Notes under the pieces: generated by a model | What the model was told of the DNA's origin: nothing | What the model saw: the letters and a program-made list of their open reading frames with translations, nothing else | The model's database searches: none | Program-made: the position numbers and the translations under genes | Shown here: positions 1 to 32,000 of the stretch, piece after piece | How positions within the stretch are numbered: position 1 is the first letter of the stretch | How the letters are laid out: each line of letters begins with the position of its first letter | Assembly: GCA_016205145.1 (NCBI GenBank) | Contig: JACQJH010000002.1 | Location: forward strand, 450,001 to 482,000 | DNA length: 32,000 nt | From: Candidatus Iainarchaeum sp. | GTDB taxonomy: Archaea; Iainarchaeota; Iainarchaeia; Iainarchaeales; JACQJH01 | Direction: 5' to 3'

Positions 1-95
1 AAGCACGCCCGCGCCGGCCGGACAAAAGCAGCTTACTCGGCCGTTCGCAGCAGCGGACGGCCCTGGTTTCGGACCAGCCGGACGAAACCGGCTTT

Positions 96-638
96 TCAAA
101 ACAGCAGGCCTTTGAGCAGGGTTACGCTGTAATAGCCGGCGTAGGCAATTATAATGTATCTGACTGTCTTGCCGCTGATTGCAAGGGCTGCGAACTTCCT
201 GAAATCGTAGCTTATCAGGCCGGCGGCAATGCCTATGACGTCGAAGCCCAGCGGCAGCAAGGCGCCGAAGAAGATTATGGGCGCGCCCTTTTCCTTTATG
301 GTTTTTGTCATGCCAAGGATTTTCCTGAGATGCGGCTTGTCGAACTTTTCCAGGCCGACCGAGCTGGCTTTGCCGAGAAGGTAGCCCGTGCATTCGCCCA
401 GGCCGGCGCCGATTCCGGCGAACAGGCCCAGCAGCAATGGGCTGAAAACCCCGAGATTGTTGAAATTGAACAGCGGCGCGGACGTAAAAATGAGTATTTC
501 AATCGGCAGCGGAAAGATTATTGTGGCATTCGCTATGAGCGATGCGAGGAAAAAGCCCGGCAGGCCGTAAGTCTGGACAAGCGATGCGAGAAATGCCTCG
601 AGGCCCATGCAACCGGATGAAAGTTTGGCTGGAAGCAT
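96..638 (-). CDS. DedA/YqaA-type (VTT domain) integral membrane protein
   Basis: 180-aa ORF with several hydrophobic helices. The segment GLPGFFLASLIANATIIFPLPIEILIF resembles the conserved DedA/YqaA core. An alternative ATG lies at 608 (MGLEAF...). Confidence 0.72.
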   Translation of the reverse strand: MLPAKLSSGCMGLEAFLASLVQTYGLPGFFLASLIANATIIFPLPIEILIFTSAPLFNFNNLGVFSPLLLGLFAGIGAGLGECTGYLLGKASSVGLEKFDKPHLRKILGMTKTIKEKGAPIIFFGALLPLGFDVIGIAAGLISYDFRKFAALAISGKTVRYIIIAYAGYYSVTLLKGLLF

Positions 639-689
639 TAAAATAGGTTTTGATGCAAGAATTTTTGGTTGAGTTCTGGAAGTGCCTGC

Positions 690-1094
690 ATGGAATACGA
701 GAAAATGCTTGACCGGCTTTACATGTCATTGCCGGAAAAAACGCTGTCAAAGGAAAGGTTCGAGGTGCCCGAAGCCTCTTCTTTCATCCAGGGCGCGAAG
801 ACAGTTGTCAGGAATTATTCGCAGTTGCTGAAAATCATGCGCCGCGAGGAAAAGCATCTGTTCAGGTTCATTGCCAAGGAAATCGGCACTGCCGCGAGCG
901 TCGAGGGCGGCAGCCTTGTGCTGAACGGAAAGTTTTCGCAGGACCAGGTCAGAAAGCTTTTCATGGACTATTTCAAGACGTTTGTGCTGTGCCCGGAGTG
1001 CGGCAAGCCTGACACGCAGGTCATAGCCTGGCAGAGCGTAAGAGCGCTCAAATGCGAGGCTTGTGGTGCAGTAACGCCGGTAAAAGGATTGTGA
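690..1094 (+). CDS. eif2b: translation initiation factor aIF2 beta subunit
   Basis: Begins MEYEKMLDRLYMSLPEK and ends in a zinc ribbon (CPECGKPDT...CEACG), both typical of a/eIF2-beta. The ATG at 690 is preferred over the TTG at 669 used by the ORF track. Confidence 0.9.
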   Translation: MEYEKMLDRLYMSLPEKTLSKERFEVPEASSFIQGAKTVVRNYSQLLKIMRREEKHLFRFIAKEIGTAASVEGGSLVLNGKFSQDQVRKLFMDYFKTFVLCPECGKPDTQVIAWQSVRALKCEACGAVTPVKGL

Positions 1095-1119
1095 TTTTTT
1101 CTGTTCGGGCCGTGGAACA

Positions 1120-1410
1120 ATGTTCCATAAAATCCACCGCAGCGTTTCCGGCGAGGTTCTGGCTGTCTGCGACAAGGATTTGTCCGGCAAGACCTTGGAG
1201 TTCGGCGAAATCTTTTTTGAGGTCAGGGAATCGTTTTACGGCAAGGAGCATTTGTCCGGGGAACGGCTTGCGGAATTGCTTGCGGAGTTCGGCAACGCCA
1301 ACCTTGTCGGGGAAAAATGCGTGGGCATCGCGATAAAAGCGGGCTTTGCGTCAGAGGGCAACACTATTAGGATTAAAAACGTTCCACATTTACAGATTTT
1401 CAGGATTTGA
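1120..1410 (+). CDS. conserved archaeal DUF424-family protein
   Basis: 96 aa. The pattern MFHKIHR..GEVLAVCDKDLSGK...ESFYG...NLVGEK...VPHLQIF matches the DUF424 family, which is usually linked to translation-factor genes in archaea. Confidence 0.72.
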   Translation: MFHKIHRSVSGEVLAVCDKDLSGKTLEFGEIFFEVRESFYGKEHLSGERLAELLAEFGNANLVGEKCVGIAIKAGFASEGNTIRIKNVPHLQIFRI

Positions 1411-1454
1411 CTTTCTTATTTGATGTTTTGATTTTTTGGTTTGAGGCGAAAGAT

Positions 1455-1772
1455 TTGGCTGCTGTTCAAGAAGACGAGGAGAACGAGTTCCGCAGGATAA
1501 GGCTGCCAAGGGAGCGCGATTTGGAGCAGTTCGGCCTGGTCATCCAGCTCATGGGAACCGACCAGATCAAGGTTTTGTGCGCGGACGGAAAGGAACGGCA
1601 GTGCAGGATCCCCGGAAAGCTGAAAAAAAGGGTGTGGATCAGGCAGAACGACATTGTCATAATAAAATTGTGGGATTTCCAGCCGTCGAAAGCGGACATT
1701 GTGTGGCGGTTTTTCGGCCACCAGACCGAGTATTTGAAGCGCGAGGGCAGGCTCAAGGGGCTGCCCGTCTGA
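1455..1772 (+). CDS. eif1a: translation initiation factor aIF1A
   Basis: S1/OB core RIRLPRERDLEQFGLVIQLMGTDQIKVLCADGKERQCRIPGKLKKRVWIRQNDIVIIKLWDFQPSKADIVWRF. There is no in-frame ATG before this core. The TTG at 1455, preceded by GAGG, is the plausible start. The ORF-track TTG at 1407 would add a hydrophobic, non-homologous N-terminus. Confidence 0.88.
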   Translation: MAAVQEDEENEFRRIRLPRERDLEQFGLVIQLMGTDQIKVLCADGKERQCRIPGKLKKRVWIRQNDIVIIKLWDFQPSKADIVWRFFGHQTEYLKREGRLKGLPV

Positions 1773-1801
1773 TTTTACTGTTTTTTGCCCCCATTCCATT
1801 T

Positions 1802-2551
1802 ATGCACAAAAGTTTTTCCGAGGACAAGGTAATCAGCGAGGAGTCGCTGAGAAAGGTCTTTGAAAAGGTTTTCAACGAGCGCACCATGCGCTGCCTGTAT
1901 TCGCTTGCCTCAAAAGGCTATTTCCAGAGCCTTGAATTCCAGGTCAATGACGGCAAGGAAGCGCACGTTTTCAGGGCAGTGGATGCGTCGGGAACGTTCC
2001 GCGCGGTTAAGATTTACAAGGTTGAAACCGCGGAATTCAATGCAATGGCGCAATACATCGAGGGCGACAGGCGGTTCATGCGCGTCAAAAAGGACAGGCG
2101 GAGCATTGTGTTCACGTGGGCGAAAAAGGAGTTCAGGAACCTGCAATTGCTCTCGGATGCAAAAGCGGACGTGCCATATCCTACTGCAGTGAAGGAAAAC
2201 GTTCTGGTCATGGAGTTCATCGGAAAGGATGGGATTGCGGCGAAAAGCGTAAAGGAAGCGCCGCCAAAAAGCATTGAAAGCTTCCGCGAGGCAATGGTTG
2301 AATTCATGGCGAAGGCGTATTCCAAGGGTTTGGTGCATTCAGACCTGTCGGAATACAATGTCCTGAACAACGACGAAAAGTTTGTCGTTATCGACGTCGG
2401 GCAGGGCGTTCTCACCTCGCATCCGATGGCGGGCGAGTTTTTCAGGCGCGACGTGGAAAACATTGCCGGCTATATTTCCAATTGCGGCGAAAAGGTTTCG
2501 GCGGAAGATCTGACTGAAGAAGTGAGACGCAGGGCCAAATCACTAGGGTAA
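1802..2551 (+). CDS. rio1: RIO1-type serine kinase/ATPase
   Basis: Catalytic loop HSDLSEYNVL, metal-binding IDVGQGV, and nucleotide-binding GKEAHVF...AVKIYK. The ATG at 1802 (MHKSFSEDK) is the real start. The track ORF from 1577 overlaps aIF1A in another frame. Confidence 0.9.
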   Translation: MHKSFSEDKVISEESLRKVFEKVFNERTMRCLYSLASKGYFQSLEFQVNDGKEAHVFRAVDASGTFRAVKIYKVETAEFNAMAQYIEGDRRFMRVKKDRRSIVFTWAKKEFRNLQLLSDAKADVPYPTAVKENVLVMEFIGKDGIAAKSVKEAPPKSIESFREAMVEFMAKAYSKGLVHSDLSEYNVLNNDEKFVVIDVGQGVLTSHPMAGEFFRRDVENIAGYISNCGEKVSAEDLTEEVRRRAKSLG

Positions 2552-2577
2552 AAAATGCTTTGGGAAATGATGTTTTA

Positions 2578-3120
2578 ATGCCTGAAGAACAGTTCGAGTC
2601 CTTTTTCGTGCCGAAGGAAAGGGTTGCCGTCATCATCGGGAAAAACGGCGTGACGAGGCGCAAAATCGAGTCCCTGACGGGAACAAAAATTTCGGTTGAA
2701 AGCGGAACCGGCGAGGTTTCGGTTGAAAGCGAAAAGACCGGGTTAAATTTTTATAATGCTTTGAATATTATTAGAGCGATTGCCCGGGGCTTTGCGCCCG
2801 AAAAGGCGTTCACCCTTGCCGACGATTCTTTCCTGCTGGAAATAATTCCGCTTGAGGACATCCTTGGAAAGTCCAAGAGTTCGCAGATAGCAAAAAAGGG
2901 CAGGATCATCGGCAGGAACGGCGCCGCAAGGAACATTCTCGAGGAAAAAACCGGTTGTTTCATATCGGTTTTCGGGAAAACCGTTGCCATAATCGGCCGG
3001 CCTGACGGGATTGAAAGGGCGAGAAAGGCGGTTGAAATGCTCCTGGAAGGGGCAAACCATTCAACGGTTTACAGGTTTTTGGACAGCAGGGCATTGGAAG
3101 AGCACAGGTTTGAATTGTAG
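2578..3120 (+). CDS. KH-domain RNA-binding protein (archaeal Dim2/Pno1-like)
   Basis: Two KH-like modules (VIIGKNGVTRRKIE and RIIGRNGAARNILE). It sits directly downstream of the Rio kinase, as is usual in archaea. Confidence 0.85.
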   Translation: MPEEQFESFFVPKERVAVIIGKNGVTRRKIESLTGTKISVESGTGEVSVESEKTGLNFYNALNIIRAIARGFAPEKAFTLADDSFLLEIIPLEDILGKSKSSQIAKKGRIIGRNGAARNILEEKTGCFISVFGKTVAIIGRPDGIERARKAVEMLLEGANHSTVYRFLDSRALEEHRFEL

Positions 3121-3128
3121 GTGAGGGA

Positions 3129-4874
3129 ATGGCGGAAGCTGATGCGGGCGTGAAGGGGAAGGCCGGAAAGGTGGCGGAGGAAGCCAATGTTTCCGCCGAA
3201 GACCTTGCCAAGGAATTCAAGGAGCATTCCGTCGCCGAATTTTTCAAAAAGAACAGGCAGATGCTCGGCCTCACGGGAAAAATCAAGACCCTCACAACAG
3301 TCGTCCACGAATACGTTTCAAACAGCCTGGACGCGTGCGAGTCCGCCAACATTCTGCCGGACATAACCGTCAAGCTTATCGAACTGGAAGAAGAGCATTA
3401 CGAGCTTGTGGTGCAGGACAACGGGCCGGGCCTGACCAAGGAGACTGTCGGAAAGGCTTTGGGGCAGCTGCTTGCGGGCACGAAATTCCACAGGCTCATG
3501 CAGATGCGCGGCCAGCAGGGCATAGGCGCGTCCGGGTGCACAATGCTTTCGCTTGTCACCACTGGAAAACCAATTCAGGTCATCAGCGGCACCGGCAAGG
3601 GCAAGCCGTTTTTCGCGGAGCTCACGATTGACCCGAAAAAAAACGAGCCTAAGCTCATCAAGGTCGAGGACGTCGACAAGGATTTCCGCGGGCTCACAAT
3701 CAAGGCTGTTTTCAAGGACATAAAATACCAGAAGAGCGAGGGAGGGCCCCTGGAATACATCCGCCGCACTGCCATTGCGAACCCGCATGCAAAGCTTGCC
3801 TTTGTCGACCCGTTCGGGGAAAAATTCGAATTCAACCGCACAATGAAGACCGTGCCGAAAAGGCCTGTCGAAGTGAAGCCGCACCCGAAAGGCGTTACTG
3901 TTGACGAACTGCTGACAATGGCGAAGGCGACGCAGGCACGCAAGGTCGTTTCATTCATCAAAAACGATTTCGACAGGACCGGTGAAAAAGCGGTTGAAGA
4001 AGTGCAGAACGCGGTTTCGTTCGACCTCAATACCGATCCCGCAAAGCTTTCTTGGGAGCAGGCCGAGGAAATAATCAAGGCGTTCCAGAAAATAAATTTC
4101 ATTGCACCGACAACCGACGGCCTGAGGCCGATCGGAGAGGACCGCGTCATCGCTTCCCTGAAGAACATCGTCGAACCGGAATTTTTGGAAGTGAACACGC
4201 GCAGGCCCCAGGTTTACAAGGGCGGCTTCGCGTTCCAGGTCGAGGTTGGCTTAGCGTACGGCGGGAATGCGGGCAAGGCGAGCGAGGAAAAAACCGAGGA
4301 CGGAAAAATTGTAAGGAAAGTCGAGGTCATGAGGTTTGCAAACAGGGTTCCATTGCTGTTCGATGCCGGAGGGTGCGCGCTGCAGAAGGCAGTGAACTCC
4401 ATTGACTGGAAGCGCTATGGAATAAGGGATGCCGAGACTGCGCCTTTGACGATTTTCATCCACCTTGTATCCGTGCACATTCCCTACACGGGCGCGGGCA
4501 AGCAGGCGGTTTCGGACGAAGAGGAAATAATGGAGGAACTGCGGCTTGCGTTGATGGACGTCGGCAGGAAAACCTACAGGTTTGTCGCAAACCAGAGGCG
4601 CGAGGCGGAAAAACTGCAGAAAAAGAAAATCTTTTACAAATACGCTAAACAGGTTGCAATCGGCCTGTCCGAGCTGACGGGCAAAAATGTCGAGCCGATT
4701 GAAAAAAAACTGCACGACATTGTGCTGAAGAGGCTGAAGCTTGAGGACGAGCTTGAGGCTAAGGGCGAAAAGCTTGACGAGGAGCCACCGGAAGAAGAGG
4801 AAGGGAAGGCAAAGAAAAAGGGCAAGAAGGCGAAAAAGGGCGCGCTTGAAACGGTGAACGAAGATGACGAATAA
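3129..4874 (+). CDS. top6B: DNA topoisomerase VI subunit B
   Basis: Bergerat ATPase motifs EYVSNSLDA and DNGPGL, transducer domain and overall length. An upstream GGTGAGGG acts as a ribosome-binding site. A 47-aa K/E-rich C-terminal tail is present. Confidence 0.95.
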   Translation: MAEADAGVKGKAGKVAEEANVSAEDLAKEFKEHSVAEFFKKNRQMLGLTGKIKTLTTVVHEYVSNSLDACESANILPDITVKLIELEEEHYELVVQDNGPGLTKETVGKALGQLLAGTKFHRLMQMRGQQGIGASGCTMLSLVTTGKPIQVISGTGKGKPFFAELTIDPKKNEPKLIKVEDVDKDFRGLTIKAVFKDIKYQKSEGGPLEYIRRTAIANPHAKLAFVDPFGEKFEFNRTMKTVPKRPVEVKPHPKGVTVDELLTMAKATQARKVVSFIKNDFDRTGEKAVEEVQNAVSFDLNTDPAKLSWEQAEEIIKAFQKINFIAPTTDGLRPIGEDRVIASLKNIVEPEFLEVNTRRPQVYKGGFAFQVEVGLAYGGNAGKASEEKTEDGKIVRKVEVMRFANRVPLLFDAGGCALQKAVNSIDWKRYGIRDAETAPLTIFIHLVSVHIPYTGAGKQAVSDEEEIMEELRLALMDVGRKTYRFVANQRREAEKLQKKKIFYKYAKQVAIGLSELTGKNVEPIEKKLHDIVLKRLKLEDELEAKGEKLDEEPPEEEEGKAKKKGKKAKKGALETVNEDDE

Positions 4875-5958
4875 GGACGAGGCGGTCATAAAAAAGCTCG
4901 GCGAAATGGGCGAGCAGATAATCAAGCAGGTCGACAAGGGCGAACAGCCGTCAGTCGATTTGCCGGTGAGGGCATTGAGCAACATTTATTTCGACAAGAA
5001 AAGCCGCACAATCAAGCTCGGCGACAAGACTTCGGCAAGGCAGTTCCTGAACATAGCGCACACGCGCAAGTTCATGCAGACCGTGCTTGTGGCATCCGAA
5101 ATAAAAAAGGTCATCGGCCAGAAAGCCACAGTCAGCATCCGTGACCTCTATTATGCGTTGAAGCACACCATCGAGGGAACTAACGAGAACACTTTCGAGG
5201 AGCAGGGCGAATCAGACCCGATAATAGAGGACATCGAATCAAGCCTCAACCTTTTGCGCGAAGAGCTCCATCTTGCCGCTTCCTCAAAGGGTGTCATTGC
5301 GGGAAACATGACAATCAAGGACGGCAAGGACACAATCGATTTGACGAGGATGGGTTCCGGCGGCTGGGGCGTTCCGTCCAATGTCGAGCCGGACAAGGTC
5401 GAAATAAAGGACATCGACGCTGAATACGTTTTGTTCATTGAAAAAGATGCCGTCTGGAAAAGGTTCAACGAGGACGCATTCTGGAAAAAGCACAAGTGCA
5501 TAATCATAACCGGAAGGGGCCAGCCTTCGAGAGCGGAGAGAAGGTTTGTGCAGAGGCTAAACCACGAGCACAACCTTCCGGTCTTTGCCTTGATGGACGC
5601 GGACCCGTGGGGAATGTACATTTATTCCGTGATAAAGCAGGGTTCCATCAGCCTGAGCTATTCCGAGGAAAAGCTTGCCACGCCGGAAACCAAATACATC
5701 GGCCTCACCGTCAAGGACGTTGAAACCTACAAGATTCCGAAGGAAGTGACAATCAAATTGAACCAGCTTGACGCCAAAAGGCTCAAGGAAATGGAAGGCT
5801 ACGAATGGTTCAAGAAAAAGGAATGGCAGGAAGAATTCCAGAGAATGCGTGAAAAGGCCGTGAAGCTGGAACTCGAAGCGCTTTCCAAGAAAGGCATCAG
5901 GTTCATAACCGAAGAGTATCTGCCGAACAAGATGAAGCAGAAGGACTTCCTGCCATAG
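4864..5958 (+). CDS. top6A: DNA topoisomerase VI subunit A (Spo11 homologue)
   Basis: Catalytic-Tyr region RDLYYAL and Toprim motifs EKDAV and DADPWG. It overlaps top6B by 11 nt. Confidence 0.95.
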   Translation: MTNKDEAVIKKLGEMGEQIIKQVDKGEQPSVDLPVRALSNIYFDKKSRTIKLGDKTSARQFLNIAHTRKFMQTVLVASEIKKVIGQKATVSIRDLYYALKHTIEGTNENTFEEQGESDPIIEDIESSLNLLREELHLAASSKGVIAGNMTIKDGKDTIDLTRMGSGGWGVPSNVEPDKVEIKDIDAEYVLFIEKDAVWKRFNEDAFWKKHKCIIITGRGQPSRAERRFVQRLNHEHNLPVFALMDADPWGMYIYSVIKQGSISLSYSEEKLATPETKYIGLTVKDVETYKIPKEVTIKLNQLDAKRLKEMEGYEWFKKKEWQEEFQRMREKAVKLELEALSKKGIRFITEEYLPNKMKQKDFLP

Positions 5959-5982
5959 GTTCCGGCCTCACGCTGCGGCGGG

Positions 5983-5998
5983 AATAAAACTTTAAAAG
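5983..5998 (+). promoter_or_regulatory. TATA-like box (AATAAAACTTTAAAAG) about 28 nt upstream of the cutA ATG
   Basis: An A/T-rich box in an otherwise GC-rich spacer. The distance to the ATG at 6022 fits a leaderless transcript. Confidence 0.4.
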
Positions 5999-6021
5999 GC
6001 GGAAAGCACATTCTTTTTCTG

Positions 6022-6333
6022 ATGCCGATTATGGTCTGCTTTGTTTCATGCCCCGGCGAAAAGGAAGCCGGAAAAATCGCAAGGGCGCTTGTTGAAAAAA
6101 GGCTTTGCGCGTGCGCCAACATCATCCCCGGCGTTTCGTCTGTTTACCGCTGGAATGGCAATGTCAAAAAATCGCGCGAGGCACTGCTTTTGCTGAAGAC
6201 TAAGAAAAGCCTGCGGAAAAAGGTCGAAGGCGAAATAAAAAAATTGCATTCCTATGACCTGCCTGCAATCGAATTCTTCGAGGCGCGCACAACAGGGCTG
6301 GCGCAGAAATGGGTTTTCGGTGAAACGCTTTGA
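6022..6333 (+). CDS. cutA: divalent-cation tolerance protein CutA
   Basis: 103 aa. The CutA1 signature reads MVCFVSCPGEKEAGKIARALVEKRLCACANIIPGVSSVYRWNG...LLLKT. Confidence 0.85.
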   Translation: MPIMVCFVSCPGEKEAGKIARALVEKRLCACANIIPGVSSVYRWNGNVKKSREALLLLKTKKSLRKKVEGEIKKLHSYDLPAIEFFEARTTGLAQKWVFGETL

Positions 6334-6350
6334 ACGAAAACATCCGGCAC

Positions 6351-7751
6351 ATGGAAAAGCTGTTCGCGCCGAAAAGCGTTGCGGTCATCGGAGCAAGCGA
6401 ACAGCGCGGCAGTGTTGGCAGGGCATTGCTGGAAAACTTCATAAACTCGGATTTCAGGAACAGGGTTTTTGCAGTCAACCCGTTCCATGAAAGCATTCTC
6501 GGCCTGAAGGCATTCAAAAGCGTGAAGGACATTCCGCAGGAAGTCGAATTGGCGGTCATTGCAGTGCCCGCAAAGTTTGTTCCGCAGGCGTTGAAGGAGT
6601 GCGCGGAAAAAAATGTTGCGAACGCCATAATCATCAGCGCCGGGTTTTCAGAAATAGGCGAAAAGGCGCTTACAGCCAAACTTGAAAAAATAATCGCCGA
6701 CAACCCGGAGACGCGCGTTCTCGGCCCGAATTGCTTTGGCGTTTTCGACGGCAAGAGCCGGCTTAATACCACTTTTTCGGAAACAAAGAGGACAAGGCTT
6801 CCCCAGCCAGGCAATGTCTCATTCATAAGCCAGTCCGGCGCGCTTGGGGTTGCGATTCTTGACTGGATGTCGACACAGAATTTCGGCATAAGCAAGTTCG
6901 TTTCGTACGGCAATGCCATGGGCATAGACGAATCCGACCTTCTCGAATACCTCGACTACGACAAGGGCACGAAGGTAATTGCCATGTACATCGAGGGCGC
7001 AAAGCATGGCAGGAAATTTTTTGAAATCGCGAAAACCGTGTGCAGGAAAACCCCGATTGTCGCGTTGAAGGGCGGAGTCAGCGAGCAGACGCACAAGGCA
7101 ACCGCTTCGCATACCGGCAGCCTTGCGGGAAGCGCGGAAGTCTACCGCGCATTGTTCAGGCAGACCGGAATAATCCAGGCAAACGACATGCTCGAACTGT
7201 TCAGTTTCGCAAAAATCCTTGCTGGCGAGCCGTTGCCGAACGGCAGCAGAACGCTCATCATAACGAATGGCGGCGGCTACGGCATAATTTCCGCGGACAG
7301 CGTGATTGGCAACGGCCTGCAGTTGGCGAAGCTTGGCCCCGAAAGCGTTGAACGACTGAGGAAAGCGTTTCCCGACCGGGTGACTATTGCCAATCCCCTT
7401 GACCTGGTCGGCGACGCGGGCAGGGAAAGGTATGCCGTTGCGATTGAAACCGCGCTGAAGGACAAAAACGTGGACATTGTAATGGTGCTGGTGCTGTTCA
7501 ACACTCCCGCAATCGATGAAAGCATTGTCGAAGAGTTGGTTGGATGGAAAAAAAAGGCGAAAAAGCCGCTCACAGTGGTGTCTGTCGGCTCGGAATTCAC
7601 TGAAGAGATGATGAAAAGGCTCGAACAGGGCGGCATCGTAACCTTCCGCTATCCGAATGTCGCGGCAAGGGCGCTGAAGGCGCTCGCCGACTTCGCGGAA
7701 TTCAGGCGCGAAAACAACGGCAAGTCCTCGGCCAAGGCCGGCCAGAACTGA
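6351..7751 (+). CDS. ADP-forming acetyl-CoA synthetase family protein, alpha (CoA-binding/ligase) part
   Basis: N-terminal CoA-binding Rossmann fold (LFAPKSVAVIGASEQRGSVGRAL) and phosphohistidine loop ASHTGSLAGS. The ATG at 6351 is preferred. No ATP-grasp beta domain is present or adjacent. Confidence 0.85.
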   Translation: MEKLFAPKSVAVIGASEQRGSVGRALLENFINSDFRNRVFAVNPFHESILGLKAFKSVKDIPQEVELAVIAVPAKFVPQALKECAEKNVANAIIISAGFSEIGEKALTAKLEKIIADNPETRVLGPNCFGVFDGKSRLNTTFSETKRTRLPQPGNVSFISQSGALGVAILDWMSTQNFGISKFVSYGNAMGIDESDLLEYLDYDKGTKVIAMYIEGAKHGRKFFEIAKTVCRKTPIVALKGGVSEQTHKATASHTGSLAGSAEVYRALFRQTGIIQANDMLELFSFAKILAGEPLPNGSRTLIITNGGGYGIISADSVIGNGLQLAKLGPESVERLRKAFPDRVTIANPLDLVGDAGRERYAVAIETALKDKNVDIVMVLVLFNTPAIDESIVEELVGWKKKAKKPLTVVSVGSEFTEEMMKRLEQGGIVTFRYPNVAARALKALADFAEFRRENNGKSSAKAGQN

Positions 7752-7914
7752 TTTCCATCCGACCGAAAGCGCGTCCGAGCGAAGCGAGTCTGCACTGCAG
7801 GGGTTGCACCCCTTGCAAACCCCCGGACTCTTTAATGGAATACTCGGCATATTGCATAGCAATATGCCTTGGTTTCGGCACGCGCGGTCGAAAACGCGCC
7901 CGGACGTGACGGCG

Positions 7915-7932
7915 AGCCGGACGGAACCGGCT
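7915..7932. terminator. hairpin AGCCGG-N6-CCGGCT abutting the mre11 stop codon
   Basis: A 6-bp GC stem overlaps the TAG stop (7931-7933, minus strand). On the plus strand a T7 run follows at 7940-7946. The same motif occurs at 76-93. Confidence 0.35.
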
Positions 7933-9175
7933 AAGCCAGCTTTTTTTCATATGCCCGCTGGACAAAGCTTATGGCGCCGTCAATGTCGTTTTCCTCAAGC
8001 AGCCTGAAAAGCTGCCTCACATCGATGCCCTTGTCAAAGCCGGCTTCCTCAAGGTTTTTTTCCAGGAGGTCCAAGCCGAGCGCGGAAACAGATTTTTTTT
8101 CCAGCTGGTTTTTGCGCAGTTCCTCGATTCTTGACCTGAACGATGCCAATGCAAAGTCCCTGTCGACCGAAAAAATCGCCTTTGCCTCGAACCCTTTCAA
8201 TGCGTTTTCAACCGCAACGTCTGAAACCGAAATGCCTTTGGCAAGCGTGCCGGCAAGCTTGATCCTCACAAGGGGCTTGTCCGCAAAGTCTTGGGAAAAG
8301 ATTTTTTCCAAGCCGGCACGGACGGCGGAAACAACCTGTTCGGGCCGGGCGTTCTCGAAAGAAATCTTCTCGTAAAAGAATTTTCTCTGGTCCGGCAGGG
8401 GCACTGAAGAAATCGCCTTTGTTTTGGTGTCAAAGACGAAAACCTGCTTCGGCTTTTCGCTTTCAAGCTTTTTCATCTGCGTGATTATTATCGAACCGGG
8501 AATGAGGAACCTGAAGCCCTGCTCTTCATGCCAATGGTTCCAGTGTATGTGGCCGTTGACCACAAGGTCAAAGCCCTTTTTCAGGTCGGCAAAGGAAAGG
8601 GTTGCAATGTCATCGGATTCGAACGGCAGGAGTTCCGCAACGGACTGGTGCATGACAAGAATGTTTGTTTTCCCATTTTCCGGCTGCGGGTTCCACAATG
8701 CAAAGACATCCCTCGCCTTCCTGTCCGGCACGGAGCCTATGCAGTGCAGCACTGTTTCCTCGCCGCCTTTCGACGCGAGGATTTTCGACGCATGGCTTAC
8801 GGACAGAAGGCCTGCCGCCTCAAGCAGTTCCAGGGCGCTTTTCCTGTCCTTGCCCCTGAACTCGTGGTTTCCGAAAATCGCGATTACCGGAATGCCCTGC
8901 GAGTGAATGGTTCTGCTGCCGCCGTTTTTTTCAATGGAAAGCGAGACTCCGGTTGAAGGGAATTCCTTTGCAAGCGAAAAAACCTTCATCGCCCCGAAAA
9001 TTGTTTCAGGCGAAGGAAGCTCGGAATCGAAAATGTCGCCCGGCACGACAATCAAGTCAACGCCCTGTTCCGCAAGAATGCGCAGGGCATTGCCTGCCTG
9101 CCGGAATGTTTCCTGGAAGCGCTCGGTTTTTTCGCCGAAACCGAAATGCGTGTCGGAAAAAAAGCCGATTTTCAT
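7931..9175 (-). CDS. mre11: Mre11-type DNA repair nuclease (calcineurin-like metallophosphoesterase)
   Basis: Phosphoesterase motifs DTHFG, GDIFD, GNHE and GHIH, with archaeal Mre11 length. The ATG at 9175 (MKIGFF) overlaps the HAD gene stop as TGATG. The track start at 9184 is a GTG. Confidence 0.8.
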   Translation of the reverse strand: MKIGFFSDTHFGFGEKTERFQETFRQAGNALRILAEQGVDLIVVPGDIFDSELPSPETIFGAMKVFSLAKEFPSTGVSLSIEKNGGSRTIHSQGIPVIAIFGNHEFRGKDRKSALELLEAAGLLSVSHASKILASKGGEETVLHCIGSVPDRKARDVFALWNPQPENGKTNILVMHQSVAELLPFESDDIATLSFADLKKGFDLVVNGHIHWNHWHEEQGFRFLIPGSIIITQMKKLESEKPKQVFVFDTKTKAISSVPLPDQRKFFYEKISFENARPEQVVSAVRAGLEKIFSQDFADKPLVRIKLAGTLAKGISVSDVAVENALKGFEAKAIFSVDRDFALASFRSRIEELRKNQLEKKSVSALGLDLLEKNLEEAGFDKGIDVRQLFRLLEENDIDGAISFVQRAYEKKLA

Positions 9176-9837
9176 CACAGCCACCCGTTCTTCAGCAGGA
9201 AATTCGGAAGGGAAGAAACGCCGGGCAACATCTTGTCTTTGCCTAGCCCCGCCTTAACAAAGTCTTTTTTCCCGGCAAAGCCTGAAAGCACTGCGACAAA
9301 CTGCATGTTGTTGCCTTTTGCGGCAAGGTAGTCTATGGCGAGGTCGCCGACGTAAAGCGTTTCCTCTGCGGAAACGCCTTTTTCCCTTAACAATTTGAGC
9401 GGCTGTTCGAAAACCTTTGGGTCAGGCTTGTGCACATTGGTGTCATCGGCCGCGAAAACAAAATCGAATAAGTCCAACCTGAAGCCGTTCTGTTTCGAGC
9501 GCGGGGCAATCGACTGCCTGTCACGCGAAGTCACTATGCCCGCGAACAGCTTTTTCCGCTTTGCAAAAGCGATTGCCTCGTTTGCCCCTTCATGTAAAGG
9601 ATATTCGTCACCCTCGAATTCCCGGATGTAGGCTTCGCGGTACGATTCGAACGGCTGGCCCGGCCACAGGGTCGCGACCTCCCGCTCCCATGTCATGCCC
9701 CAGATTGACCTGAATTCCTCTTTTTCCGGAACGCGCAAGCCGAGCTTTTTCGCCATTATGACGTGCCGCTCGTACGAGACGTGGCACGTTTTCCACAGCG
9801 TGTCGTCCAGGTCGAAGATCACTGCTTTCAGCTTCAT
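9175..9837 (-). CDS. HAD-superfamily hydrolase (subfamily IA-like)
   Basis: Motif I FDLDDTLW, motif II VTSR, and motif III/IV K...YVGDLAIDY. Confidence 0.85.
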   Translation of the reverse strand: MKLKAVIFDLDDTLWKTCHVSYERHVIMAKKLGLRVPEKEEFRSIWGMTWEREVATLWPGQPFESYREAYIREFEGDEYPLHEGANEAIAFAKRKKLFAGIVTSRDRQSIAPRSKQNGFRLDLFDFVFAADDTNVHKPDPKVFEQPLKLLREKGVSAEETLYVGDLAIDYLAAKGNNMQFVAVLSGFAGKKDFVKAGLGKDKMLPGVSSLPNFLLKNGWL

Positions 9838-9890
9838 TGCCCCACCAACTTAAAGAATTTGCCGCGAAAAGCCTTAAAAAAACATGGCGG

Positions 9891-9902
9891 GAGAAAATAA
9901 AG
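9891..9902 (+). promoter_or_regulatory. TATA-like box (GAGAAAATAAAG) upstream of the tRNA-Cys transcription unit
   Basis: Its centre is about 26 nt upstream of 9924, where the conserved leader element begins. Confidence 0.35.
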
Positions 9903-9923
9903 ACGTACGGTGCAAACCGTCCG

Positions 9924-9988
9924 AAAGCAGATGGGTATCGAGCAAAAGCGAGATACCCGTCGTCGCTTCACGCAGCCGAAACTGCGTG
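9924..9988 (+). repeat. copy 1 of a two-hairpin structured element (in the 5' leader of tRNA-Cys)
   Basis: Hairpin A spans 9933-9958 (GGGTATC/GATACCC, extended through tandem G.A pairs to a GC stem with an AAAA loop). Hairpin B spans 9969-9988 (CACGCAG-CCGAAA-CTGCGTG). A 15-nt 5' block and a 35-nt 3' block (1 mismatch) are shared with 30489-30548. Confidence 0.6.
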
Positions 9989-10003
9989 CGGGCGAATCGG
10001 CTT

Positions 10004-10161
10004 GCGGGTGTGGCGGAACGGCTACGCAGCCGCCTGCAGCTAAGCTTTTCTTTCTTTTTGGAAAAAAGAAAGAAAACCTTAAGGCCACCAAAAGAAAGAA
10101 AAAAAGCTTTGGTGCCATTAGCAGCGAGCGGCGCAACGGGGTTCGACTCCCCGCATCCGCT
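10004..10161 (+). tRNA. tRNA-Cys (GCA) with an 87-nt intron at the canonical 37/38 position
   Basis: Hand-folded. Acceptor GCGGGTG/CATCCGC has one G-U pair. The D arm is GCGG-AACGGCT-ACGC. The anticodon stem is GCCGC/GCGGC, and the spliced anticodon loop is CTGCAGA. The variable loop is GCAA. The T arm is CGGGG-TTCGACT-CCCCG. The discriminator is U73, a Cys identity element. No CCA is encoded. The mature length is 71 nt. Confidence 0.78.
10040..10126 (+). other. tRNA-Cys intron with a bulge-helix-bulge splice motif
   Basis: The central 4-bp helix pairs 10034-10037 with 10121-10124. It is flanked by 3-nt bulges AGC (10038-10040) and CGA (10125-10127). The interior holds a 14-bp A/U hairpin (10046-10059 with 10062-10075) and a second hairpin. 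Confidence 0.65.
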
Positions 10162-10162
10162 A

Positions 10163-10189
10163 AGCCCATCGAACAAAGTGAGATGGGCT
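10163..10189 (+). terminator. 8-bp hairpin (AGCCCATC-N11-GATGGGCT) directly after tRNA-Cys
   Basis: The stem is perfect and starts 2 nt after the discriminator base. T-rich tracts follow further downstream. Confidence 0.3.
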
Positions 10190-10277
10190 TTGCAGTGAAA
10201 ATTTTGATAAAACTTTTTCCAAAAGTTTTGCTCCCGCATCCGTTTTTTGGAATAAAAAAGCGGTAAGGCAACAGGCT

Positions 10278-10661
10278 TTATTGCCTGCTGCCCATCATGC
10301 CGAAGCCATAGCCGCTTCCGGTGGAGTTACCCATCATCCCGAAACCGTCGCCGTTTCCGGCAGAGTTGCCCATCATCCCGCCGCGGAAGCCCGCTGCGTT
10401 ATGGCAGGGCATCTCATTCCAGTGCTCCTGCATCTCTTCCTGCATTGCGTCAAAAAACTTCTGGTCTGACCAGTTTTCCTTGACTGCTTTTTCCCTTATG
10501 TCGGATATGTCATTCATGTGCTGGAACATTCCTTCAAACCAGCCATTGCCTGCTTCAGATTTTTGCGCGGATTGCGCACTGTTGGCCTGGGCAAGGGAAA
10601 AGCCCGCCATCAGCACTACCAAGAAAGCCACTGCCAAAGCAGCCAGCAAAATTTTCCTCAT
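10278..10661 (-). CDS. small secreted or membrane-anchored protein with a Gly/Met-rich C-terminal repeat
   Basis: The ATG at 10661 is preceded by GGAGGT with a 7-nt spacer. The N-terminal signal/TM segment is MRKILLAALAVAFLVVLMAGFSLAQA. The C-terminus carries GGMMGNSAGNGDGFGMMGNSTGSGYGFGMMG repeats. Confidence 0.6.
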   Translation of the reverse strand: MRKILLAALAVAFLVVLMAGFSLAQANSAQSAQKSEAGNGWFEGMFQHMNDISDIREKAVKENWSDQKFFDAMQEEMQEHWNEMPCHNAAGFRGGMMGNSAGNGDGFGMMGNSTGSGYGFGMMGSRQ

Positions 10662-10668
10662 TCGTAAA

Positions 10669-10674
10669 ACCTCC
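10669..10674 (-). promoter_or_regulatory. Shine-Dalgarno sequence GGAGGT
   Basis: Lies 7 nt upstream of the ATG at 10661 and sits within a possible AAAACC/GGTTTT hairpin. Confidence 0.5.
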
Positions 10675-10804
10675 AAGGTTTTTGGCAAAAAAACGAATTG
10701 CCTTGAATCGGCGAAAAACGCCAAACCAAGAACAGGCTTTTTTGCCATAAGACTTATTGCACGCGGAGGTTATTGTGGGTTGCCGGTTAAACCGTTCAGA
10801 ACCG

Positions 10805-10812
10805 AAAAAAAA
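10805..10812 (-). terminator. oligo-T (T8) terminator after the wHTH gene
   Basis: A T8 run on the minus strand lies 12 nt after the stop codon (10824-10826). This is the typical archaeal termination signal. Confidence 0.45.
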
Positions 10813-10823
10813 CAGCGGCAGGG

Positions 10824-11378
10824 CTATTGGGCGTTTTTGCGTTTTTTTTCCAGGAAAACCTTGTACGTTTTTCCGGTGCGTTCCCTTTGGACAAGGTTTT
10901 TCCGGTCAAGGTTTGAAAGGATTGTGGAAATTTTTGCCTTGCTCCAGCCGAGCCTGAAGCGCAGTGAATCCTGGGTTATTTCGCCGGCTTTTTCCACTTC
11001 ATCCAAAACCTTTTTTTCGCCACCATTCAGTGCCTTTTTCAGGATTTCAAGTTCCTGCTCTTTTGAAATTTTCGCCTTGCGTTCCGGCGCAGGCTTTTTC
11101 CCCGCATTCGGGCCTTGCATTTCAGGTGATTCCATTATGCCGGGACCGATCTTCAGGTAATGCGCGATCGCGAATGCCGCGAGAATTGCCGCCAGGATTG
11201 AAACGGCGTTCAGCAGAACCGTGTTCTGGCCGAATGAAACAGACTGCTGCATCATTCCAATCATTGTCTGCTGCTGTGCGGATGGAAACAAAAAAGCGCT
11301 TGAAACAAAGAACACGGAAACGTATGCCACGACCGCTACTGCGGCTACGGCAAAGAGCTTGGAAAGCTTTGAAACCAT
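10824..11378 (-). CDS. membrane-anchored winged-helix (MarR/ArsR-like) DNA-binding protein
   Basis: Two N-terminal TM helices and a lysine-rich linker precede the wHTH (KKVLDEVEKAGEITQDSLRFRLGWSKAKISTILSNLDRKNLVQRERTGKTYKVFL). Confidence 0.7.
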   Translation of the reverse strand: MVSKLSKLFAVAAVAVVAYVSVFFVSSAFLFPSAQQQTMIGMMQQSVSFGQNTVLLNAVSILAAILAAFAIAHYLKIGPGIMESPEMQGPNAGKKPAPERKAKISKEQELEILKKALNGGEKKVLDEVEKAGEITQDSLRFRLGWSKAKISTILSNLDRKNLVQRERTGKTYKVFLEKKRKNAQ

Positions 11379-11396
11379 AAAAGACTCTTGATTAGT

Positions 11397-11410
11397 CCTT
11401 TTTATTAGTT
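11397..11410 (-). promoter_or_regulatory. TATA-like box (AACTAATAAAAAGG on the minus strand)
   Basis: Centred about 26 nt upstream of the ATG at 11378. Confidence 0.35.
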
Positions 11411-11441
11411 TTTGCTTTCGGCGGGATGTGCGGCAAAAGAA

Positions 11442-12560
11442 TCAGGTATTCCCGGCAAGCTTTTCCCACAGCTCGTTTTCGATTGCAAGGCCTTTTCCTG
11501 ACAGGTTTTCTTTTTCCTGCGGGTCGTTTTCAAGGTCGAACAGTTCGCGTTTTTTCAGAGTCGAATTGTAGATGAGTTTCCATTTGCCGGTGCGGATTGA
11601 TTTCACGTTCGGCGCTTTCGGCGAAGGGGTTGGCCCGCCGAGGCCGCCGGTTTCGGAAAACGCAATGCGGTCGCCTTTTTCCCTGCCTTCAACCAATGGC
11701 AGCAGGCTTTCGCCGTCCATTTTTTCAAAGCCGCTTTTTGCGGAAATGCCCAAATATTCGAGAACCGTGGGCATCAGGTCAATCAGGCGCACCTGCGAAG
11801 GGATTTTTTTTGCAGGAAACCTATTGTCGGGCGAAATGAAAAGCATGAACGTCCTGAGCGTGTAGTCATAGCAGAAACTGCCGTAAACTTTTTCCCCGAC
11901 CCTGTCGCCGAGGCCGATGCCGTGGTCGGAGAAAAAAATTATGAGCGAGTTCTTGTCCAGGCCTTTCCGCCGGATGAGCGCCCACATTTCCCTTATGTAA
12001 GCGTCGCAGTCTTTCAGGTACTCGTCGTATTGCCTGACGTTCTTTTCCTTGTTTTCGAACAGCTCGGGTGAAAAGTCATCGAACTTTTTCATGACGTTTT
12101 TAGTGAGAATCTGCCTGATTTCGTCGAACTGGTAGAAAACGAAAAAAGGCTGTTTCGCGTCCGCAAGCCGTTCAAGCATCTGCAAATGCGCGGCTTTCTG
12201 CTTTGCGTCCTTTTCGTAGTCGTGCACCACTGCATTGTCGAATCCCTGGAAGGGCATTATCAGCTTGTTCGCTATTTCGGCTTCTGTGCGGTAGCCTTTT
12301 TCTTTCAGGTATTGCGCTAACGTGAAAACCCTGTCTTTCCTGAATTGCAGGGTGCCGAAATAGTTGTCGACTCCGTTTTTCCTGCCGTTCATGCCGGAAA
12401 GCACTGCATGCATTGAAGGAATGGTTGAAGGCGAATAGGTTATTGAGTTGCCGAAATACGTTCCATTCTGCGCGAGCTTTTTGAATTCAGGCAGAAGCTC
12501 GGTGCGCTCAAGCCTGACACCGTCAAGCAGGATGAGGATTACATTTGGTTTTTCTTGCAT
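11442..12560 (-). CDS. sulfatase-fold (alkaline phosphatase superfamily) hydrolase/transferase, probably not a true sulfatase
   Basis: Contains NVILILLDGVR, FFSDHGIGLGD and IDLMPTVLEYLGI. The nucleophile region reads YSPSTIPSMHAVLSG, so the C/S-x-P-x-R formylglycine motif lacks its Arg. The ATG at 12560 is preferred. Confidence 0.82.
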   Translation of the reverse strand: MQEKPNVILILLDGVRLERTELLPEFKKLAQNGTYFGNSITYSPSTIPSMHAVLSGMNGRKNGVDNYFGTLQFRKDRVFTLAQYLKEKGYRTEAEIANKLIMPFQGFDNAVVHDYEKDAKQKAAHLQMLERLADAKQPFFVFYQFDEIRQILTKNVMKKFDDFSPELFENKEKNVRQYDEYLKDCDAYIREMWALIRRKGLDKNSLIIFFSDHGIGLGDRVGEKVYGSFCYDYTLRTFMLFISPDNRFPAKKIPSQVRLIDLMPTVLEYLGISAKSGFEKMDGESLLPLVEGREKGDRIAFSETGGLGGPTPSPKAPNVKSIRTGKWKLIYNSTLKKRELFDLENDPQEKENLSGKGLAIENELWEKLAGNT

Positions 12561-12653
12561 GCGAACCAACAAAAATTAAGCAAAAAAAGATTTAAAGCGC
12601 ACTATGGCATTTGCGCGCGGGCAGGATTTGGCGGCAACATGTCCGCATTGCCA

Positions 12654-14264
12654 TCAGACCGCGTACCCCATTTTTCTCAGCTCTTCCCAGACTTCCTCTT
12701 CCTCCTTGCTTGAAGCCTTCTTTTCGGATTTGCCGGGCTTGAACTGGTCGGCGCCGATGTTGGCTTTTTTCACGGGATTCGAGGCGAGCCATTCCTCCGA
12801 AAACACGTCCAGGACCTTTCCCTGGAAATAGGTCGGAATCGCAAGGCCCATGCAGTAAAGTGCTGTCGGTGCGATGTCCATGTTTTTGAAATCCGCCTTG
12901 AAGCCTTTTTTCACGCCTTTTCCGCGGATGATGAAAATGCCCTTGTTGGAATGGTTTGCTGTCCACCTGATTTTGGTGGAAAAGCATTTGCCGAGGCTTT
13001 TGCCTTCAACCGAAACTTCGCCGCACAGGAAGTCTTCCTTGATAGAGGCCTCGCAGTCGGGCAGGCCGGGTTCAAGTTCGGCTATTATGTCCGGCGCGCC
13101 TTTGCCCGGATTGGGGTTTTCGCGCACCGAGGAAAATATTTTCTGGCCTGTGGCGGGGAAAACCGCGCTTTCAAGCAGGGGGATTATTTTTTTCTTTTCC
13201 TGCGCGAAATCCTTTTGGCTTACAATGCCGTGCTCTTCCCTTCCGGCAAGGTTTATTGAAACGCCGCAAACGCCATTCTCGAAATCGTTCTTGAAATACG
13301 CTTTCGTTTTCTGCCAGTCTATTTCCTGGTTGACATGCACCACGGGATTATAGTCCGGCGGGAAAAAGTCCAGAAGGCCGAGTTTCTGCAAAAAGATGTT
13401 CCAGCGAAAAAAGAGACTTGGCCGGATTTTTGAGTAAGCGTGGAAATCGCTCCTGCCGAAACCATGGTCGGACAGGACAATGATTGTGGTGTTTTCTCCC
13501 GCGCCTTTCAGGATTTCGCCCAAAAAGTTGTCCAATGCAATGTAGGCCGCGGGAATTTTGTCCACAAATTTTTCCGCTTCCTGCTTTGAAACCCCGAAAA
13601 ATTGCGGCTCGAAATGCTTCCAGTGGTTGTGCTGTATCACGTTCGCGGACTGCCAGCAGACGCCGAAAAAATCCCATTCATCGGCCTTGAAAAAATGCCT
13701 GACAATGGGGGGAAGGGGAAAGTCCTGCTCGTCAAGGCCTTCAGGAAACCTTTTTTTTAGCAGGCCGCGCAAAAATTTTCCCTTGGCAGTGAAAACCGCC
13801 TGCCTGATTTTCAGGGCAAGGCCTTCCTTTGGATGGACTATGACTTTCCTGCCGGGAACGTAGGCTATGCCCGGCACAACCGTCGACCCGAGCTTTTCGT
13901 TGACGGGCCAGGTGTAAGGCCAGTTGATTACGACCGCATTGCGTCCGTTTCCCTCGACGATTTCCCAAAGCGTGTTTGTGTTCACGTTCTTGCTGTTGTA
14001 AAGGGTTTCGTTCCCTTCCTCGTCCTTGCCTCCGAAATCGGATATTCCGTGGATTTCCTTGGGCACGCCCGTAGCAAGGGTTGTCCAGGCGACGGGTGAA
14101 AGCACGGGATCCGGGCAGAAAAGGTTGCCTGAAGCTCCCTCCACAATCATGCGCCGGAAATTTTGAAGCGTTCCCTGTTCAATGAGCGGCGAGATTATTT
14201 TCCATGTGGCGCCGTCGATGCCGAAAATCAGCACCCTTTTTTTTGCGAAATTCTTTTCTGGCAT
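12654..14264 (-). CDS. type I phosphodiesterase / nucleotide pyrophosphatase family (alkaline phosphatase superfamily) protein
   Basis: Contains VLIFGIDGATW, the nucleophile region PVLSPVAWTTLATGVPKEIHGI, and VLSDHGF. The ATG at 14264 is preferred over the TTG at 14300. Confidence 0.82.
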   Translation of the reverse strand: MPEKNFAKKRVLIFGIDGATWKIISPLIEQGTLQNFRRMIVEGASGNLFCPDPVLSPVAWTTLATGVPKEIHGISDFGGKDEEGNETLYNSKNVNTNTLWEIVEGNGRNAVVINWPYTWPVNEKLGSTVVPGIAYVPGRKVIVHPKEGLALKIRQAVFTAKGKFLRGLLKKRFPEGLDEQDFPLPPIVRHFFKADEWDFFGVCWQSANVIQHNHWKHFEPQFFGVSKQEAEKFVDKIPAAYIALDNFLGEILKGAGENTTIIVLSDHGFGRSDFHAYSKIRPSLFFRWNIFLQKLGLLDFFPPDYNPVVHVNQEIDWQKTKAYFKNDFENGVCGVSINLAGREEHGIVSQKDFAQEKKKIIPLLESAVFPATGQKIFSSVRENPNPGKGAPDIIAELEPGLPDCEASIKEDFLCGEVSVEGKSLGKCFSTKIRWTANHSNKGIFIIRGKGVKKGFKADFKNMDIAPTALYCMGLAIPTYFQGKVLDVFSEEWLASNPVKKANIGADQFKPGKSEKKASSKEEEEVWEELRKMGYAV

Positions 14265-14310
14265 TTCAACCAACAACAAGGCAATACATAGAAATTTCAA
14301 ATTCTTTTAA

Positions 14311-14973
14311 TCATTTGCTTTCCGGCCGGCGGTTTTTTTCAACCAGCATTATGGCGAGGTGCTTCAGGAGGGGGTGGATTACGAAAAACGTTTCGCCTTT
14401 TTGCGTGTCCTGCGGGGTTTCCGCGAAAAAGCCTTTTTCGGCAAAGCCCTTCACCGCCTGCACCAGAGTTTCGGCCCTAGCGTGATTGTCGAAGAAATTG
14501 TCGATGTCGGTTGTCTGCGGCAGGCCGAAGCTTTTGCGGCAGACGATGTTGCCCTTGTCGATTCCGTCAGCGAGGAAGAAGGCTGTTGCGCTCACGTCGC
14601 TTTCGGCGATGATGCTGTAATAGAAGCACGTGCTTCCCCTGAAATCCGGCAGCCTTCCCGGATGGACGTGCAGGAATTTTTTTCCGCTGGAAAGCATTTC
14701 CTTGCGTAGAATGCCTCCGCCGGAAAAGATGAAAAAATCCTGGCTTGCGAGTTTCACTGCTTCAACGGTTCCGGGCGAGTTGACGTCATGCGATGGCACT
14801 TCAAAGAAGGGGATTTTGAGTTTTTCAAGCAGTGCCTTTTCTTCCGCGTTGCTTCCTGCCTTTGCCTGCAACAGGACCGCAAATTCCGGCAGGAGTTTGT
14901 TCGCGGCAAGCGCGTTCAGGTAGGCTTTTGCCCTCGGCCCGGGAAAGACGAGAATTGCGAGGTTTTTCACCAA
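14311..14973 (-). CDS. formyltransferase-fold (Formyl_trans_N-like) protein
   Basis: HVHPGRLPDFRG aligns with the HPSLLPxxRG loop, and GIDKGNIV aligns with the DxGxDTGxI loop. The Asn normally two residues before the His is itself His here. The gene overlaps its upstream neighbour by 7 nt. Confidence 0.68.
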   Translation of the reverse strand: MVKNLAILVFPGPRAKAYLNALAANKLLPEFAVLLQAKAGSNAEEKALLEKLKIPFFEVPSHDVNSPGTVEAVKLASQDFFIFSGGGILRKEMLSSGKKFLHVHPGRLPDFRGSTCFYYSIIAESDVSATAFFLADGIDKGNIVCRKSFGLPQTTDIDNFFDNHARAETLVQAVKGFAEKGFFAETPQDTQKGETFFVIHPLLKHLAIMLVEKNRRPESK

Positions 14974-15725
14974 AGCGGAACACCTTTTTCCGGGAAGAGT
15001 TTTTGCGCCAGCTCCTTTTCAAGCAGGAGCGAGGCAAGGCAGAGCTGCGTTTCACGCACGGAAAGTTTTTGCACGTCGAGCGAGCAGATGAAGTCATTGA
15101 GTTTCAGCGCAACGTTCAGGAATTTCAGGTTGCCGGATTTTCCGAAGAACAGAAGGCATGCGAGTGAAAGCGAGGCATAGTGTTCAACGGCGTCAAACTT
15201 GCCCGCCGCTTCCGAAACCCTGAAACCGGCGCGGTATTCCGCGAAAACCTTTTTTGAGACCTCGAAGCTTTTCACGAAACCGGAAAGGCAGATGTAAACT
15301 TTTTTTTCCTCCGCTGCGCCGGCATTCTTATGTCTGCCGGACAGCGCAAGAATGCATGCCGGCAGGGCTTCTTCAGTGCGGATTGCTGCCTGCGGGAACT
15401 GCGTGAAAAAAATTTCGGGCGAAGCGTTGCCGGAAAAAAAGGTTTCCAAGCTTTCCGGCCGGAATGGTTTGGCCTTTTCCCCGGAATTTTTTTCAAGCGC
15501 GGCAATCATGCCTTTCCGCGCATGCACGAACGCATCGAGAAAAGCTTTGCCTTCAAACTTTGAAAACGAGTATTCGGGCGGCTGTTCAAGCCAGCCTTTT
15601 TTCGCGAAAGCGTAGGCAAGCATTGGCAAGAATAAGCCCGCAAAAGCTTTTTTAACTGCGCAATGCAAAAAAGCAAAAAGCCTGATTCGGGCGGCAAAAG
15701 GCAAAATAAGCCGTTTTTGGGGCAT
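14967..15725 (-). CDS. hypothetical protein, first gene of the minus-strand operon
   Basis: This is the C-terminal roughly 250 aa of the 484-aa track ORF and has protein-like composition. The rest of that ORF is antisense to the 1000-aa plus-strand gene. The ATG at 15725 lies 26 nt from a TATA-like box. I recognise no family. Confidence 0.5.
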   Translation of the reverse strand: MPQKRLILPFAARIRLFAFLHCAVKKAFAGLFLPMLAYAFAKKGWLEQPPEYSFSKFEGKAFLDAFVHARKGMIAALEKNSGEKAKPFRPESLETFFSGNASPEIFFTQFPQAAIRTEEALPACILALSGRHKNAGAAEEKKVYICLSGFVKSFEVSKKVFAEYRAGFRVSEAAGKFDAVEHYASLSLACLLFFGKSGNLKFLNVALKLNDFICSLDVQKLSVRETQLCLASLLLEKELAQKLFPEKGVPLW

Positions 15726-15744
15726 TTCAGCCAATGAACCAATA

Positions 15745-15756
15745 GCAATAAAAAGC
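15745..15756. promoter_or_regulatory. TATA-like box (GCAATAAAAAGC) in the divergent intergenic region
   Basis: The spacer between the divergent operons is only about 78 bp. The box is about 26 nt from the minus-strand ATG at 15725. A weaker GTATTACTA at 15773-15781 lies about 27 nt from the plus-strand ATG at 15804. Confidence 0.33.
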
Positions 15757-15803
15757 CCGGGAATACCATACTGTATTACTAGTGGCATGTTTTTGGGTTG
15801 TCG

Positions 15804-18800
15804 ATGAAGCAGAAGATTTGGATAAACAAGAGCAACGGCCAGCTTTGCGTGACCGTGCCCAAGGACTCGGGCATGAGGGACGGGATGTTTGTCGACATCA
15901 GGCAGGCCAAAATCGAAAAAGTTGTTTACACTTCGGTTGTCGCGGACCTGTTTCATTACGGCATACTCAACCTGCTGAAGACCGCGCAGGCAATGGGCGA
16001 CATGCACGTCTGCGGCGTGCAGACGGACGGGGCGGCGGAACAGTACAGGGGAAAACCAGTCACTTCCCTGAAGGAACGCCTGGCAGTAATCCAGAGCCTC
16101 AACTGCGTCGACCGCGCCGTGGTGCAGAAAAGCCCGGACCCCACTGAAAATTTGCAGAAACTGCACGACGAATTTCCGGGCGCGGAAATCATACTCGTTT
16201 ACGGTTCCAACTGGAAGCAGGTGCCCGGCAAGGATTTTGTCGAAAGCATCCGCGGAAAGGTGGTGCAGCCGGAATTTTACGACAAGCTGTCGGAGCCGAA
16301 AATCTATTCCTCGCTTGCGGAAAAGTACAGGCAGGCTTACGGCGATTTCAGCGATTTTACCGAAAGGTTCAGGGTAAAAAACGTGGTTTATTTCGACGAC
16401 AAGGATGACAAATCCGGGCACATCATTTCAACCAAGGCGGATACGCTGCGCGCGCTCCAGCCCGCGCTGAGGCATTCGCGCATAGAAAAAACTTTCGTGT
16501 TCACGGAACAGGAATGGGAGCGGTCGCCTGGACAGGTCGTAAGGGAAATCGCAAAGGAATTCTCGGAAGGCAGGATTGTCGTGAGAAGCTCGGCCGTCAA
16601 CGAGGATTCATTGCACAGGTCCGCTGCAGGCCATTACCACAGCGAACTCAACGTCAACCCGAAAAATGTCAAGCAGACCGAAGCCGCCATAGAAAAAGTG
16701 GTGAAATCCTATTCCGAAAAGGGCGACAAGAATCCGGAAAACCAGGTTCTGGTGCAGAGCCAGGCGAAAAACGTGAAAATGAGCGGCGTGATTTTCACGC
16801 GCGAAATCGGGTCGAATGCGCCGTATTACACCATAAACTTCGATGACACCACTGACAGCACTGACAGGGTCACAAAGGGCGAGGAAACCAAAGCAGTGAG
16901 GATTTCAAGGTTTTTGCCTGCGCGCGATTTTCCGCAGAAATGGTACAAATTGCTCACGGCAGTGCAGGAAATAGAATCCGTGATACCGGAAATACCGCTG
17001 GACATAGAGTTTGCCGTCGACTCGGATGAAAACGTAATAATTTTCCAGGCAAGGCCGCTGGCGGCAAACGCCACTCTCGGCACCAAGAAGGACAAAATCG
17101 TGGAAGACGCAATTGCATCGGGAAAGGCGGGCGTTGCAATGCTGTTGAAACCGCAACCGCACCTCTGCGGAAAAACCGATGTCCTGAGCGACATGTCGGA
17201 CTGGAATCCGGCTGAATTGCTTGGCGACAGAACGAAACCGCTGGACTATTCGCTTTTCAGGCTGCTGATAAGCGATGGCGTCTGGCACAAGGCGAGGGAA
17301 AGCCTCGGCTACTGGAAATTCCCGGAAGACGAGGATTTGTGCCATTGCATTGCCAACAAGCCTTTTGTCAGCGCAAGAAACAGCTTCAACTCATTCTGCC
17401 CTGAAAGCCTTGCGAAAGGCGTGAAAGAAAAGCTCTGCCAGTTCAGCCTGCATAAGCTTTCACGGCAGCCGGAACTGCATGACAAGGTCGAATTCGAAGT
17501 CTATTACACGTGCCACGACCTTGGCTTCGCGAAAAGAAGCGCGGAACTGCTCGAAGAAGGATTTTCGCAGGCCGAAGTCGGCAGGCTAAAGGAAAGCCTT
17601 GCCGAACTGACAAACGCAATCGTGGCGAACCACGAAAAAACAATCTCGGATGACATGGCTGACGCGGAAAAAATGGGCAAAAAACGGGAAGCGGTTCTCG
17701 CAAGGGCCGCGAAGGAAAAGGACGCGTTCAGGCTTATCGGCTTGGCGGGCGAACTGCTTGCTGACTGCAGGGAACTTGGCACGCTGCAGTTCTCGAGGCT
17801 TGCGCGCATGGCGTTCATTGCAAAAGCCAACCTGAAGGCGCTTGCGGCAGAAAAACTCATGTCGCAAGAGCAATACAACGATTTCCTGAATTCGATTGAA
17901 ACCGTGGCAACGGAACTGAACCGGGACTTCGTTTCACTGCTTGAAGGCAAAACCCCGAAGGACGAATTCCTTAAAAAATACGGGCACCTGAGGCCGGGAA
18001 CATTCGACATCACGGCAACGCGCTACGACAAAAATCCATCGCTCATAAGCGACGCGGGAAACGCCGCGAAAAACGCGTTCGCGGCCGAAAAGAAAAAATT
18101 TTCAATCGATGAAAAGGCGCTCCGCAAAATTTCGGAAAGGCTGGAGGCGGATTGCCTGAAATTCTCTGCGGAAACGCTTTTCGCTTTCGCGCGCAAAAGC
18201 ATCGAGGCGAGGGAAAAATCCAAGTTCGAGTTCACGAAAAACCTGAGCGCGGGCCTTGAACTTGTTGCGGAGGCCGGCGAGAAACTGGGGTTCACTAGAA
18301 AGGAAATGTCGTACCTTGAAATTGCCGAAATCACCGTGAAGGCGAAGGAAACCGCTGCGGAAAAAACCAAATCGGATTGGAAGAAAAAAATCGCGGACAG
18401 GCAGTTCGAGGAGGAAGCGTTCAGCCTTCTCAGCCTGCCGCCGCTGCTGTTCTCGCCGCTCGACATTGAAATCGTGCCAAGCTATGTGGCAAGGCCCAAC
18501 TACATCACTGGCAAAAGGATTGCCGCCGAACTGTTCCATTTGTACAAGTTTGGCAGGGATTCGGTCTTCGACCTGTCCGGAAAAATCGTCGCGCTTGAAA
18601 ACGCCGACCCGGGCTACGACTGGATTTTCACGAAAAATCCGGCAGGCCTTGTCACGAAATACGGCGGGGTTTCATCGCACATGTCAATCCGCTGCGCCGA
18701 ATTCGGCATTCCCGCGGCAATCGGGTGCGGCGAACTGTTGTTCGAAAAAATCAGGAAAGCTGAAAGGATTTCATTGGATTGCAGGGCGAAAAGCGTGTCG

Positions 18801-18806
18801 TTCTGA
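15804..18806 (+). CDS. multidomain PEP-utilising-family kinase: AbrB-like, cytidylyltransferase-like, PPDK-type ATP-grasp and phosphohistidine swivel domains (candidate glutamine-kinase-like enzyme)
   Basis: The N-terminus KIWINKSNGQLCVTVPKDSGMRDGMFVDI looks AbrB/SpoVT-like. The TagD-like block is VVYTSVVADLFHYGILNLLKTAQAMGD...VCGVQTDG...ERLAVIQSLNCVD. The PPDK_N signature is VVRSSAVNEDSLHRSAAGHYHSELNV. The C-terminus GYDWIF...KYGGVSSHMSIRCAEFGIPAAIGCG is a mobile His domain. There is no PEP/pyruvate TIM-barrel domain. Confidence 0.85.
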   Translation: MKQKIWINKSNGQLCVTVPKDSGMRDGMFVDIRQAKIEKVVYTSVVADLFHYGILNLLKTAQAMGDMHVCGVQTDGAAEQYRGKPVTSLKERLAVIQSLNCVDRAVVQKSPDPTENLQKLHDEFPGAEIILVYGSNWKQVPGKDFVESIRGKVVQPEFYDKLSEPKIYSSLAEKYRQAYGDFSDFTERFRVKNVVYFDDKDDKSGHIISTKADTLRALQPALRHSRIEKTFVFTEQEWERSPGQVVREIAKEFSEGRIVVRSSAVNEDSLHRSAAGHYHSELNVNPKNVKQTEAAIEKVVKSYSEKGDKNPENQVLVQSQAKNVKMSGVIFTREIGSNAPYYTINFDDTTDSTDRVTKGEETKAVRISRFLPARDFPQKWYKLLTAVQEIESVIPEIPLDIEFAVDSDENVIIFQARPLAANATLGTKKDKIVEDAIASGKAGVAMLLKPQPHLCGKTDVLSDMSDWNPAELLGDRTKPLDYSLFRLLISDGVWHKARESLGYWKFPEDEDLCHCIANKPFVSARNSFNSFCPESLAKGVKEKLCQFSLHKLSRQPELHDKVEFEVYYTCHDLGFAKRSAELLEEGFSQAEVGRLKESLAELTNAIVANHEKTISDDMADAEKMGKKREAVLARAAKEKDAFRLIGLAGELLADCRELGTLQFSRLARMAFIAKANLKALAAEKLMSQEQYNDFLNSIETVATELNRDFVSLLEGKTPKDEFLKKYGHLRPGTFDITATRYDKNPSLISDAGNAAKNAFAAEKKKFSIDEKALRKISERLEADCLKFSAETLFAFARKSIEAREKSKFEFTKNLSAGLELVAEAGEKLGFTRKEMSYLEIAEITVKAKETAAEKTKSDWKKKIADRQFEEEAFSLLSLPPLLFSPLDIEIVPSYVARPNYITGKRIAAELFHLYKFGRDSVFDLSGKIVALENADPGYDWIFTKNPAGLVTKYGGVSSHMSIRCAEFGIPAAIGCGELLFEKIRKAERISLDCRAKSVSF

Positions 18807-18811
18807 AAAAA

Positions 18812-18823
18812 AAAGATTTAATG
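18812..18823 (+). promoter_or_regulatory. TATA-like box (AAAGATTTAATG)
   Basis: Centred about 25 nt upstream of the GTG at 18843. It resembles AAAGATTTAAAG at 12587-12598. Confidence 0.3.
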
Positions 18824-18842
18824 CCATTGCATGGAATAATGT

Positions 18843-19559
18843 GTGAAACCGATGATTTCAGCGCACTTGAGGAACCTTGCAAGAATTCGCGGGAAAATTG
18901 CATCCGGGGAACCTGTAAAAATCGGGGTTTTTTGTTCCGGCAACAGCGGAAGGTCGCCTCTTGCGGAACACGCACTGCGCGCCGAATTGCAGGCGCTGGG
19001 AATTCCCGCCGAGGTTTTTTCCTTCGGGGTCAGCGTTACGCCTTCAAGAATCATACCGACAAATGCGGGTGCATCTGAAAGGACAATAGCTTATGGCGTG
19101 GAGCACGGCTATGCTGAAATTGCAGGACACCAGCGCACTTACGTTGACGATGCAAAAAGGGACATTGCCCAAGCTGACCTGCTTTTGGGAATAAGCCCGG
19201 AGCACAGCGCAACGCTTGTGCGCAGCATAGTTGACGGCGAATCGAATCCAGGGTCGAAGGAGGCGCAGCAGAGGATTGCAGAAAGGCTTGCGCGCATCTG
19301 GACCCTTAAAGGCTTTGCCAACAGAACCGACTGGCAGGGCGCATTCGAGCCACTTGTTCGGGCGATCGCAGGAGGGGTTTCACAGAAGCGCGCTGTGCAG
19401 AACCCGGATTCTTTGCCGAAAACGCCTGAAGGAGATGCGGAATACTTGCGGATAATGCAGGACATTGAAAGAACCGCAAAAAGGGCCGCGCGAAGAATTG
19501 CCGGAAAACGCGGAAAGCCGGCAAGACCACACAGCGCGCAGCATGGTGGACGACGGTGA
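18843..19559 (+). CDS. low-molecular-weight phosphotyrosine phosphatase / ArsC-fold protein
   Basis: The P-loop VFCSGNSGRSP matches C-x5-R-S. A basic C-terminal tail is present. The start is either the GTG at 18843 or the ATG at 18852. Confidence 0.72.
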   Translation: MKPMISAHLRNLARIRGKIASGEPVKIGVFCSGNSGRSPLAEHALRAELQALGIPAEVFSFGVSVTPSRIIPTNAGASERTIAYGVEHGYAEIAGHQRTYVDDAKRDIAQADLLLGISPEHSATLVRSIVDGESNPGSKEAQQRIAERLARIWTLKGFANRTDWQGAFEPLVRAIAGGVSQKRAVQNPDSLPKTPEGDAEYLRIMQDIERTAKRAARRIAGKRGKPARPHSAQHGGRR

Positions 19560-20257
19560 AAAAAATGATTTGCCTTATTTCGCAACGAAGGAACCAGAAC
19601 AGGTACGGCGCGTATCTGGACGCGCTTGAAACCTCTTACGTGACTTTTTTCGAGGGCCTGGGCGTTTCGCTTGTTCCAGTTTCAAATGAAAGCGTGCGCG
19701 TCAGGAAAATGTTCGACGAATTCAAGGCGCATGGTGTCATACTGACCGGCGGGGAAAACGTCGATTCAAAGGTTTTCGGCGAACCGCCAATCAACCCGGC
19801 CGGCATCGCGGTTGAGCGCGACGCCGTTGAAAAAATACTTGTCGGGGAAGCAATGAAAAGGAAGCTGCCGGTGCTTGGCATTTGCAGGGGCCTGCAGTTT
19901 TTGAACGTGCATTTCGGCGGCAGGCTCTCGCAAAGCGTCAAGGAAGAGTTTGGCGGCCATGCCGGAACGCAGCATGAAATCATGGTCGTTGACGCAGGCT
20001 TTGAAAAATATCTCGGCAGGAAAACCCTGCGGGTCAATTCTTTCCACAACCAGGGCGTGCCGGAAAAGCTCTTGTCAAAGGAGCTTAGGGCGTTTGCGAT
20101 GACCGAAAACGGGCTTGTGGAGGGCTTTTACCATCCTGCAAAAGCCGTGCTTGCAGTGCAATGGCACCCTGAAAGGAAAAGCCCGGATGTTGAGGCAAAC
20201 GAAAAGATTGCCGGAATTTTTTTGGAAAAAAAGTTTTTCTGGCTTGACCGGAAGTGA
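19556..20257 (+). CDS. class I glutamine amidotransferase-like / peptidase C26 gamma-glutamyl hydrolase
   Basis: Nucleophile elbow LGICRGLQFLN and His-Glu pair VQWHPER. The gene overlaps the upstream stop (GTGA). An alternative ATG lies at 19565. Confidence 0.85.
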   Translation: MKKMICLISQRRNQNRYGAYLDALETSYVTFFEGLGVSLVPVSNESVRVRKMFDEFKAHGVILTGGENVDSKVFGEPPINPAGIAVERDAVEKILVGEAMKRKLPVLGICRGLQFLNVHFGGRLSQSVKEEFGGHAGTQHEIMVVDAGFEKYLGRKTLRVNSFHNQGVPEKLLSKELRAFAMTENGLVEGFYHPAKAVLAVQWHPERKSPDVEANEKIAGIFLEKKFFWLDRK

Positions 20258-20278
20258 AATTGGAAAAATGGCGGTGCT

Positions 20279-21076
20279 ATGGTGAAAGCAATCATTCTTG
20301 CGGCAGGCATGGGAACAAGGCTGAGCAAATACACCAAGGATTTGCCTAAAGGCATGCTTGATTTCATGGGAAAGCCGCTTGTCAAATGGCAGGTTGACGT
20401 TTACAAAAAAATGGGCGTCGACGACGTCATTGTCATAAGGGGTTTTGCCGCAGACAAAATAAATTTTTCCGGTGTCAGGTACTATGAGAACAAGGATTTT
20501 GCCAACACGAACATGGTCGAAACATTGTTCTGCGCTGAAAAGGAACTTGAAGGAGAAGTGCTCGTTTCCTATGCCGATGTTTTGTTCGAACCGAAGGTTT
20601 TGAAGAAGGTTCTTGACTCGAACGCCGACATCGGTGTCACGGTCGACCTCGCATGGAAGGACTACTGGACCGCAAGGCTCGGCTCTTTCGAACTGGACAC
20701 TGAAAGCCTGGGCTTTGACGACAGCGGCGCGATAACCGGGCTTGGAACGGACAGCCCGCCGATTGAAGAGATTGACGGAAGGTATGTCGGCCTGCTGAAG
20801 TTCTCGAAAAAAGGCGTTGAGCAGGCCAGGAAGGTCTACCATGCGGGCAGGAAAGGCTTTCTGGGAAAGCCCTGGGGGCCGTCCGGAAAGGTTTTCCAGA
20901 AGGCTTACATGACGGATCTGCTGAACAAGTGCATTGAAGCCGGAAACCGGGTTGAAGCAATAAGGATCGAGCGCGGCTGGCTCGAATTCGACACCAACGG
21001 GGATTACGAGAAAATGATGCAATTGGAAAAGGCAGGCGGGCTCAAAAGGTTTTTCGATTTGAATGCCTTGAAATGA
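20279..21076 (+). CDS. LicC-like nucleotidyltransferase (candidate cytidylyltransferase)
   Basis: N-terminal KAIILAAGMGTRLSKYTKDLPKGML, followed by YADVLF, VDLAWKDYW, YVGLLKFS and AYMTDLL blocks. These are typical of phospho-headgroup (choline / 2-AEP / phosphoglutamine) cytidylyltransferases. Confidence 0.82.
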   Translation: MVKAIILAAGMGTRLSKYTKDLPKGMLDFMGKPLVKWQVDVYKKMGVDDVIVIRGFAADKINFSGVRYYENKDFANTNMVETLFCAEKELEGEVLVSYADVLFEPKVLKKVLDSNADIGVTVDLAWKDYWTARLGSFELDTESLGFDDSGAITGLGTDSPPIEEIDGRYVGLLKFSKKGVEQARKVYHAGRKGFLGKPWGPSGKVFQKAYMTDLLNKCIEAGNRVEAIRIERGWLEFDTNGDYEKMMQLEKAGGLKRFFDLNALK

Positions 21077-21118
21077 ACTTATGAAACCGGCTTGAATGCC
21101 CGTGCCCTTAAAATGAGC

Positions 21119-22252
21119 CTACGAAAGCGATTTGAAAAGCCGCAGGTACTTGTCAACGGTTTTTTCGATTGTGAAATTTTCAAGCACGCGCGCCCTGCCT
21201 TTTTTTCCCAAACGCCCGGCTTTTTTTTCGTCAAGCAGCAGTTCCCGCACTGCTTCCGTGAACTGGAGAGTGCTGCCGGTTTCGCAAAGTATGCCGGCAT
21301 CCCCCACAACTCCGGGGATTGCCGCGGTGTTTGACGCCACAACCGGCTTTCCGCAGGCCATTCCCTCCGCAAGAATCGTGCCGAATGTTTCGTAATAGCT
21401 CGGGTGCAGGATAATGTCGCACTGATTGAGCAGTGCAGGGAGTTCCGGGTGCGGAACGCGCGGCAAGGCAATCACATCCGTTCCGAGGCGGATCGCGTTC
21501 TGTTCCAGTTTTTTCCGGAATTTTTCAAAATCGCTTCCCGCTGCAATCATGCGCAGTTCAGGAAAATCCTTCCGCAGGCTTATGAACGCGTCAACTGCTA
21601 TGTGCGCGCCTTTCCTGAAGCTGTGCCCTCCGCTGAAAAAAATTGTTTTGCGCTTGCGGCCGGCCGCATTGCCTCCGGGCGAGAATTCTTTTGTGTCCAC
21701 GCCGTTCGGAATGACCGTTATGGGCTTTCCGGAGAGCTTTTGCGTCTGCGCTTTTTCGCTTTCGCTGGGCACGACTATTTGCGTGCAATTTTTCATCGCC
21801 ATGTTTTCGAAGAAAATGCGCGAATTGTCCTTGAGCCTGTCGAAAGCAGGCTGTTCATTGTTGCCGAGACCGCCGGCAAACCTTTGCAGCAGCATTTTGG
21901 AGGAGAAAACGCGCGGCGTTTCCGAGAAATGCTTTTCAAGCTTGAACAGCAGTGCGCCTTCAATGTCCTGCGAGTTGATTATGCCTGGTTTTTCCCTGCG
22001 GAGAACGGAAAGGCCTTTGAGGGCCAGAGGAAAAGTGCGCAGCCGGAAATCGTCGTGCGGAACGGATAGCGCCCTGAAAACCCTGATTCCGCCAACGTCG
22101 TCATTGGCGGGGCGCTTCGGGCTGCCGTTGGCGAGCACGAAAACTTCCGCTTTTTCCGCCACGCCCCTGACGATGTTGTGGATGGTCGGATAGGCGCCGA
22201 AGGACATTTTTTCCTTTTCATAGAAGAAGCTTGAAACGAAGCAGACTTTCAT
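21119..22252 (-). CDS. GT-B glycosyltransferase (glycosyl transferases group 1 / CAZy GT4-like)
   Basis: The C-terminal region reads HPSYYETFGTILAEGMACGKPVVASNTAAIPGVVGD (E-x7-E region). The ATG at 22252 (MKVCFVSSFF) is preferred. Confidence 0.85.
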   Translation of the reverse strand: MKVCFVSSFFYEKEKMSFGAYPTIHNIVRGVAEKAEVFVLANGSPKRPANDDVGGIRVFRALSVPHDDFRLRTFPLALKGLSVLRREKPGIINSQDIEGALLFKLEKHFSETPRVFSSKMLLQRFAGGLGNNEQPAFDRLKDNSRIFFENMAMKNCTQIVVPSESEKAQTQKLSGKPITVIPNGVDTKEFSPGGNAAGRKRKTIFFSGGHSFRKGAHIAVDAFISLRKDFPELRMIAAGSDFEKFRKKLEQNAIRLGTDVIALPRVPHPELPALLNQCDIILHPSYYETFGTILAEGMACGKPVVASNTAAIPGVVGDAGILCETGSTLQFTEAVRELLLDEKKAGRLGKKGRARVLENFTIEKTVDKYLRLFKSLS

Positions 22253-22275
22253 CGGAAAGACTAATGGGTTTTTGG

Positions 22276-22285
22276 CAATATTATT
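22276..22285 (-). promoter_or_regulatory. TATA-like box (AATAATATTG on the minus strand)
   Basis: Centred about 29 nt upstream of the ATG at 22252. Confidence 0.35.
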
Positions 22286-22518
22286 CTTGCGGTGCAAACA
22301 CCGGAATAACCTATACATAATGAATTTGGCTTTTGTCGGCTGCGGGCAACCCGGATGAACGGCGGGGGAGGGTCAGGAGTTCCCTAGAACTGGGGAGGGG
22401 GCAAAACCCCCTCCGCGGTTCGGAATAAAACCTTTTTAAATGTTTAACCCGAATAGATGTAGTAATCGAAGCTGATTTTTGTCATGCTTTTCCGCCTTTG
22501 GGCAAATAGTGGTTTTTC

Positions 22519-23295
22519 ATGGGTTTAAGGCCTGGAAAGTGCTATCGTAGCAAGAAGGACAGGGCGTATTCGCGCGTTGCCGTTACTGTGCACCGGCGCA
22601 ACTACATCGGCGCCACGCCCGGCCTGAAGACAAGGCAGTTCAACATGGGCAACCCCCTGCGCAAGTATTCGCACCTGCTCAATCTTGTGGTCGACAGTTC
22701 CGTGCAGATAAGGGACAACGCAATCGAAAGCGCGCGCATTGCAATCAACCGCTATCTGTTCAAGAGGCTCGGCAAGGAAGGCTTTTTCATGAAAATCAGG
22801 AGCTATCCCCACCAGATCCTGCGCGAGAACAAGCAGGCGCAGGGCGCGCACGCGGACAGAATACAGCAGGGCATGTCGCACGCATTCGGAAAGCCCATTG
22901 GCAGGGCCATAAGGGTGAGGCCTGGACAGATAATCGTTTCAGTCCTTGTCGATGAAAAAGGAATTGCCGACGCAAAAAAAGCCCTGATGAGGGCGAATGC
23001 CAGAATGCCGACAGCCATGCACGTTGAAATCCGCACTGACGTTGAATCAATCGGAACCCTTCCGAAAAAGGTCCGCGACATCTCCGAGGAAGTCAAAACC
23101 GAGGAAAAAGCAGCGGAAGGCGCGGAAGCGGAAGGCGCAGAAAAGCCGGCGGAAGCGAAAGGCGGAAAGGAAGCCGCAGGCAAGAAAGGCGAAGCCAAAC
23201 CCGCGGCAGCCGGCAAGGAAGCCGCTCCGAAAAAAGAGGAAAAAGGCGCTGCAAAGCCGGCCGGAAAAGCGCCGGCAAAAGGCAAGGGCAAATAA
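22519..23295 (+). CDS. rpl10e: 50S ribosomal protein uL16 (L10e) with a roughly 73-aa A/K/E/G/P-rich C-terminal extension
   Basis: Begins MGLRPGKCYRSKKDRAYSRVA...RQFNMGNP and contains the core ...GAHADRIQQGMSHAFGKPIGRA. The low-complexity tail starts near residue 186. Confidence 0.92.
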   Translation: MGLRPGKCYRSKKDRAYSRVAVTVHRRNYIGATPGLKTRQFNMGNPLRKYSHLLNLVVDSSVQIRDNAIESARIAINRYLFKRLGKEGFFMKIRSYPHQILRENKQAQGAHADRIQQGMSHAFGKPIGRAIRVRPGQIIVSVLVDEKGIADAKKALMRANARMPTAMHVEIRTDVESIGTLPKKVRDISEEVKTEEKAAEGAEAEGAEKPAEAKGGKEAAGKKGEAKPAAAGKEAAPKKEEKGAAKPAGKAPAKGKGK

Positions 23296-23306
23296 TTTGC
23301 ACAACA

Positions 23307-23324
23307 TTTTCTTTGCTTTTTTTT
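23307..23324 (+). terminator. oligo-T terminator after rpl10e
   Basis: TTTTCTTTGCTTTTTTTT begins 12 nt after the TAA stop. An ATTGCC/GGCAAT hairpin follows. Confidence 0.5.
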
Positions 23325-23348
23325 CAATTGCCCGTATTTCGGCAATAC

Positions 23349-23361
23349 AAAAAATTTTAAA
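23349..23361 (+). promoter_or_regulatory. TATA-like box (AAAAATTTTAAAC) upstream of ppsA
   Basis: Centred about 32 nt upstream of the TTG at 23388. Confidence 0.4.
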
Positions 23362-23387
23362 CCACAACCGCCTTCTTTTATCCGGGT

Positions 23388-25934
23388 TTGGTTGTGGCTG
23401 AAAAAAGCAGGGACATTCTCTGGTTTGCGGACGGCTCACGCTCGGACATACCTGTTCTTGGAGGCAAGGGCGCGAACCTCGCAGAAATGACTAATGCGGA
23501 CTTCCCGGTTCCGAACGGCTTTGTGGTGACGTCGCAGGCCTATTTCAAGTTTTTGGACGAAACCGGAATCAGGCAGCAGGTCGTGAAGCTTGCCGACTCC
23601 ATAGATGTCGATGACACTGCGAGGCTTGAAAGGACTGCCGAACAGATAAGGACAATCGTCAAAAACACGCCCATGTCCGAGGCGCTCAAAATCGGCATCC
23701 GGAAAGCGTACAGGCAGCTCAGCGAAAAAAAGATTGCGTGGATGAACAGTTCCGAACCCGCACTCGTTGCGGTCAGGAGTTCCGCCACGGCTGAAGATCT
23801 TCCGACCGCCAGTTTTGCGGGCCAGCAGGAAACCTACCTGAACATCCAAGGCGACCTGAGCCTGCTCAAGGCCGTGCAGAACTGCTGGGCTTCGCTGTTT
23901 ACGGCGCGCGCAGTCTATTACAGGAAAAAGCAGGGCTTTTCAACGCAGAAAGTAGGCATTGCGGTTGTCGTGCAAAAAATGGTTGAGTCCGACCAGTCGG
24001 GCATAATGTTCACTGCCGACCCTCTTGGCGACAGGTCAAAGATTGTTGTGGAGGCCTGCTTCGGCCTGGGCGAGGCGATTGTCAGCGGCAGCATCACGCC
24101 CGACACTTTCACTTTGGACAAGGAGAGCCTTGACATTCTTGACAGGAAAATCTCCTACCAGGCATGGATGCTGAAAAAGTCTGGCAGGGACAACATGAAA
24201 ATCGCGCTCGACAAGGCGAAAGGCGGAAGGCAGAAAGTGCCGGACGAAACGATCCAGAAAATCGCGGAACTCGGAAGGGAAATTGAAGACCATTACAACG
24301 CGCCGCAGGACATCGAATGGGCAATCGAGGGCGGAAAGATTTTCATTGTGCAGAGCCGCGCAATAACTACATTGGGCCTGGAGAAAAAGGTTGCTGCAGA
24401 AGAAACCAGGGAAAAGTCCGGCGACGCTTCCGGAAAAATCATTGTGAAGGGCCTGGCGGCTTCGCCCGGCATCGCCTCCGGAAAAGTCAAAATCGTGCCC
24501 GACGCAAGGGACGTTGAACTGGTCGGCAAAGGCGACATTCTTGTGACTGTCATGACGAACCCGGACTGGGTGCCGGTGATGCGCAAAAGCTCTGCGATTG
24601 TCACTGATGAAGGCGGAGTGACGTGTCATGCCGCAATAGTGAGCAGGGAACTCGGCATTCCATGCGTTGTAGGCGCAGGCAACGCGACATCCGTGCTGAG
24701 GAATGGAATGATTGTTACCGTGAACGGCTTTGCGGGAACAGTGCTTGAAGGCAGGGCAATTGTTCAACCGGCGCCCCAGAAAGCCGGATTCAAAAAGCCG
24801 CTGTTCGACCAAAGCGAAGTCGACGATTTTGAAAAAGCGTTGGAGGAAAAGATTGCCGCGCTGCATGCAAAGGCCAGGCAAAAAAAATCCGGGGCATTGC
24901 AGGCAAGGGAAAAAGCCGGGCTTGAAGGTGTGGAAAAGCAGGCAGGAAAATTGCTTGGAGAATTCGGAAAAATCGAAGCGGAAAAAATGCCTGAAAAGGC
25001 GCTTGTAAAAGAGGAAGCACTGCTGGAGGGCGTGCTGAGGAAAGCCGCGATCAGCGTGAAAGTGAATGTCGCATTGCCCGACGCTGCTGAAAGGGCTGCC
25101 CAGACCAACGCTGATGGGGTGGGGCTGCTGAGGGCCGAGCATATGATTACGGCGTCAGGAAAGCATCCCGCGGAATTCATCCGCGAGGGAAAAGAAAAAG
25201 AGTTGAAGGAAGCTGTCAAGGAAGGCATACTGAGGGTTGCCTCCGCTTTCAGGGGAAAGCCTGTTTGGTACAGGACATTTGACGCGCGCACCGACGAGTT
25301 CAAGGAACTGGATGGCGGGGACAAGGAACCGGAAGAGGAAAACCCTATGATCGGATGGCATGGCATTCGCCGCGATCTGGACGAGCCGGAACTCCTGAAG
25401 GCGCAGTTTTTGGCGATAAAGGAATTGCGCGAAGAAGGCTACGCGAATGTGGGGGTGATGCTGCCGTTCGTCATAAGGGCAGAAGAAGTGAGAAAGGCGA
25501 AAGAGATTGCGCAAAGCGTGGGCCTTCCTGCGGATGAAATGGAGTTTGGAGTGATGATTGAAACACCGGCGGCGGCGTGGACGATTGACGAGATTATCGG
25601 GGAAGGCATTGCGTTTGTGAGTTTTGGCACAAACGATCTTACACAACTCACTCTAGGCATCGACCGCAACAACGGCAAAATCCAGAAGCTTTTCTCCGAA
25701 CTTCATCCCGCTATTCTCAGGCAGCTGGAATTCGTGATAAAAAAGTGCTCTGCGGCCGGCGTCAAAACCTCGATCTGCGGCCAGGCCGCAAGCAACCCGG
25801 AAATGGTGAAAAAGCTCATCAGGATGGGCATCGGCTCGGTTTCCGCGAACATCGACGCAGTCGAAGAGATTAGGAAGATTGCAATGCTTGAGGAGAAAAA
25901 CCTGATTCTTGAAAAAAGCCGCAAAAATCAGTAA
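23388..25934 (+). CDS. ppsA: phosphoenolpyruvate synthase (pyruvate, water dikinase)
   Basis: Contains ILWF...GGKGANLAEM, VRSSATAEDLPTASFAGQQETYLN, the phosphohistidine motif GGVTCHAAIVSRELGIP, and the C-terminal TIM-barrel motifs GVGLLRAEHM and SFGTNDLTQ. The start must be non-AUG (TTG 23388 or GTG 23394). Confidence 0.92.
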   Translation: MVVAEKSRDILWFADGSRSDIPVLGGKGANLAEMTNADFPVPNGFVVTSQAYFKFLDETGIRQQVVKLADSIDVDDTARLERTAEQIRTIVKNTPMSEALKIGIRKAYRQLSEKKIAWMNSSEPALVAVRSSATAEDLPTASFAGQQETYLNIQGDLSLLKAVQNCWASLFTARAVYYRKKQGFSTQKVGIAVVVQKMVESDQSGIMFTADPLGDRSKIVVEACFGLGEAIVSGSITPDTFTLDKESLDILDRKISYQAWMLKKSGRDNMKIALDKAKGGRQKVPDETIQKIAELGREIEDHYNAPQDIEWAIEGGKIFIVQSRAITTLGLEKKVAAEETREKSGDASGKIIVKGLAASPGIASGKVKIVPDARDVELVGKGDILVTVMTNPDWVPVMRKSSAIVTDEGGVTCHAAIVSRELGIPCVVGAGNATSVLRNGMIVTVNGFAGTVLEGRAIVQPAPQKAGFKKPLFDQSEVDDFEKALEEKIAALHAKARQKKSGALQAREKAGLEGVEKQAGKLLGEFGKIEAEKMPEKALVKEEALLEGVLRKAAISVKVNVALPDAAERAAQTNADGVGLLRAEHMITASGKHPAEFIREGKEKELKEAVKEGILRVASAFRGKPVWYRTFDARTDEFKELDGGDKEPEEENPMIGWHGIRRDLDEPELLKAQFLAIKELREEGYANVGVMLPFVIRAEEVRKAKEIAQSVGLPADEMEFGVMIETPAAAWTIDEIIGEGIAFVSFGTNDLTQLTLGIDRNNGKIQKLFSELHPAILRQLEFVIKKCSAAGVKTSICGQAASNPEMVKKLIRMGIGSVSANIDAVEEIRKIAMLEEKNLILEKSRKNQ

Positions 25935-25942
25935 AGCCAACC

Positions 25943-25951
25943 CTTAAAATC
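25943..25951 (+). promoter_or_regulatory. TATA-like box (CTTAAAATC) upstream of dph2
   Basis: Centred 27 nt upstream of the ATG at 25974. Confidence 0.4.
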
Positions 25952-25973
25952 TTTCCAGAATGCAAAATCATTC

Positions 25974-26975
25974 ATGCTGGACCTCAAACTGGACCTTGAA
26001 GGCCTCTGCGCGGAACTTGAAAAGCGCAAGGCAAAAAAGGTTTTATTGCAATTGCCCGAAGGCCTCAAAACGCGCTCGAACGAAATCGTTGAAAGACTTG
26101 AAAGCCACGGCATTGTTGCAATGCTTTTTGTCGAACCGAGCTTCGGGGCCTGCGACATACGCGAGAACGAGGCGAAAGACCTCGGCTGCGACGTTGTCGT
26201 GCATTTCGGCCACAACCGCTTTTACATGGAAAAGTTTCCGACTGTTTACTGGCCCGTCGAATACGAATTCGACGAAAAAAAGGTCGCCAAGGAAACGGAA
26301 AAACTCGCCGCGTTCCTGGAAAAAAAGGGCTTGACAAAAATCGGCTTGTGCTCTGCTGTGCAGTACGCAAAAACCCTGCCCATTCTCGAAAAGGCGCTTG
26401 GAAAGCATGGCATAAAATGCTTCAATGCAAAAGGCCCGCGCACTCAAGCTGGGCAGGTTCTGGGATGCAACTGTTCGACCGTCGCGTTTGCCGATGAAAA
26501 GGTCGATGCCAACGTTTTCGCGGGCGACGGCGCATTTCATCCATTGATGATTGTTTTCGCCTCGCAGAAGCCGGTTTTCGGCTTCAGTCCGTCTGATGGC
26601 AAAATAACGGATTATTCTGGTGAACGGGAAAAGTTTTTGCGAAAGAGGTTTGCTGCAATCGCAATGGCGCAGGAAGCCAGGATTTTCGGAATCCTCGTCA
26701 GCACGAAAAAGGGGCAGAACATGATAAAAGTCGGGGAGCACGCGAAAATGGAAATCGAAAAAGCCGGAAAAAAGGCAGTCATCATTGCAAGCGACCTTGT
26801 GAAGGAAGACTATCTTGCGGGATTGAAACTTGACGCGCTCGTCGACACTGCCTGCCCGCGCATTGCACTCGACGATTCGCACCTTTTCAAACGGCCCATT
26901 GTGACGCCGCTTGAACTGGAAATAGTTCTGGGCAAAAAAAAGTTCGAAGACTATCTGGCGAACTCGTATTATTGA
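25974..26975 (+). CDS. dph2: 2-(3-amino-3-carboxypropyl)histidine synthase (diphthamide biosynthesis, archaeal Dph2)
   Basis: Contains KKVLLQLPEGLK and FVEPSFGACDI, with three-domain length and conserved Cys residues typical of archaeal Dph2. Confidence 0.87.
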   Translation: MLDLKLDLEGLCAELEKRKAKKVLLQLPEGLKTRSNEIVERLESHGIVAMLFVEPSFGACDIRENEAKDLGCDVVVHFGHNRFYMEKFPTVYWPVEYEFDEKKVAKETEKLAAFLEKKGLTKIGLCSAVQYAKTLPILEKALGKHGIKCFNAKGPRTQAGQVLGCNCSTVAFADEKVDANVFAGDGAFHPLMIVFASQKPVFGFSPSDGKITDYSGEREKFLRKRFAAIAMAQEARIFGILVSTKKGQNMIKVGEHAKMEIEKAGKKAVIIASDLVKEDYLAGLKLDALVDTACPRIALDDSHLFKRPIVTPLELEIVLGKKKFEDYLANSYY

Positions 26976-27029
26976 AAGCGGATTGCATTGCAATTCGGTT
27001 GGCTTTATTGCCGGCCAATCATCGGTTGC

Positions 27030-27884
27030 CTATTCTTCCGCGCTTCCGGCATTCTCGGAAACCGTTGTGCCCTTGAATTCACGGCCCCTGACTGCGGCCT
27101 CAAAGTTGTCAAGGTCGTTGCCGTTCAGGAAAATCGCATTGAGCTTTGAGCGCTTCAGTATGAGCGCCGCGGGAAGGTCCAAGACAAGGTTCTGCCCGGG
27201 CTTGGATTGCGCTACGCGCAGCAAAGAAACCAGGCTTTCGTAGTCGAGCCTGGTGTAAAGCTTTGCGTTCTCGTGCTCTTTCGGGTTCGCATTGTAAATT
27301 CCGTCCACGTCGCTCAGGTTGACGAATGTAGCGTTGAGGCTTTCAGCTATCAGGCAGCCGACCGCGTCGGTAGTGAAGCTTGGAATTAGGCCGCCGAAAA
27401 CCGGGGTCTTTGCCTGCGAGAGCACGAGCTTCGCGTCTTTCGCGTCAACCAGGACTTTTGGATAAGCGTTTTGTATCAGCGGAATGAACAATGCGGCGTT
27501 CGCCCTTGTCACGGCTATGCCGATTTCATCCTGTTCGAAATTGTTGGCGCCATTCGCCTTCGCCGCCGCGACAAAATGCCTTGCCGCCTTGCCGCCCCCC
27601 ACAACTATTGCGAATTTGAAGCCCTCCGCTTGCAGGCGGTTTATGCTTTCAGCAATTTTTGAAATTTTCACGGGGTCGGGCTTAGATGAGGGGCAGAAAA
27701 GCGAGCCGCCGATCGAGAGAACGAAAACGTGCGACGAATCGCCGGGCTGGCCGGAAAAGCCGGAATACTGCATTGAGGCGGCCTGCCGCGCGATGTCATC
27801 GGATTCGGTTTCCGCTTCCTTTTCGGTGCGCTCCATGAACGCGGAGATGTCGGGAAACAAGCCTTTTTCACCGGAAAAAATCAA
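27030..27884 (-). CDS. pyrH: uridylate (UMP) kinase, archaeal type, with an N-terminal extension
   Basis: The amino-acid-kinase fold is shown by VLSIGGS and AIVVGGGKAARHF, plus ...GIAVTRANA... and DVDGIYNANPKE. The start is uncertain: TTG at 27884, ATG at 27836 or ATG at 27773. Confidence 0.85.
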   Translation of the reverse strand: MIFSGEKGLFPDISAFMERTEKEAETESDDIARQAASMQYSGFSGQPGDSSHVFVLSIGGSLFCPSSKPDPVKISKIAESINRLQAEGFKFAIVVGGGKAARHFVAAAKANGANNFEQDEIGIAVTRANAALFIPLIQNAYPKVLVDAKDAKLVLSQAKTPVFGGLIPSFTTDAVGCLIAESLNATFVNLSDVDGIYNANPKEHENAKLYTRLDYESLVSLLRVAQSKPGQNLVLDLPAALILKRSKLNAIFLNGNDLDNFEAAVRGREFKGTTVSENAGSAEE

Positions 27885-27885
27885 T

Positions 27886-27897
27886 AGATATTAATTT
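27886..27897 (+). promoter_or_regulatory. TATA-like box (AGATATTAATTT) for aRF1
   Basis: Centred about 30 nt upstream of the ATG at 27922. Confidence 0.35.
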
Positions 27898-27903
27898 GTT
27901 TGT

Positions 27904-27916
27904 CCTTAAAAAGTAT
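27904..27916 (-). promoter_or_regulatory. TATA-like box (ATACTTTTTAAGG on the minus strand) for pyrH
   Basis: Centred about 26 nt upstream of the minus-strand TTG at 27884. Confidence 0.3.
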
Positions 27917-27921
27917 TTCTC

Positions 27922-29166
27922 ATGGCTGAGAGGGACGAAGCGAAAGGCAACGAGGCAGAGGAAGCTGTTTTCAAGAAAAAGCTGAAAAAGCTTGAAATGT
28001 TCAAGGGCCGCGGCACAGAGCTCATTTCAGTTTACCTGCCATCAGGCGCAGACAGGAGTTCCGTGATGGGGCAGATAAACGAGGAGCTCTCGCAGTCCTC
28101 GAACATCAAAAGCCCGGCGACAAAGAAAAACGTGCAGGGCGCGTTGCGCAAGATCGACGGTTTCCTCAAGCAGATCGACTTCAGGCTGCCGGAAAACGGC
28201 CTTGTCATTTTCTGCGGCAATGTCTCGGAATCCGAGGGAAGGTCGGACATAAAGCTTTTCACGATAAAGCCGCCCAAGCCCCTGAAAGTGAAATTGTACA
28301 GGTGCGATTCGCAGTTGTACCTCGAGCCGTTGCTTGACATGGCGCAGCCGCAGGAATTTTTCGGCATAGTGACTTTGGACAAGAACGAGTCGACAATCGC
28401 GATTCTGGACGGCAAAAAGTACGAGATTCTCGGGCATTTCACTTCGGGAGTTGCGGGAAAATCGAGGGCTGGCGGCCAGTCCGCCAAAAGGTTCGAGCAT
28501 TTGCGCGAGGAAGCGGCGAACGATTTTTTCAAGCGCATCGGCGAAAAAATCAACATGACTTTTCTTGAATTCGGGGACAAGCTGAAGGGCCTTGTCATCG
28601 GCGGCCCCGGCATAACCAAGAACTATTTTTTGAACAAGGACCTCATCGACCACAGGCTCAAGCCCAAAATCCTGGGAACTATTGACACGTCGTATACCGA
28701 TGAGTCCGGCATCCGCGAAACAATCCAGAAAAGCGACGAACTGCTGAAAGACACTGCAATCATAAAGGAAAAGAACCAGATCAACGATTTTCTGGGCCAG
28801 GTAGTGAAAGGGAACCTTGCGACCTACGGCCAGAGGGAAGTCGAGGAAGCGATAAAGATGGGAAGGGTTTCTCTTGCAATAGTCAGCGAGGGCATCGACT
28901 GGATGGTTTACAGGTTCAAGTGCCTGCACTGCGGTTCAATTGAGGAAGTCATTGTGAAGGACGGCAGTTTCAACGTGAACTCATACAAGTGCAAGTCGTG
29001 CGGCTACCAGGATGTCGAGCTTGTAGAGGAAGCGGATTACCTTGACTGGATAATCGAGAAAGCGAAGTCGACCGGCGCAAAGGTCAAGATCATCAGCACT
29101 GAAACCGATGAGGGCGCGCAGTTTTTGCGCGGCTTCGGCGGCATCGGCGCCATACTGAGATACTGA
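27922..29166 (+). CDS. prf1: peptide chain release factor aRF1
   Basis: Contains the NIKS motif (SSNIKSPATKKNV), the GGQ motif (SRAGGQSAKRF) and a C-terminal-domain CxxC...CxxC insert. Confidence 0.93.
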   Translation: MAERDEAKGNEAEEAVFKKKLKKLEMFKGRGTELISVYLPSGADRSSVMGQINEELSQSSNIKSPATKKNVQGALRKIDGFLKQIDFRLPENGLVIFCGNVSESEGRSDIKLFTIKPPKPLKVKLYRCDSQLYLEPLLDMAQPQEFFGIVTLDKNESTIAILDGKKYEILGHFTSGVAGKSRAGGQSAKRFEHLREEAANDFFKRIGEKINMTFLEFGDKLKGLVIGGPGITKNYFLNKDLIDHRLKPKILGTIDTSYTDESGIRETIQKSDELLKDTAIIKEKNQINDFLGQVVKGNLATYGQREVEEAIKMGRVSLAIVSEGIDWMVYRFKCLHCGSIEEVIVKDGSFNVNSYKCKSCGYQDVELVEEADYLDWIIEKAKSTGAKVKIISTETDEGAQFLRGFGGIGAILRY

Positions 29167-29199
29167 AGCAAATTCTTACATGGCGGCAGGCGGTTTTTT

Positions 29200-30462
29200 G
29201 TGGTTTCTGGAAACTTTTTTTCAACCAAAAGCGGGGGCATCGGCGGCCAGCTGAAAAGGCGCTATTCGGATTTCATTGTAGAGGAAATCATGGAGAACGG
29301 CAGGGCCTGCGAAGCCACGAGGTTTCTGGGAAAAAGCGTTGCGCAAAAGCTCTCAATTCCGGGCCGCGAGGACGACAGGAAGCAGAGCCAACTGCACATG
29401 GATTTTGAGAAAATCAACAAGGACATGAATTTCTGCTTTTCCGTGCTGTCAAGGCGCATTGGCTGCAGCAGGAAAAGGTTTGGCTATGCCGGATTGAAGG
29501 ACAAGCGCGGAATAACCTGCCAGCGCATTTCGGTTTTCCAGCCCGACGTGCAAAAGCTTGAATCGTTTTCCGGCCAGGGCATGGAACTCAGAAACCCGGA
29601 ATGGCATCCGGATAGGATTGAAATCGGAATGCTGAAAGGCAACAGGTTCACTATAACCGTGAGGGACATTGCCTTGGAGGAAAATGAAATCCGGGGGCGC
29701 GTGGAAGCCTGCCTTGGCGAAATGGTCGCGGATGGCGTGGCAAACTATTTCGGGGAGCAGCGCTTCGGTGGAATCCGCAGGATAACGCACCTTGTCGGAA
29801 GGGAATTCGTGAAAGGCAACGTCGAAAAGGCGGTGATGCTTTACCTGACTTCGGTTGTGCCCGAAGAAGAGGAGGACGTGAAAAGTGCGAGGATTGCATT
29901 GGCGCAGTCGAATGATTTCGGCGCGGCTCTCAAGAATTTTCCGCAAAAATACAGGTACGAGCGCACCATTGCAGAGCATTTGCATTCCCATCCGAACGAT
30001 TTTGCGGGCGCGTTCAGGAAACTGCCGAAGGCAATGTGCTATCTTTTCACGCACGCGTACCAGAGCTATTTGTTCAACAAAATAATCGACCGCAGGTTCG
30101 AGGAAGGCATCGGCATTTCAAAAACCGACGGAGATGTCCTGCTTGACAATGTTCCATCCGCAATGCTTGCCGGCTATGAAAGCGCTTTTGCCGAGGGAAA
30201 GGCTGGCGCGATAGAGAAAGCCGTGCTGGAAGAGCAAGGCGTTTCGCTTTCGGAGTTCAAAATCGCGAGCATGCCGGAACTTTCGTCCAAGGGTGCGCGC
30301 AAAGCCATTGCATTGTTTCCGGAAAACCCGGAAATCCTTGCCGTGGGGGACGACGAATTCTTTCCGGGCAAAAGATTCTGCACGGTTTCGTTTTCGCTTT
30401 CAAAGGGAAACTATGCAACGACAATCATGCGCGAGATAATGAAAGTGAATGCTCCGGCGTAG
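29200..30462 (+). CDS. truD: tRNA pseudouridine synthase TruD/Pus7 family
   Basis: The N-terminus reads IGGQLKRRYSDFIVEEI. The catalytic Asp motif is GYAGLKDKRGIT, and YFGEQRFG is present. The start is a GTG. Confidence 0.9.
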   Translation: MVSGNFFSTKSGGIGGQLKRRYSDFIVEEIMENGRACEATRFLGKSVAQKLSIPGREDDRKQSQLHMDFEKINKDMNFCFSVLSRRIGCSRKRFGYAGLKDKRGITCQRISVFQPDVQKLESFSGQGMELRNPEWHPDRIEIGMLKGNRFTITVRDIALEENEIRGRVEACLGEMVADGVANYFGEQRFGGIRRITHLVGREFVKGNVEKAVMLYLTSVVPEEEEDVKSARIALAQSNDFGAALKNFPQKYRYERTIAEHLHSHPNDFAGAFRKLPKAMCYLFTHAYQSYLFNKIIDRRFEEGIGISKTDGDVLLDNVPSAMLAGYESAFAEGKAGAIEKAVLEEQGVSLSEFKIASMPELSSKGARKAIALFPENPEILAVGDDEFFPGKRFCTVSFSLSKGNYATTIMREIMKVNAPA

Positions 30463-30488
30463 CCGCCACAACTTGTTATCATGAAAAT

Positions 30489-30548
30489 AAAGCAGATGGG
30501 TATTGCAACGGCAATACCCGTCGTCGCTCCACGCAGCCGAAACTGCGT
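30489..30548 (+). repeat. copy 2 of the two-hairpin structured element
   Basis: Hairpin A spans 30498-30519 (GGGTATTGC-AACG-GCAATACCC). Hairpin B spans 30531-30548 (ACGCAG-CCGAAA-CTGCGT). The flanking blocks are nearly identical to 9924-9987. Confidence 0.6.
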
Positions 30549-30583
30549 AAAGTTAAAAACATCTATCATGGACTTCTTGTACT

Positions 30584-30612
30584 GCCGGCTTTCCGGCTTG
30601 TTTTGCTTTTTT
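30584..30612 (+). terminator. hairpin GCCGG-CTTT-CCGGC followed by a T-rich tract
   Basis: A 5-bp GC stem is followed by TTGTTTTGCTTTTTT. It lies between element copy 2 and the GAGGG ribosome-binding site of the next gene. Confidence 0.45.
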
Positions 30613-30623
30613 GAGGGAAATGG

Positions 30624-31586
30624 ATGCTGCCTTGGGCGCTGCTGTTCGCGGTTTCGTTTGTTCTTGCGGCAATCGCTGTTTCGGTTGTCGCAAAATTCAA
30701 CGCGAAAAGGAACATTGTCGGCGTTGACATAAACAAGCGTGACCAGGCAATGGTGCCTGAAAGCACTGGCATAGCCTTGCTTCCCGTGCTTTTCGCGGTT
30801 TCGTTTCTTTTCCTTGCCAAGCCGCTTGGCGGAAACATCTGGGCATGGCTTTTAACCATGGGCGCATTCACGGGGATCGGATTTGCCGGCGATTTCAGCC
30901 AGCGCGTCCTGAACAGGGAAATTCCATGGACTGTGAGGGCAGCCGCCATCGCTTTTGTGTCCTTGGCGTTCGCATTTTTTTATTCGCAGGAATTCGATCC
31001 CTGGCCGTTGTGGCTGGTTTTGTTTTCGCTTTACATTGCAGGCATTGCCTCTTTCCAGAACACTTTCGCGGGCCTGAACGGCTGGGAAGTTGGTTCGGGC
31101 TTCATCATTTCAGTTTTTGTCGCCTTGCTGCTTGCTCCGACAAGGCTTTTCTGGCCGGCGATTGCCTTGAGCGGCGCGATTCTGGGCCTGCTGTTTTTCA
31201 ACAGGTTTCCGGCAAGGGTTTTTCCCGGCGACAGCGGAACCCTGCTCATGGGCTCGGCGATGGCGTCCCTGCTTTTGATGTCCCAGGACCTGGCGATAAT
31301 CGTTCCCGGATTCCTGTTCTTTTTGCCGCACGCGATCGACTTTTATGTCATAAAGCTTGGAACGAACCGCGGGGACGCGACGCAGAAAAAAGCCAAGCCG
31401 TATTCAGTGGGCTTTGACGGAAAGCTTTCAGTGCCGGGCAACGGAAAATCGGGCCTCGACTTCGCCAAAGTCATCATCCGCGCATTCGGCCCGCTGGAAG
31501 AATGGAAAATCGTCGCGATAATCTGGTTTGTGGTGGCGGCAAACTGCGCGTTCTGGTTCTACGTTTTTTCCCGCATCATACTGTGA
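30624..31586 (+). CDS. MraY/WecA-family polyprenyl-phosphate hexose-1-phosphate transferase (AglH-like)
   Basis: A polytopic membrane protein of about 10 TM helices. The N-terminal cytoplasmic loop VDINKRDQAMVPESTGI and overall topology resemble archaeal dolichyl-phosphate GlcNAc-1-P transferases. Confidence 0.7.
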   Translation: MLPWALLFAVSFVLAAIAVSVVAKFNAKRNIVGVDINKRDQAMVPESTGIALLPVLFAVSFLFLAKPLGGNIWAWLLTMGAFTGIGFAGDFSQRVLNREIPWTVRAAAIAFVSLAFAFFYSQEFDPWPLWLVLFSLYIAGIASFQNTFAGLNGWEVGSGFIISVFVALLLAPTRLFWPAIALSGAILGLLFFNRFPARVFPGDSGTLLMGSAMASLLLMSQDLAIIVPGFLFFLPHAIDFYVIKLGTNRGDATQKKAKPYSVGFDGKLSVPGNGKSGLDFAKVIIRAFGPLEEWKIVAIIWFVVAANCAFWFYVFSRIIL

Positions 31587-32000
31587 GTGCCTGCAATGGC
31601 GGCGAATGCCAGGCTTAAAAGCGTCGGAATGACTATCCTGACAACGCCGAAAACCACCATGATTGCGCCGATTTCCGCGAATGAAAGCATTGCATTTGAA
31701 AACGCGGGAACGGAAAGGTAAGCGAAGCCTGCCGCCTCCACCAGGCCGATGCCGCGCGGCAGGAACGGCGCCCGTTCAAGGATCGAGGCGATGACAAAAA
31801 GCGCGATCGCCGAGGCAAGCGGAATTGAAACGCCCACTGCAAAAAAGCTGTACAGCAAGGCGAGGAATTCAAAAAAAAGCGAGAGGGCGCTGAGCAAAAA
31901 AACCCATACAAAAAGCCGCAGGCTTATGCGCTTCAGGTAAGCAGAATAATTCGAAAAAAAATCCGCAGCCCTGGACAGCAGGGAAAATCTTTTGGATGCG
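31559..32000 (-). CDS. flippase-like / UPF0104 (LPG-synthase TM region) membrane protein, 5'-truncated by the window edge
   Basis: I read the frame by hand and it stays open to position 32000. The C-terminal segment ERAPFLPRGIGLVEAAGFAYL is typical of the family. Its 3' end overlaps the convergent gene by 28 nt. Confidence 0.6.
   Translation of the reverse strand, partial: ASKRFSLLSRAADFFSNYSAYLKRISLRLFVWVFLLSALSLFFEFLALLYSFFAVGVSIPLASAIALFVIASILERAPFLPRGIGLVEAAGFAYLSVPAFSNAMLSFAEIGAIMVVFGVVRIVIPTLLSLAFAAIAGTHSMMREKT

Follow-up and report, generated by a model that had tools for sequence, protein, structure and literature searches.

The window analysed here, a stretch of 32,000 nucleotides, comes from a genome of the Diapherotrites/Iainarchaeota (DPANN) that comprises 1.25 Mb in two contigs (C1 and C2) and is 97.8% complete. 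For the TruD protein encoded in the window, the best homologues bear the names Candidatus Diapherotrites or Iainarchaeum. The window contains an intron-bearing gene for tRNA-Cys(GCA) and, further along, the spacer between the TruD and GT4 genes, and at each of these two places lies a copy of a small element that folds into two hairpins. The features of the two loci are as follows.

9892-9901, + strand: A-rich TATA-like box GAAAATAAAG, candidate promoter of pre-tRNA-Cys
9924-9988, + strand: copy 1, subfamily (a) (79.8 bits and E 1.4e-20 with covariance model R1; folding, alignment)
9924-9930, + strand: lead-in of copy 1, A-rich plus GCAG
9930-9961, + strand: hairpin 1 of copy 1, its tip with tandem G.A pairs
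9962-9969, + strand: linker of copy 1, GTCGCTTC
9970-9987, + strand: hairpin 2 of copy 1, ACGCAG-CCGAAA-CTGCGT
9988-10003, + strand: 16-nt spacer GCGGGCGAATCGGCTT, by manual alignment a degenerate remnant of an older tRNA-abutting hairpin
10004-10161, + strand: tRNA-Cys(GCA), with exon 1 at 10004-10039, an 87-nt intron at 10040-10126 and exon 2 at 10127-10161
30472-30548, + strand: copy 2, 77 nt inserted in comparison with the closest relative (76.1 bits with R1; alignment with the relative)
30472-30491, + strand: 5' part of copy 2, A/T-rich, CTTGTTATCATGAAAATAAA
30492-30495, + strand: GCAG of copy 2
30495-30522, + strand: hairpin 1 of copy 2, with a TTGC-AACG-GCAA tip
30523-30530, + strand: linker of copy 2
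30531-30548, + strand: hairpin 2 of copy 2

The two copies share a 15-nt block, AAAGCAGATGGGTAT, at 9924-9938 and 30489-30503, and a 35-nt block with a single T/C difference at 9953-9987 and 30514-30548, all on the + strand; the distance from copy 1 to copy 2 on this strand is 20,561 nt. With up to three mismatches allowed, the window contains the 35-mer at these two places and no others, and 100 dinucleotide-preserving shuffles gave no match at all. Each copy folds into hairpin 1 and hairpin 2, with a minimum free energy of -33.2 kcal/mol for copy 1 (z -6.3) and -28.4 kcal/mol for copy 2 (z -4.8). The tip of hairpin 1 is built in copy 1 from a C-G pair, tandem G.A pairs and GC-AAAA-GC, and in copy 2 from three Watson-Crick pairs and a tetraloop. 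Both loci therefore exist as the earlier note had described them, with the two hairpins as drawn, and the shuffles and z-scores place them far beyond chance. The reverse strands of both copies fold nearly as well, which is expected because the copies are near-palindromes.

BLAST and word searches of the same genome gave many partial and full matches before a covariance model was built. The model R1 derives from an alignment, A1, of 15 full copies that share the arms of subfamily (a), and at a cut-off of E<1e-3 it finds 78 copies in the 1.25-Mb genome, of which the family makes up roughly 0.4-0.5%. Four of its members lie in the window (20-97, 7832-7903, 9919-9991 and 30484-30552), so that the description of the element as present twice has to be given up. 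The two copies additional to those first noticed belong to the following features.

20-97, + strand: subfamily (b) copy CTTACTCGGCC...GGCCCTGGTTTCG-GACC-AGCCGG-ACGAAA-CCGGCT (36 bits and E 2e-8 with R1)
7752-7930, + strand: spacer of 179 nt made up wholly of mosaic repeat modules, with additional hairpin-2 units and, at 7832-7903, the subfamily (b) copy

In this 179-nt spacer the convergent phosphoesterase gene takes its stop codon (CTA on the + strand, 7931-7933) from the end of the last hairpin plus an A. As we read the gap values, nine copies have their end in, or right at, the stop codon of a convergent open reading frame. As judged from crude ORF calls, the orientation of the copies is not biased with respect to the protein genes beside them. 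Where copies form arrays, these are direct. Orientation is tied only weakly to GC skew or replication direction (26:12 vs 18:22 for GC skew by our own count).

Two copies in the same orientation, separated by 20.5 kb and with a tRNA gene beside one of them, could be read as the remnant of a local segmental duplication or as the att sites of a 20.5-kb integrated element. However, the flanks outside the element are unrelated, which answers the earlier concern that a local duplication including flanking sequence might account for the pair. The interval holds housekeeping genes (eRF1, TruD and similar), the gene order eRF1-TruD-GT4 is conserved in relatives, and 76 further copies exist elsewhere in the genome. 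Both the island and the duplication are thus refuted by the copy census and by synteny, and we attach practically no probability to either.

The copies follow a common plan in which hairpin 1 is joined by a linker to hairpin 2, within a non-coding element of about 65-150 nt. In a unit, an A/T-rich 5' part leads into a long hairpin, which a short linker with TCG at its start connects to a 6-bp hairpin with an NCGAAA loop. This last hairpin, hairpin 2, sets the exact 3' end of the element, and the 5' extent varies from about 3 to more than 80 nt upstream of hairpin 1. Hairpin 1 has an exchangeable tip and arms that are specific to the subfamily:

Subfamily (a), the type of copies 1 and 2: GCAGATGGGTAY...RTACCCGTCGTC
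Subfamily (b): CTTACTCGGCG...CGCCTTGGTTTCG
Subfamily (c): GGCAGAGGGTT...AACCCTCAACGTCG
Subfamily (d): GCCAGCGCTATGCGAGC...GCATAGTGCGTCG

The linker occurs as GAACC, GGACC, GCTCC or GCAC, and among the copies in this genome arms, tips, linkers and hairpin-2 stems combine in many ways, across subfamilies. One variant, with (a) arms, a GCTYC linker and the ACGCAG hairpin, has three copies, all on the + strand and inside 50 kb (C2:459919, 480484 and 510262). Four composite copies of about 150 nt carry an upstream three-way-junction-like unit ending in CCCCGAATGTTTAATGCGAAAATAAA, and in copy 2 the 20 A/T-rich nucleotides upstream of GCAG resemble TTTAATGCGAAAATAAA, which precedes other (a) copies. 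The tip of hairpin 1 is 13 nt long in most copies and reaches 66 nt, with two extra hairpins, in some. Two tip modules recur throughout the family: YGAGC-N3-4-GCGAR, the module of copy 1, which has tandem G.A pairs, and TTGC-N3-4-GCAA, the module of copy 2. Because of this recurrence, the apparently complete replacement of the middle segment between the two copies is, as read from the sequences, an exchange of modules and not the outcome of stepwise compensatory evolution. Folding agrees with the earlier observation that the segment differs and yet extends the stem; what had been taken for a structure-preserving complete replacement becomes the swap of two recurrent tips.

Known RNA motifs were also considered for these parts. 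The tandem G.A tip was rejected as a K-turn, C/D-box or H/ACA motif, as it has neither C/D nor ACA boxes and no 3-nt bulge, and as it is interchangeable with a plain Watson-Crick tip. Likewise, the CGAAA loop is not that of a hammerhead or other small ribozyme, since its GAAA sits in a closed hairpin loop and not in a three-way junction, and no Rfam match accompanies it. Rfam covariance models gave no match to the element at the gathering score or at E<=1, in keeping with the earlier impression that it resembled no recognised RNA family, and full-text literature searches found no description of it.

The fold itself is under selection. In A1, 91% of the cells are paired and eight pairs show changes on both sides; when the partners are slid by 1-3 columns, 27-49% of the cells pair. 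Hairpin 2 covaries in this alignment at five of its six pairs, with a covariation score that none of 500 shuffles reached, and over 54 distinct linker-plus-hairpin-2 sequences it is 98% paired, again with covariation at five of the six pairs. Among the 78 copies, hairpin 2 contains 13 G.U pairs against a single A.C (binomial p 0.002, a value that overstates the case as the copies are non-independent), and a U.G wobble in hairpin 1 is invariant within subfamily (a). Such wobbles would be mismatches on the complementary strand, and therefore the sense strand of the element matters, whether as RNA or as single-stranded DNA. Covariation and wobble asymmetry together identify the sense-strand fold as what selection preserves. 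The earlier argument for a functional RNA or single-stranded-DNA hairpin holds to this extent, and a coding remnant is ruled out; the same argument does not carry over to an RNA gene in two copies or to a dedicated tRNA leader.

The possibility of a pseudoknot was also considered. Three base pairs (UCG x CGA) between the segment preceding the linker and the loop of hairpin 2 can form in nearly all copies, and, being invariant, are uninformative on this point. A 5-bp version, UUUCG x CGAAA, is confined to subfamily (b), where one compensatory variant (UUCCG x CGGAA) occurs in three copies. Copies 1 and 2 can form only the 3-bp version, and for them the pseudoknot is unproven. The NCGAAA loop and the TCG that precedes it are conserved across the order.

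A comparison with the closest relatives, which are represented by short metagenome contigs (L005-L011), shows how individual sites were filled. Copy 2 lies in the TruD-GT4 spacer, upstream of a conserved A/T-rich stretch before GT4. In the closest relative, L005 (TruD 81% identical), this spacer lacks the element, and the window, when aligned with it, has 77 additional nucleotides that are cleanly inserted at 30472-30548 and exactly bounded on the 3' side: AAAGTTAAAAACATCTATC, the 19 nt directly after hairpin 2 of copy 2, is identical at 19 of 19 positions in L005. The element is also missing from L006, where the TruD and GT4 genes overlap, and from L007, where the spacer is unrelated. Its absence from all three means that parsimony favours a gain in the lineage of the window. 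The site at 7752-7930, a spacer of 179 nt in the window, is likewise empty in L008, where the spacer measures 19 nt. At the tRNA-Cys locus, L009-L011 (HAD protein 87% identical) have near-identical flanks (the HAD-proximal 70 nt and tRNA exon 1) around a leader that holds a subfamily (d) copy in the place of the (a) copy of the window. Positional conservation, as of an RNA gene or leader, therefore fails, with two orthologous sites empty and the third occupied by another subfamily. These comparisons show that copies are gained and exchanged between close relatives. The mosaics within the genome show that modules recombine between copies.

Target duplications that start exactly after hairpin 2 are present at C1:74152 (24 nt) and C2:230019 (40 nt), and 12-16 nt of a tRNA-Pro end are duplicated at C2:343114, but only 2-4 of the 78 copies keep such duplications. 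At copies 1 and 2 no target duplication beyond chance was found, the TATCATG near copy 2 falling within the control distribution. Within the order, R1 finds matches in 19 of 61 genomes, with copy numbers from 0 (complete genomes included) to 41. The checks proposed in the earlier note thus gave 78 copies, a covarying hairpin 2 and a patchy distribution among genomes of the same order. An exact-pattern scan of genome contigs for the arms of subfamily (a) gave no match outside the genome of the window; a looser scan of metagenome contigs gave 120 matches, and the 80 loci tested all scored 23 bits or less under the covariance model, which is the level of chance.

Copy 1 occupies a more elaborate setting. 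With default settings ARAGORN misses the tRNA that starts at 10004, 16 nt past copy 1, and with introns allowed it reports Gly-GCC. Removal of the 87-nt intron at the canonical 37/38 position leaves a clean tRNA-Cys(GCA) with U73, which bears out the identity first proposed for this gene. After the intron, the anticodon loop of the other 'tRNA-Cys' of ARAGORN, at C1:242432, reads CTCATAA, and this gene probably encodes a CAT tRNA. The gene in the window is therefore the sole tRNA-Cys that was found. Inspection of the sequence between copy 1 and tRNA-Cys showed no A/T-rich promoter-like stretch; as this is the sole tRNA-Cys, it should therefore be transcribed through copy 1. The TATA-like box upstream of copy 1 is conserved in L008 and so belongs to the locus, not to the element. 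The genome has a gene for RNase P RNA, at C1:598632-598912. Copy 1 almost certainly lies in a pre-tRNA-Cys leader of about 80 nt, with which it would be transcribed before RNase P cuts the leader off. The structured tRNA leader of this length proposed earlier is thereby upheld, and its role as a leader is a consequence of the landing site of copy 1, not its purpose.

The 16-nt spacer GCGGGCGAATCGGCTT adds a further layer to this locus. It is identical at 12 of 17 positions (manual alignment) to an intact orthologous hairpin of the relatives, AGCCGG-ACGTGA-CGGCT, which stands directly before the tRNA. An older occupant has thus left its decayed hairpin downstream of copy 1. A portable promoter in the sense direction, or an oligo-T terminator in the antisense direction, was rejected as a description of the element, for the A/T-rich 5' part is inconsistently present and inconsistently oriented in the tRNA-adjacent copies.

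The association with tRNA genes extends across the genome. In 15 copies hairpin 2 lies within 0-3 nt (mostly 0-1) of a tRNA end, where random placement in non-coding DNA leads to an expectation of 0.11 such abutments, with a maximum of 2 in 2000 trials. For four more copies, copy 1 among them, nothing but a further hairpin-2 unit, often decayed, stands between the copy and the tRNA, and two copies lie inside tRNA introns. Hairpin 2 faces the tRNA in 19 of 19 flanking cases (binomial p 4e-6): copies upstream are on the strand of the tRNA and copies downstream are on the opposite strand. In G029, a genome from another taxonomic family whose copies have different arm sequences, six of six abutting copies obey the same polarity. 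An acceptor stem starts at the 5' end of a tRNA gene, and likewise at its 3' end when this is read as the reverse complement; the rule can therefore be stated as a 3' hairpin followed by the start of a long stem, which tandem hairpin-2 units also fit. The 3' hairpin is thus shown to abut mature tRNA ends, or the 3' hairpins of older copies, on either strand.

Abutment of tRNA ends at 0-1 nt with fixed polarity, together with the deep conservation of NCGAAA, could equally reflect a host function. On such an explanation the element would be a cis-acting RNA module of benefit to the host, a structured cap at the ends of stable RNAs (a sense leader or an antisense trailer) and in some mRNA spacers, which would help to delimit or shield the ends of transcripts, direct RNase P or tRNase Z, or prevent read-through, and which would have been duplicated because it is useful. 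The 15 abutting cases with their constant polarity, repeated in G029, are what such a cap would produce, as is the retention of the loop and the preceding TCG across the order. The hairpin adjoining tRNA-Cys is positionally conserved between two relatives, the sense-strand wobble pairs suggest a fold at the level of RNA, and RNase P RNA is present to process leaders of this kind. However, the downstream copies are antisense to their tRNA, and in place of the conserved sense fold the tRNA transcript would carry its complement. Some 70% of the copies do not adjoin a tRNA, and the copies have no preferred orientation towards neighbouring genes. Moreover, most genomes of the order, complete ones included, have no copies at all, and orthologous sites in close relatives are empty or otherwise occupied. 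We consider a host-beneficial cap unlikely on this balance.

Candidate mobilising enzymes were sought in all six frames of the 97.8%-complete genome, with control genomes that gave matches. There was no match to Y1/RAYT (PF01797), for which the controls matched, to the RVT_1 reverse transcriptase (PF00078), or to TnpB and Cas1, and no protein family had at least three copies in the genome. Two tyrosine recombinase genes are present, one of them XerA-like. This raises the alternative of a DNA-level binding or recombination site, in which a host protein, for instance a Xer-type tyrosine recombinase or a factor of chromatin or of replication, would read the folded single strand or a cruciform, in the manner of integron attC sites or Xer-exploiting elements. 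The conserved arms, the variable tip of 13-66 nt and the strand-specific folding do resemble attC-type folded sites. Against this, no link between the recombinase genes and the elements is apparent, the elements are scattered instead of forming cassette arrays, a dif-like core was not seen, and the relation of orientation to GC skew is weak. Such a site strikes us as improbable.

The reading that we regard as probable is that both loci are copies of a small non-coding, non-autonomous, fold-dependent insertion element that has spread in this genome and exists in diverged forms in part of the order. At their own sites copies 1 and 2 look like passengers. The missing mobilising enzyme and the lack of a target duplication at copies 1 and 2 count against an insertion element. 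In our model the fold would be needed for propagation through a single-stranded intermediate, either single-stranded DNA or RNA, which a single-copy or host enzyme may recognise through hairpin 2 and the TCG/CGAAA motif. Copying or insertion would have its fixed point at the 3' hairpin and would reach a variable distance towards the 5' side. Alternatively, the element may spread by template switching when replication stalls at hairpins, a process free of transposase that would account for the missing enzyme, for the mosaics, for the variation in 5' extent and for duplications that are either long or absent.

A more specific version of the insertion element can be put forward tentatively, as a possibility. 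It would be a transposase-less, fold-dependent mobile element of DPANN archaea that homes with fixed polarity, and with a precision of 0-1 nt, to mature tRNA ends as well as to the bases of other stems, by way of host machinery for nucleic-acid processing or replication (for example structure-specific nicking or ligation, or template switching at hairpins). In doing so it would build long structured tRNA leaders and trailers and seed the unusually long tRNA introns found in these organisms.

Streamlined DPANN genomes are thought to be poor in selfish DNA. Here, a repeat with no recognisable transposase reshapes the spacers, gene ends and tRNA flanks of a 1.25-Mb genome. Its polarity rule, which sets the 3' hairpin directly against mature tRNA ends on either strand, points to insertion that recognises structure, and the mechanism this implies matches no described transposon family among those checked. 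The element also has a bearing on how archaeal tRNA genes gain long leaders and introns. For annotation, its copies should not be called small-RNA genes, or promoter or leader motifs of their neighbours.

Among the known classes tested, the element fails defining features of each. With pneumococcal BOX elements and enterobacterial BIMEs it shares a short, non-coding, highly folded and intergenic character, shuffled repeated modules and dozens of copies per small genome, and for BOX elements we know of no dedicated transposase. It differs from both in being archaeal, in its unrelated sequence, in its asymmetric unit with an exact 3' hairpin end, in its strict polarity towards tRNA gene ends and in the 24-40 nt target duplications of some copies. 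The REP/REPIN-RAYT system and the IS200/IS605-derived PATEs resemble it in recognition of a single-stranded hairpin, strand-specific folding, high copy number and patchy presence among relatives. However, this genome has neither Y1 transposase nor TnpB, and the element has no GTAG-type 5' motif and has long target duplications; unlike REP/REPIN, it forms no inverted doublets and consists of two hairpins over about 65 nt, not of a single 20-40-nt palindrome.

MITEs, such as the SM-type of Sulfolobus and the Correia elements of Neisseria, are likewise non-autonomous, leave empty and filled sites between relatives and may be co-transcribed with their neighbours. In contrast, the termini of copy 2 (A/T-rich at the 5' end, hairpin 2 at the 3' end) are not inverted repeats, the inverted repeat being internal. 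Furthermore, there is no fixed short target duplication (12-16, 24 and 40 nt, and none at copies 1 and 2), and no parent IS or multi-copy transposase was found in searches that covered Y1, TnpB and protein families of three or more copies. SINE-like retroposons, and further elements whose copying starts at the 3' end, offer possible parallels in the exact 3' end, the variable 5' extent, the long and variable target duplications (those of 24 and 40 nt concern two copies only) and the association with tRNA genes, but the genome has no detected reverse transcriptase and the element has neither an A-tail nor a tRNA-derived body. The transposed tRNA introns of Thermoproteales and the leaders of split tRNAs are repeated modules at different archaeal tRNA genes, and the two copies of our element inside tRNA introns recall them, although most copies lie outside tRNAs, also in spacers of protein genes, and have no bulge-helix-bulge at their ends. 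In its behaviour the element comes closest to mosaic hairpin repeats (BOX, BIMEs), and to elements of the REP/REPIN, MITE and SINE types.

The repeat family is locally dense around the window, across C2:424000-526000 of the same genome, where a hand count of covariance-model matches places most copies on the + strand. The variant that joins (a) arms, the subfamily defined by its hairpin-1 arms, to a GCTYC linker and an ACGCAG hairpin is found at C2:459919, 480484 and 510262, in every case on the + strand and all within 50 kb, and this clustering suggests local spread. Repeat orientation is linked weakly to GC skew. A tandem arrangement was found in G029, a relative's genome from another family of the same order, in which the element occurs three times with a period of 85 nt at C1:199766-200002 (loci L142, L143 and L154).

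The features discussed below are as follows.

Window 7752-7930: spacer of 179 nt between convergent genes, with repeat modules over its entire length
Window 10040-10126: intron of tRNA-Cys, 87 nt, A/T-rich and palindromic, AAGCTTTTCTTTCTTTTTGGAAAAAAGAAAG...
C2:424440-424642, C2:567351-567553, C2:397623-397824 and C1:362216-362417 of the window's genome: four composites of about 150 nt

At the edge of the convergent spacer, a hairpin-2 unit supplies its final two bases to the phosphoesterase stop codon (CTA on the + strand, 7931-7933), and an A completes the codon. In L008, a relative's metagenome contig, the counterpart spacer is 19 nt long, and the C-terminus differs too. Genome-wide, gap values and crude ORF calls give nine repeat copies whose ends fall at or within a convergent ORF's stop codon.

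The tRNA-Cys intron is similar to two other long introns, those of tRNA-Gly(GCC) and tRNA-Val (C2:593188-593345 and C2:88190-88341), a likeness that suggests a putative second repeat family confined to tRNA introns. In two relatives' contigs, L009 and L010, the orthologous intron is of the same style and has diverged in sequence. tRNA-Gly(CCC) and tRNA-Arg(CCG) have long introns that each house a member of the first family, at C1:450580-450653 and C1:561312-561381, which fits the idea of insertions lengthening or creating tRNA introns. ARAGORN calls C1:242432-242542 a 'tRNA-Cys(gca) with intron'; a CTCATAA anticodon loop follows the inserted stretch, and the gene, judged from its sequence, is probably a CAT (Met/Ile2) tRNA with its intron at a non-canonical position.

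A weak tyrosine-recombinase match in a 404-aa frame (C1:505011-505475) may mark the integrase of an integrated element; tRNA-Ser/Leu genes carrying repeat copies are about 500 nt away. Within the window, a 156-aa ORF (10278-10748, - strand) had no match in Pfam and contains two tandem 39-nt repeats, 79% identical, at 10291-10368.

Each composite has a first unit comprising a hairpin-1-like 5' arm, a tip of the G.A type and a hairpin formed by GTGTAGGGGG...CCCCTCACA, and continues with CCCCGAATGTTTAATGCGAAAATAAA and then a full (a) copy. CCCCGAATGTTTAATGCGAAAATAAA is similar to an archaeal BRE/TATA.

Follow-up and report, generated by a model that had tools for sequence, protein, structure and literature searches.

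A probable DPANN-archaeal version of the nucleoside-diphosphoramidate pathway of the Campylobacter jejuni capsule

Introduction

What might be made by a compact archaeal operon that brings together an ATP-grasp/swivel-domain kinase, an amidotransferase-fold hydrolase and a nucleotidyltransferase? In Campylobacter jejuni, the O-methyl phosphoramidate is built with the L-glutamine kinase Cj1418, the CTP:phosphoglutamine cytidylyltransferase Cj1416 and the γ-glutamyl-CDP-amidate hydrolase Cj1417, along with the cytidine diphosphoramidate kinase Cj1415. A first-pass annotation of the window (the whole 32,000-nucleotide stretch of DNA analyzed here) had proposed that an operon in it encodes the same trio. 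Based on family membership and gene linkage, we consider it probable, at roughly 60%, that the locus gives this small-celled (DPANN) archaeon its own version of the nucleoside-diphosphoramidate pathway behind the C. jejuni capsule.

Organization of the locus

Gene calling recovered four co-oriented ORFs on the plus strand (15804-21076), successively separated by a 36 bp gap, a 4-bp overlap and a 21 bp gap, in keeping with the tight spacing originally claimed. The reported glycosyltransferase and alkaline-phosphatase-superfamily neighbors are likewise present as a GT4 gene convergent with the operon and two alkaline-phosphatase-superfamily genes, all on the minus strand. The features of the locus are:

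11442..12572, minus strand: 'Sulfatase'-family protein of the alkaline-phosphatase superfamily (PF00884, 97 bits)
12654..14300, minus strand: Type I phosphodiesterase/nucleotide pyrophosphatase family protein of the alkaline-phosphatase superfamily (PF01663, 95 bits)
14311..14973, minus strand: formyltransferase-fold protein, partner of unkA (PF00551, 29 bits; H102-V-H104-PG, D139)
14967..15623, minus strand: unkA, an all-helical protein divergent from the operon, whose family occurs at kinase loci
15804-18806, plus strand: gene 1, kinase polypeptide (1000 aa)
15804..15911, plus strand: AbrB-like N-terminal stub of the kinase, ~36 residues (KIWINKSNGQLCVTVPKDSGMRDGMFVDI; alignment A1)
15912..16328, plus strand: cytidylyltransferase-like (HxGH-class) domain of the kinase (PF01467; PDB matches)
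16413..18806, plus strand: glutamine-kinase-family phosphotransferase region with ATP-grasp, helical middle and swivel (NF004508, PF01326, PF27448, PF00391)
18843-19559, plus strand: gene 2, divergent LMW-PTP-fold protein (238 aa; PF01451; gene callers' start 18852)
19556-20257, plus strand: gene 3, Peptidase C26/class-I amidotransferase-fold hydrolase (233 aa; PF07722; alternative start 19565)
20279-21076, plus strand: gene 4, LicC-like nucleotidyltransferase (265 aa; PF12804)
21119-22318, minus strand: GT4 glycosyltransferase (PF00534, PF13439)

The proposed archaeal host is borne out by the 100% identity of the kinase to HY394_05740 from a Candidatus Diapherotrites MAG, and by window neighbors coding for topo VI, eRF1, L10e and diphthamide synthase. 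The window also encodes a bona fide PpsA 2.3 kb downstream (23388-25934).

The three core enzymes

Gene 1 shows Pfam matches to PPDK_N and PEP-utilizers (PF01326, PF27448 and PF00391) and a Rph_4th helical domain, while Pfam found no PEP-utilizers_C barrel in it. Although it shares the ATP-grasp and the phosphohistidine swivel domain with Rph and PpsA, the models for these enzymes score just 29-56 bits against it, as opposed to 820.8 bits for NCBIfam NF004508 (PRK05849; cut-off 501, residues 204-1001), which places the kinase, by profile score, in the PRK05849 family and not with PpsA or Rph. Cj1418 is presumed to be a member of NF004508, in keeping with IMG names; IMG labels four close DPANN homologs of the window protein 'glutamine kinase'. 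The swivel-domain His959 (GGVSSH959MS) is invariant in alignment A1, as are the ATP-grasp residues. These two elements had been recognized at the outset, but as the only ones retained by the protein, which does not hold: residues ~37-175 form a CTP_transf_like domain (PF01467, 32.7 bits), preceded by a stub that is common to many DPANN homologs in A1. The stub has no Pfam match and by eye resembles half of an AbrB/SpoVT swapped-hairpin.

The best PDB matches of the fused cytidylyltransferase-like domain are ECT (3elb) and the Fom1 CyTase (5x3d). Its motif in the window protein reads H51-Y-G-I54 in place of HxGH, which is kept in 98 of 104 homologs, with HxGI confined to the window protein and P0002. 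With P0002 the domain shares 88.5% identity, a higher conservation than in the remainder of the protein. The 'new fusions' of the first-pass annotation are not peculiar to this locus: the cytidylyltransferase-kinase fusion is the standard DPANN form, present in more than 100 protein clusters. We regard this domain as a putative second, auxiliary nucleotide-binding or nucleotidyl-transfer module. The presence of two nucleotidyltransferase modules at one locus, with HYGI instead of HxGH in the fused one, is a point against our favored explanation.

The C26-like hydrolase was correctly described as having a complete triad: gene 3 matches Peptidase_C26 (PF07722) at 135 bits and retains Cys110 (GIC110RG), His204 and Glu206 (WH204PE206). 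Its top NCBIfam match is NF045546 (GCDPHdlase, γ-glutamyl-CDP-amidate hydrolase) at 77 bits, 16 bits above the 61 bits of the PuuD model for the generic γ-glutamyl-GABA hydrolases but below the 250-bit equivalog cut-off, and this narrow lead is a second point against the favored explanation. From end to end it shares 30% identity with an Azospirillum C26 protein. It is a candidate γ-glutamyl-CDP-amidate hydrolase.

Gene 4 is an NTP_transf_3 (PF12804) protein with the motif G10-M-G-T-R-L and K24. In agreement with its initial description as LicC-like, the top match among solved structures is LicC (1jyk, E 8e-15), mainly over residues 2-104, followed by PntC (6pd1), whereas sugar-1-phosphate enzymes match only the N-terminal motif (residues 3-120). 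The C-terminal half has no NCBIfam match. Across its entire length, gene 4 also shares 30% identity with the corresponding transferase from the Azospirillum cluster. LicC and PntC are respectively a CTP:phosphocholine and a phosphonate cytidylyltransferase, which activate small phospho-headgroups with CTP. Gene 4 groups with these small-headgroup cytidylyltransferases and is a candidate CTP:phosphoglutamine cytidylyltransferase, with N-phospho-glutamine presumably being its substrate in lieu of theirs. A LicC-like transferase is the sole nucleotidyltransferase in loci lacking the fused domain (Nitrosopumilus L036 and Leptospira L037), which favors this assignment.

Conservation of the trio and alternative readings

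Linkage was scored as occurrence on the same strand within 3 kb of the kinase (≤ 3 kb) in 85 related kinase loci, 33 archaeal and 52 bacterial. By this measure, 78 loci have a linked C26 gene (31/33 archaeal, 47/52 bacterial) and 52 a linked window-type nucleotidyltransferase (25/33 archaeal, 27/52 bacterial). Fusions also connect the components: 16 loci encode kinase and C26 in one ORF, five join an NT3-like domain to the kinase, and in P0056 APS-kinase, cytidylyltransferase-like and kinase regions occur in one protein. Leptospira L037 and an Azospirillum plasmid have complete Cj1415-1420-like sets (kinase, C26, transferase, APS-kinase and methyltransferases). At other loci the module is flanked by flippases, GT2/GT4 and TagF-like genes. 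Thus, the co-occurrence expected by the first-pass annotation extends well beyond the window, and the chance proximity of a PEP synthase paralog, a glutamine amidotransferase subunit, a sugar-1-phosphate nucleotidyltransferase and a protein tyrosine phosphatase, while compatible with the generic PGAP names of the bacterial copies ('PEP-utilizing enzyme', 'gamma-glutamyl-GABA hydrolase family', 'phosphocholine cytidylyltransferase family'), is already contradicted by this synteny and by the fusions, the lack of a PEP/pyruvate-binding barrel in a kinase with a full PpsA encoded nearby, and the restricted sugar-1-phosphate match of gene 4, which leaves it barely credible.

Two other readings retain the trio as a functional unit. 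The kinase of the archaeal clade might act on another amide, amine or alcohol to yield a different CDP-linked headgroup, with the C26 enzyme cutting another γ-glutamyl conjugate. In its favor, conservation within the kinase is lowest in the middle, substrate-binding region (45% identity to P0004, and 72.5% to a relative that is 78% identical overall), the C26 protein falls under its equivalog cut-off, and both the formyltransferase-like pair and the additional, fused transferase domain are suggestive of reactions outside the C. jejuni scheme. However, the kinase region aligns end to end with a single equivalog-type model at 821 bits and a γ-glutamyl hydrolase partner fits best if glutamine is the nitrogen carrier, making this reading improbable.

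Quite improbable, too, is the activation of a phospho-amino-acid headgroup that is moved intact (phosphoglutamine from CDP-glutamine, or another CDP-amino acid), with the C26 enzyme trimming or proofreading. There is precedent in the Clostridioides difficile FtaABCD pathway for flagellin glycans, in which CDP-threonine or CDP-N-methylthreonine is the donor moved intact by a TagF-like enzyme; CDP-threonine is thus a proven donor for such a phosphotransferase. In L005, L006 and a Vibrio plasmid, TagF-like Glyphos_transf/CDP-glycerol glycerophosphotransferase genes also adjoin the trio, and both nucleotidyltransferase modules of the window resemble small-headgroup cytidylyltransferases. Although FtaABCD, like our proposal, places a CDP-activated amino-acid-derived headgroup on a surface glycan, it has neither an ATP-grasp/swivel kinase nor a C26 hydrolase, and Pfam scans found no TagF-like or LicD-like gene in the window. 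Moreover, the near-universal linkage of kinase and C26 and their frequent fusion argue that glutamate removal is an integral step. In our favored reading, the Cj1418/Cj1417/Cj1416-type trio would generate a CDP-activated phospho-headgroup, most likely a phosphoramidate donor, for surface decoration. The families and linkage that were first proposed for this trio are upheld in every computational check suggested at the outset, even as the place of the LMW-PTP-like gene in the conserved system, the novelty of the fusions and that of the pathway in archaea are not.

The LMW-PTP-like protein

Gene 2 has the fold ascribed to it (LMWPc, PF01451, 29.2 bits; cut-off 23.2), with a C-x5-R-S P-loop (C31-SGNSG-R37-S), an Asn187 where the general-acid Asp is usual, and a basic C-terminal tail. 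It is not, as had been supposed, a component of the conserved system: homologs are absent from all 85 other kinase loci, including that of the 78%-identical relative, and from L087. It is a lineage-specific insertion and a late add-on, and the pathway therefore works without it. The subfamily is small (~10 representative relatives). Of five independent genomic contexts, three (the window, L091 and L101) place a member directly beside a PEP-utilizers swivel-domain gene, and PEP-utilizers, PPDK_N and five LMWPc domains are combined in a single protein of 1679 residues. These contexts suggest that gene 2 most likely acts on the swivel-domain phosphohistidine as a phosphatase or cysteine phospho-acceptor.

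The same P-loop fold is shared by the arginine phosphatase YwlE, which cleaves an N-P bond, and by the PTS EIIB(Cel): in the PTS, phosphate from a PEP-utilizer-family enzyme passes via histidines to a cysteine of the LMW-PTP-fold EIIB. Gene 2 differs from both in its weak similarity (29 bits), the Asn at the general-acid position and its tail. An ordinary protein tyrosine/arginine phosphatase or arsenate reductase inserted by chance outside the pathway would be consistent with its absence from every related locus and with one relative lying between aspartate kinase and aspartate-semialdehyde dehydrogenase; given the recurrent swivel-domain associations, we consider this rather unlikely.

Flanking genes and late steps

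The formyltransferase-like/unkA pair is a conserved partner upstream of the operon. The unkA family occurs at 22 kinase loci, at each of which it adjoins the formyltransferase-like gene, with a fusion of the two in four; it has no match in Pfam, NCBIfam or PDB, and a Foldseek search with its AF2 model (pLDDT 75.6) yielded no PDB match. The profile of the formyltransferase-like family recovers Fmt and sugar N-formyltransferases (E 1e-10 to 1e-7), with H102, H104 and D139 being invariant.

The PF01663 protein has a counterpart at the same place in L087, and another in L004. The PF00884 protein recurs at 8/33 archaeal kinase loci, and GT4 genes at 11/33. In a motif alignment with its kinase-linked homologs, the PF00884 protein has its nucleophile site occupied by Thr (SPST50IPSM) and shows no C/S-x-P-x-R motif. 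Rather than a sulfatase, it is probably a transferase or hydrolase of phosphoryl groups.

As had been pointed out, there is no Cj1415-type (APS-kinase-like) gene in the whole 32 kb (tblastn E > 0.3; Pfam scans). Methyltransferases, including those of the Cj1419/1420 type, and sulfotransferase-like transferases were likewise not found in the window. Hence, the late steps either depart from the known scheme or are encoded at another place in the genome, and these absences also count against the favored explanation.

Comparison with known systems and proposed pathway

Like C. jejuni, the window combines an ATP-grasp/swivel-His kinase lacking a PEP barrel, a C26 protein bearing the Cys-His-Glu triad and a ~260-residue NTP_transf_3 transferase, adjacent and co-oriented in a surface-polysaccharide context, the likeness being judged at the level of enzyme families. 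It differs in its archaeal host, in the HYGI-bearing HxGH-class domain and AbrB-like stub of the kinase, in the missing Cj1415-type kinase and Cj1419/1420-type methyltransferases, and in the added formyltransferase-like/unkA pair, Thr-type alkaline-phosphatase-superfamily proteins and LMW-PTP-like protein.

Contrary to the earlier impression that such a pathway was undescribed in archaea, and apart from the IMG labels above, a 2024 preprint proposed a MeOPN-like cluster from structure prediction for genes 308-311 of the Cobalt Borg, a Methanoperedens extrachromosomal element (bioRxiv 10.1101/2024.11.05.622173). Compared by description, both that cluster and the window are read as having a glutamine kinase, a CDP-glutamine hydrolase, phosphoglutamine cytidylyltransferase(s) and two cytidylyltransferase-type modules. 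However, the second transferase is fused to PEP mutase in the Borg and to the kinase in the window, and the window locus lies on the chromosome of a DPANN archaeon, in contrast to the extrachromosomal Borg of a methanotroph.

In the pathway we propose, the ATP-grasp domain of the 1000-residue protein would use ATP to phosphorylate the swivel-domain His959. The LicC-like transferase (20279-21076) would then couple N-phospho-glutamine with CTP to give CDP-L-glutamine, from which the C26 hydrolase (Cys110/His204/Glu206) would remove glutamate to release cytidine diphosphoramidate. Since neither a Cj1415-type 3'-kinase nor a methyltransferase is found in the window, this donor is probably used without 3'-phosphorylation, and the group without O-methylation. 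The headgroup may be modified by the formyltransferase-like/unkA pair, and the phospho-nitrogen headgroup would be placed on a surface glycan or lipid made by the neighboring GT4 enzyme, with the two Thr-type alkaline-phosphatase-superfamily proteins being candidate transferases. Uncultured archaea and bacteria commonly carry the three-enzyme core; therefore, the window copy would represent a variant of a known pathway rather than a new one.

Genomic setting of the operon

The locus is built around four co-oriented genes, which are successively separated by 36 bp, overlapped by 4 bp and separated by 21 bp, together with several genes on the opposite strand upstream of them.

Features of the operon and its upstream neighborhood
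11442-12572, reverse strand: 'sulfatase' of the alkaline-phosphatase superfamily
14311-14973, reverse strand: formyltransferase-fold protein with invariant H102, H104 and D139
14967-15623, reverse strand: all-helical protein unkA, a conserved partner, divergent from the operon
15804-18806, forward strand: kinase (1000 aa)
18843-19559, forward strand: LMW-PTP-like protein (238 aa)
19556-20257, forward strand: C26 hydrolase (233 aa)
20279-21076, forward strand: LicC-like nucleotidyltransferase (265 aa)

The kinase is 100% identical to HY394_05740 from a metagenome-assembled genome of Candidatus Diapherotrites (DPANN), and the remaining genes of the window are archaeal housekeeping genes, such as those for topoisomerase VI, RIO kinase, eRF1, L10e, diphthamide synthase and TruD; the operon is hence archaeal and chromosomal in origin. 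A promoter and terminator scan of the operon gave no excess over shuffled sequences, the models being bacterial and uninformative for an archaeon. A canonical, complete PEP synthase PpsA (23388-25934; PPDK_N at 352 bits, swivel domain, PEP-utilizers_C at 262 bits) follows the operon at a distance of 2.3 kb, beyond ribosomal protein L10e, and provides an internal contrast to the barrel-less kinase.

The core enzymes

Residues 204-1001 of the kinase match the NCBIfam model NF004508 (PRK05849) with 820.8 bits against a cut-off of 501, covering model positions 5-786 of 789, as opposed to 29-56 bits for the PEP synthase, prodigiosin ligase and rifampin phosphotransferase models. Its architecture comprises a stub of about 36 residues, a CTP_transf_like domain, an ATP-grasp with a helical middle region and a PEP-utilizers swivel domain. 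Pfam searches recover PF01326 and PF00391 and no PF02896 (the PEP/pyruvate-binding barrel). The swivel histidine, His959 in the motif GGVSSHMS, is invariant across 18 sequences. A first-pass annotation, made from the sequence alone, had proposed a PPDK-like kinase reduced to its ATP-grasp and swivel domains as part of a glutamine-kinase/CDP-glutamine operon; its descriptions of the individual genes were correct, with the exception that the additional N-terminal domains of the kinase were overlooked.

The first of these N-terminal elements, the stub (KIWINKSNGQLCVTVPKDSGMRDGMFVDI, 15804-15911), resembles one half of the AbrB/SpoVT swapped hairpin; comparable stubs are common to many DPANN homologues of the kinase and have no Pfam match. 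The second, at residues ~37-175, is an HxGH-class domain (PF01467 in Pfam), whose closest solved relatives are the human ethanolamine-phosphate cytidylyltransferase and the cytidylyltransferase domain of Fom1. The HxGH motif is kept in 98 of 104 homologues; the window has H51-Y-G-I54, and HxGI is also found in its closest relative. Between these two proteins the fused domain is 88.5% identical, exceeding the ATP-grasp (77%) and the middle region (72.5%). As the best-conserved part of the protein it is under constraint, which rules out a decaying relic. We treat it as an auxiliary module, with no role in the pathway assigned to it.

The C26 hydrolase has an intact triad, as the first-pass annotation had claimed, formed by C110 (GICRG), H204 and E206 (H204-P-E206 in WHPE), which aligns with that of SpuA (7d4r). 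Its top NCBIfam family is the gamma-glutamyl-CDP-amidate hydrolase, i.e. that of Cj1417 from the Campylobacter jejuni O-methyl phosphoramidate pathway (NF045546; 77.1 bits, under the equivalog cut-off of 250), slightly ahead of PuuD (61 bits). Kinase-linked C26 proteins from elsewhere likewise score below this cut-off, with 107.6 bits in Leptospira and 67 bits in Bifidobacterium.

The stand-alone nucleotidyltransferase is an NTP_transf_3 protein (PF12804, 49.6 bits) with AAGMGTRL at residues 8-15 and K24. Among proteins of solved structure it comes closest to LicC (E 8e-15) and to PntC, which is a phosphonate cytidylyltransferase; sugar-1-phosphate enzymes match only at the N-terminal nucleotide loop, and the C-terminal half has no NCBIfam match. 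Both this enzyme and the C26 hydrolase are 30% identical over their full length to their counterparts in an Azospirillum plasmid cluster, which encodes the kinase, C26 hydrolase, transferase, two methyltransferases and an adenylyl-sulfate kinase, thereby forming a complete Cj1415-1420-type set. In the Nitrosopumilus and Leptospira loci that lack the fused domain, the LicC-like enzyme is the sole transferase; hence, we assign to it, rather than to the fused domain, the role of the cytidylyltransferase Cj1416.

Gene linkage and domain fusions

A scan with one genome per species recovered relatives of the kinase in at least 550 genomes of archaea and bacteria. From these we took the 80 best loci with 10-kb flanks which, together with several that were fetched separately, gave 85 non-redundant loci (33 archaeal and 52 bacterial; L-numbers below); no Campylobacter locus is among the best 80 of the at least 550 genomes. 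A C26 gene occurs within 3 kb of the kinase on the same strand in 31 of the 33 archaeal and 47 of the 52 bacterial loci (78/85), and a nucleotidyltransferase of the window type in 25/33 and 27/52, respectively; loci missing either gene are mostly truncated by contig ends. In Woesearchaeota-type DPANN archaea the trio is the norm. The fused HxGH-class domain is present in 28/33 archaeal and 17/52 bacterial loci, nearly always alongside a stand-alone LicC-like transferase. Thus, by family scores and conserved linkage, the kinase does not side with PEP synthases or antibiotic phosphotransferases, the nucleotidyltransferase is nearest LicC/PntC, and the C26 protein scores slightly higher with the Cj1417 family than with the generic gamma-glutamyl-GABA hydrolases (77 vs 61 bits) and keeps its place beside the kinase, so that the first-pass reading is contradicted on none of these three points. 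The same synteny contradicts the notion that these genes are coincidental housekeeping neighbors, which is effectively excluded.

The components are also joined covalently. In 16 loci of gut Firmicutes and Bacteroides a single ORF encodes both the kinase and the C26 hydrolase, five loci have a domain like the window-type nucleotidyltransferase (NT3) fused to the kinase N-terminus, and the homologous protein P0056 (1143 residues) combines APS-kinase, cytidylyltransferase-like and kinase regions, the first of these having the fold of Cj1415. These fusions confirm the predicted functional coupling of the pathway parts.

In the five NT3 fusions (L058, L059, L060, L062 and L078), the NT3/LicC-like domain occupies ~250 N-terminal residues and replaces the HxGH-class domain, such that the same position is taken by two unrelated nucleotidyltransferase folds. 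The G-x-G-T-R-L loop of the fused NT3 domain is degenerate at least in L060, and a strong stand-alone NT3 match is also found in L059, L060, L062 and L078, and not in L058. The gut fusions (L049-L052, L054, L055, L057, L061, L065-L067, L072, L073, L079, L081 and L085) are ~1020-1050 residues long, lack a nearby nucleotidyltransferase and have housekeeping neighbors such as UPRTase, a ZIP transporter and PspA; this suggests that N-phospho-glutamine is used differently there, possibly without a nucleotide. Kinase relatives with 28-49% identity also occur in L093-L096, four IMG/VR contigs that include a GVMAG giant-virus bin.

A predicted pathway to a phospho-nitrogen donor

Drawing on family membership and gene linkage for every step, we give a probability of roughly 60% to the reading that the trio of the window makes a CDP-activated phospho-nitrogen donor. 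ATP would phosphorylate His959 of the kinase, from which the phosphate would pass to the amide nitrogen of glutamine. The LicC-like enzyme would then use CTP to generate CDP-glutamine, and the C26 hydrolase would free glutamate to leave cytidine diphosphoramidate. The phospho-nitrogen group would finally be moved onto an envelope glycan or lipid, with no O-methylation and perhaps with further modification.

Two less likely alternatives can be set against this route. The first has a CDP-linked phospho-amino-acid headgroup transferred intact, as in C. difficile, in place of the release of glutamate that the C26 hydrolase and its triad would bring about. The second concerns the acceptor: glutamine is the substrate of Cj1418, the C. 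jejuni kinase which we take to be a member of NF004508, an assumption that also draws on the 'glutamine kinase' label given by IMG to four homologues that are 44-47% identical to the window kinase; a kinase acting on a substrate other than glutamine is the rival to this assignment.

If the trio makes such a donor, its late steps would depart from those of C. jejuni. We searched the 32-kb window for a Cj1415-type APS kinase using tblastn with three APS-kinase queries (all matches at E > 0.3) and Pfam scans and found none, as the first-pass annotation had said. The same window has no SAM-dependent methyltransferases of the Cj1419/Cj1420 type, which are common in relatives, no sulfotransferase-like genes of the kind seen in L037 and L088, and no HIT, ATP-sulfurylase or CysQ-like genes. 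An APS-kinase-like gene is present in only 18 of the 85 related loci, and a 3'-phosphorylated donor like that of C. jejuni may therefore not be universal. The Leptospira locus L037 has one such gene, in the order methyltransferase, APS-kinase, unkA, formyltransferase-like protein, kinase, sulfotransferase-like protein, C26 hydrolase, transferase and O-antigen ABC exporter.

Sulfate-activation genes are repeatedly found next to the kinase clusters of DPANN archaea and of a Vibrio plasmid, in L003 (17055-19119), L004 (14798-16512), L006 (14991-16745), L088 (6600-9385) and L097 (4496-6901). Their products are either ATP sulfurylase, in many cases accompanied by a HIT-family protein, or CysD/CysN, and APS kinase is often missing. 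Their presence could stem from sulfation encoded at the same site, or from a path to another P-N nucleotide that depends on adenylyl sulfate.

Candidate modification and transfer components

The unkA and formyltransferase-like genes occur together in 22 kinase loci, both archaeal and bacterial, and are fused in four (L010, L016, L026 and L080). A profile search recovered no PDB relative of unkA, and a Foldseek search of its all-helical model (pLDDT 75.6) against the PDB gave a best E of 0.41.

In the upstream 'sulfatase' the position of the nucleophile is taken by a Thr (SPSTIPSM), and the C/S-x-P-x-R formylglycine motif is missing, with T-I-P-S-M being aligned to it and the canonical position set by eye. 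Its kinase-linked homologues, including that of Nitrosopumilus, have P-[YS]-T/S-x-x-S and are likewise devoid of the formylglycine motif. This rules out the gene as a sign of sulfation. The neighboring Phosphodiest protein is a further member of the alkaline-phosphatase superfamily, and we suggest that both are candidate headgroup transferases or trimming enzymes.

The LMW-PTP-like protein

The second gene of the operon, which the first-pass annotation counted as part of the system, is absent from all other related loci; in the 78%-identical relative, the kinase and C26 genes directly overlap at the kinase stop. Hence, the second gene is a recent insertion outside the conserved system, and a core pathway role is ruled out. 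It passes PF01451 weakly (29.2 bits, cut-off 23.2), with the P-loop C31-S-G-N-S-G-R37-S; aligned by eye, it has N187-P-D189 where its subfamily relatives have DP[YHF], placing the Asp two residues on. A single-sequence AlphaFold model was unusable (pLDDT 47).

A word-indexed search across 5.8 billion proteins returned only the protein itself; with HMMER, run exhaustively on 1.84 billion representatives, ~10 relatives were recovered at E < 1e-10. The subfamily adjoins genes for PEP-utilizers swivel domains in three of five contexts (the window, L091 1081-1707 and L101 1181-1807). One relative is separated by 4 bp from a preceding gene whose product terminates in such a domain, and another is flanked by a gene of this kind on one side and by a stand-alone swivel protein of 106 residues on the other; a further one sits between aspartate kinase and aspartate-semialdehyde dehydrogenase, and one has no informative neighbors. 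The observation covers the window gene (18843-19559), L091, L101 and P0138. In a distant match of 1679 residues, PEP-utilizers and PPDK_N are joined to five LMWPc domains. These contexts suggest a dedicated partnership between the LMW-PTP-like fold and swivel-His enzymes, and we hypothesize that the subfamily may act on, or take phosphate from, phosphohistidine swivel domains.

Implications

The C. jejuni pathway genes are firmly assigned by genetics and biochemistry; studies of CDP-glutamine have been confined to work in vitro, and a 2019 review holds that phosphoramidate (P-N) sugar decorations are found only in Campylobacter. A 2024 preprint assigned the same pathway by structure prediction to Borg genes 308-311 (bioRxiv 10.1101/2024.11.05.622173); it is the sole archaeal mention in the searchable literature, with none on DPANN archaea, and no paper was found under the name PRK05849. 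NCBI PGAP names the bacterial copies generically and IMG carries over 'glutamine kinase'. Archaeal occurrence is thus already hinted at by the preprint and by automated annotation, which precede the first-pass annotation's view that it had not been described in archaea. What the window presents is a familiar core in an unfamiliar host with unexplained accessories.

A broader two-part picture can be drawn, which as a whole we consider speculative and unlikely to hold in full. In its first part, many DPANN archaea and hundreds of other, mostly uncultured lineages would decorate their envelopes with phosphorus-nitrogen groups; the route of the window's sub-type would be Cj1415-independent and use cytidine diphosphoramidate directly, perhaps N-acylated first by the formyltransferase-like/unkA pair, with delivery by Thr-type transferases of the alkaline-phosphatase superfamily. 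In its second part, the orphan LMW-PTP-like subfamily would be a dedicated partner of phosphohistidine swivel domains, serving PEP-utilizer-type enzymes as a previously unrecognised phosphohistidine phosphatase or a His-to-Cys phospho-relay.

The window contributes a variant rather than any new principle; it is the breadth of the family and its accessory modules that make it of interest for experiments. The locus offers several handles for these, namely a kinase with a second nucleotidyltransferase-type domain, the formyltransferase-like/helical pair and an LMW-PTP-like protein that tracks swivel domains. If the predicted pathway holds, P-N surface chemistry would be widespread and would bear on the surface that ultra-small episymbiotic archaea show to their hosts.

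What the first reader, a model, noticed from the sequence alone, without database searches (positions are those of the whole stretch)
15804..18806. Unusual 1000-aa domain fusion: AbrB-like, degenerate TagD-like cytidylyltransferase, PPDK ATP-grasp and swivel-His domains
- The first ~35 residues (KIWINKSNGQLCVTVPKDSGMRDGMFVDI) look like an AbrB/SpoVT swapped-hairpin domain, which is normally a DNA-binding or antitoxin module.
- Residues ~40-170 align with glycerol-3-phosphate cytidylyltransferase. However, the HxGH signature reads FHYGI and the RTEGISTT region reads YDKLSEPK. The domain may therefore bind CTP or a CDP-ligand without catalysing transfer, or may use altered chemistry.
- The remainder is a PPDK_N ATP-grasp, a long helical linker and a C-terminal mobile His domain (GGVSSHMS). 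There is no PEP/pyruvate TIM barrel, so this is not a second PEP synthase.
- Fusing a cytidylyltransferase-like module to the kinase, while a separate LicC-like enzyme is also in the operon, suggests substrate channelling or product sensing.
Basis: partly seen in the sequence, partly recalled or inferred. Interest (0 to 1): 0.68.

Follow-up and report, generated by a model that had tools for sequence, protein, structure and literature searches.

The report
Cytidylyltransferase-fused glutamine kinase, phosphoramidate operon
This 1000-residue archaeal protein is a glutamine-kinase-type enzyme (first step towards a rare phosphorus-nitrogen sugar decoration known from Campylobacter) with an extra cytidylyltransferase-like head; the fusion is common in uncultured archaea and many bacteria, but this copy has lost a catalytic histidine.

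Summary
The ORF (15804-18806, +) is real and intact. It comes from a Candidatus Diapherotrites (DPANN) MAG.

**Kinase body.** Residues 202-999 match NCBIfam PRK05849 end to end (821 bits, cutoff 501). IMG labels this family "glutamine kinase" (Cj1418 type). The body has an ATP-grasp, a conserved helical substrate domain (not a linker) and a swivel-His domain (His959). Its closest solved fold is rifampin phosphotransferase.

**Operon.** Kinase, C26 hydrolase and LicC-like nucleotidyltransferase lie in the order I recall for Cj1418, Cj1417, Cj1416. This order holds in nearly all of 80 related loci.

**Cytidylyltransferase (CT) head.** Residues 39-178 have a true cytidylyltransferase fold (Fom1 CyTase, TM 0.83).
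- The fusion is not rare. It occurs in more than 100 protein clusters across DPANN archaea and many bacterial phyla.
- HYGI is lineage-specific: 104 of 111 homologs keep HxGH.
- The domain is still under strong purifying selection (dN/dS 0.065).
- Intact-HxGH fusions sit near CDP-X phosphotransferases (LicD, TagF-like, CDP-alcohol type) in 31 of 53 loci. Degenerate-motif and unfused loci instead tend to carry a sulfatase-family gene, as this window does.

**AbrB claim.** It is not statistically supported.

**Verdict.** This is an uncharacterised variant of a known pathway enzyme. The role of the CT head is unresolved.

The parts
15804..15914 (+). N-terminal 37-aa beta module (MKQKIWINKSNGQLCVTVPKDSGMRDGMFVDIRQAKI). 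Among the proteins and loci examined it was seen only in DPANN-type archaeal records. AbrB-like by eye only.
   Evidence: Present in 42 of 120 homologs. W6, N8, N11, Q13, L14, C15, T17, P19 and G27 are nearly invariant. dN/dS is 0.049 against the 78% relative. The AbrB tests were weak or negative.
15918..16337 (+). Cytidylyltransferase-fold (HIGH-type) domain, aa 39-178. The motif is HYGI (15954-15965) instead of HxGH.
   Evidence: Pfam PF01467, 32.7 bits. rfaE_dom_II, 61 bits. Foldseek: Fom1 CyTase 5x3d at E 1.7e-10 and TMt 0.83, plus TagD and HldC. 104 of 111 homologs keep HxGH. dN/dS is 0.065.
16338..16424 (+). Flexible linker, aa 179-207.
   Evidence: AF2 pLDDT is below 50 for aa 179-207. 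Length varies among homologs. It has the highest dN/dS in the protein, 0.21.
16425..17123 (+). ATP-grasp (PPDK_N-type) nucleotide-binding domain of the kinase, aa 208-440. The VVRSSAxNED motif is intact.
   Evidence: PPDK_N hit. Covered by the NF004508 match. K211, R261, S262, S263, E267 and D268 are invariant. Foldseek finds RPH and other ATP-grasp enzymes.
17124..18443 (+). Central helical domain, aa 441-880. It is the predicted substrate (L-glutamine) binding domain, not a linker.
   Evidence: It lies inside the 821-bit NF004508 match. Invariant residues include W467, N468, P469, E471, W494, D560, K561, E563, R668, H728, R730, R803, E804 and K807. The body aligns structurally with the three-domain rifampin phosphotransferase.
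18444..18806 (+). Swivel phospho-histidine domain, aa 881-1000 plus the stop codon. The catalytic His959 is encoded at 18678-18680 in GGVSSHMS.
   Evidence: PF00391, 46 bits. H959 is invariant. It aligns with the GGxTxH histidine of PEP synthase 2OLS.
18843..19559 (+). LMW-phosphatase/ArsC-like gene (CX5R loop FCSGNSGRS). It is an operon insertion private to this genome.
   Evidence: Pfam LMWPc at E 1.2e-6. Absent from 80 related loci and from the syntenic relative L081.
19556..20257 (+). Peptidase_C26 / class-I amidotransferase-type hydrolase. Candidate gamma-glutamyl-CDP-amidate hydrolase (Cj1417-like).
   Evidence: PF07722 at 3.6e-39. Its best NCBIfam family is NF045546 (gamma-glutamyl-CDP-amidate hydrolase) at 77 bits, below the 250-bit cutoff. 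CRGLQ (Cys110) and HPE are intact. It lies just downstream of the kinase in nearly all of the 80 loci, directly adjacent in most.
20279..21076 (+). LicC-like NTP_transf_3 nucleotidyltransferase. Candidate phosphoglutamine cytidylyltransferase (Cj1416-like).
   Evidence: PF12804 and PF00483. Best PDB match is LicC 1JYK, then PntC 6pd1. The GMGTRL signature is intact. It is conserved after C26 in about 70 of 80 loci.
14967..15623 (-). Conserved unknown protein of about 190-218 aa, transcribed divergently from the kinase.
   Evidence: No Pfam or NCBIfam hit. Homologs lie next to the cassette in at least 13 loci, paired with the formyltransferase-like gene.
14311..14973 (-). Formyl_trans_N-like protein, a recurrent cassette neighbour.
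   Evidence: PF00551 at 1e-6. tblastn hits of 1e-33 to 1e-60 beside the cassette in many loci.
12654..14300 (-). Phosphodiest (nucleotide pyrophosphatase/phosphodiesterase family) protein, 548 aa. Candidate donor-cleaving enzyme or transferase.
   Evidence: PF01663 at 8.6e-27. Syntenic in L081, and a homolog is present in L083.
11442..12572 (-). Sulfatase-family (alkaline-phosphatase superfamily) protein, 376 aa. Candidate phospho-group transferase.
   Evidence: PF00884 at 1.9e-27. It recurs in unfused and degenerate-CT loci: 10 of 25 and 4 of 6, against 3 of 53 intact-HxGH loci.
21119..22318 (-). GT4 glycosyltransferase, convergent with the operon. It marks a surface-glycan context.
   Evidence: PF00534 and PF13439.

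Best explanation
The gene encodes a two-part enzyme of a nucleoside-diphosphoramidate (P-N bond) pathway that decorates surface glycoconjugates.

**Kinase body (aa 208-1000).** It is an L-glutamine-kinase-type enzyme of the Cj1418 / PRK05849 family.
- ATP bound in the ATP-grasp pyrophosphorylates or phosphorylates the swivel His959.
[quoted passage not shown] The product is labile N5-phospho-L-glutamine.

**Downstream genes.**
- The LicC-like nucleotidyltransferase (20279-21076) converts phosphoglutamine plus CTP to CDP-glutamine.
- The C26 hydrolase (19556-20257) removes glutamate and leaves cytidine diphosphoramidate.
- Alkaline-phosphatase-superfamily enzymes encoded divergently (the sulfatase-like and Phosphodiest genes) then probably use this donor.

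**Cytidylyltransferase (CT) head (aa 39-178).**
- In most family members it is a catalytically competent cytidylyltransferase.
- Its activity is tied to CDP-X phosphotransferases (LicD, TagF-like, CDP-alcohol type). Most simply, it turns a phospho-product of the fused kinase into a CDP-activated donor for them.
- In this genome's lineage the second catalytic histidine is replaced (HYGI) and no such phosphotransferase is nearby. The head has therefore probably lost most transferase activity.
- It is kept under strong selection, presumably as a nucleotide-binding, dimerising or scaffolding module of the kinase.

**Shown:** family membership, folds, motif states, synteny, co-occurrence and the selection pattern.
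**Inferred:** all substrates and the role of the head.
For: **Kinase identity**
- NF004508 at 820.8 bits (cutoff 501) over aa 202-999.
- IMG names four fused homologs of 44-47% identity 'glutamine kinase'.
- His959 and the ATP-grasp RSS/ED residues are invariant.
- His959 aligns with the PEP synthase phospho-His.
- The closest solved fold is the three-domain rifampin phosphotransferase, E 6e-22.

**Pathway**
- The adjacent C26 protein's best NCBIfam family is gamma-glutamyl-CDP-amidate hydrolase. Its Cys/His/Glu triad is intact.
- The order kinase, C26, NTP_transf_3 is conserved in about 70 of 80 loci from archaea and bacteria. An APS-kinase-like (Cj1415-like) gene follows in about 14.
- The Cj1415-Cj1418 pathway is described in PMC11800397, PMC10971088 and PMC6429109. 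A Borg preprint infers the same cluster in archaeal elements.
- Fusions link the parts: APSK-CT-kinase in P0056 and kinase-C26 in L076-L080.

**CT head**
- The fold is confirmed.
- HxGH is intact in 104 of 111 homologs.
- Both HxGH histidines are described as critical for catalysis in this superfamily (PMC6060094).
- Loss of the second His arose at least three times: window/P0002, P0026 and P0023/P0035.
- dN/dS of the head is 0.065, against 0.12-0.18 for the kinase ATP-grasp and central domains.
- CDP-X phosphotransferases lie within 10 kb in 31 of 53 intact-HxGH loci, 0 of 6 degenerate-motif loci and 2 of 25 unfused loci. The sulfatase-family gene shows 3 of 53, 4 of 6 and 10 of 25. The phosphotransferase genes are often directly adjacent to the cassette.
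- LicD-CT fusions exist.
- The same head is also attached to a second type of His-swivel kinase.
Against: - No direct comparison with the Cj1418, Cj1416 or Cj1417 sequences was possible.
- The C26 protein scores well below the NCBIfam equivalog cutoff (77 against 250 bits).
- The LicC-like protein is named only 'phosphocholine cytidylyltransferase family' or 'choline kinase' by its sources.
- The stand-alone LicC-like transferase is present in fused and unfused loci alike. A second phosphoglutamine cytidylyltransferase would therefore seem redundant, and the head's substrate is unknown.
- The RTEGISTT motif is altered in the whole subfamily, so textbook residue roles may not transfer and HYGI might still be active.
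- The co-occurrence statistics are not corrected for phylogeny and cover only 10 kb on each side.
- The sulfatase and Phosphodiest roles are guesses.
Confidence: 0.6

Rival explanations
1. The head is an active cytidylyltransferase in this protein too. It cytidylylates the kinase's product directly (phosphoglutamine to CDP-glutamine) by substrate channelling. HYGI is a tolerated variant in a subfamily whose active site is already atypical.
For: - dN/dS of 0.065 shows that the domain is functional in some sense.
- The whole subfamily already departs from RTEGISTT (consensus YYxRLSxFKI) and from the aromatic residue before the motif.
- The first His, the Gly and the ER/D/N residues are all conserved in the window.
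- A flexible 29-aa tether would suit a hand-over.
Against: - The second His is kept in 94% of homologs and is described as critical in the superfamily.
- Every lineage that lost it also lacks the CDP-X phosphotransferases that accompany intact heads.
- A stand-alone LicC-like transferase is present to do this step.
Confidence: 0.2
2. Throughout the family, the head is a regulatory nucleotide sensor (CTP, CMP or CDP-amidate) that gates the ATP-expensive kinase. It is not a catalyst.
For: - The LicC-like transferase is always present, so catalysis by the head seems redundant.
- The head is tethered by a disordered linker.
- It survives loss of a catalytic His under strong constraint.
- The same head sits on a second kind of His-swivel kinase.
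Against: - Near-universal retention of HxGH and other active-site residues is unnecessary for mere binding.
- The correlation of intact motifs with CDP-X phosphotransferases and the LicD-CT fusions point to a product that is consumed.
Confidence: 0.12
3. The head makes an unrelated CDP-alcohol (for example CDP-glycerol or CDP-ethanolamine) for a separate phospho-alcohol decoration of the same glycan. The fusion merely reflects co-expression.
For: - The closest characterised relatives act on glycerol-3-P, phosphoethanolamine, hydroxyethylphosphonate and heptose-1-P.
- LicD, TagF-like and CDP-alcohol transferases classically use such donors.
- LicD-CT fusions exist.
Against: - The fusion to this particular kinase is conserved across archaea and many bacterial phyla, and the triple APSK-CT-kinase fusion also exists. 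This argues for the same pathway.
- No kinase or synthase for an alternative phospho-alcohol is consistently present in the loci.
Confidence: 0.08

Closest known systems
Campylobacter jejuni Cj1418 L-glutamine kinase (EC 2.7.3.13) and the Cj1418-Cj1417-Cj1416-Cj1415 cytidine diphosphoramidate pathway
   Same: - ATP-grasp plus substrate domain plus swivel-His architecture, with no PEP barrel.
- Membership of the PRK05849-type family, and the IMG label 'glutamine kinase' on close homologs.
- Gene order kinase, C26 hydrolase, LicC-like transferase.
   Different: - An extra N-terminal 37-aa module and an extra cytidylyltransferase-fold domain.
- No APS-kinase-like (Cj1415) gene in the window.
- An inserted LMW-phosphatase-like gene.
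- Sulfatase and Phosphodiest neighbours. From my own recollection, not a tool result, the Campylobacter transferases and methyltransferases are Cj1419-Cj1422, and no homolog search for them was run.
- An archaeal (DPANN) host.
- No direct alignment to Cj1418 was done.
Rifampin phosphotransferase (RPH; PDB 5HV1, 5FBS)
   Same: It is the best solved structural match for the kinase body: ATP-grasp, helical substrate-binding domain and C-terminal swivel His domain.
   Different: Only 13-16% identity. NCBIfam RIF_Ptrans_rph scores 29 bits against a cutoff of 999. The substrate domain is different.
Fom1 cytidylyltransferase domain (PDB 5X3D) and GCT/ECT/CCT/HldC HxGH cytidylyltransferases
   Same: The same Rossmann-like fold (TMt 0.83 to 5X3D, 0.75-0.83 to TagD). 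Like Fom1, it is an N-terminal CyTase domain fused to another pathway enzyme.
   Different: The window reads HYGI instead of HxGH. The subfamily has YYxRLSxFKI where the family has RTEG(I/V)ST(S/T). The substrate is unknown.
CDP-amino-acid and CDP-alcohol decoration systems (C. difficile Type A flagellar glycan CD0241-CD0244; LicC/LicD; TagD/TagF)
   Same: The logic is kinase or phosphotransferase, then cytidylyltransferase, then CDP-X phosphotransferase. Intact-head relatives of this protein sit next to LicD, TagF-like or CDP-alcohol transferases.
   Different: The window itself has none of these transferases. The C26 hydrolase step points to a diphosphoramidate donor rather than a CDP-amino-acid donor.
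PEP synthase / pyruvate phosphate dikinase
   Same: They share the PPDK_N ATP-grasp and the PEP-utilizers mobile His domain.
   Different: The fused protein has no PEP/pyruvate-binding TIM barrel. A real PEP synthase (860 bits to NF005057) lies at 23388-25934.

Membership tests
L-glutamine kinase family (Cj1418 type; NCBIfam NF004508 / PRK05849) | Full-length match to the family model above its curated cutoff | tested here: met
   820.8 bits against a cutoff of 501. It covers aa 202-999 and model positions 5-786 of 789.
L-glutamine kinase family (Cj1418 type; NCBIfam NF004508 / PRK05849) | ATP-grasp, helical substrate domain and C-terminal swivel domain with a conserved phospho-carrier His; no PEP/pyruvate barrel | tested here: met
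   Pfam domains. AF2 model with pLDDT 89.4. Foldseek to RPH. H959 is invariant and aligned to the PEP synthase His.
L-glutamine kinase family (Cj1418 type; NCBIfam NF004508 / PRK05849) | Operon partners: gamma-glutamyl-CDP-amidate hydrolase-type C26 protein and LicC-like cytidylyltransferase | tested here: met
   However, C26 scores only 77 bits against the 250-bit equivalog cutoff, and no source names the NTP transferase as phosphoglutamine-specific.
L-glutamine kinase family (Cj1418 type; NCBIfam NF004508 / PRK05849) | Direct homology to the characterised Cj1418 sequence, and that Cj1418 belongs to PRK05849 | not tested
   The Cj1418 sequence was not obtainable with these tools. The link rests on IMG 'glutamine kinase' names for homologs and on my recollection.
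L-glutamine kinase family (Cj1418 type; NCBIfam NF004508 / PRK05849) | [quoted passage not shown] | not testable with these tools
   A biochemical assay is needed.
HxGH cytidylyltransferases (Pfam PF01467; GCT/ECT/CCT type) | Rossmann-like cytidylyltransferase fold and Pfam match above the gathering score | tested here: met
   PF01467 at 32.7 bits against GA 21. Foldseek 5x3d at E 1.7e-10 and TMt 0.83.
HxGH cytidylyltransferases (Pfam PF01467; GCT/ECT/CCT type) | HxGH signature with both histidines | tested here: not met
   The window reads HYGI. 104 of 111 homologs keep HxGH.
HxGH cytidylyltransferases (Pfam PF01467; GCT/ECT/CCT type) | RTEG(I/V)ST(S/T) signature | tested here: not met
   The window reads YDKLSEPK. 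The subfamily consensus is YYxRLSxFKI, and only the Ser (S163) is nearly invariant. The signature is as given in PMC6060094.
AbrB/MazE/SpoVT swapped-hairpin domain (Pfam PF04014) | Significant profile match to the family | tested here: not met
   The window peptide gives no PF04014 hit. Two of six homolog peptides score 14-16 bits against GA 24.7. A profile search against PDB gives AbrB entries at E 0.26-0.35. hhalign gives 9.5% probability.
AbrB/MazE/SpoVT swapped-hairpin domain (Pfam PF04014) | Swapped-hairpin beta-barrel formed by a dimer | not testable with these tools
   The monomer AF2 model shows only 2-3 short strands with pLDDT 63-86. No separate model or fold search of the module was possible.
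PEP synthase / PPDK | C-terminal PEP/pyruvate-binding TIM barrel (PF02896) | tested here: not met
   There is no PF02896 hit. PEP synthase models score 50-56 bits against cutoffs of 598-883.
Rifampin phosphotransferase | Match to the RPH equivalog model | tested here: not met
   NF041857 scores 29.3 bits against a cutoff of 999. The resemblance is structural only.

The most novel reading that the evidence does not exclude
The cytidylyltransferase-kinase fusion marks a second, uncharacterised branch of P-N bond glycoconjugate biosynthesis that is widespread in DPANN archaea and many bacteria.
- In this branch the fused head helps make a CDP-activated P-N donor, either CDP-glutamine or cytidine diphosphoramidate.
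- LicD, TagF-like or CDP-alcohol phosphotransferases use that donor directly. It needs no 3'-phosphorylation, unlike the Campylobacter route.
- In lineages that switched to sulfatase-family transferases, such as this window, the head has become a pseudo-enzyme kept as a structural or regulatory part of the kinase.
Probability: 0.3. Interest if true: 0.75.

Novelty: new variant of a known kind. Interest (0 to 1): 0.55.

Why it matters
A review in the held library says that phosphoramidate (P-N) decorations of surface sugars have so far been identified only in Campylobacter (PMC6429109). The pathway has been worked out only there.

This locus and its relatives show that the core kinase, hydrolase and cytidylyltransferase cassette occurs in at least 560 stretches of species-representative genomes. 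These include DPANN archaea, Nitrosopumilus, gut Bacteroidota and Firmicutes.

In the sampled loci, most copies of the kinase carry an uncharacterised cytidylyltransferase head. Whether that head keeps its catalytic motif tracks the type of downstream transferase.

This yields directly testable predictions:
- which donor LicD or TagF-type enzymes use;
- whether the HYGI head is a pseudo-enzyme.

It also points to unrecognised P-N chemistry on the surfaces of uncultured archaea.

Tried and rejected
- **Raushel-lab primary papers.** I tried to read PMC5629633, PMC6643271 and PMC5938751 for Cj1418 residue numbering and distribution. None is held.
- **C. jejuni locus.** I hoped the genome-contig scan would bring it in for direct alignment. 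It was not among the 80 loci kept.
- **Database naming of the LicC-like protein.** I searched its homologs for a 'phosphoglutamine cytidylyltransferase' name. Only 'phosphocholine cytidylyltransferase family protein' and 'choline kinase' appeared.
- **AbrB identity of aa 1-37.** Pfam scans of six peptides, a profile search against PDB and hhalign all gave no significant support.
- **'The head replaces Cj1416.'** Rejected. The LicC-like gene is present in 50 or more fused loci, and it is missing more often in unfused ones.
- **'The head replaces the APS-kinase step.'** Rejected. APS-kinase-like genes occur in fused and unfused loci, and one protein fuses APSK, CT and kinase.
- **Frameshift or assembly artefact.** Rejected, because the architecture recurs in independent assemblies.
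- **A decaying domain.** Rejected by dN/dS.
- **Closest non-fused relatives of the head.** The representative-library search gave mostly fragments, tandem CT proteins and LicD-CT fusions. No named function emerged.

Full report
**1. Observation**

The window holds one uninterrupted ORF from 15798 (TTG) or 15804 (ATG) to 18806 on the + strand. It is 1000 aa from the ATG.

An identical protein is on record from a Candidatus Diapherotrites MAG, a DPANN archaeon (P0001). The neighbouring genes fit an archaeal chromosome: RIO kinase, topoisomerase VI A and B, archaeal uL16, aRF1, TruD and diphthamide synthase.

Pfam finds three domains:
- CTP_transf_like at aa 48-136;
- PPDK_N at aa 244-304;
- the PEP-utilizers mobile domain at aa 926-994.

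There is no PEP/pyruvate barrel. A genuine PEP synthase lies at 23388-25934.

- HYGI at aa 51-54 (15954-15965);
- YDKLSEPK at the RTEGISTT position;
- GGVSSHMS with His959.

**2. What the kinase body is**

Residues 202-999 match NCBIfam NF004508 (PRK05849) from end to end. The score is 820.8 bits against a curated cutoff of 501. This is an 'equivalog' model that still carries the name 'hypothetical protein'.

Four homologs with the same architecture and 44-47% identity are named 'glutamine kinase' by IMG.

An AlphaFold model built on 85 homologs has pLDDT 89.4. Its best solved match is rifampin phosphotransferase (E 6e-22). That enzyme has an ATP-grasp, a helical substrate-binding domain and a C-terminal swivel histidine domain.

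It carries many invariant residues, including W467, N468, P469, E471, W494, D560, K561, E563, R668, H728, R730, R803, E804 and K807.

His959 is invariant. It aligns with the phospho-carrier histidine of PEP synthase. The ATP-grasp VVRSSAxNED motif is intact.

**3. The operon**

On the + strand the kinase gene is followed by three genes:
- an LMW-phosphatase-like gene (18843-19559);
- a Peptidase_C26 hydrolase (19556-20257, with a 4-base start/stop overlap);
- a LicC-like NTP_transf_3 gene (20279-21076).

The C26 protein's best NCBIfam family is gamma-glutamyl-CDP-amidate hydrolase, the Cj1417 function. Its score of 77 bits is below the 250-bit cutoff. Its Cys110/His204/Glu206 triad is intact.

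The characterised Campylobacter pathway has four enzymes (PMC11800397, PMC10971088, PMC6429109):
- Cj1418, glutamine kinase;
- Cj1416, phosphoglutamine cytidylyltransferase;
- Cj1417, the hydrolase that gives cytidine diphosphoramidate;
- Cj1415, the 3'-kinase.

A scan of 185,579 species-representative genomes found at least 560 stretches encoding relatives of the window protein. The 80 best were kept as loci.

By tblastn, the C26 gene lies just downstream of the kinase in nearly all of the 80 loci. The LicC-like gene follows in about 70. An APS-kinase-like gene is within 10 kb in about 14.

This is the order I recall for Cj1418, Cj1417, Cj1416 and Cj1415. That recollection is mine and is not a tool result.

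A preprint on Borg elements reached the same reading for an archaeal cluster by structure comparison.

**4. How unusual the fusion is**

It is not unusual. More than 100 protein clusters carry PF01467 + PF01326 + PF00391 with 38-50% identity to the window protein.

The genome scan found the CT-kinase form in DPANN archaea and in these bacteria, among others: Halanaerobium, Parabacteroides goldsteinii, Prevotellaceae, Lachnospiraceae, Treponema, Kiritimatiellae, Desulfuromonadales and Gastranaerophilales.

A kinase-only form of about 800 aa occurs in Nitrosopumilus, some Pacearchaeota, Planctomycetota, Omnitrophota, Leptospira and Cohnella.

Other fusions of the same parts exist:
- APS kinase-CT-kinase (P0056);
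- kinase-C26 (L076-L080).

An assembly or frameshift artefact is excluded.

**5. The cytidylyltransferase head**

The fold is confirmed. The N-terminal model has pLDDT 81.5. Its best matches are:
- the Fom1 cytidylyltransferase domain (5X3D, E 1.7e-10, TM 0.83 on the target);
- TagD;
- HldC.

By sequence the nearest solved relatives are human ECT and Fom1.

The head joins the kinase through a disordered, variable 29-residue linker.

The key correction concerns the motif. Among 111 homologs with the head:
- 104 keep HxGH;
- only the window, its 78% relative P0002 and the unrelated P0026 read HxGI;
- P0023 and P0035 read HxGY;
- a few read NxGH.

P0026's near relatives have HYGH. The second histidine was therefore lost at least three separate times.

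The altered second motif is a trait of the whole subfamily, with consensus YYxRLSxFKI.

Both histidines are described as critical for catalysis in this superfamily (PMC6060094).

The HYGI domain is not decaying. Between the window gene and P0002's gene, dN/dS by region is:

| Region | dN/dS |
|---|---|
| N-terminal module | 0.049 |
| CT head | 0.065 |
| Swivel His domain | 0.086 |
| ATP-grasp | 0.12 |
| Central domain | 0.18 |
| Linker | 0.21 |

dS is about 1, so these values are approximate.

**6. What the head is for**

I clustered the ORFs of the loci into families and annotated them. Three unrelated families that transfer phospho-X from CDP-X donors cluster with fused loci:
- CDP-alcohol phosphatidyltransferase;
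- TagF-like glycerophosphotransferase;
- LicD.

They are often directly adjacent to the cassette, for example TagF-KIN-C26-NTP3 or KIN-C26-NTP3-LicD.

I then recounted with tblastn, adding the loci of P0002, P0026 and P0023:

| Locus type | CDP-X transferase within 10 kb | Homolog of the window's sulfatase-family gene |
|---|---|---|
| Intact HxGH head | 31/53 | 3/53 |
| Degenerate motif | 0/6 | 4/6 |
| No head | 2/25 | 10/25 |

All four loci that lost the second histidine carry the sulfatase-family gene.

An earlier ORF-level count that misclassified a few loci gave a Fisher test of p = 2e-5 for head against CDP-X transferase. None of these counts is corrected for phylogeny.

Two further observations bear on this:
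- Relatives of the head are fused to LicD fragments in other proteins.
- The same N-module-plus-head unit (57% identical) is attached to a second kind of His-swivel kinase.

The head does not simply replace the LicC-like enzyme or the APS-kinase step, because both occur with and without it.

My reading is as follows. Catalysis by the head is coupled to CDP-X phosphotransferases. In the window's lineage, which uses alkaline-phosphatase-superfamily enzymes instead, the head has lost a catalytic residue. It persists as a constrained non-catalytic part of the kinase. The substrate of intact heads remains unknown.

**7. The AbrB-like claim**

The 37-residue N-terminal module is real. It is strongly conserved. 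Among the proteins and loci I examined it appeared only in archaeal records, mostly DPANN (42 of 120 homologs).

Tests for AbrB/MazE identity were weak or negative:
- no PF04014 hit for the window peptide;
- 14-16 bits for two of six homolog peptides, against GA 24.7;
- AbrB entries at E about 0.3 in a profile search of PDB sequences, where designed double-psi barrel proteins scored best at E 0.005 through a GD-box-like 'GDxVEV' stretch;

I could not model or fold-search the module on its own.

**8. Comparison with known systems, and novelty**

The kinase body is a member of a known family. The operon is a homolog of a known pathway.

The fused head, the N-module, the inserted LMW-phosphatase-like gene (private to this genome) and the sulfatase/Phosphodiest neighbours are departures from the Campylobacter system.

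In the held literature I found no description of the CT-kinase fusion or of its link to CDP-X phosphotransferases. Only the Borg preprint touches archaeal versions of the pathway.

I rate the finding a new variant of a known kind, of moderate interest. The architecture is already visible in databases. Its wide distribution and the motif/transferase correlation make concrete experiments possible.

**9. Limits**

- No direct alignment to the Campylobacter proteins was possible.
- All substrates are inferred.
- Co-occurrence was measured in 80 loci, within 10 kb on each side.
- I had no access to model coordinates or PAE, so I could not judge docking of the head on the kinase.

Noticed in passing
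window 18843-19559 (+): An LMW-phosphatase/ArsC-like gene with an intact CX5R loop (FCSGNSGRS) is inserted between the kinase and the C26 hydrolase. Its end overlaps the start of the C26 gene by 4 bases. It is absent from 80 related loci and from the 78%-identical syntenic relative, so it is private to this genome. Its role is unknown.
   Followed up: partly
window 14311-14973 (-) and 14967-15623 (-): A Formyl_trans_N-like protein and an unannotated protein of about 190-218 aa form a pair. The pair recurs beside the kinase cassette in at least 13 archaeal and bacterial loci, whether fused or unfused. They are probably unassigned members of the pathway.
   Followed up: partly
window 11442-12572 (-) and 12654-14300 (-): Sulfatase-family and Phosphodiest-family genes flank the cassette. 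Homologs of the sulfatase-family gene accompany kinase-only loci (Nitrosopumilus, Pacearchaeota) and every locus whose head lost the second HxGH histidine. This suggests an alternative transferase module.
   Followed up: partly
L076-L080 (Clostridia, Bacteroides; kinase at about 10000-13030): Here the kinase is fused at its C-terminus to the C26 hydrolase (about 1010 aa). No LicC-like, CT or APS-kinase gene is nearby, and the neighbourhood is different (uracil phosphoribosyltransferase, DedA-like). The function may be different.
   Followed up: partly
P0243, P0249, P0253, P0262 (proteins from the representative library): Proteins of 1128-1208 aa carry the same N-module-plus-head unit (up to 57% identical). 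Their body is different: a degenerate PRK05849-type ATP-grasp (VVKSS), a PRK08296-like His domain, and a canonical PPDK_N domain at the C-terminus.
   Followed up: partly
L083 8252-9391 and 13349-13786, 18255-18704 (locus of P0023, HYGY variant): An ATP-sulfurylase-like gene lies directly upstream of the fused kinase, and two HIT-family genes are nearby. From my own knowledge, not a tool result, HIT-family enzymes are known to act on nucleoside phosphoramidates.
   Followed up: no
P0056 (1143 aa): A triple fusion of APS-kinase-like domain, cytidylyltransferase head and kinase. From my own knowledge, the layout recalls the APS kinase plus sulfurylase arrangement of PAPS synthase.
   Followed up: no
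P0001 (= window 15804-18803): The protein database lists a precomputed hit to PF27448.1 for this protein only. That model is not in the local Pfam copy, so I do not know which region it covers.
   Followed up: no
window 23388-25934 (+): A genuine PEP synthase (NF005057, 860 bits, with the PEP-utilizers_C barrel) lies 4.5 kb downstream. It is a paralogous user of the same ATP-grasp and swivel-His modules.
   Followed up: yes
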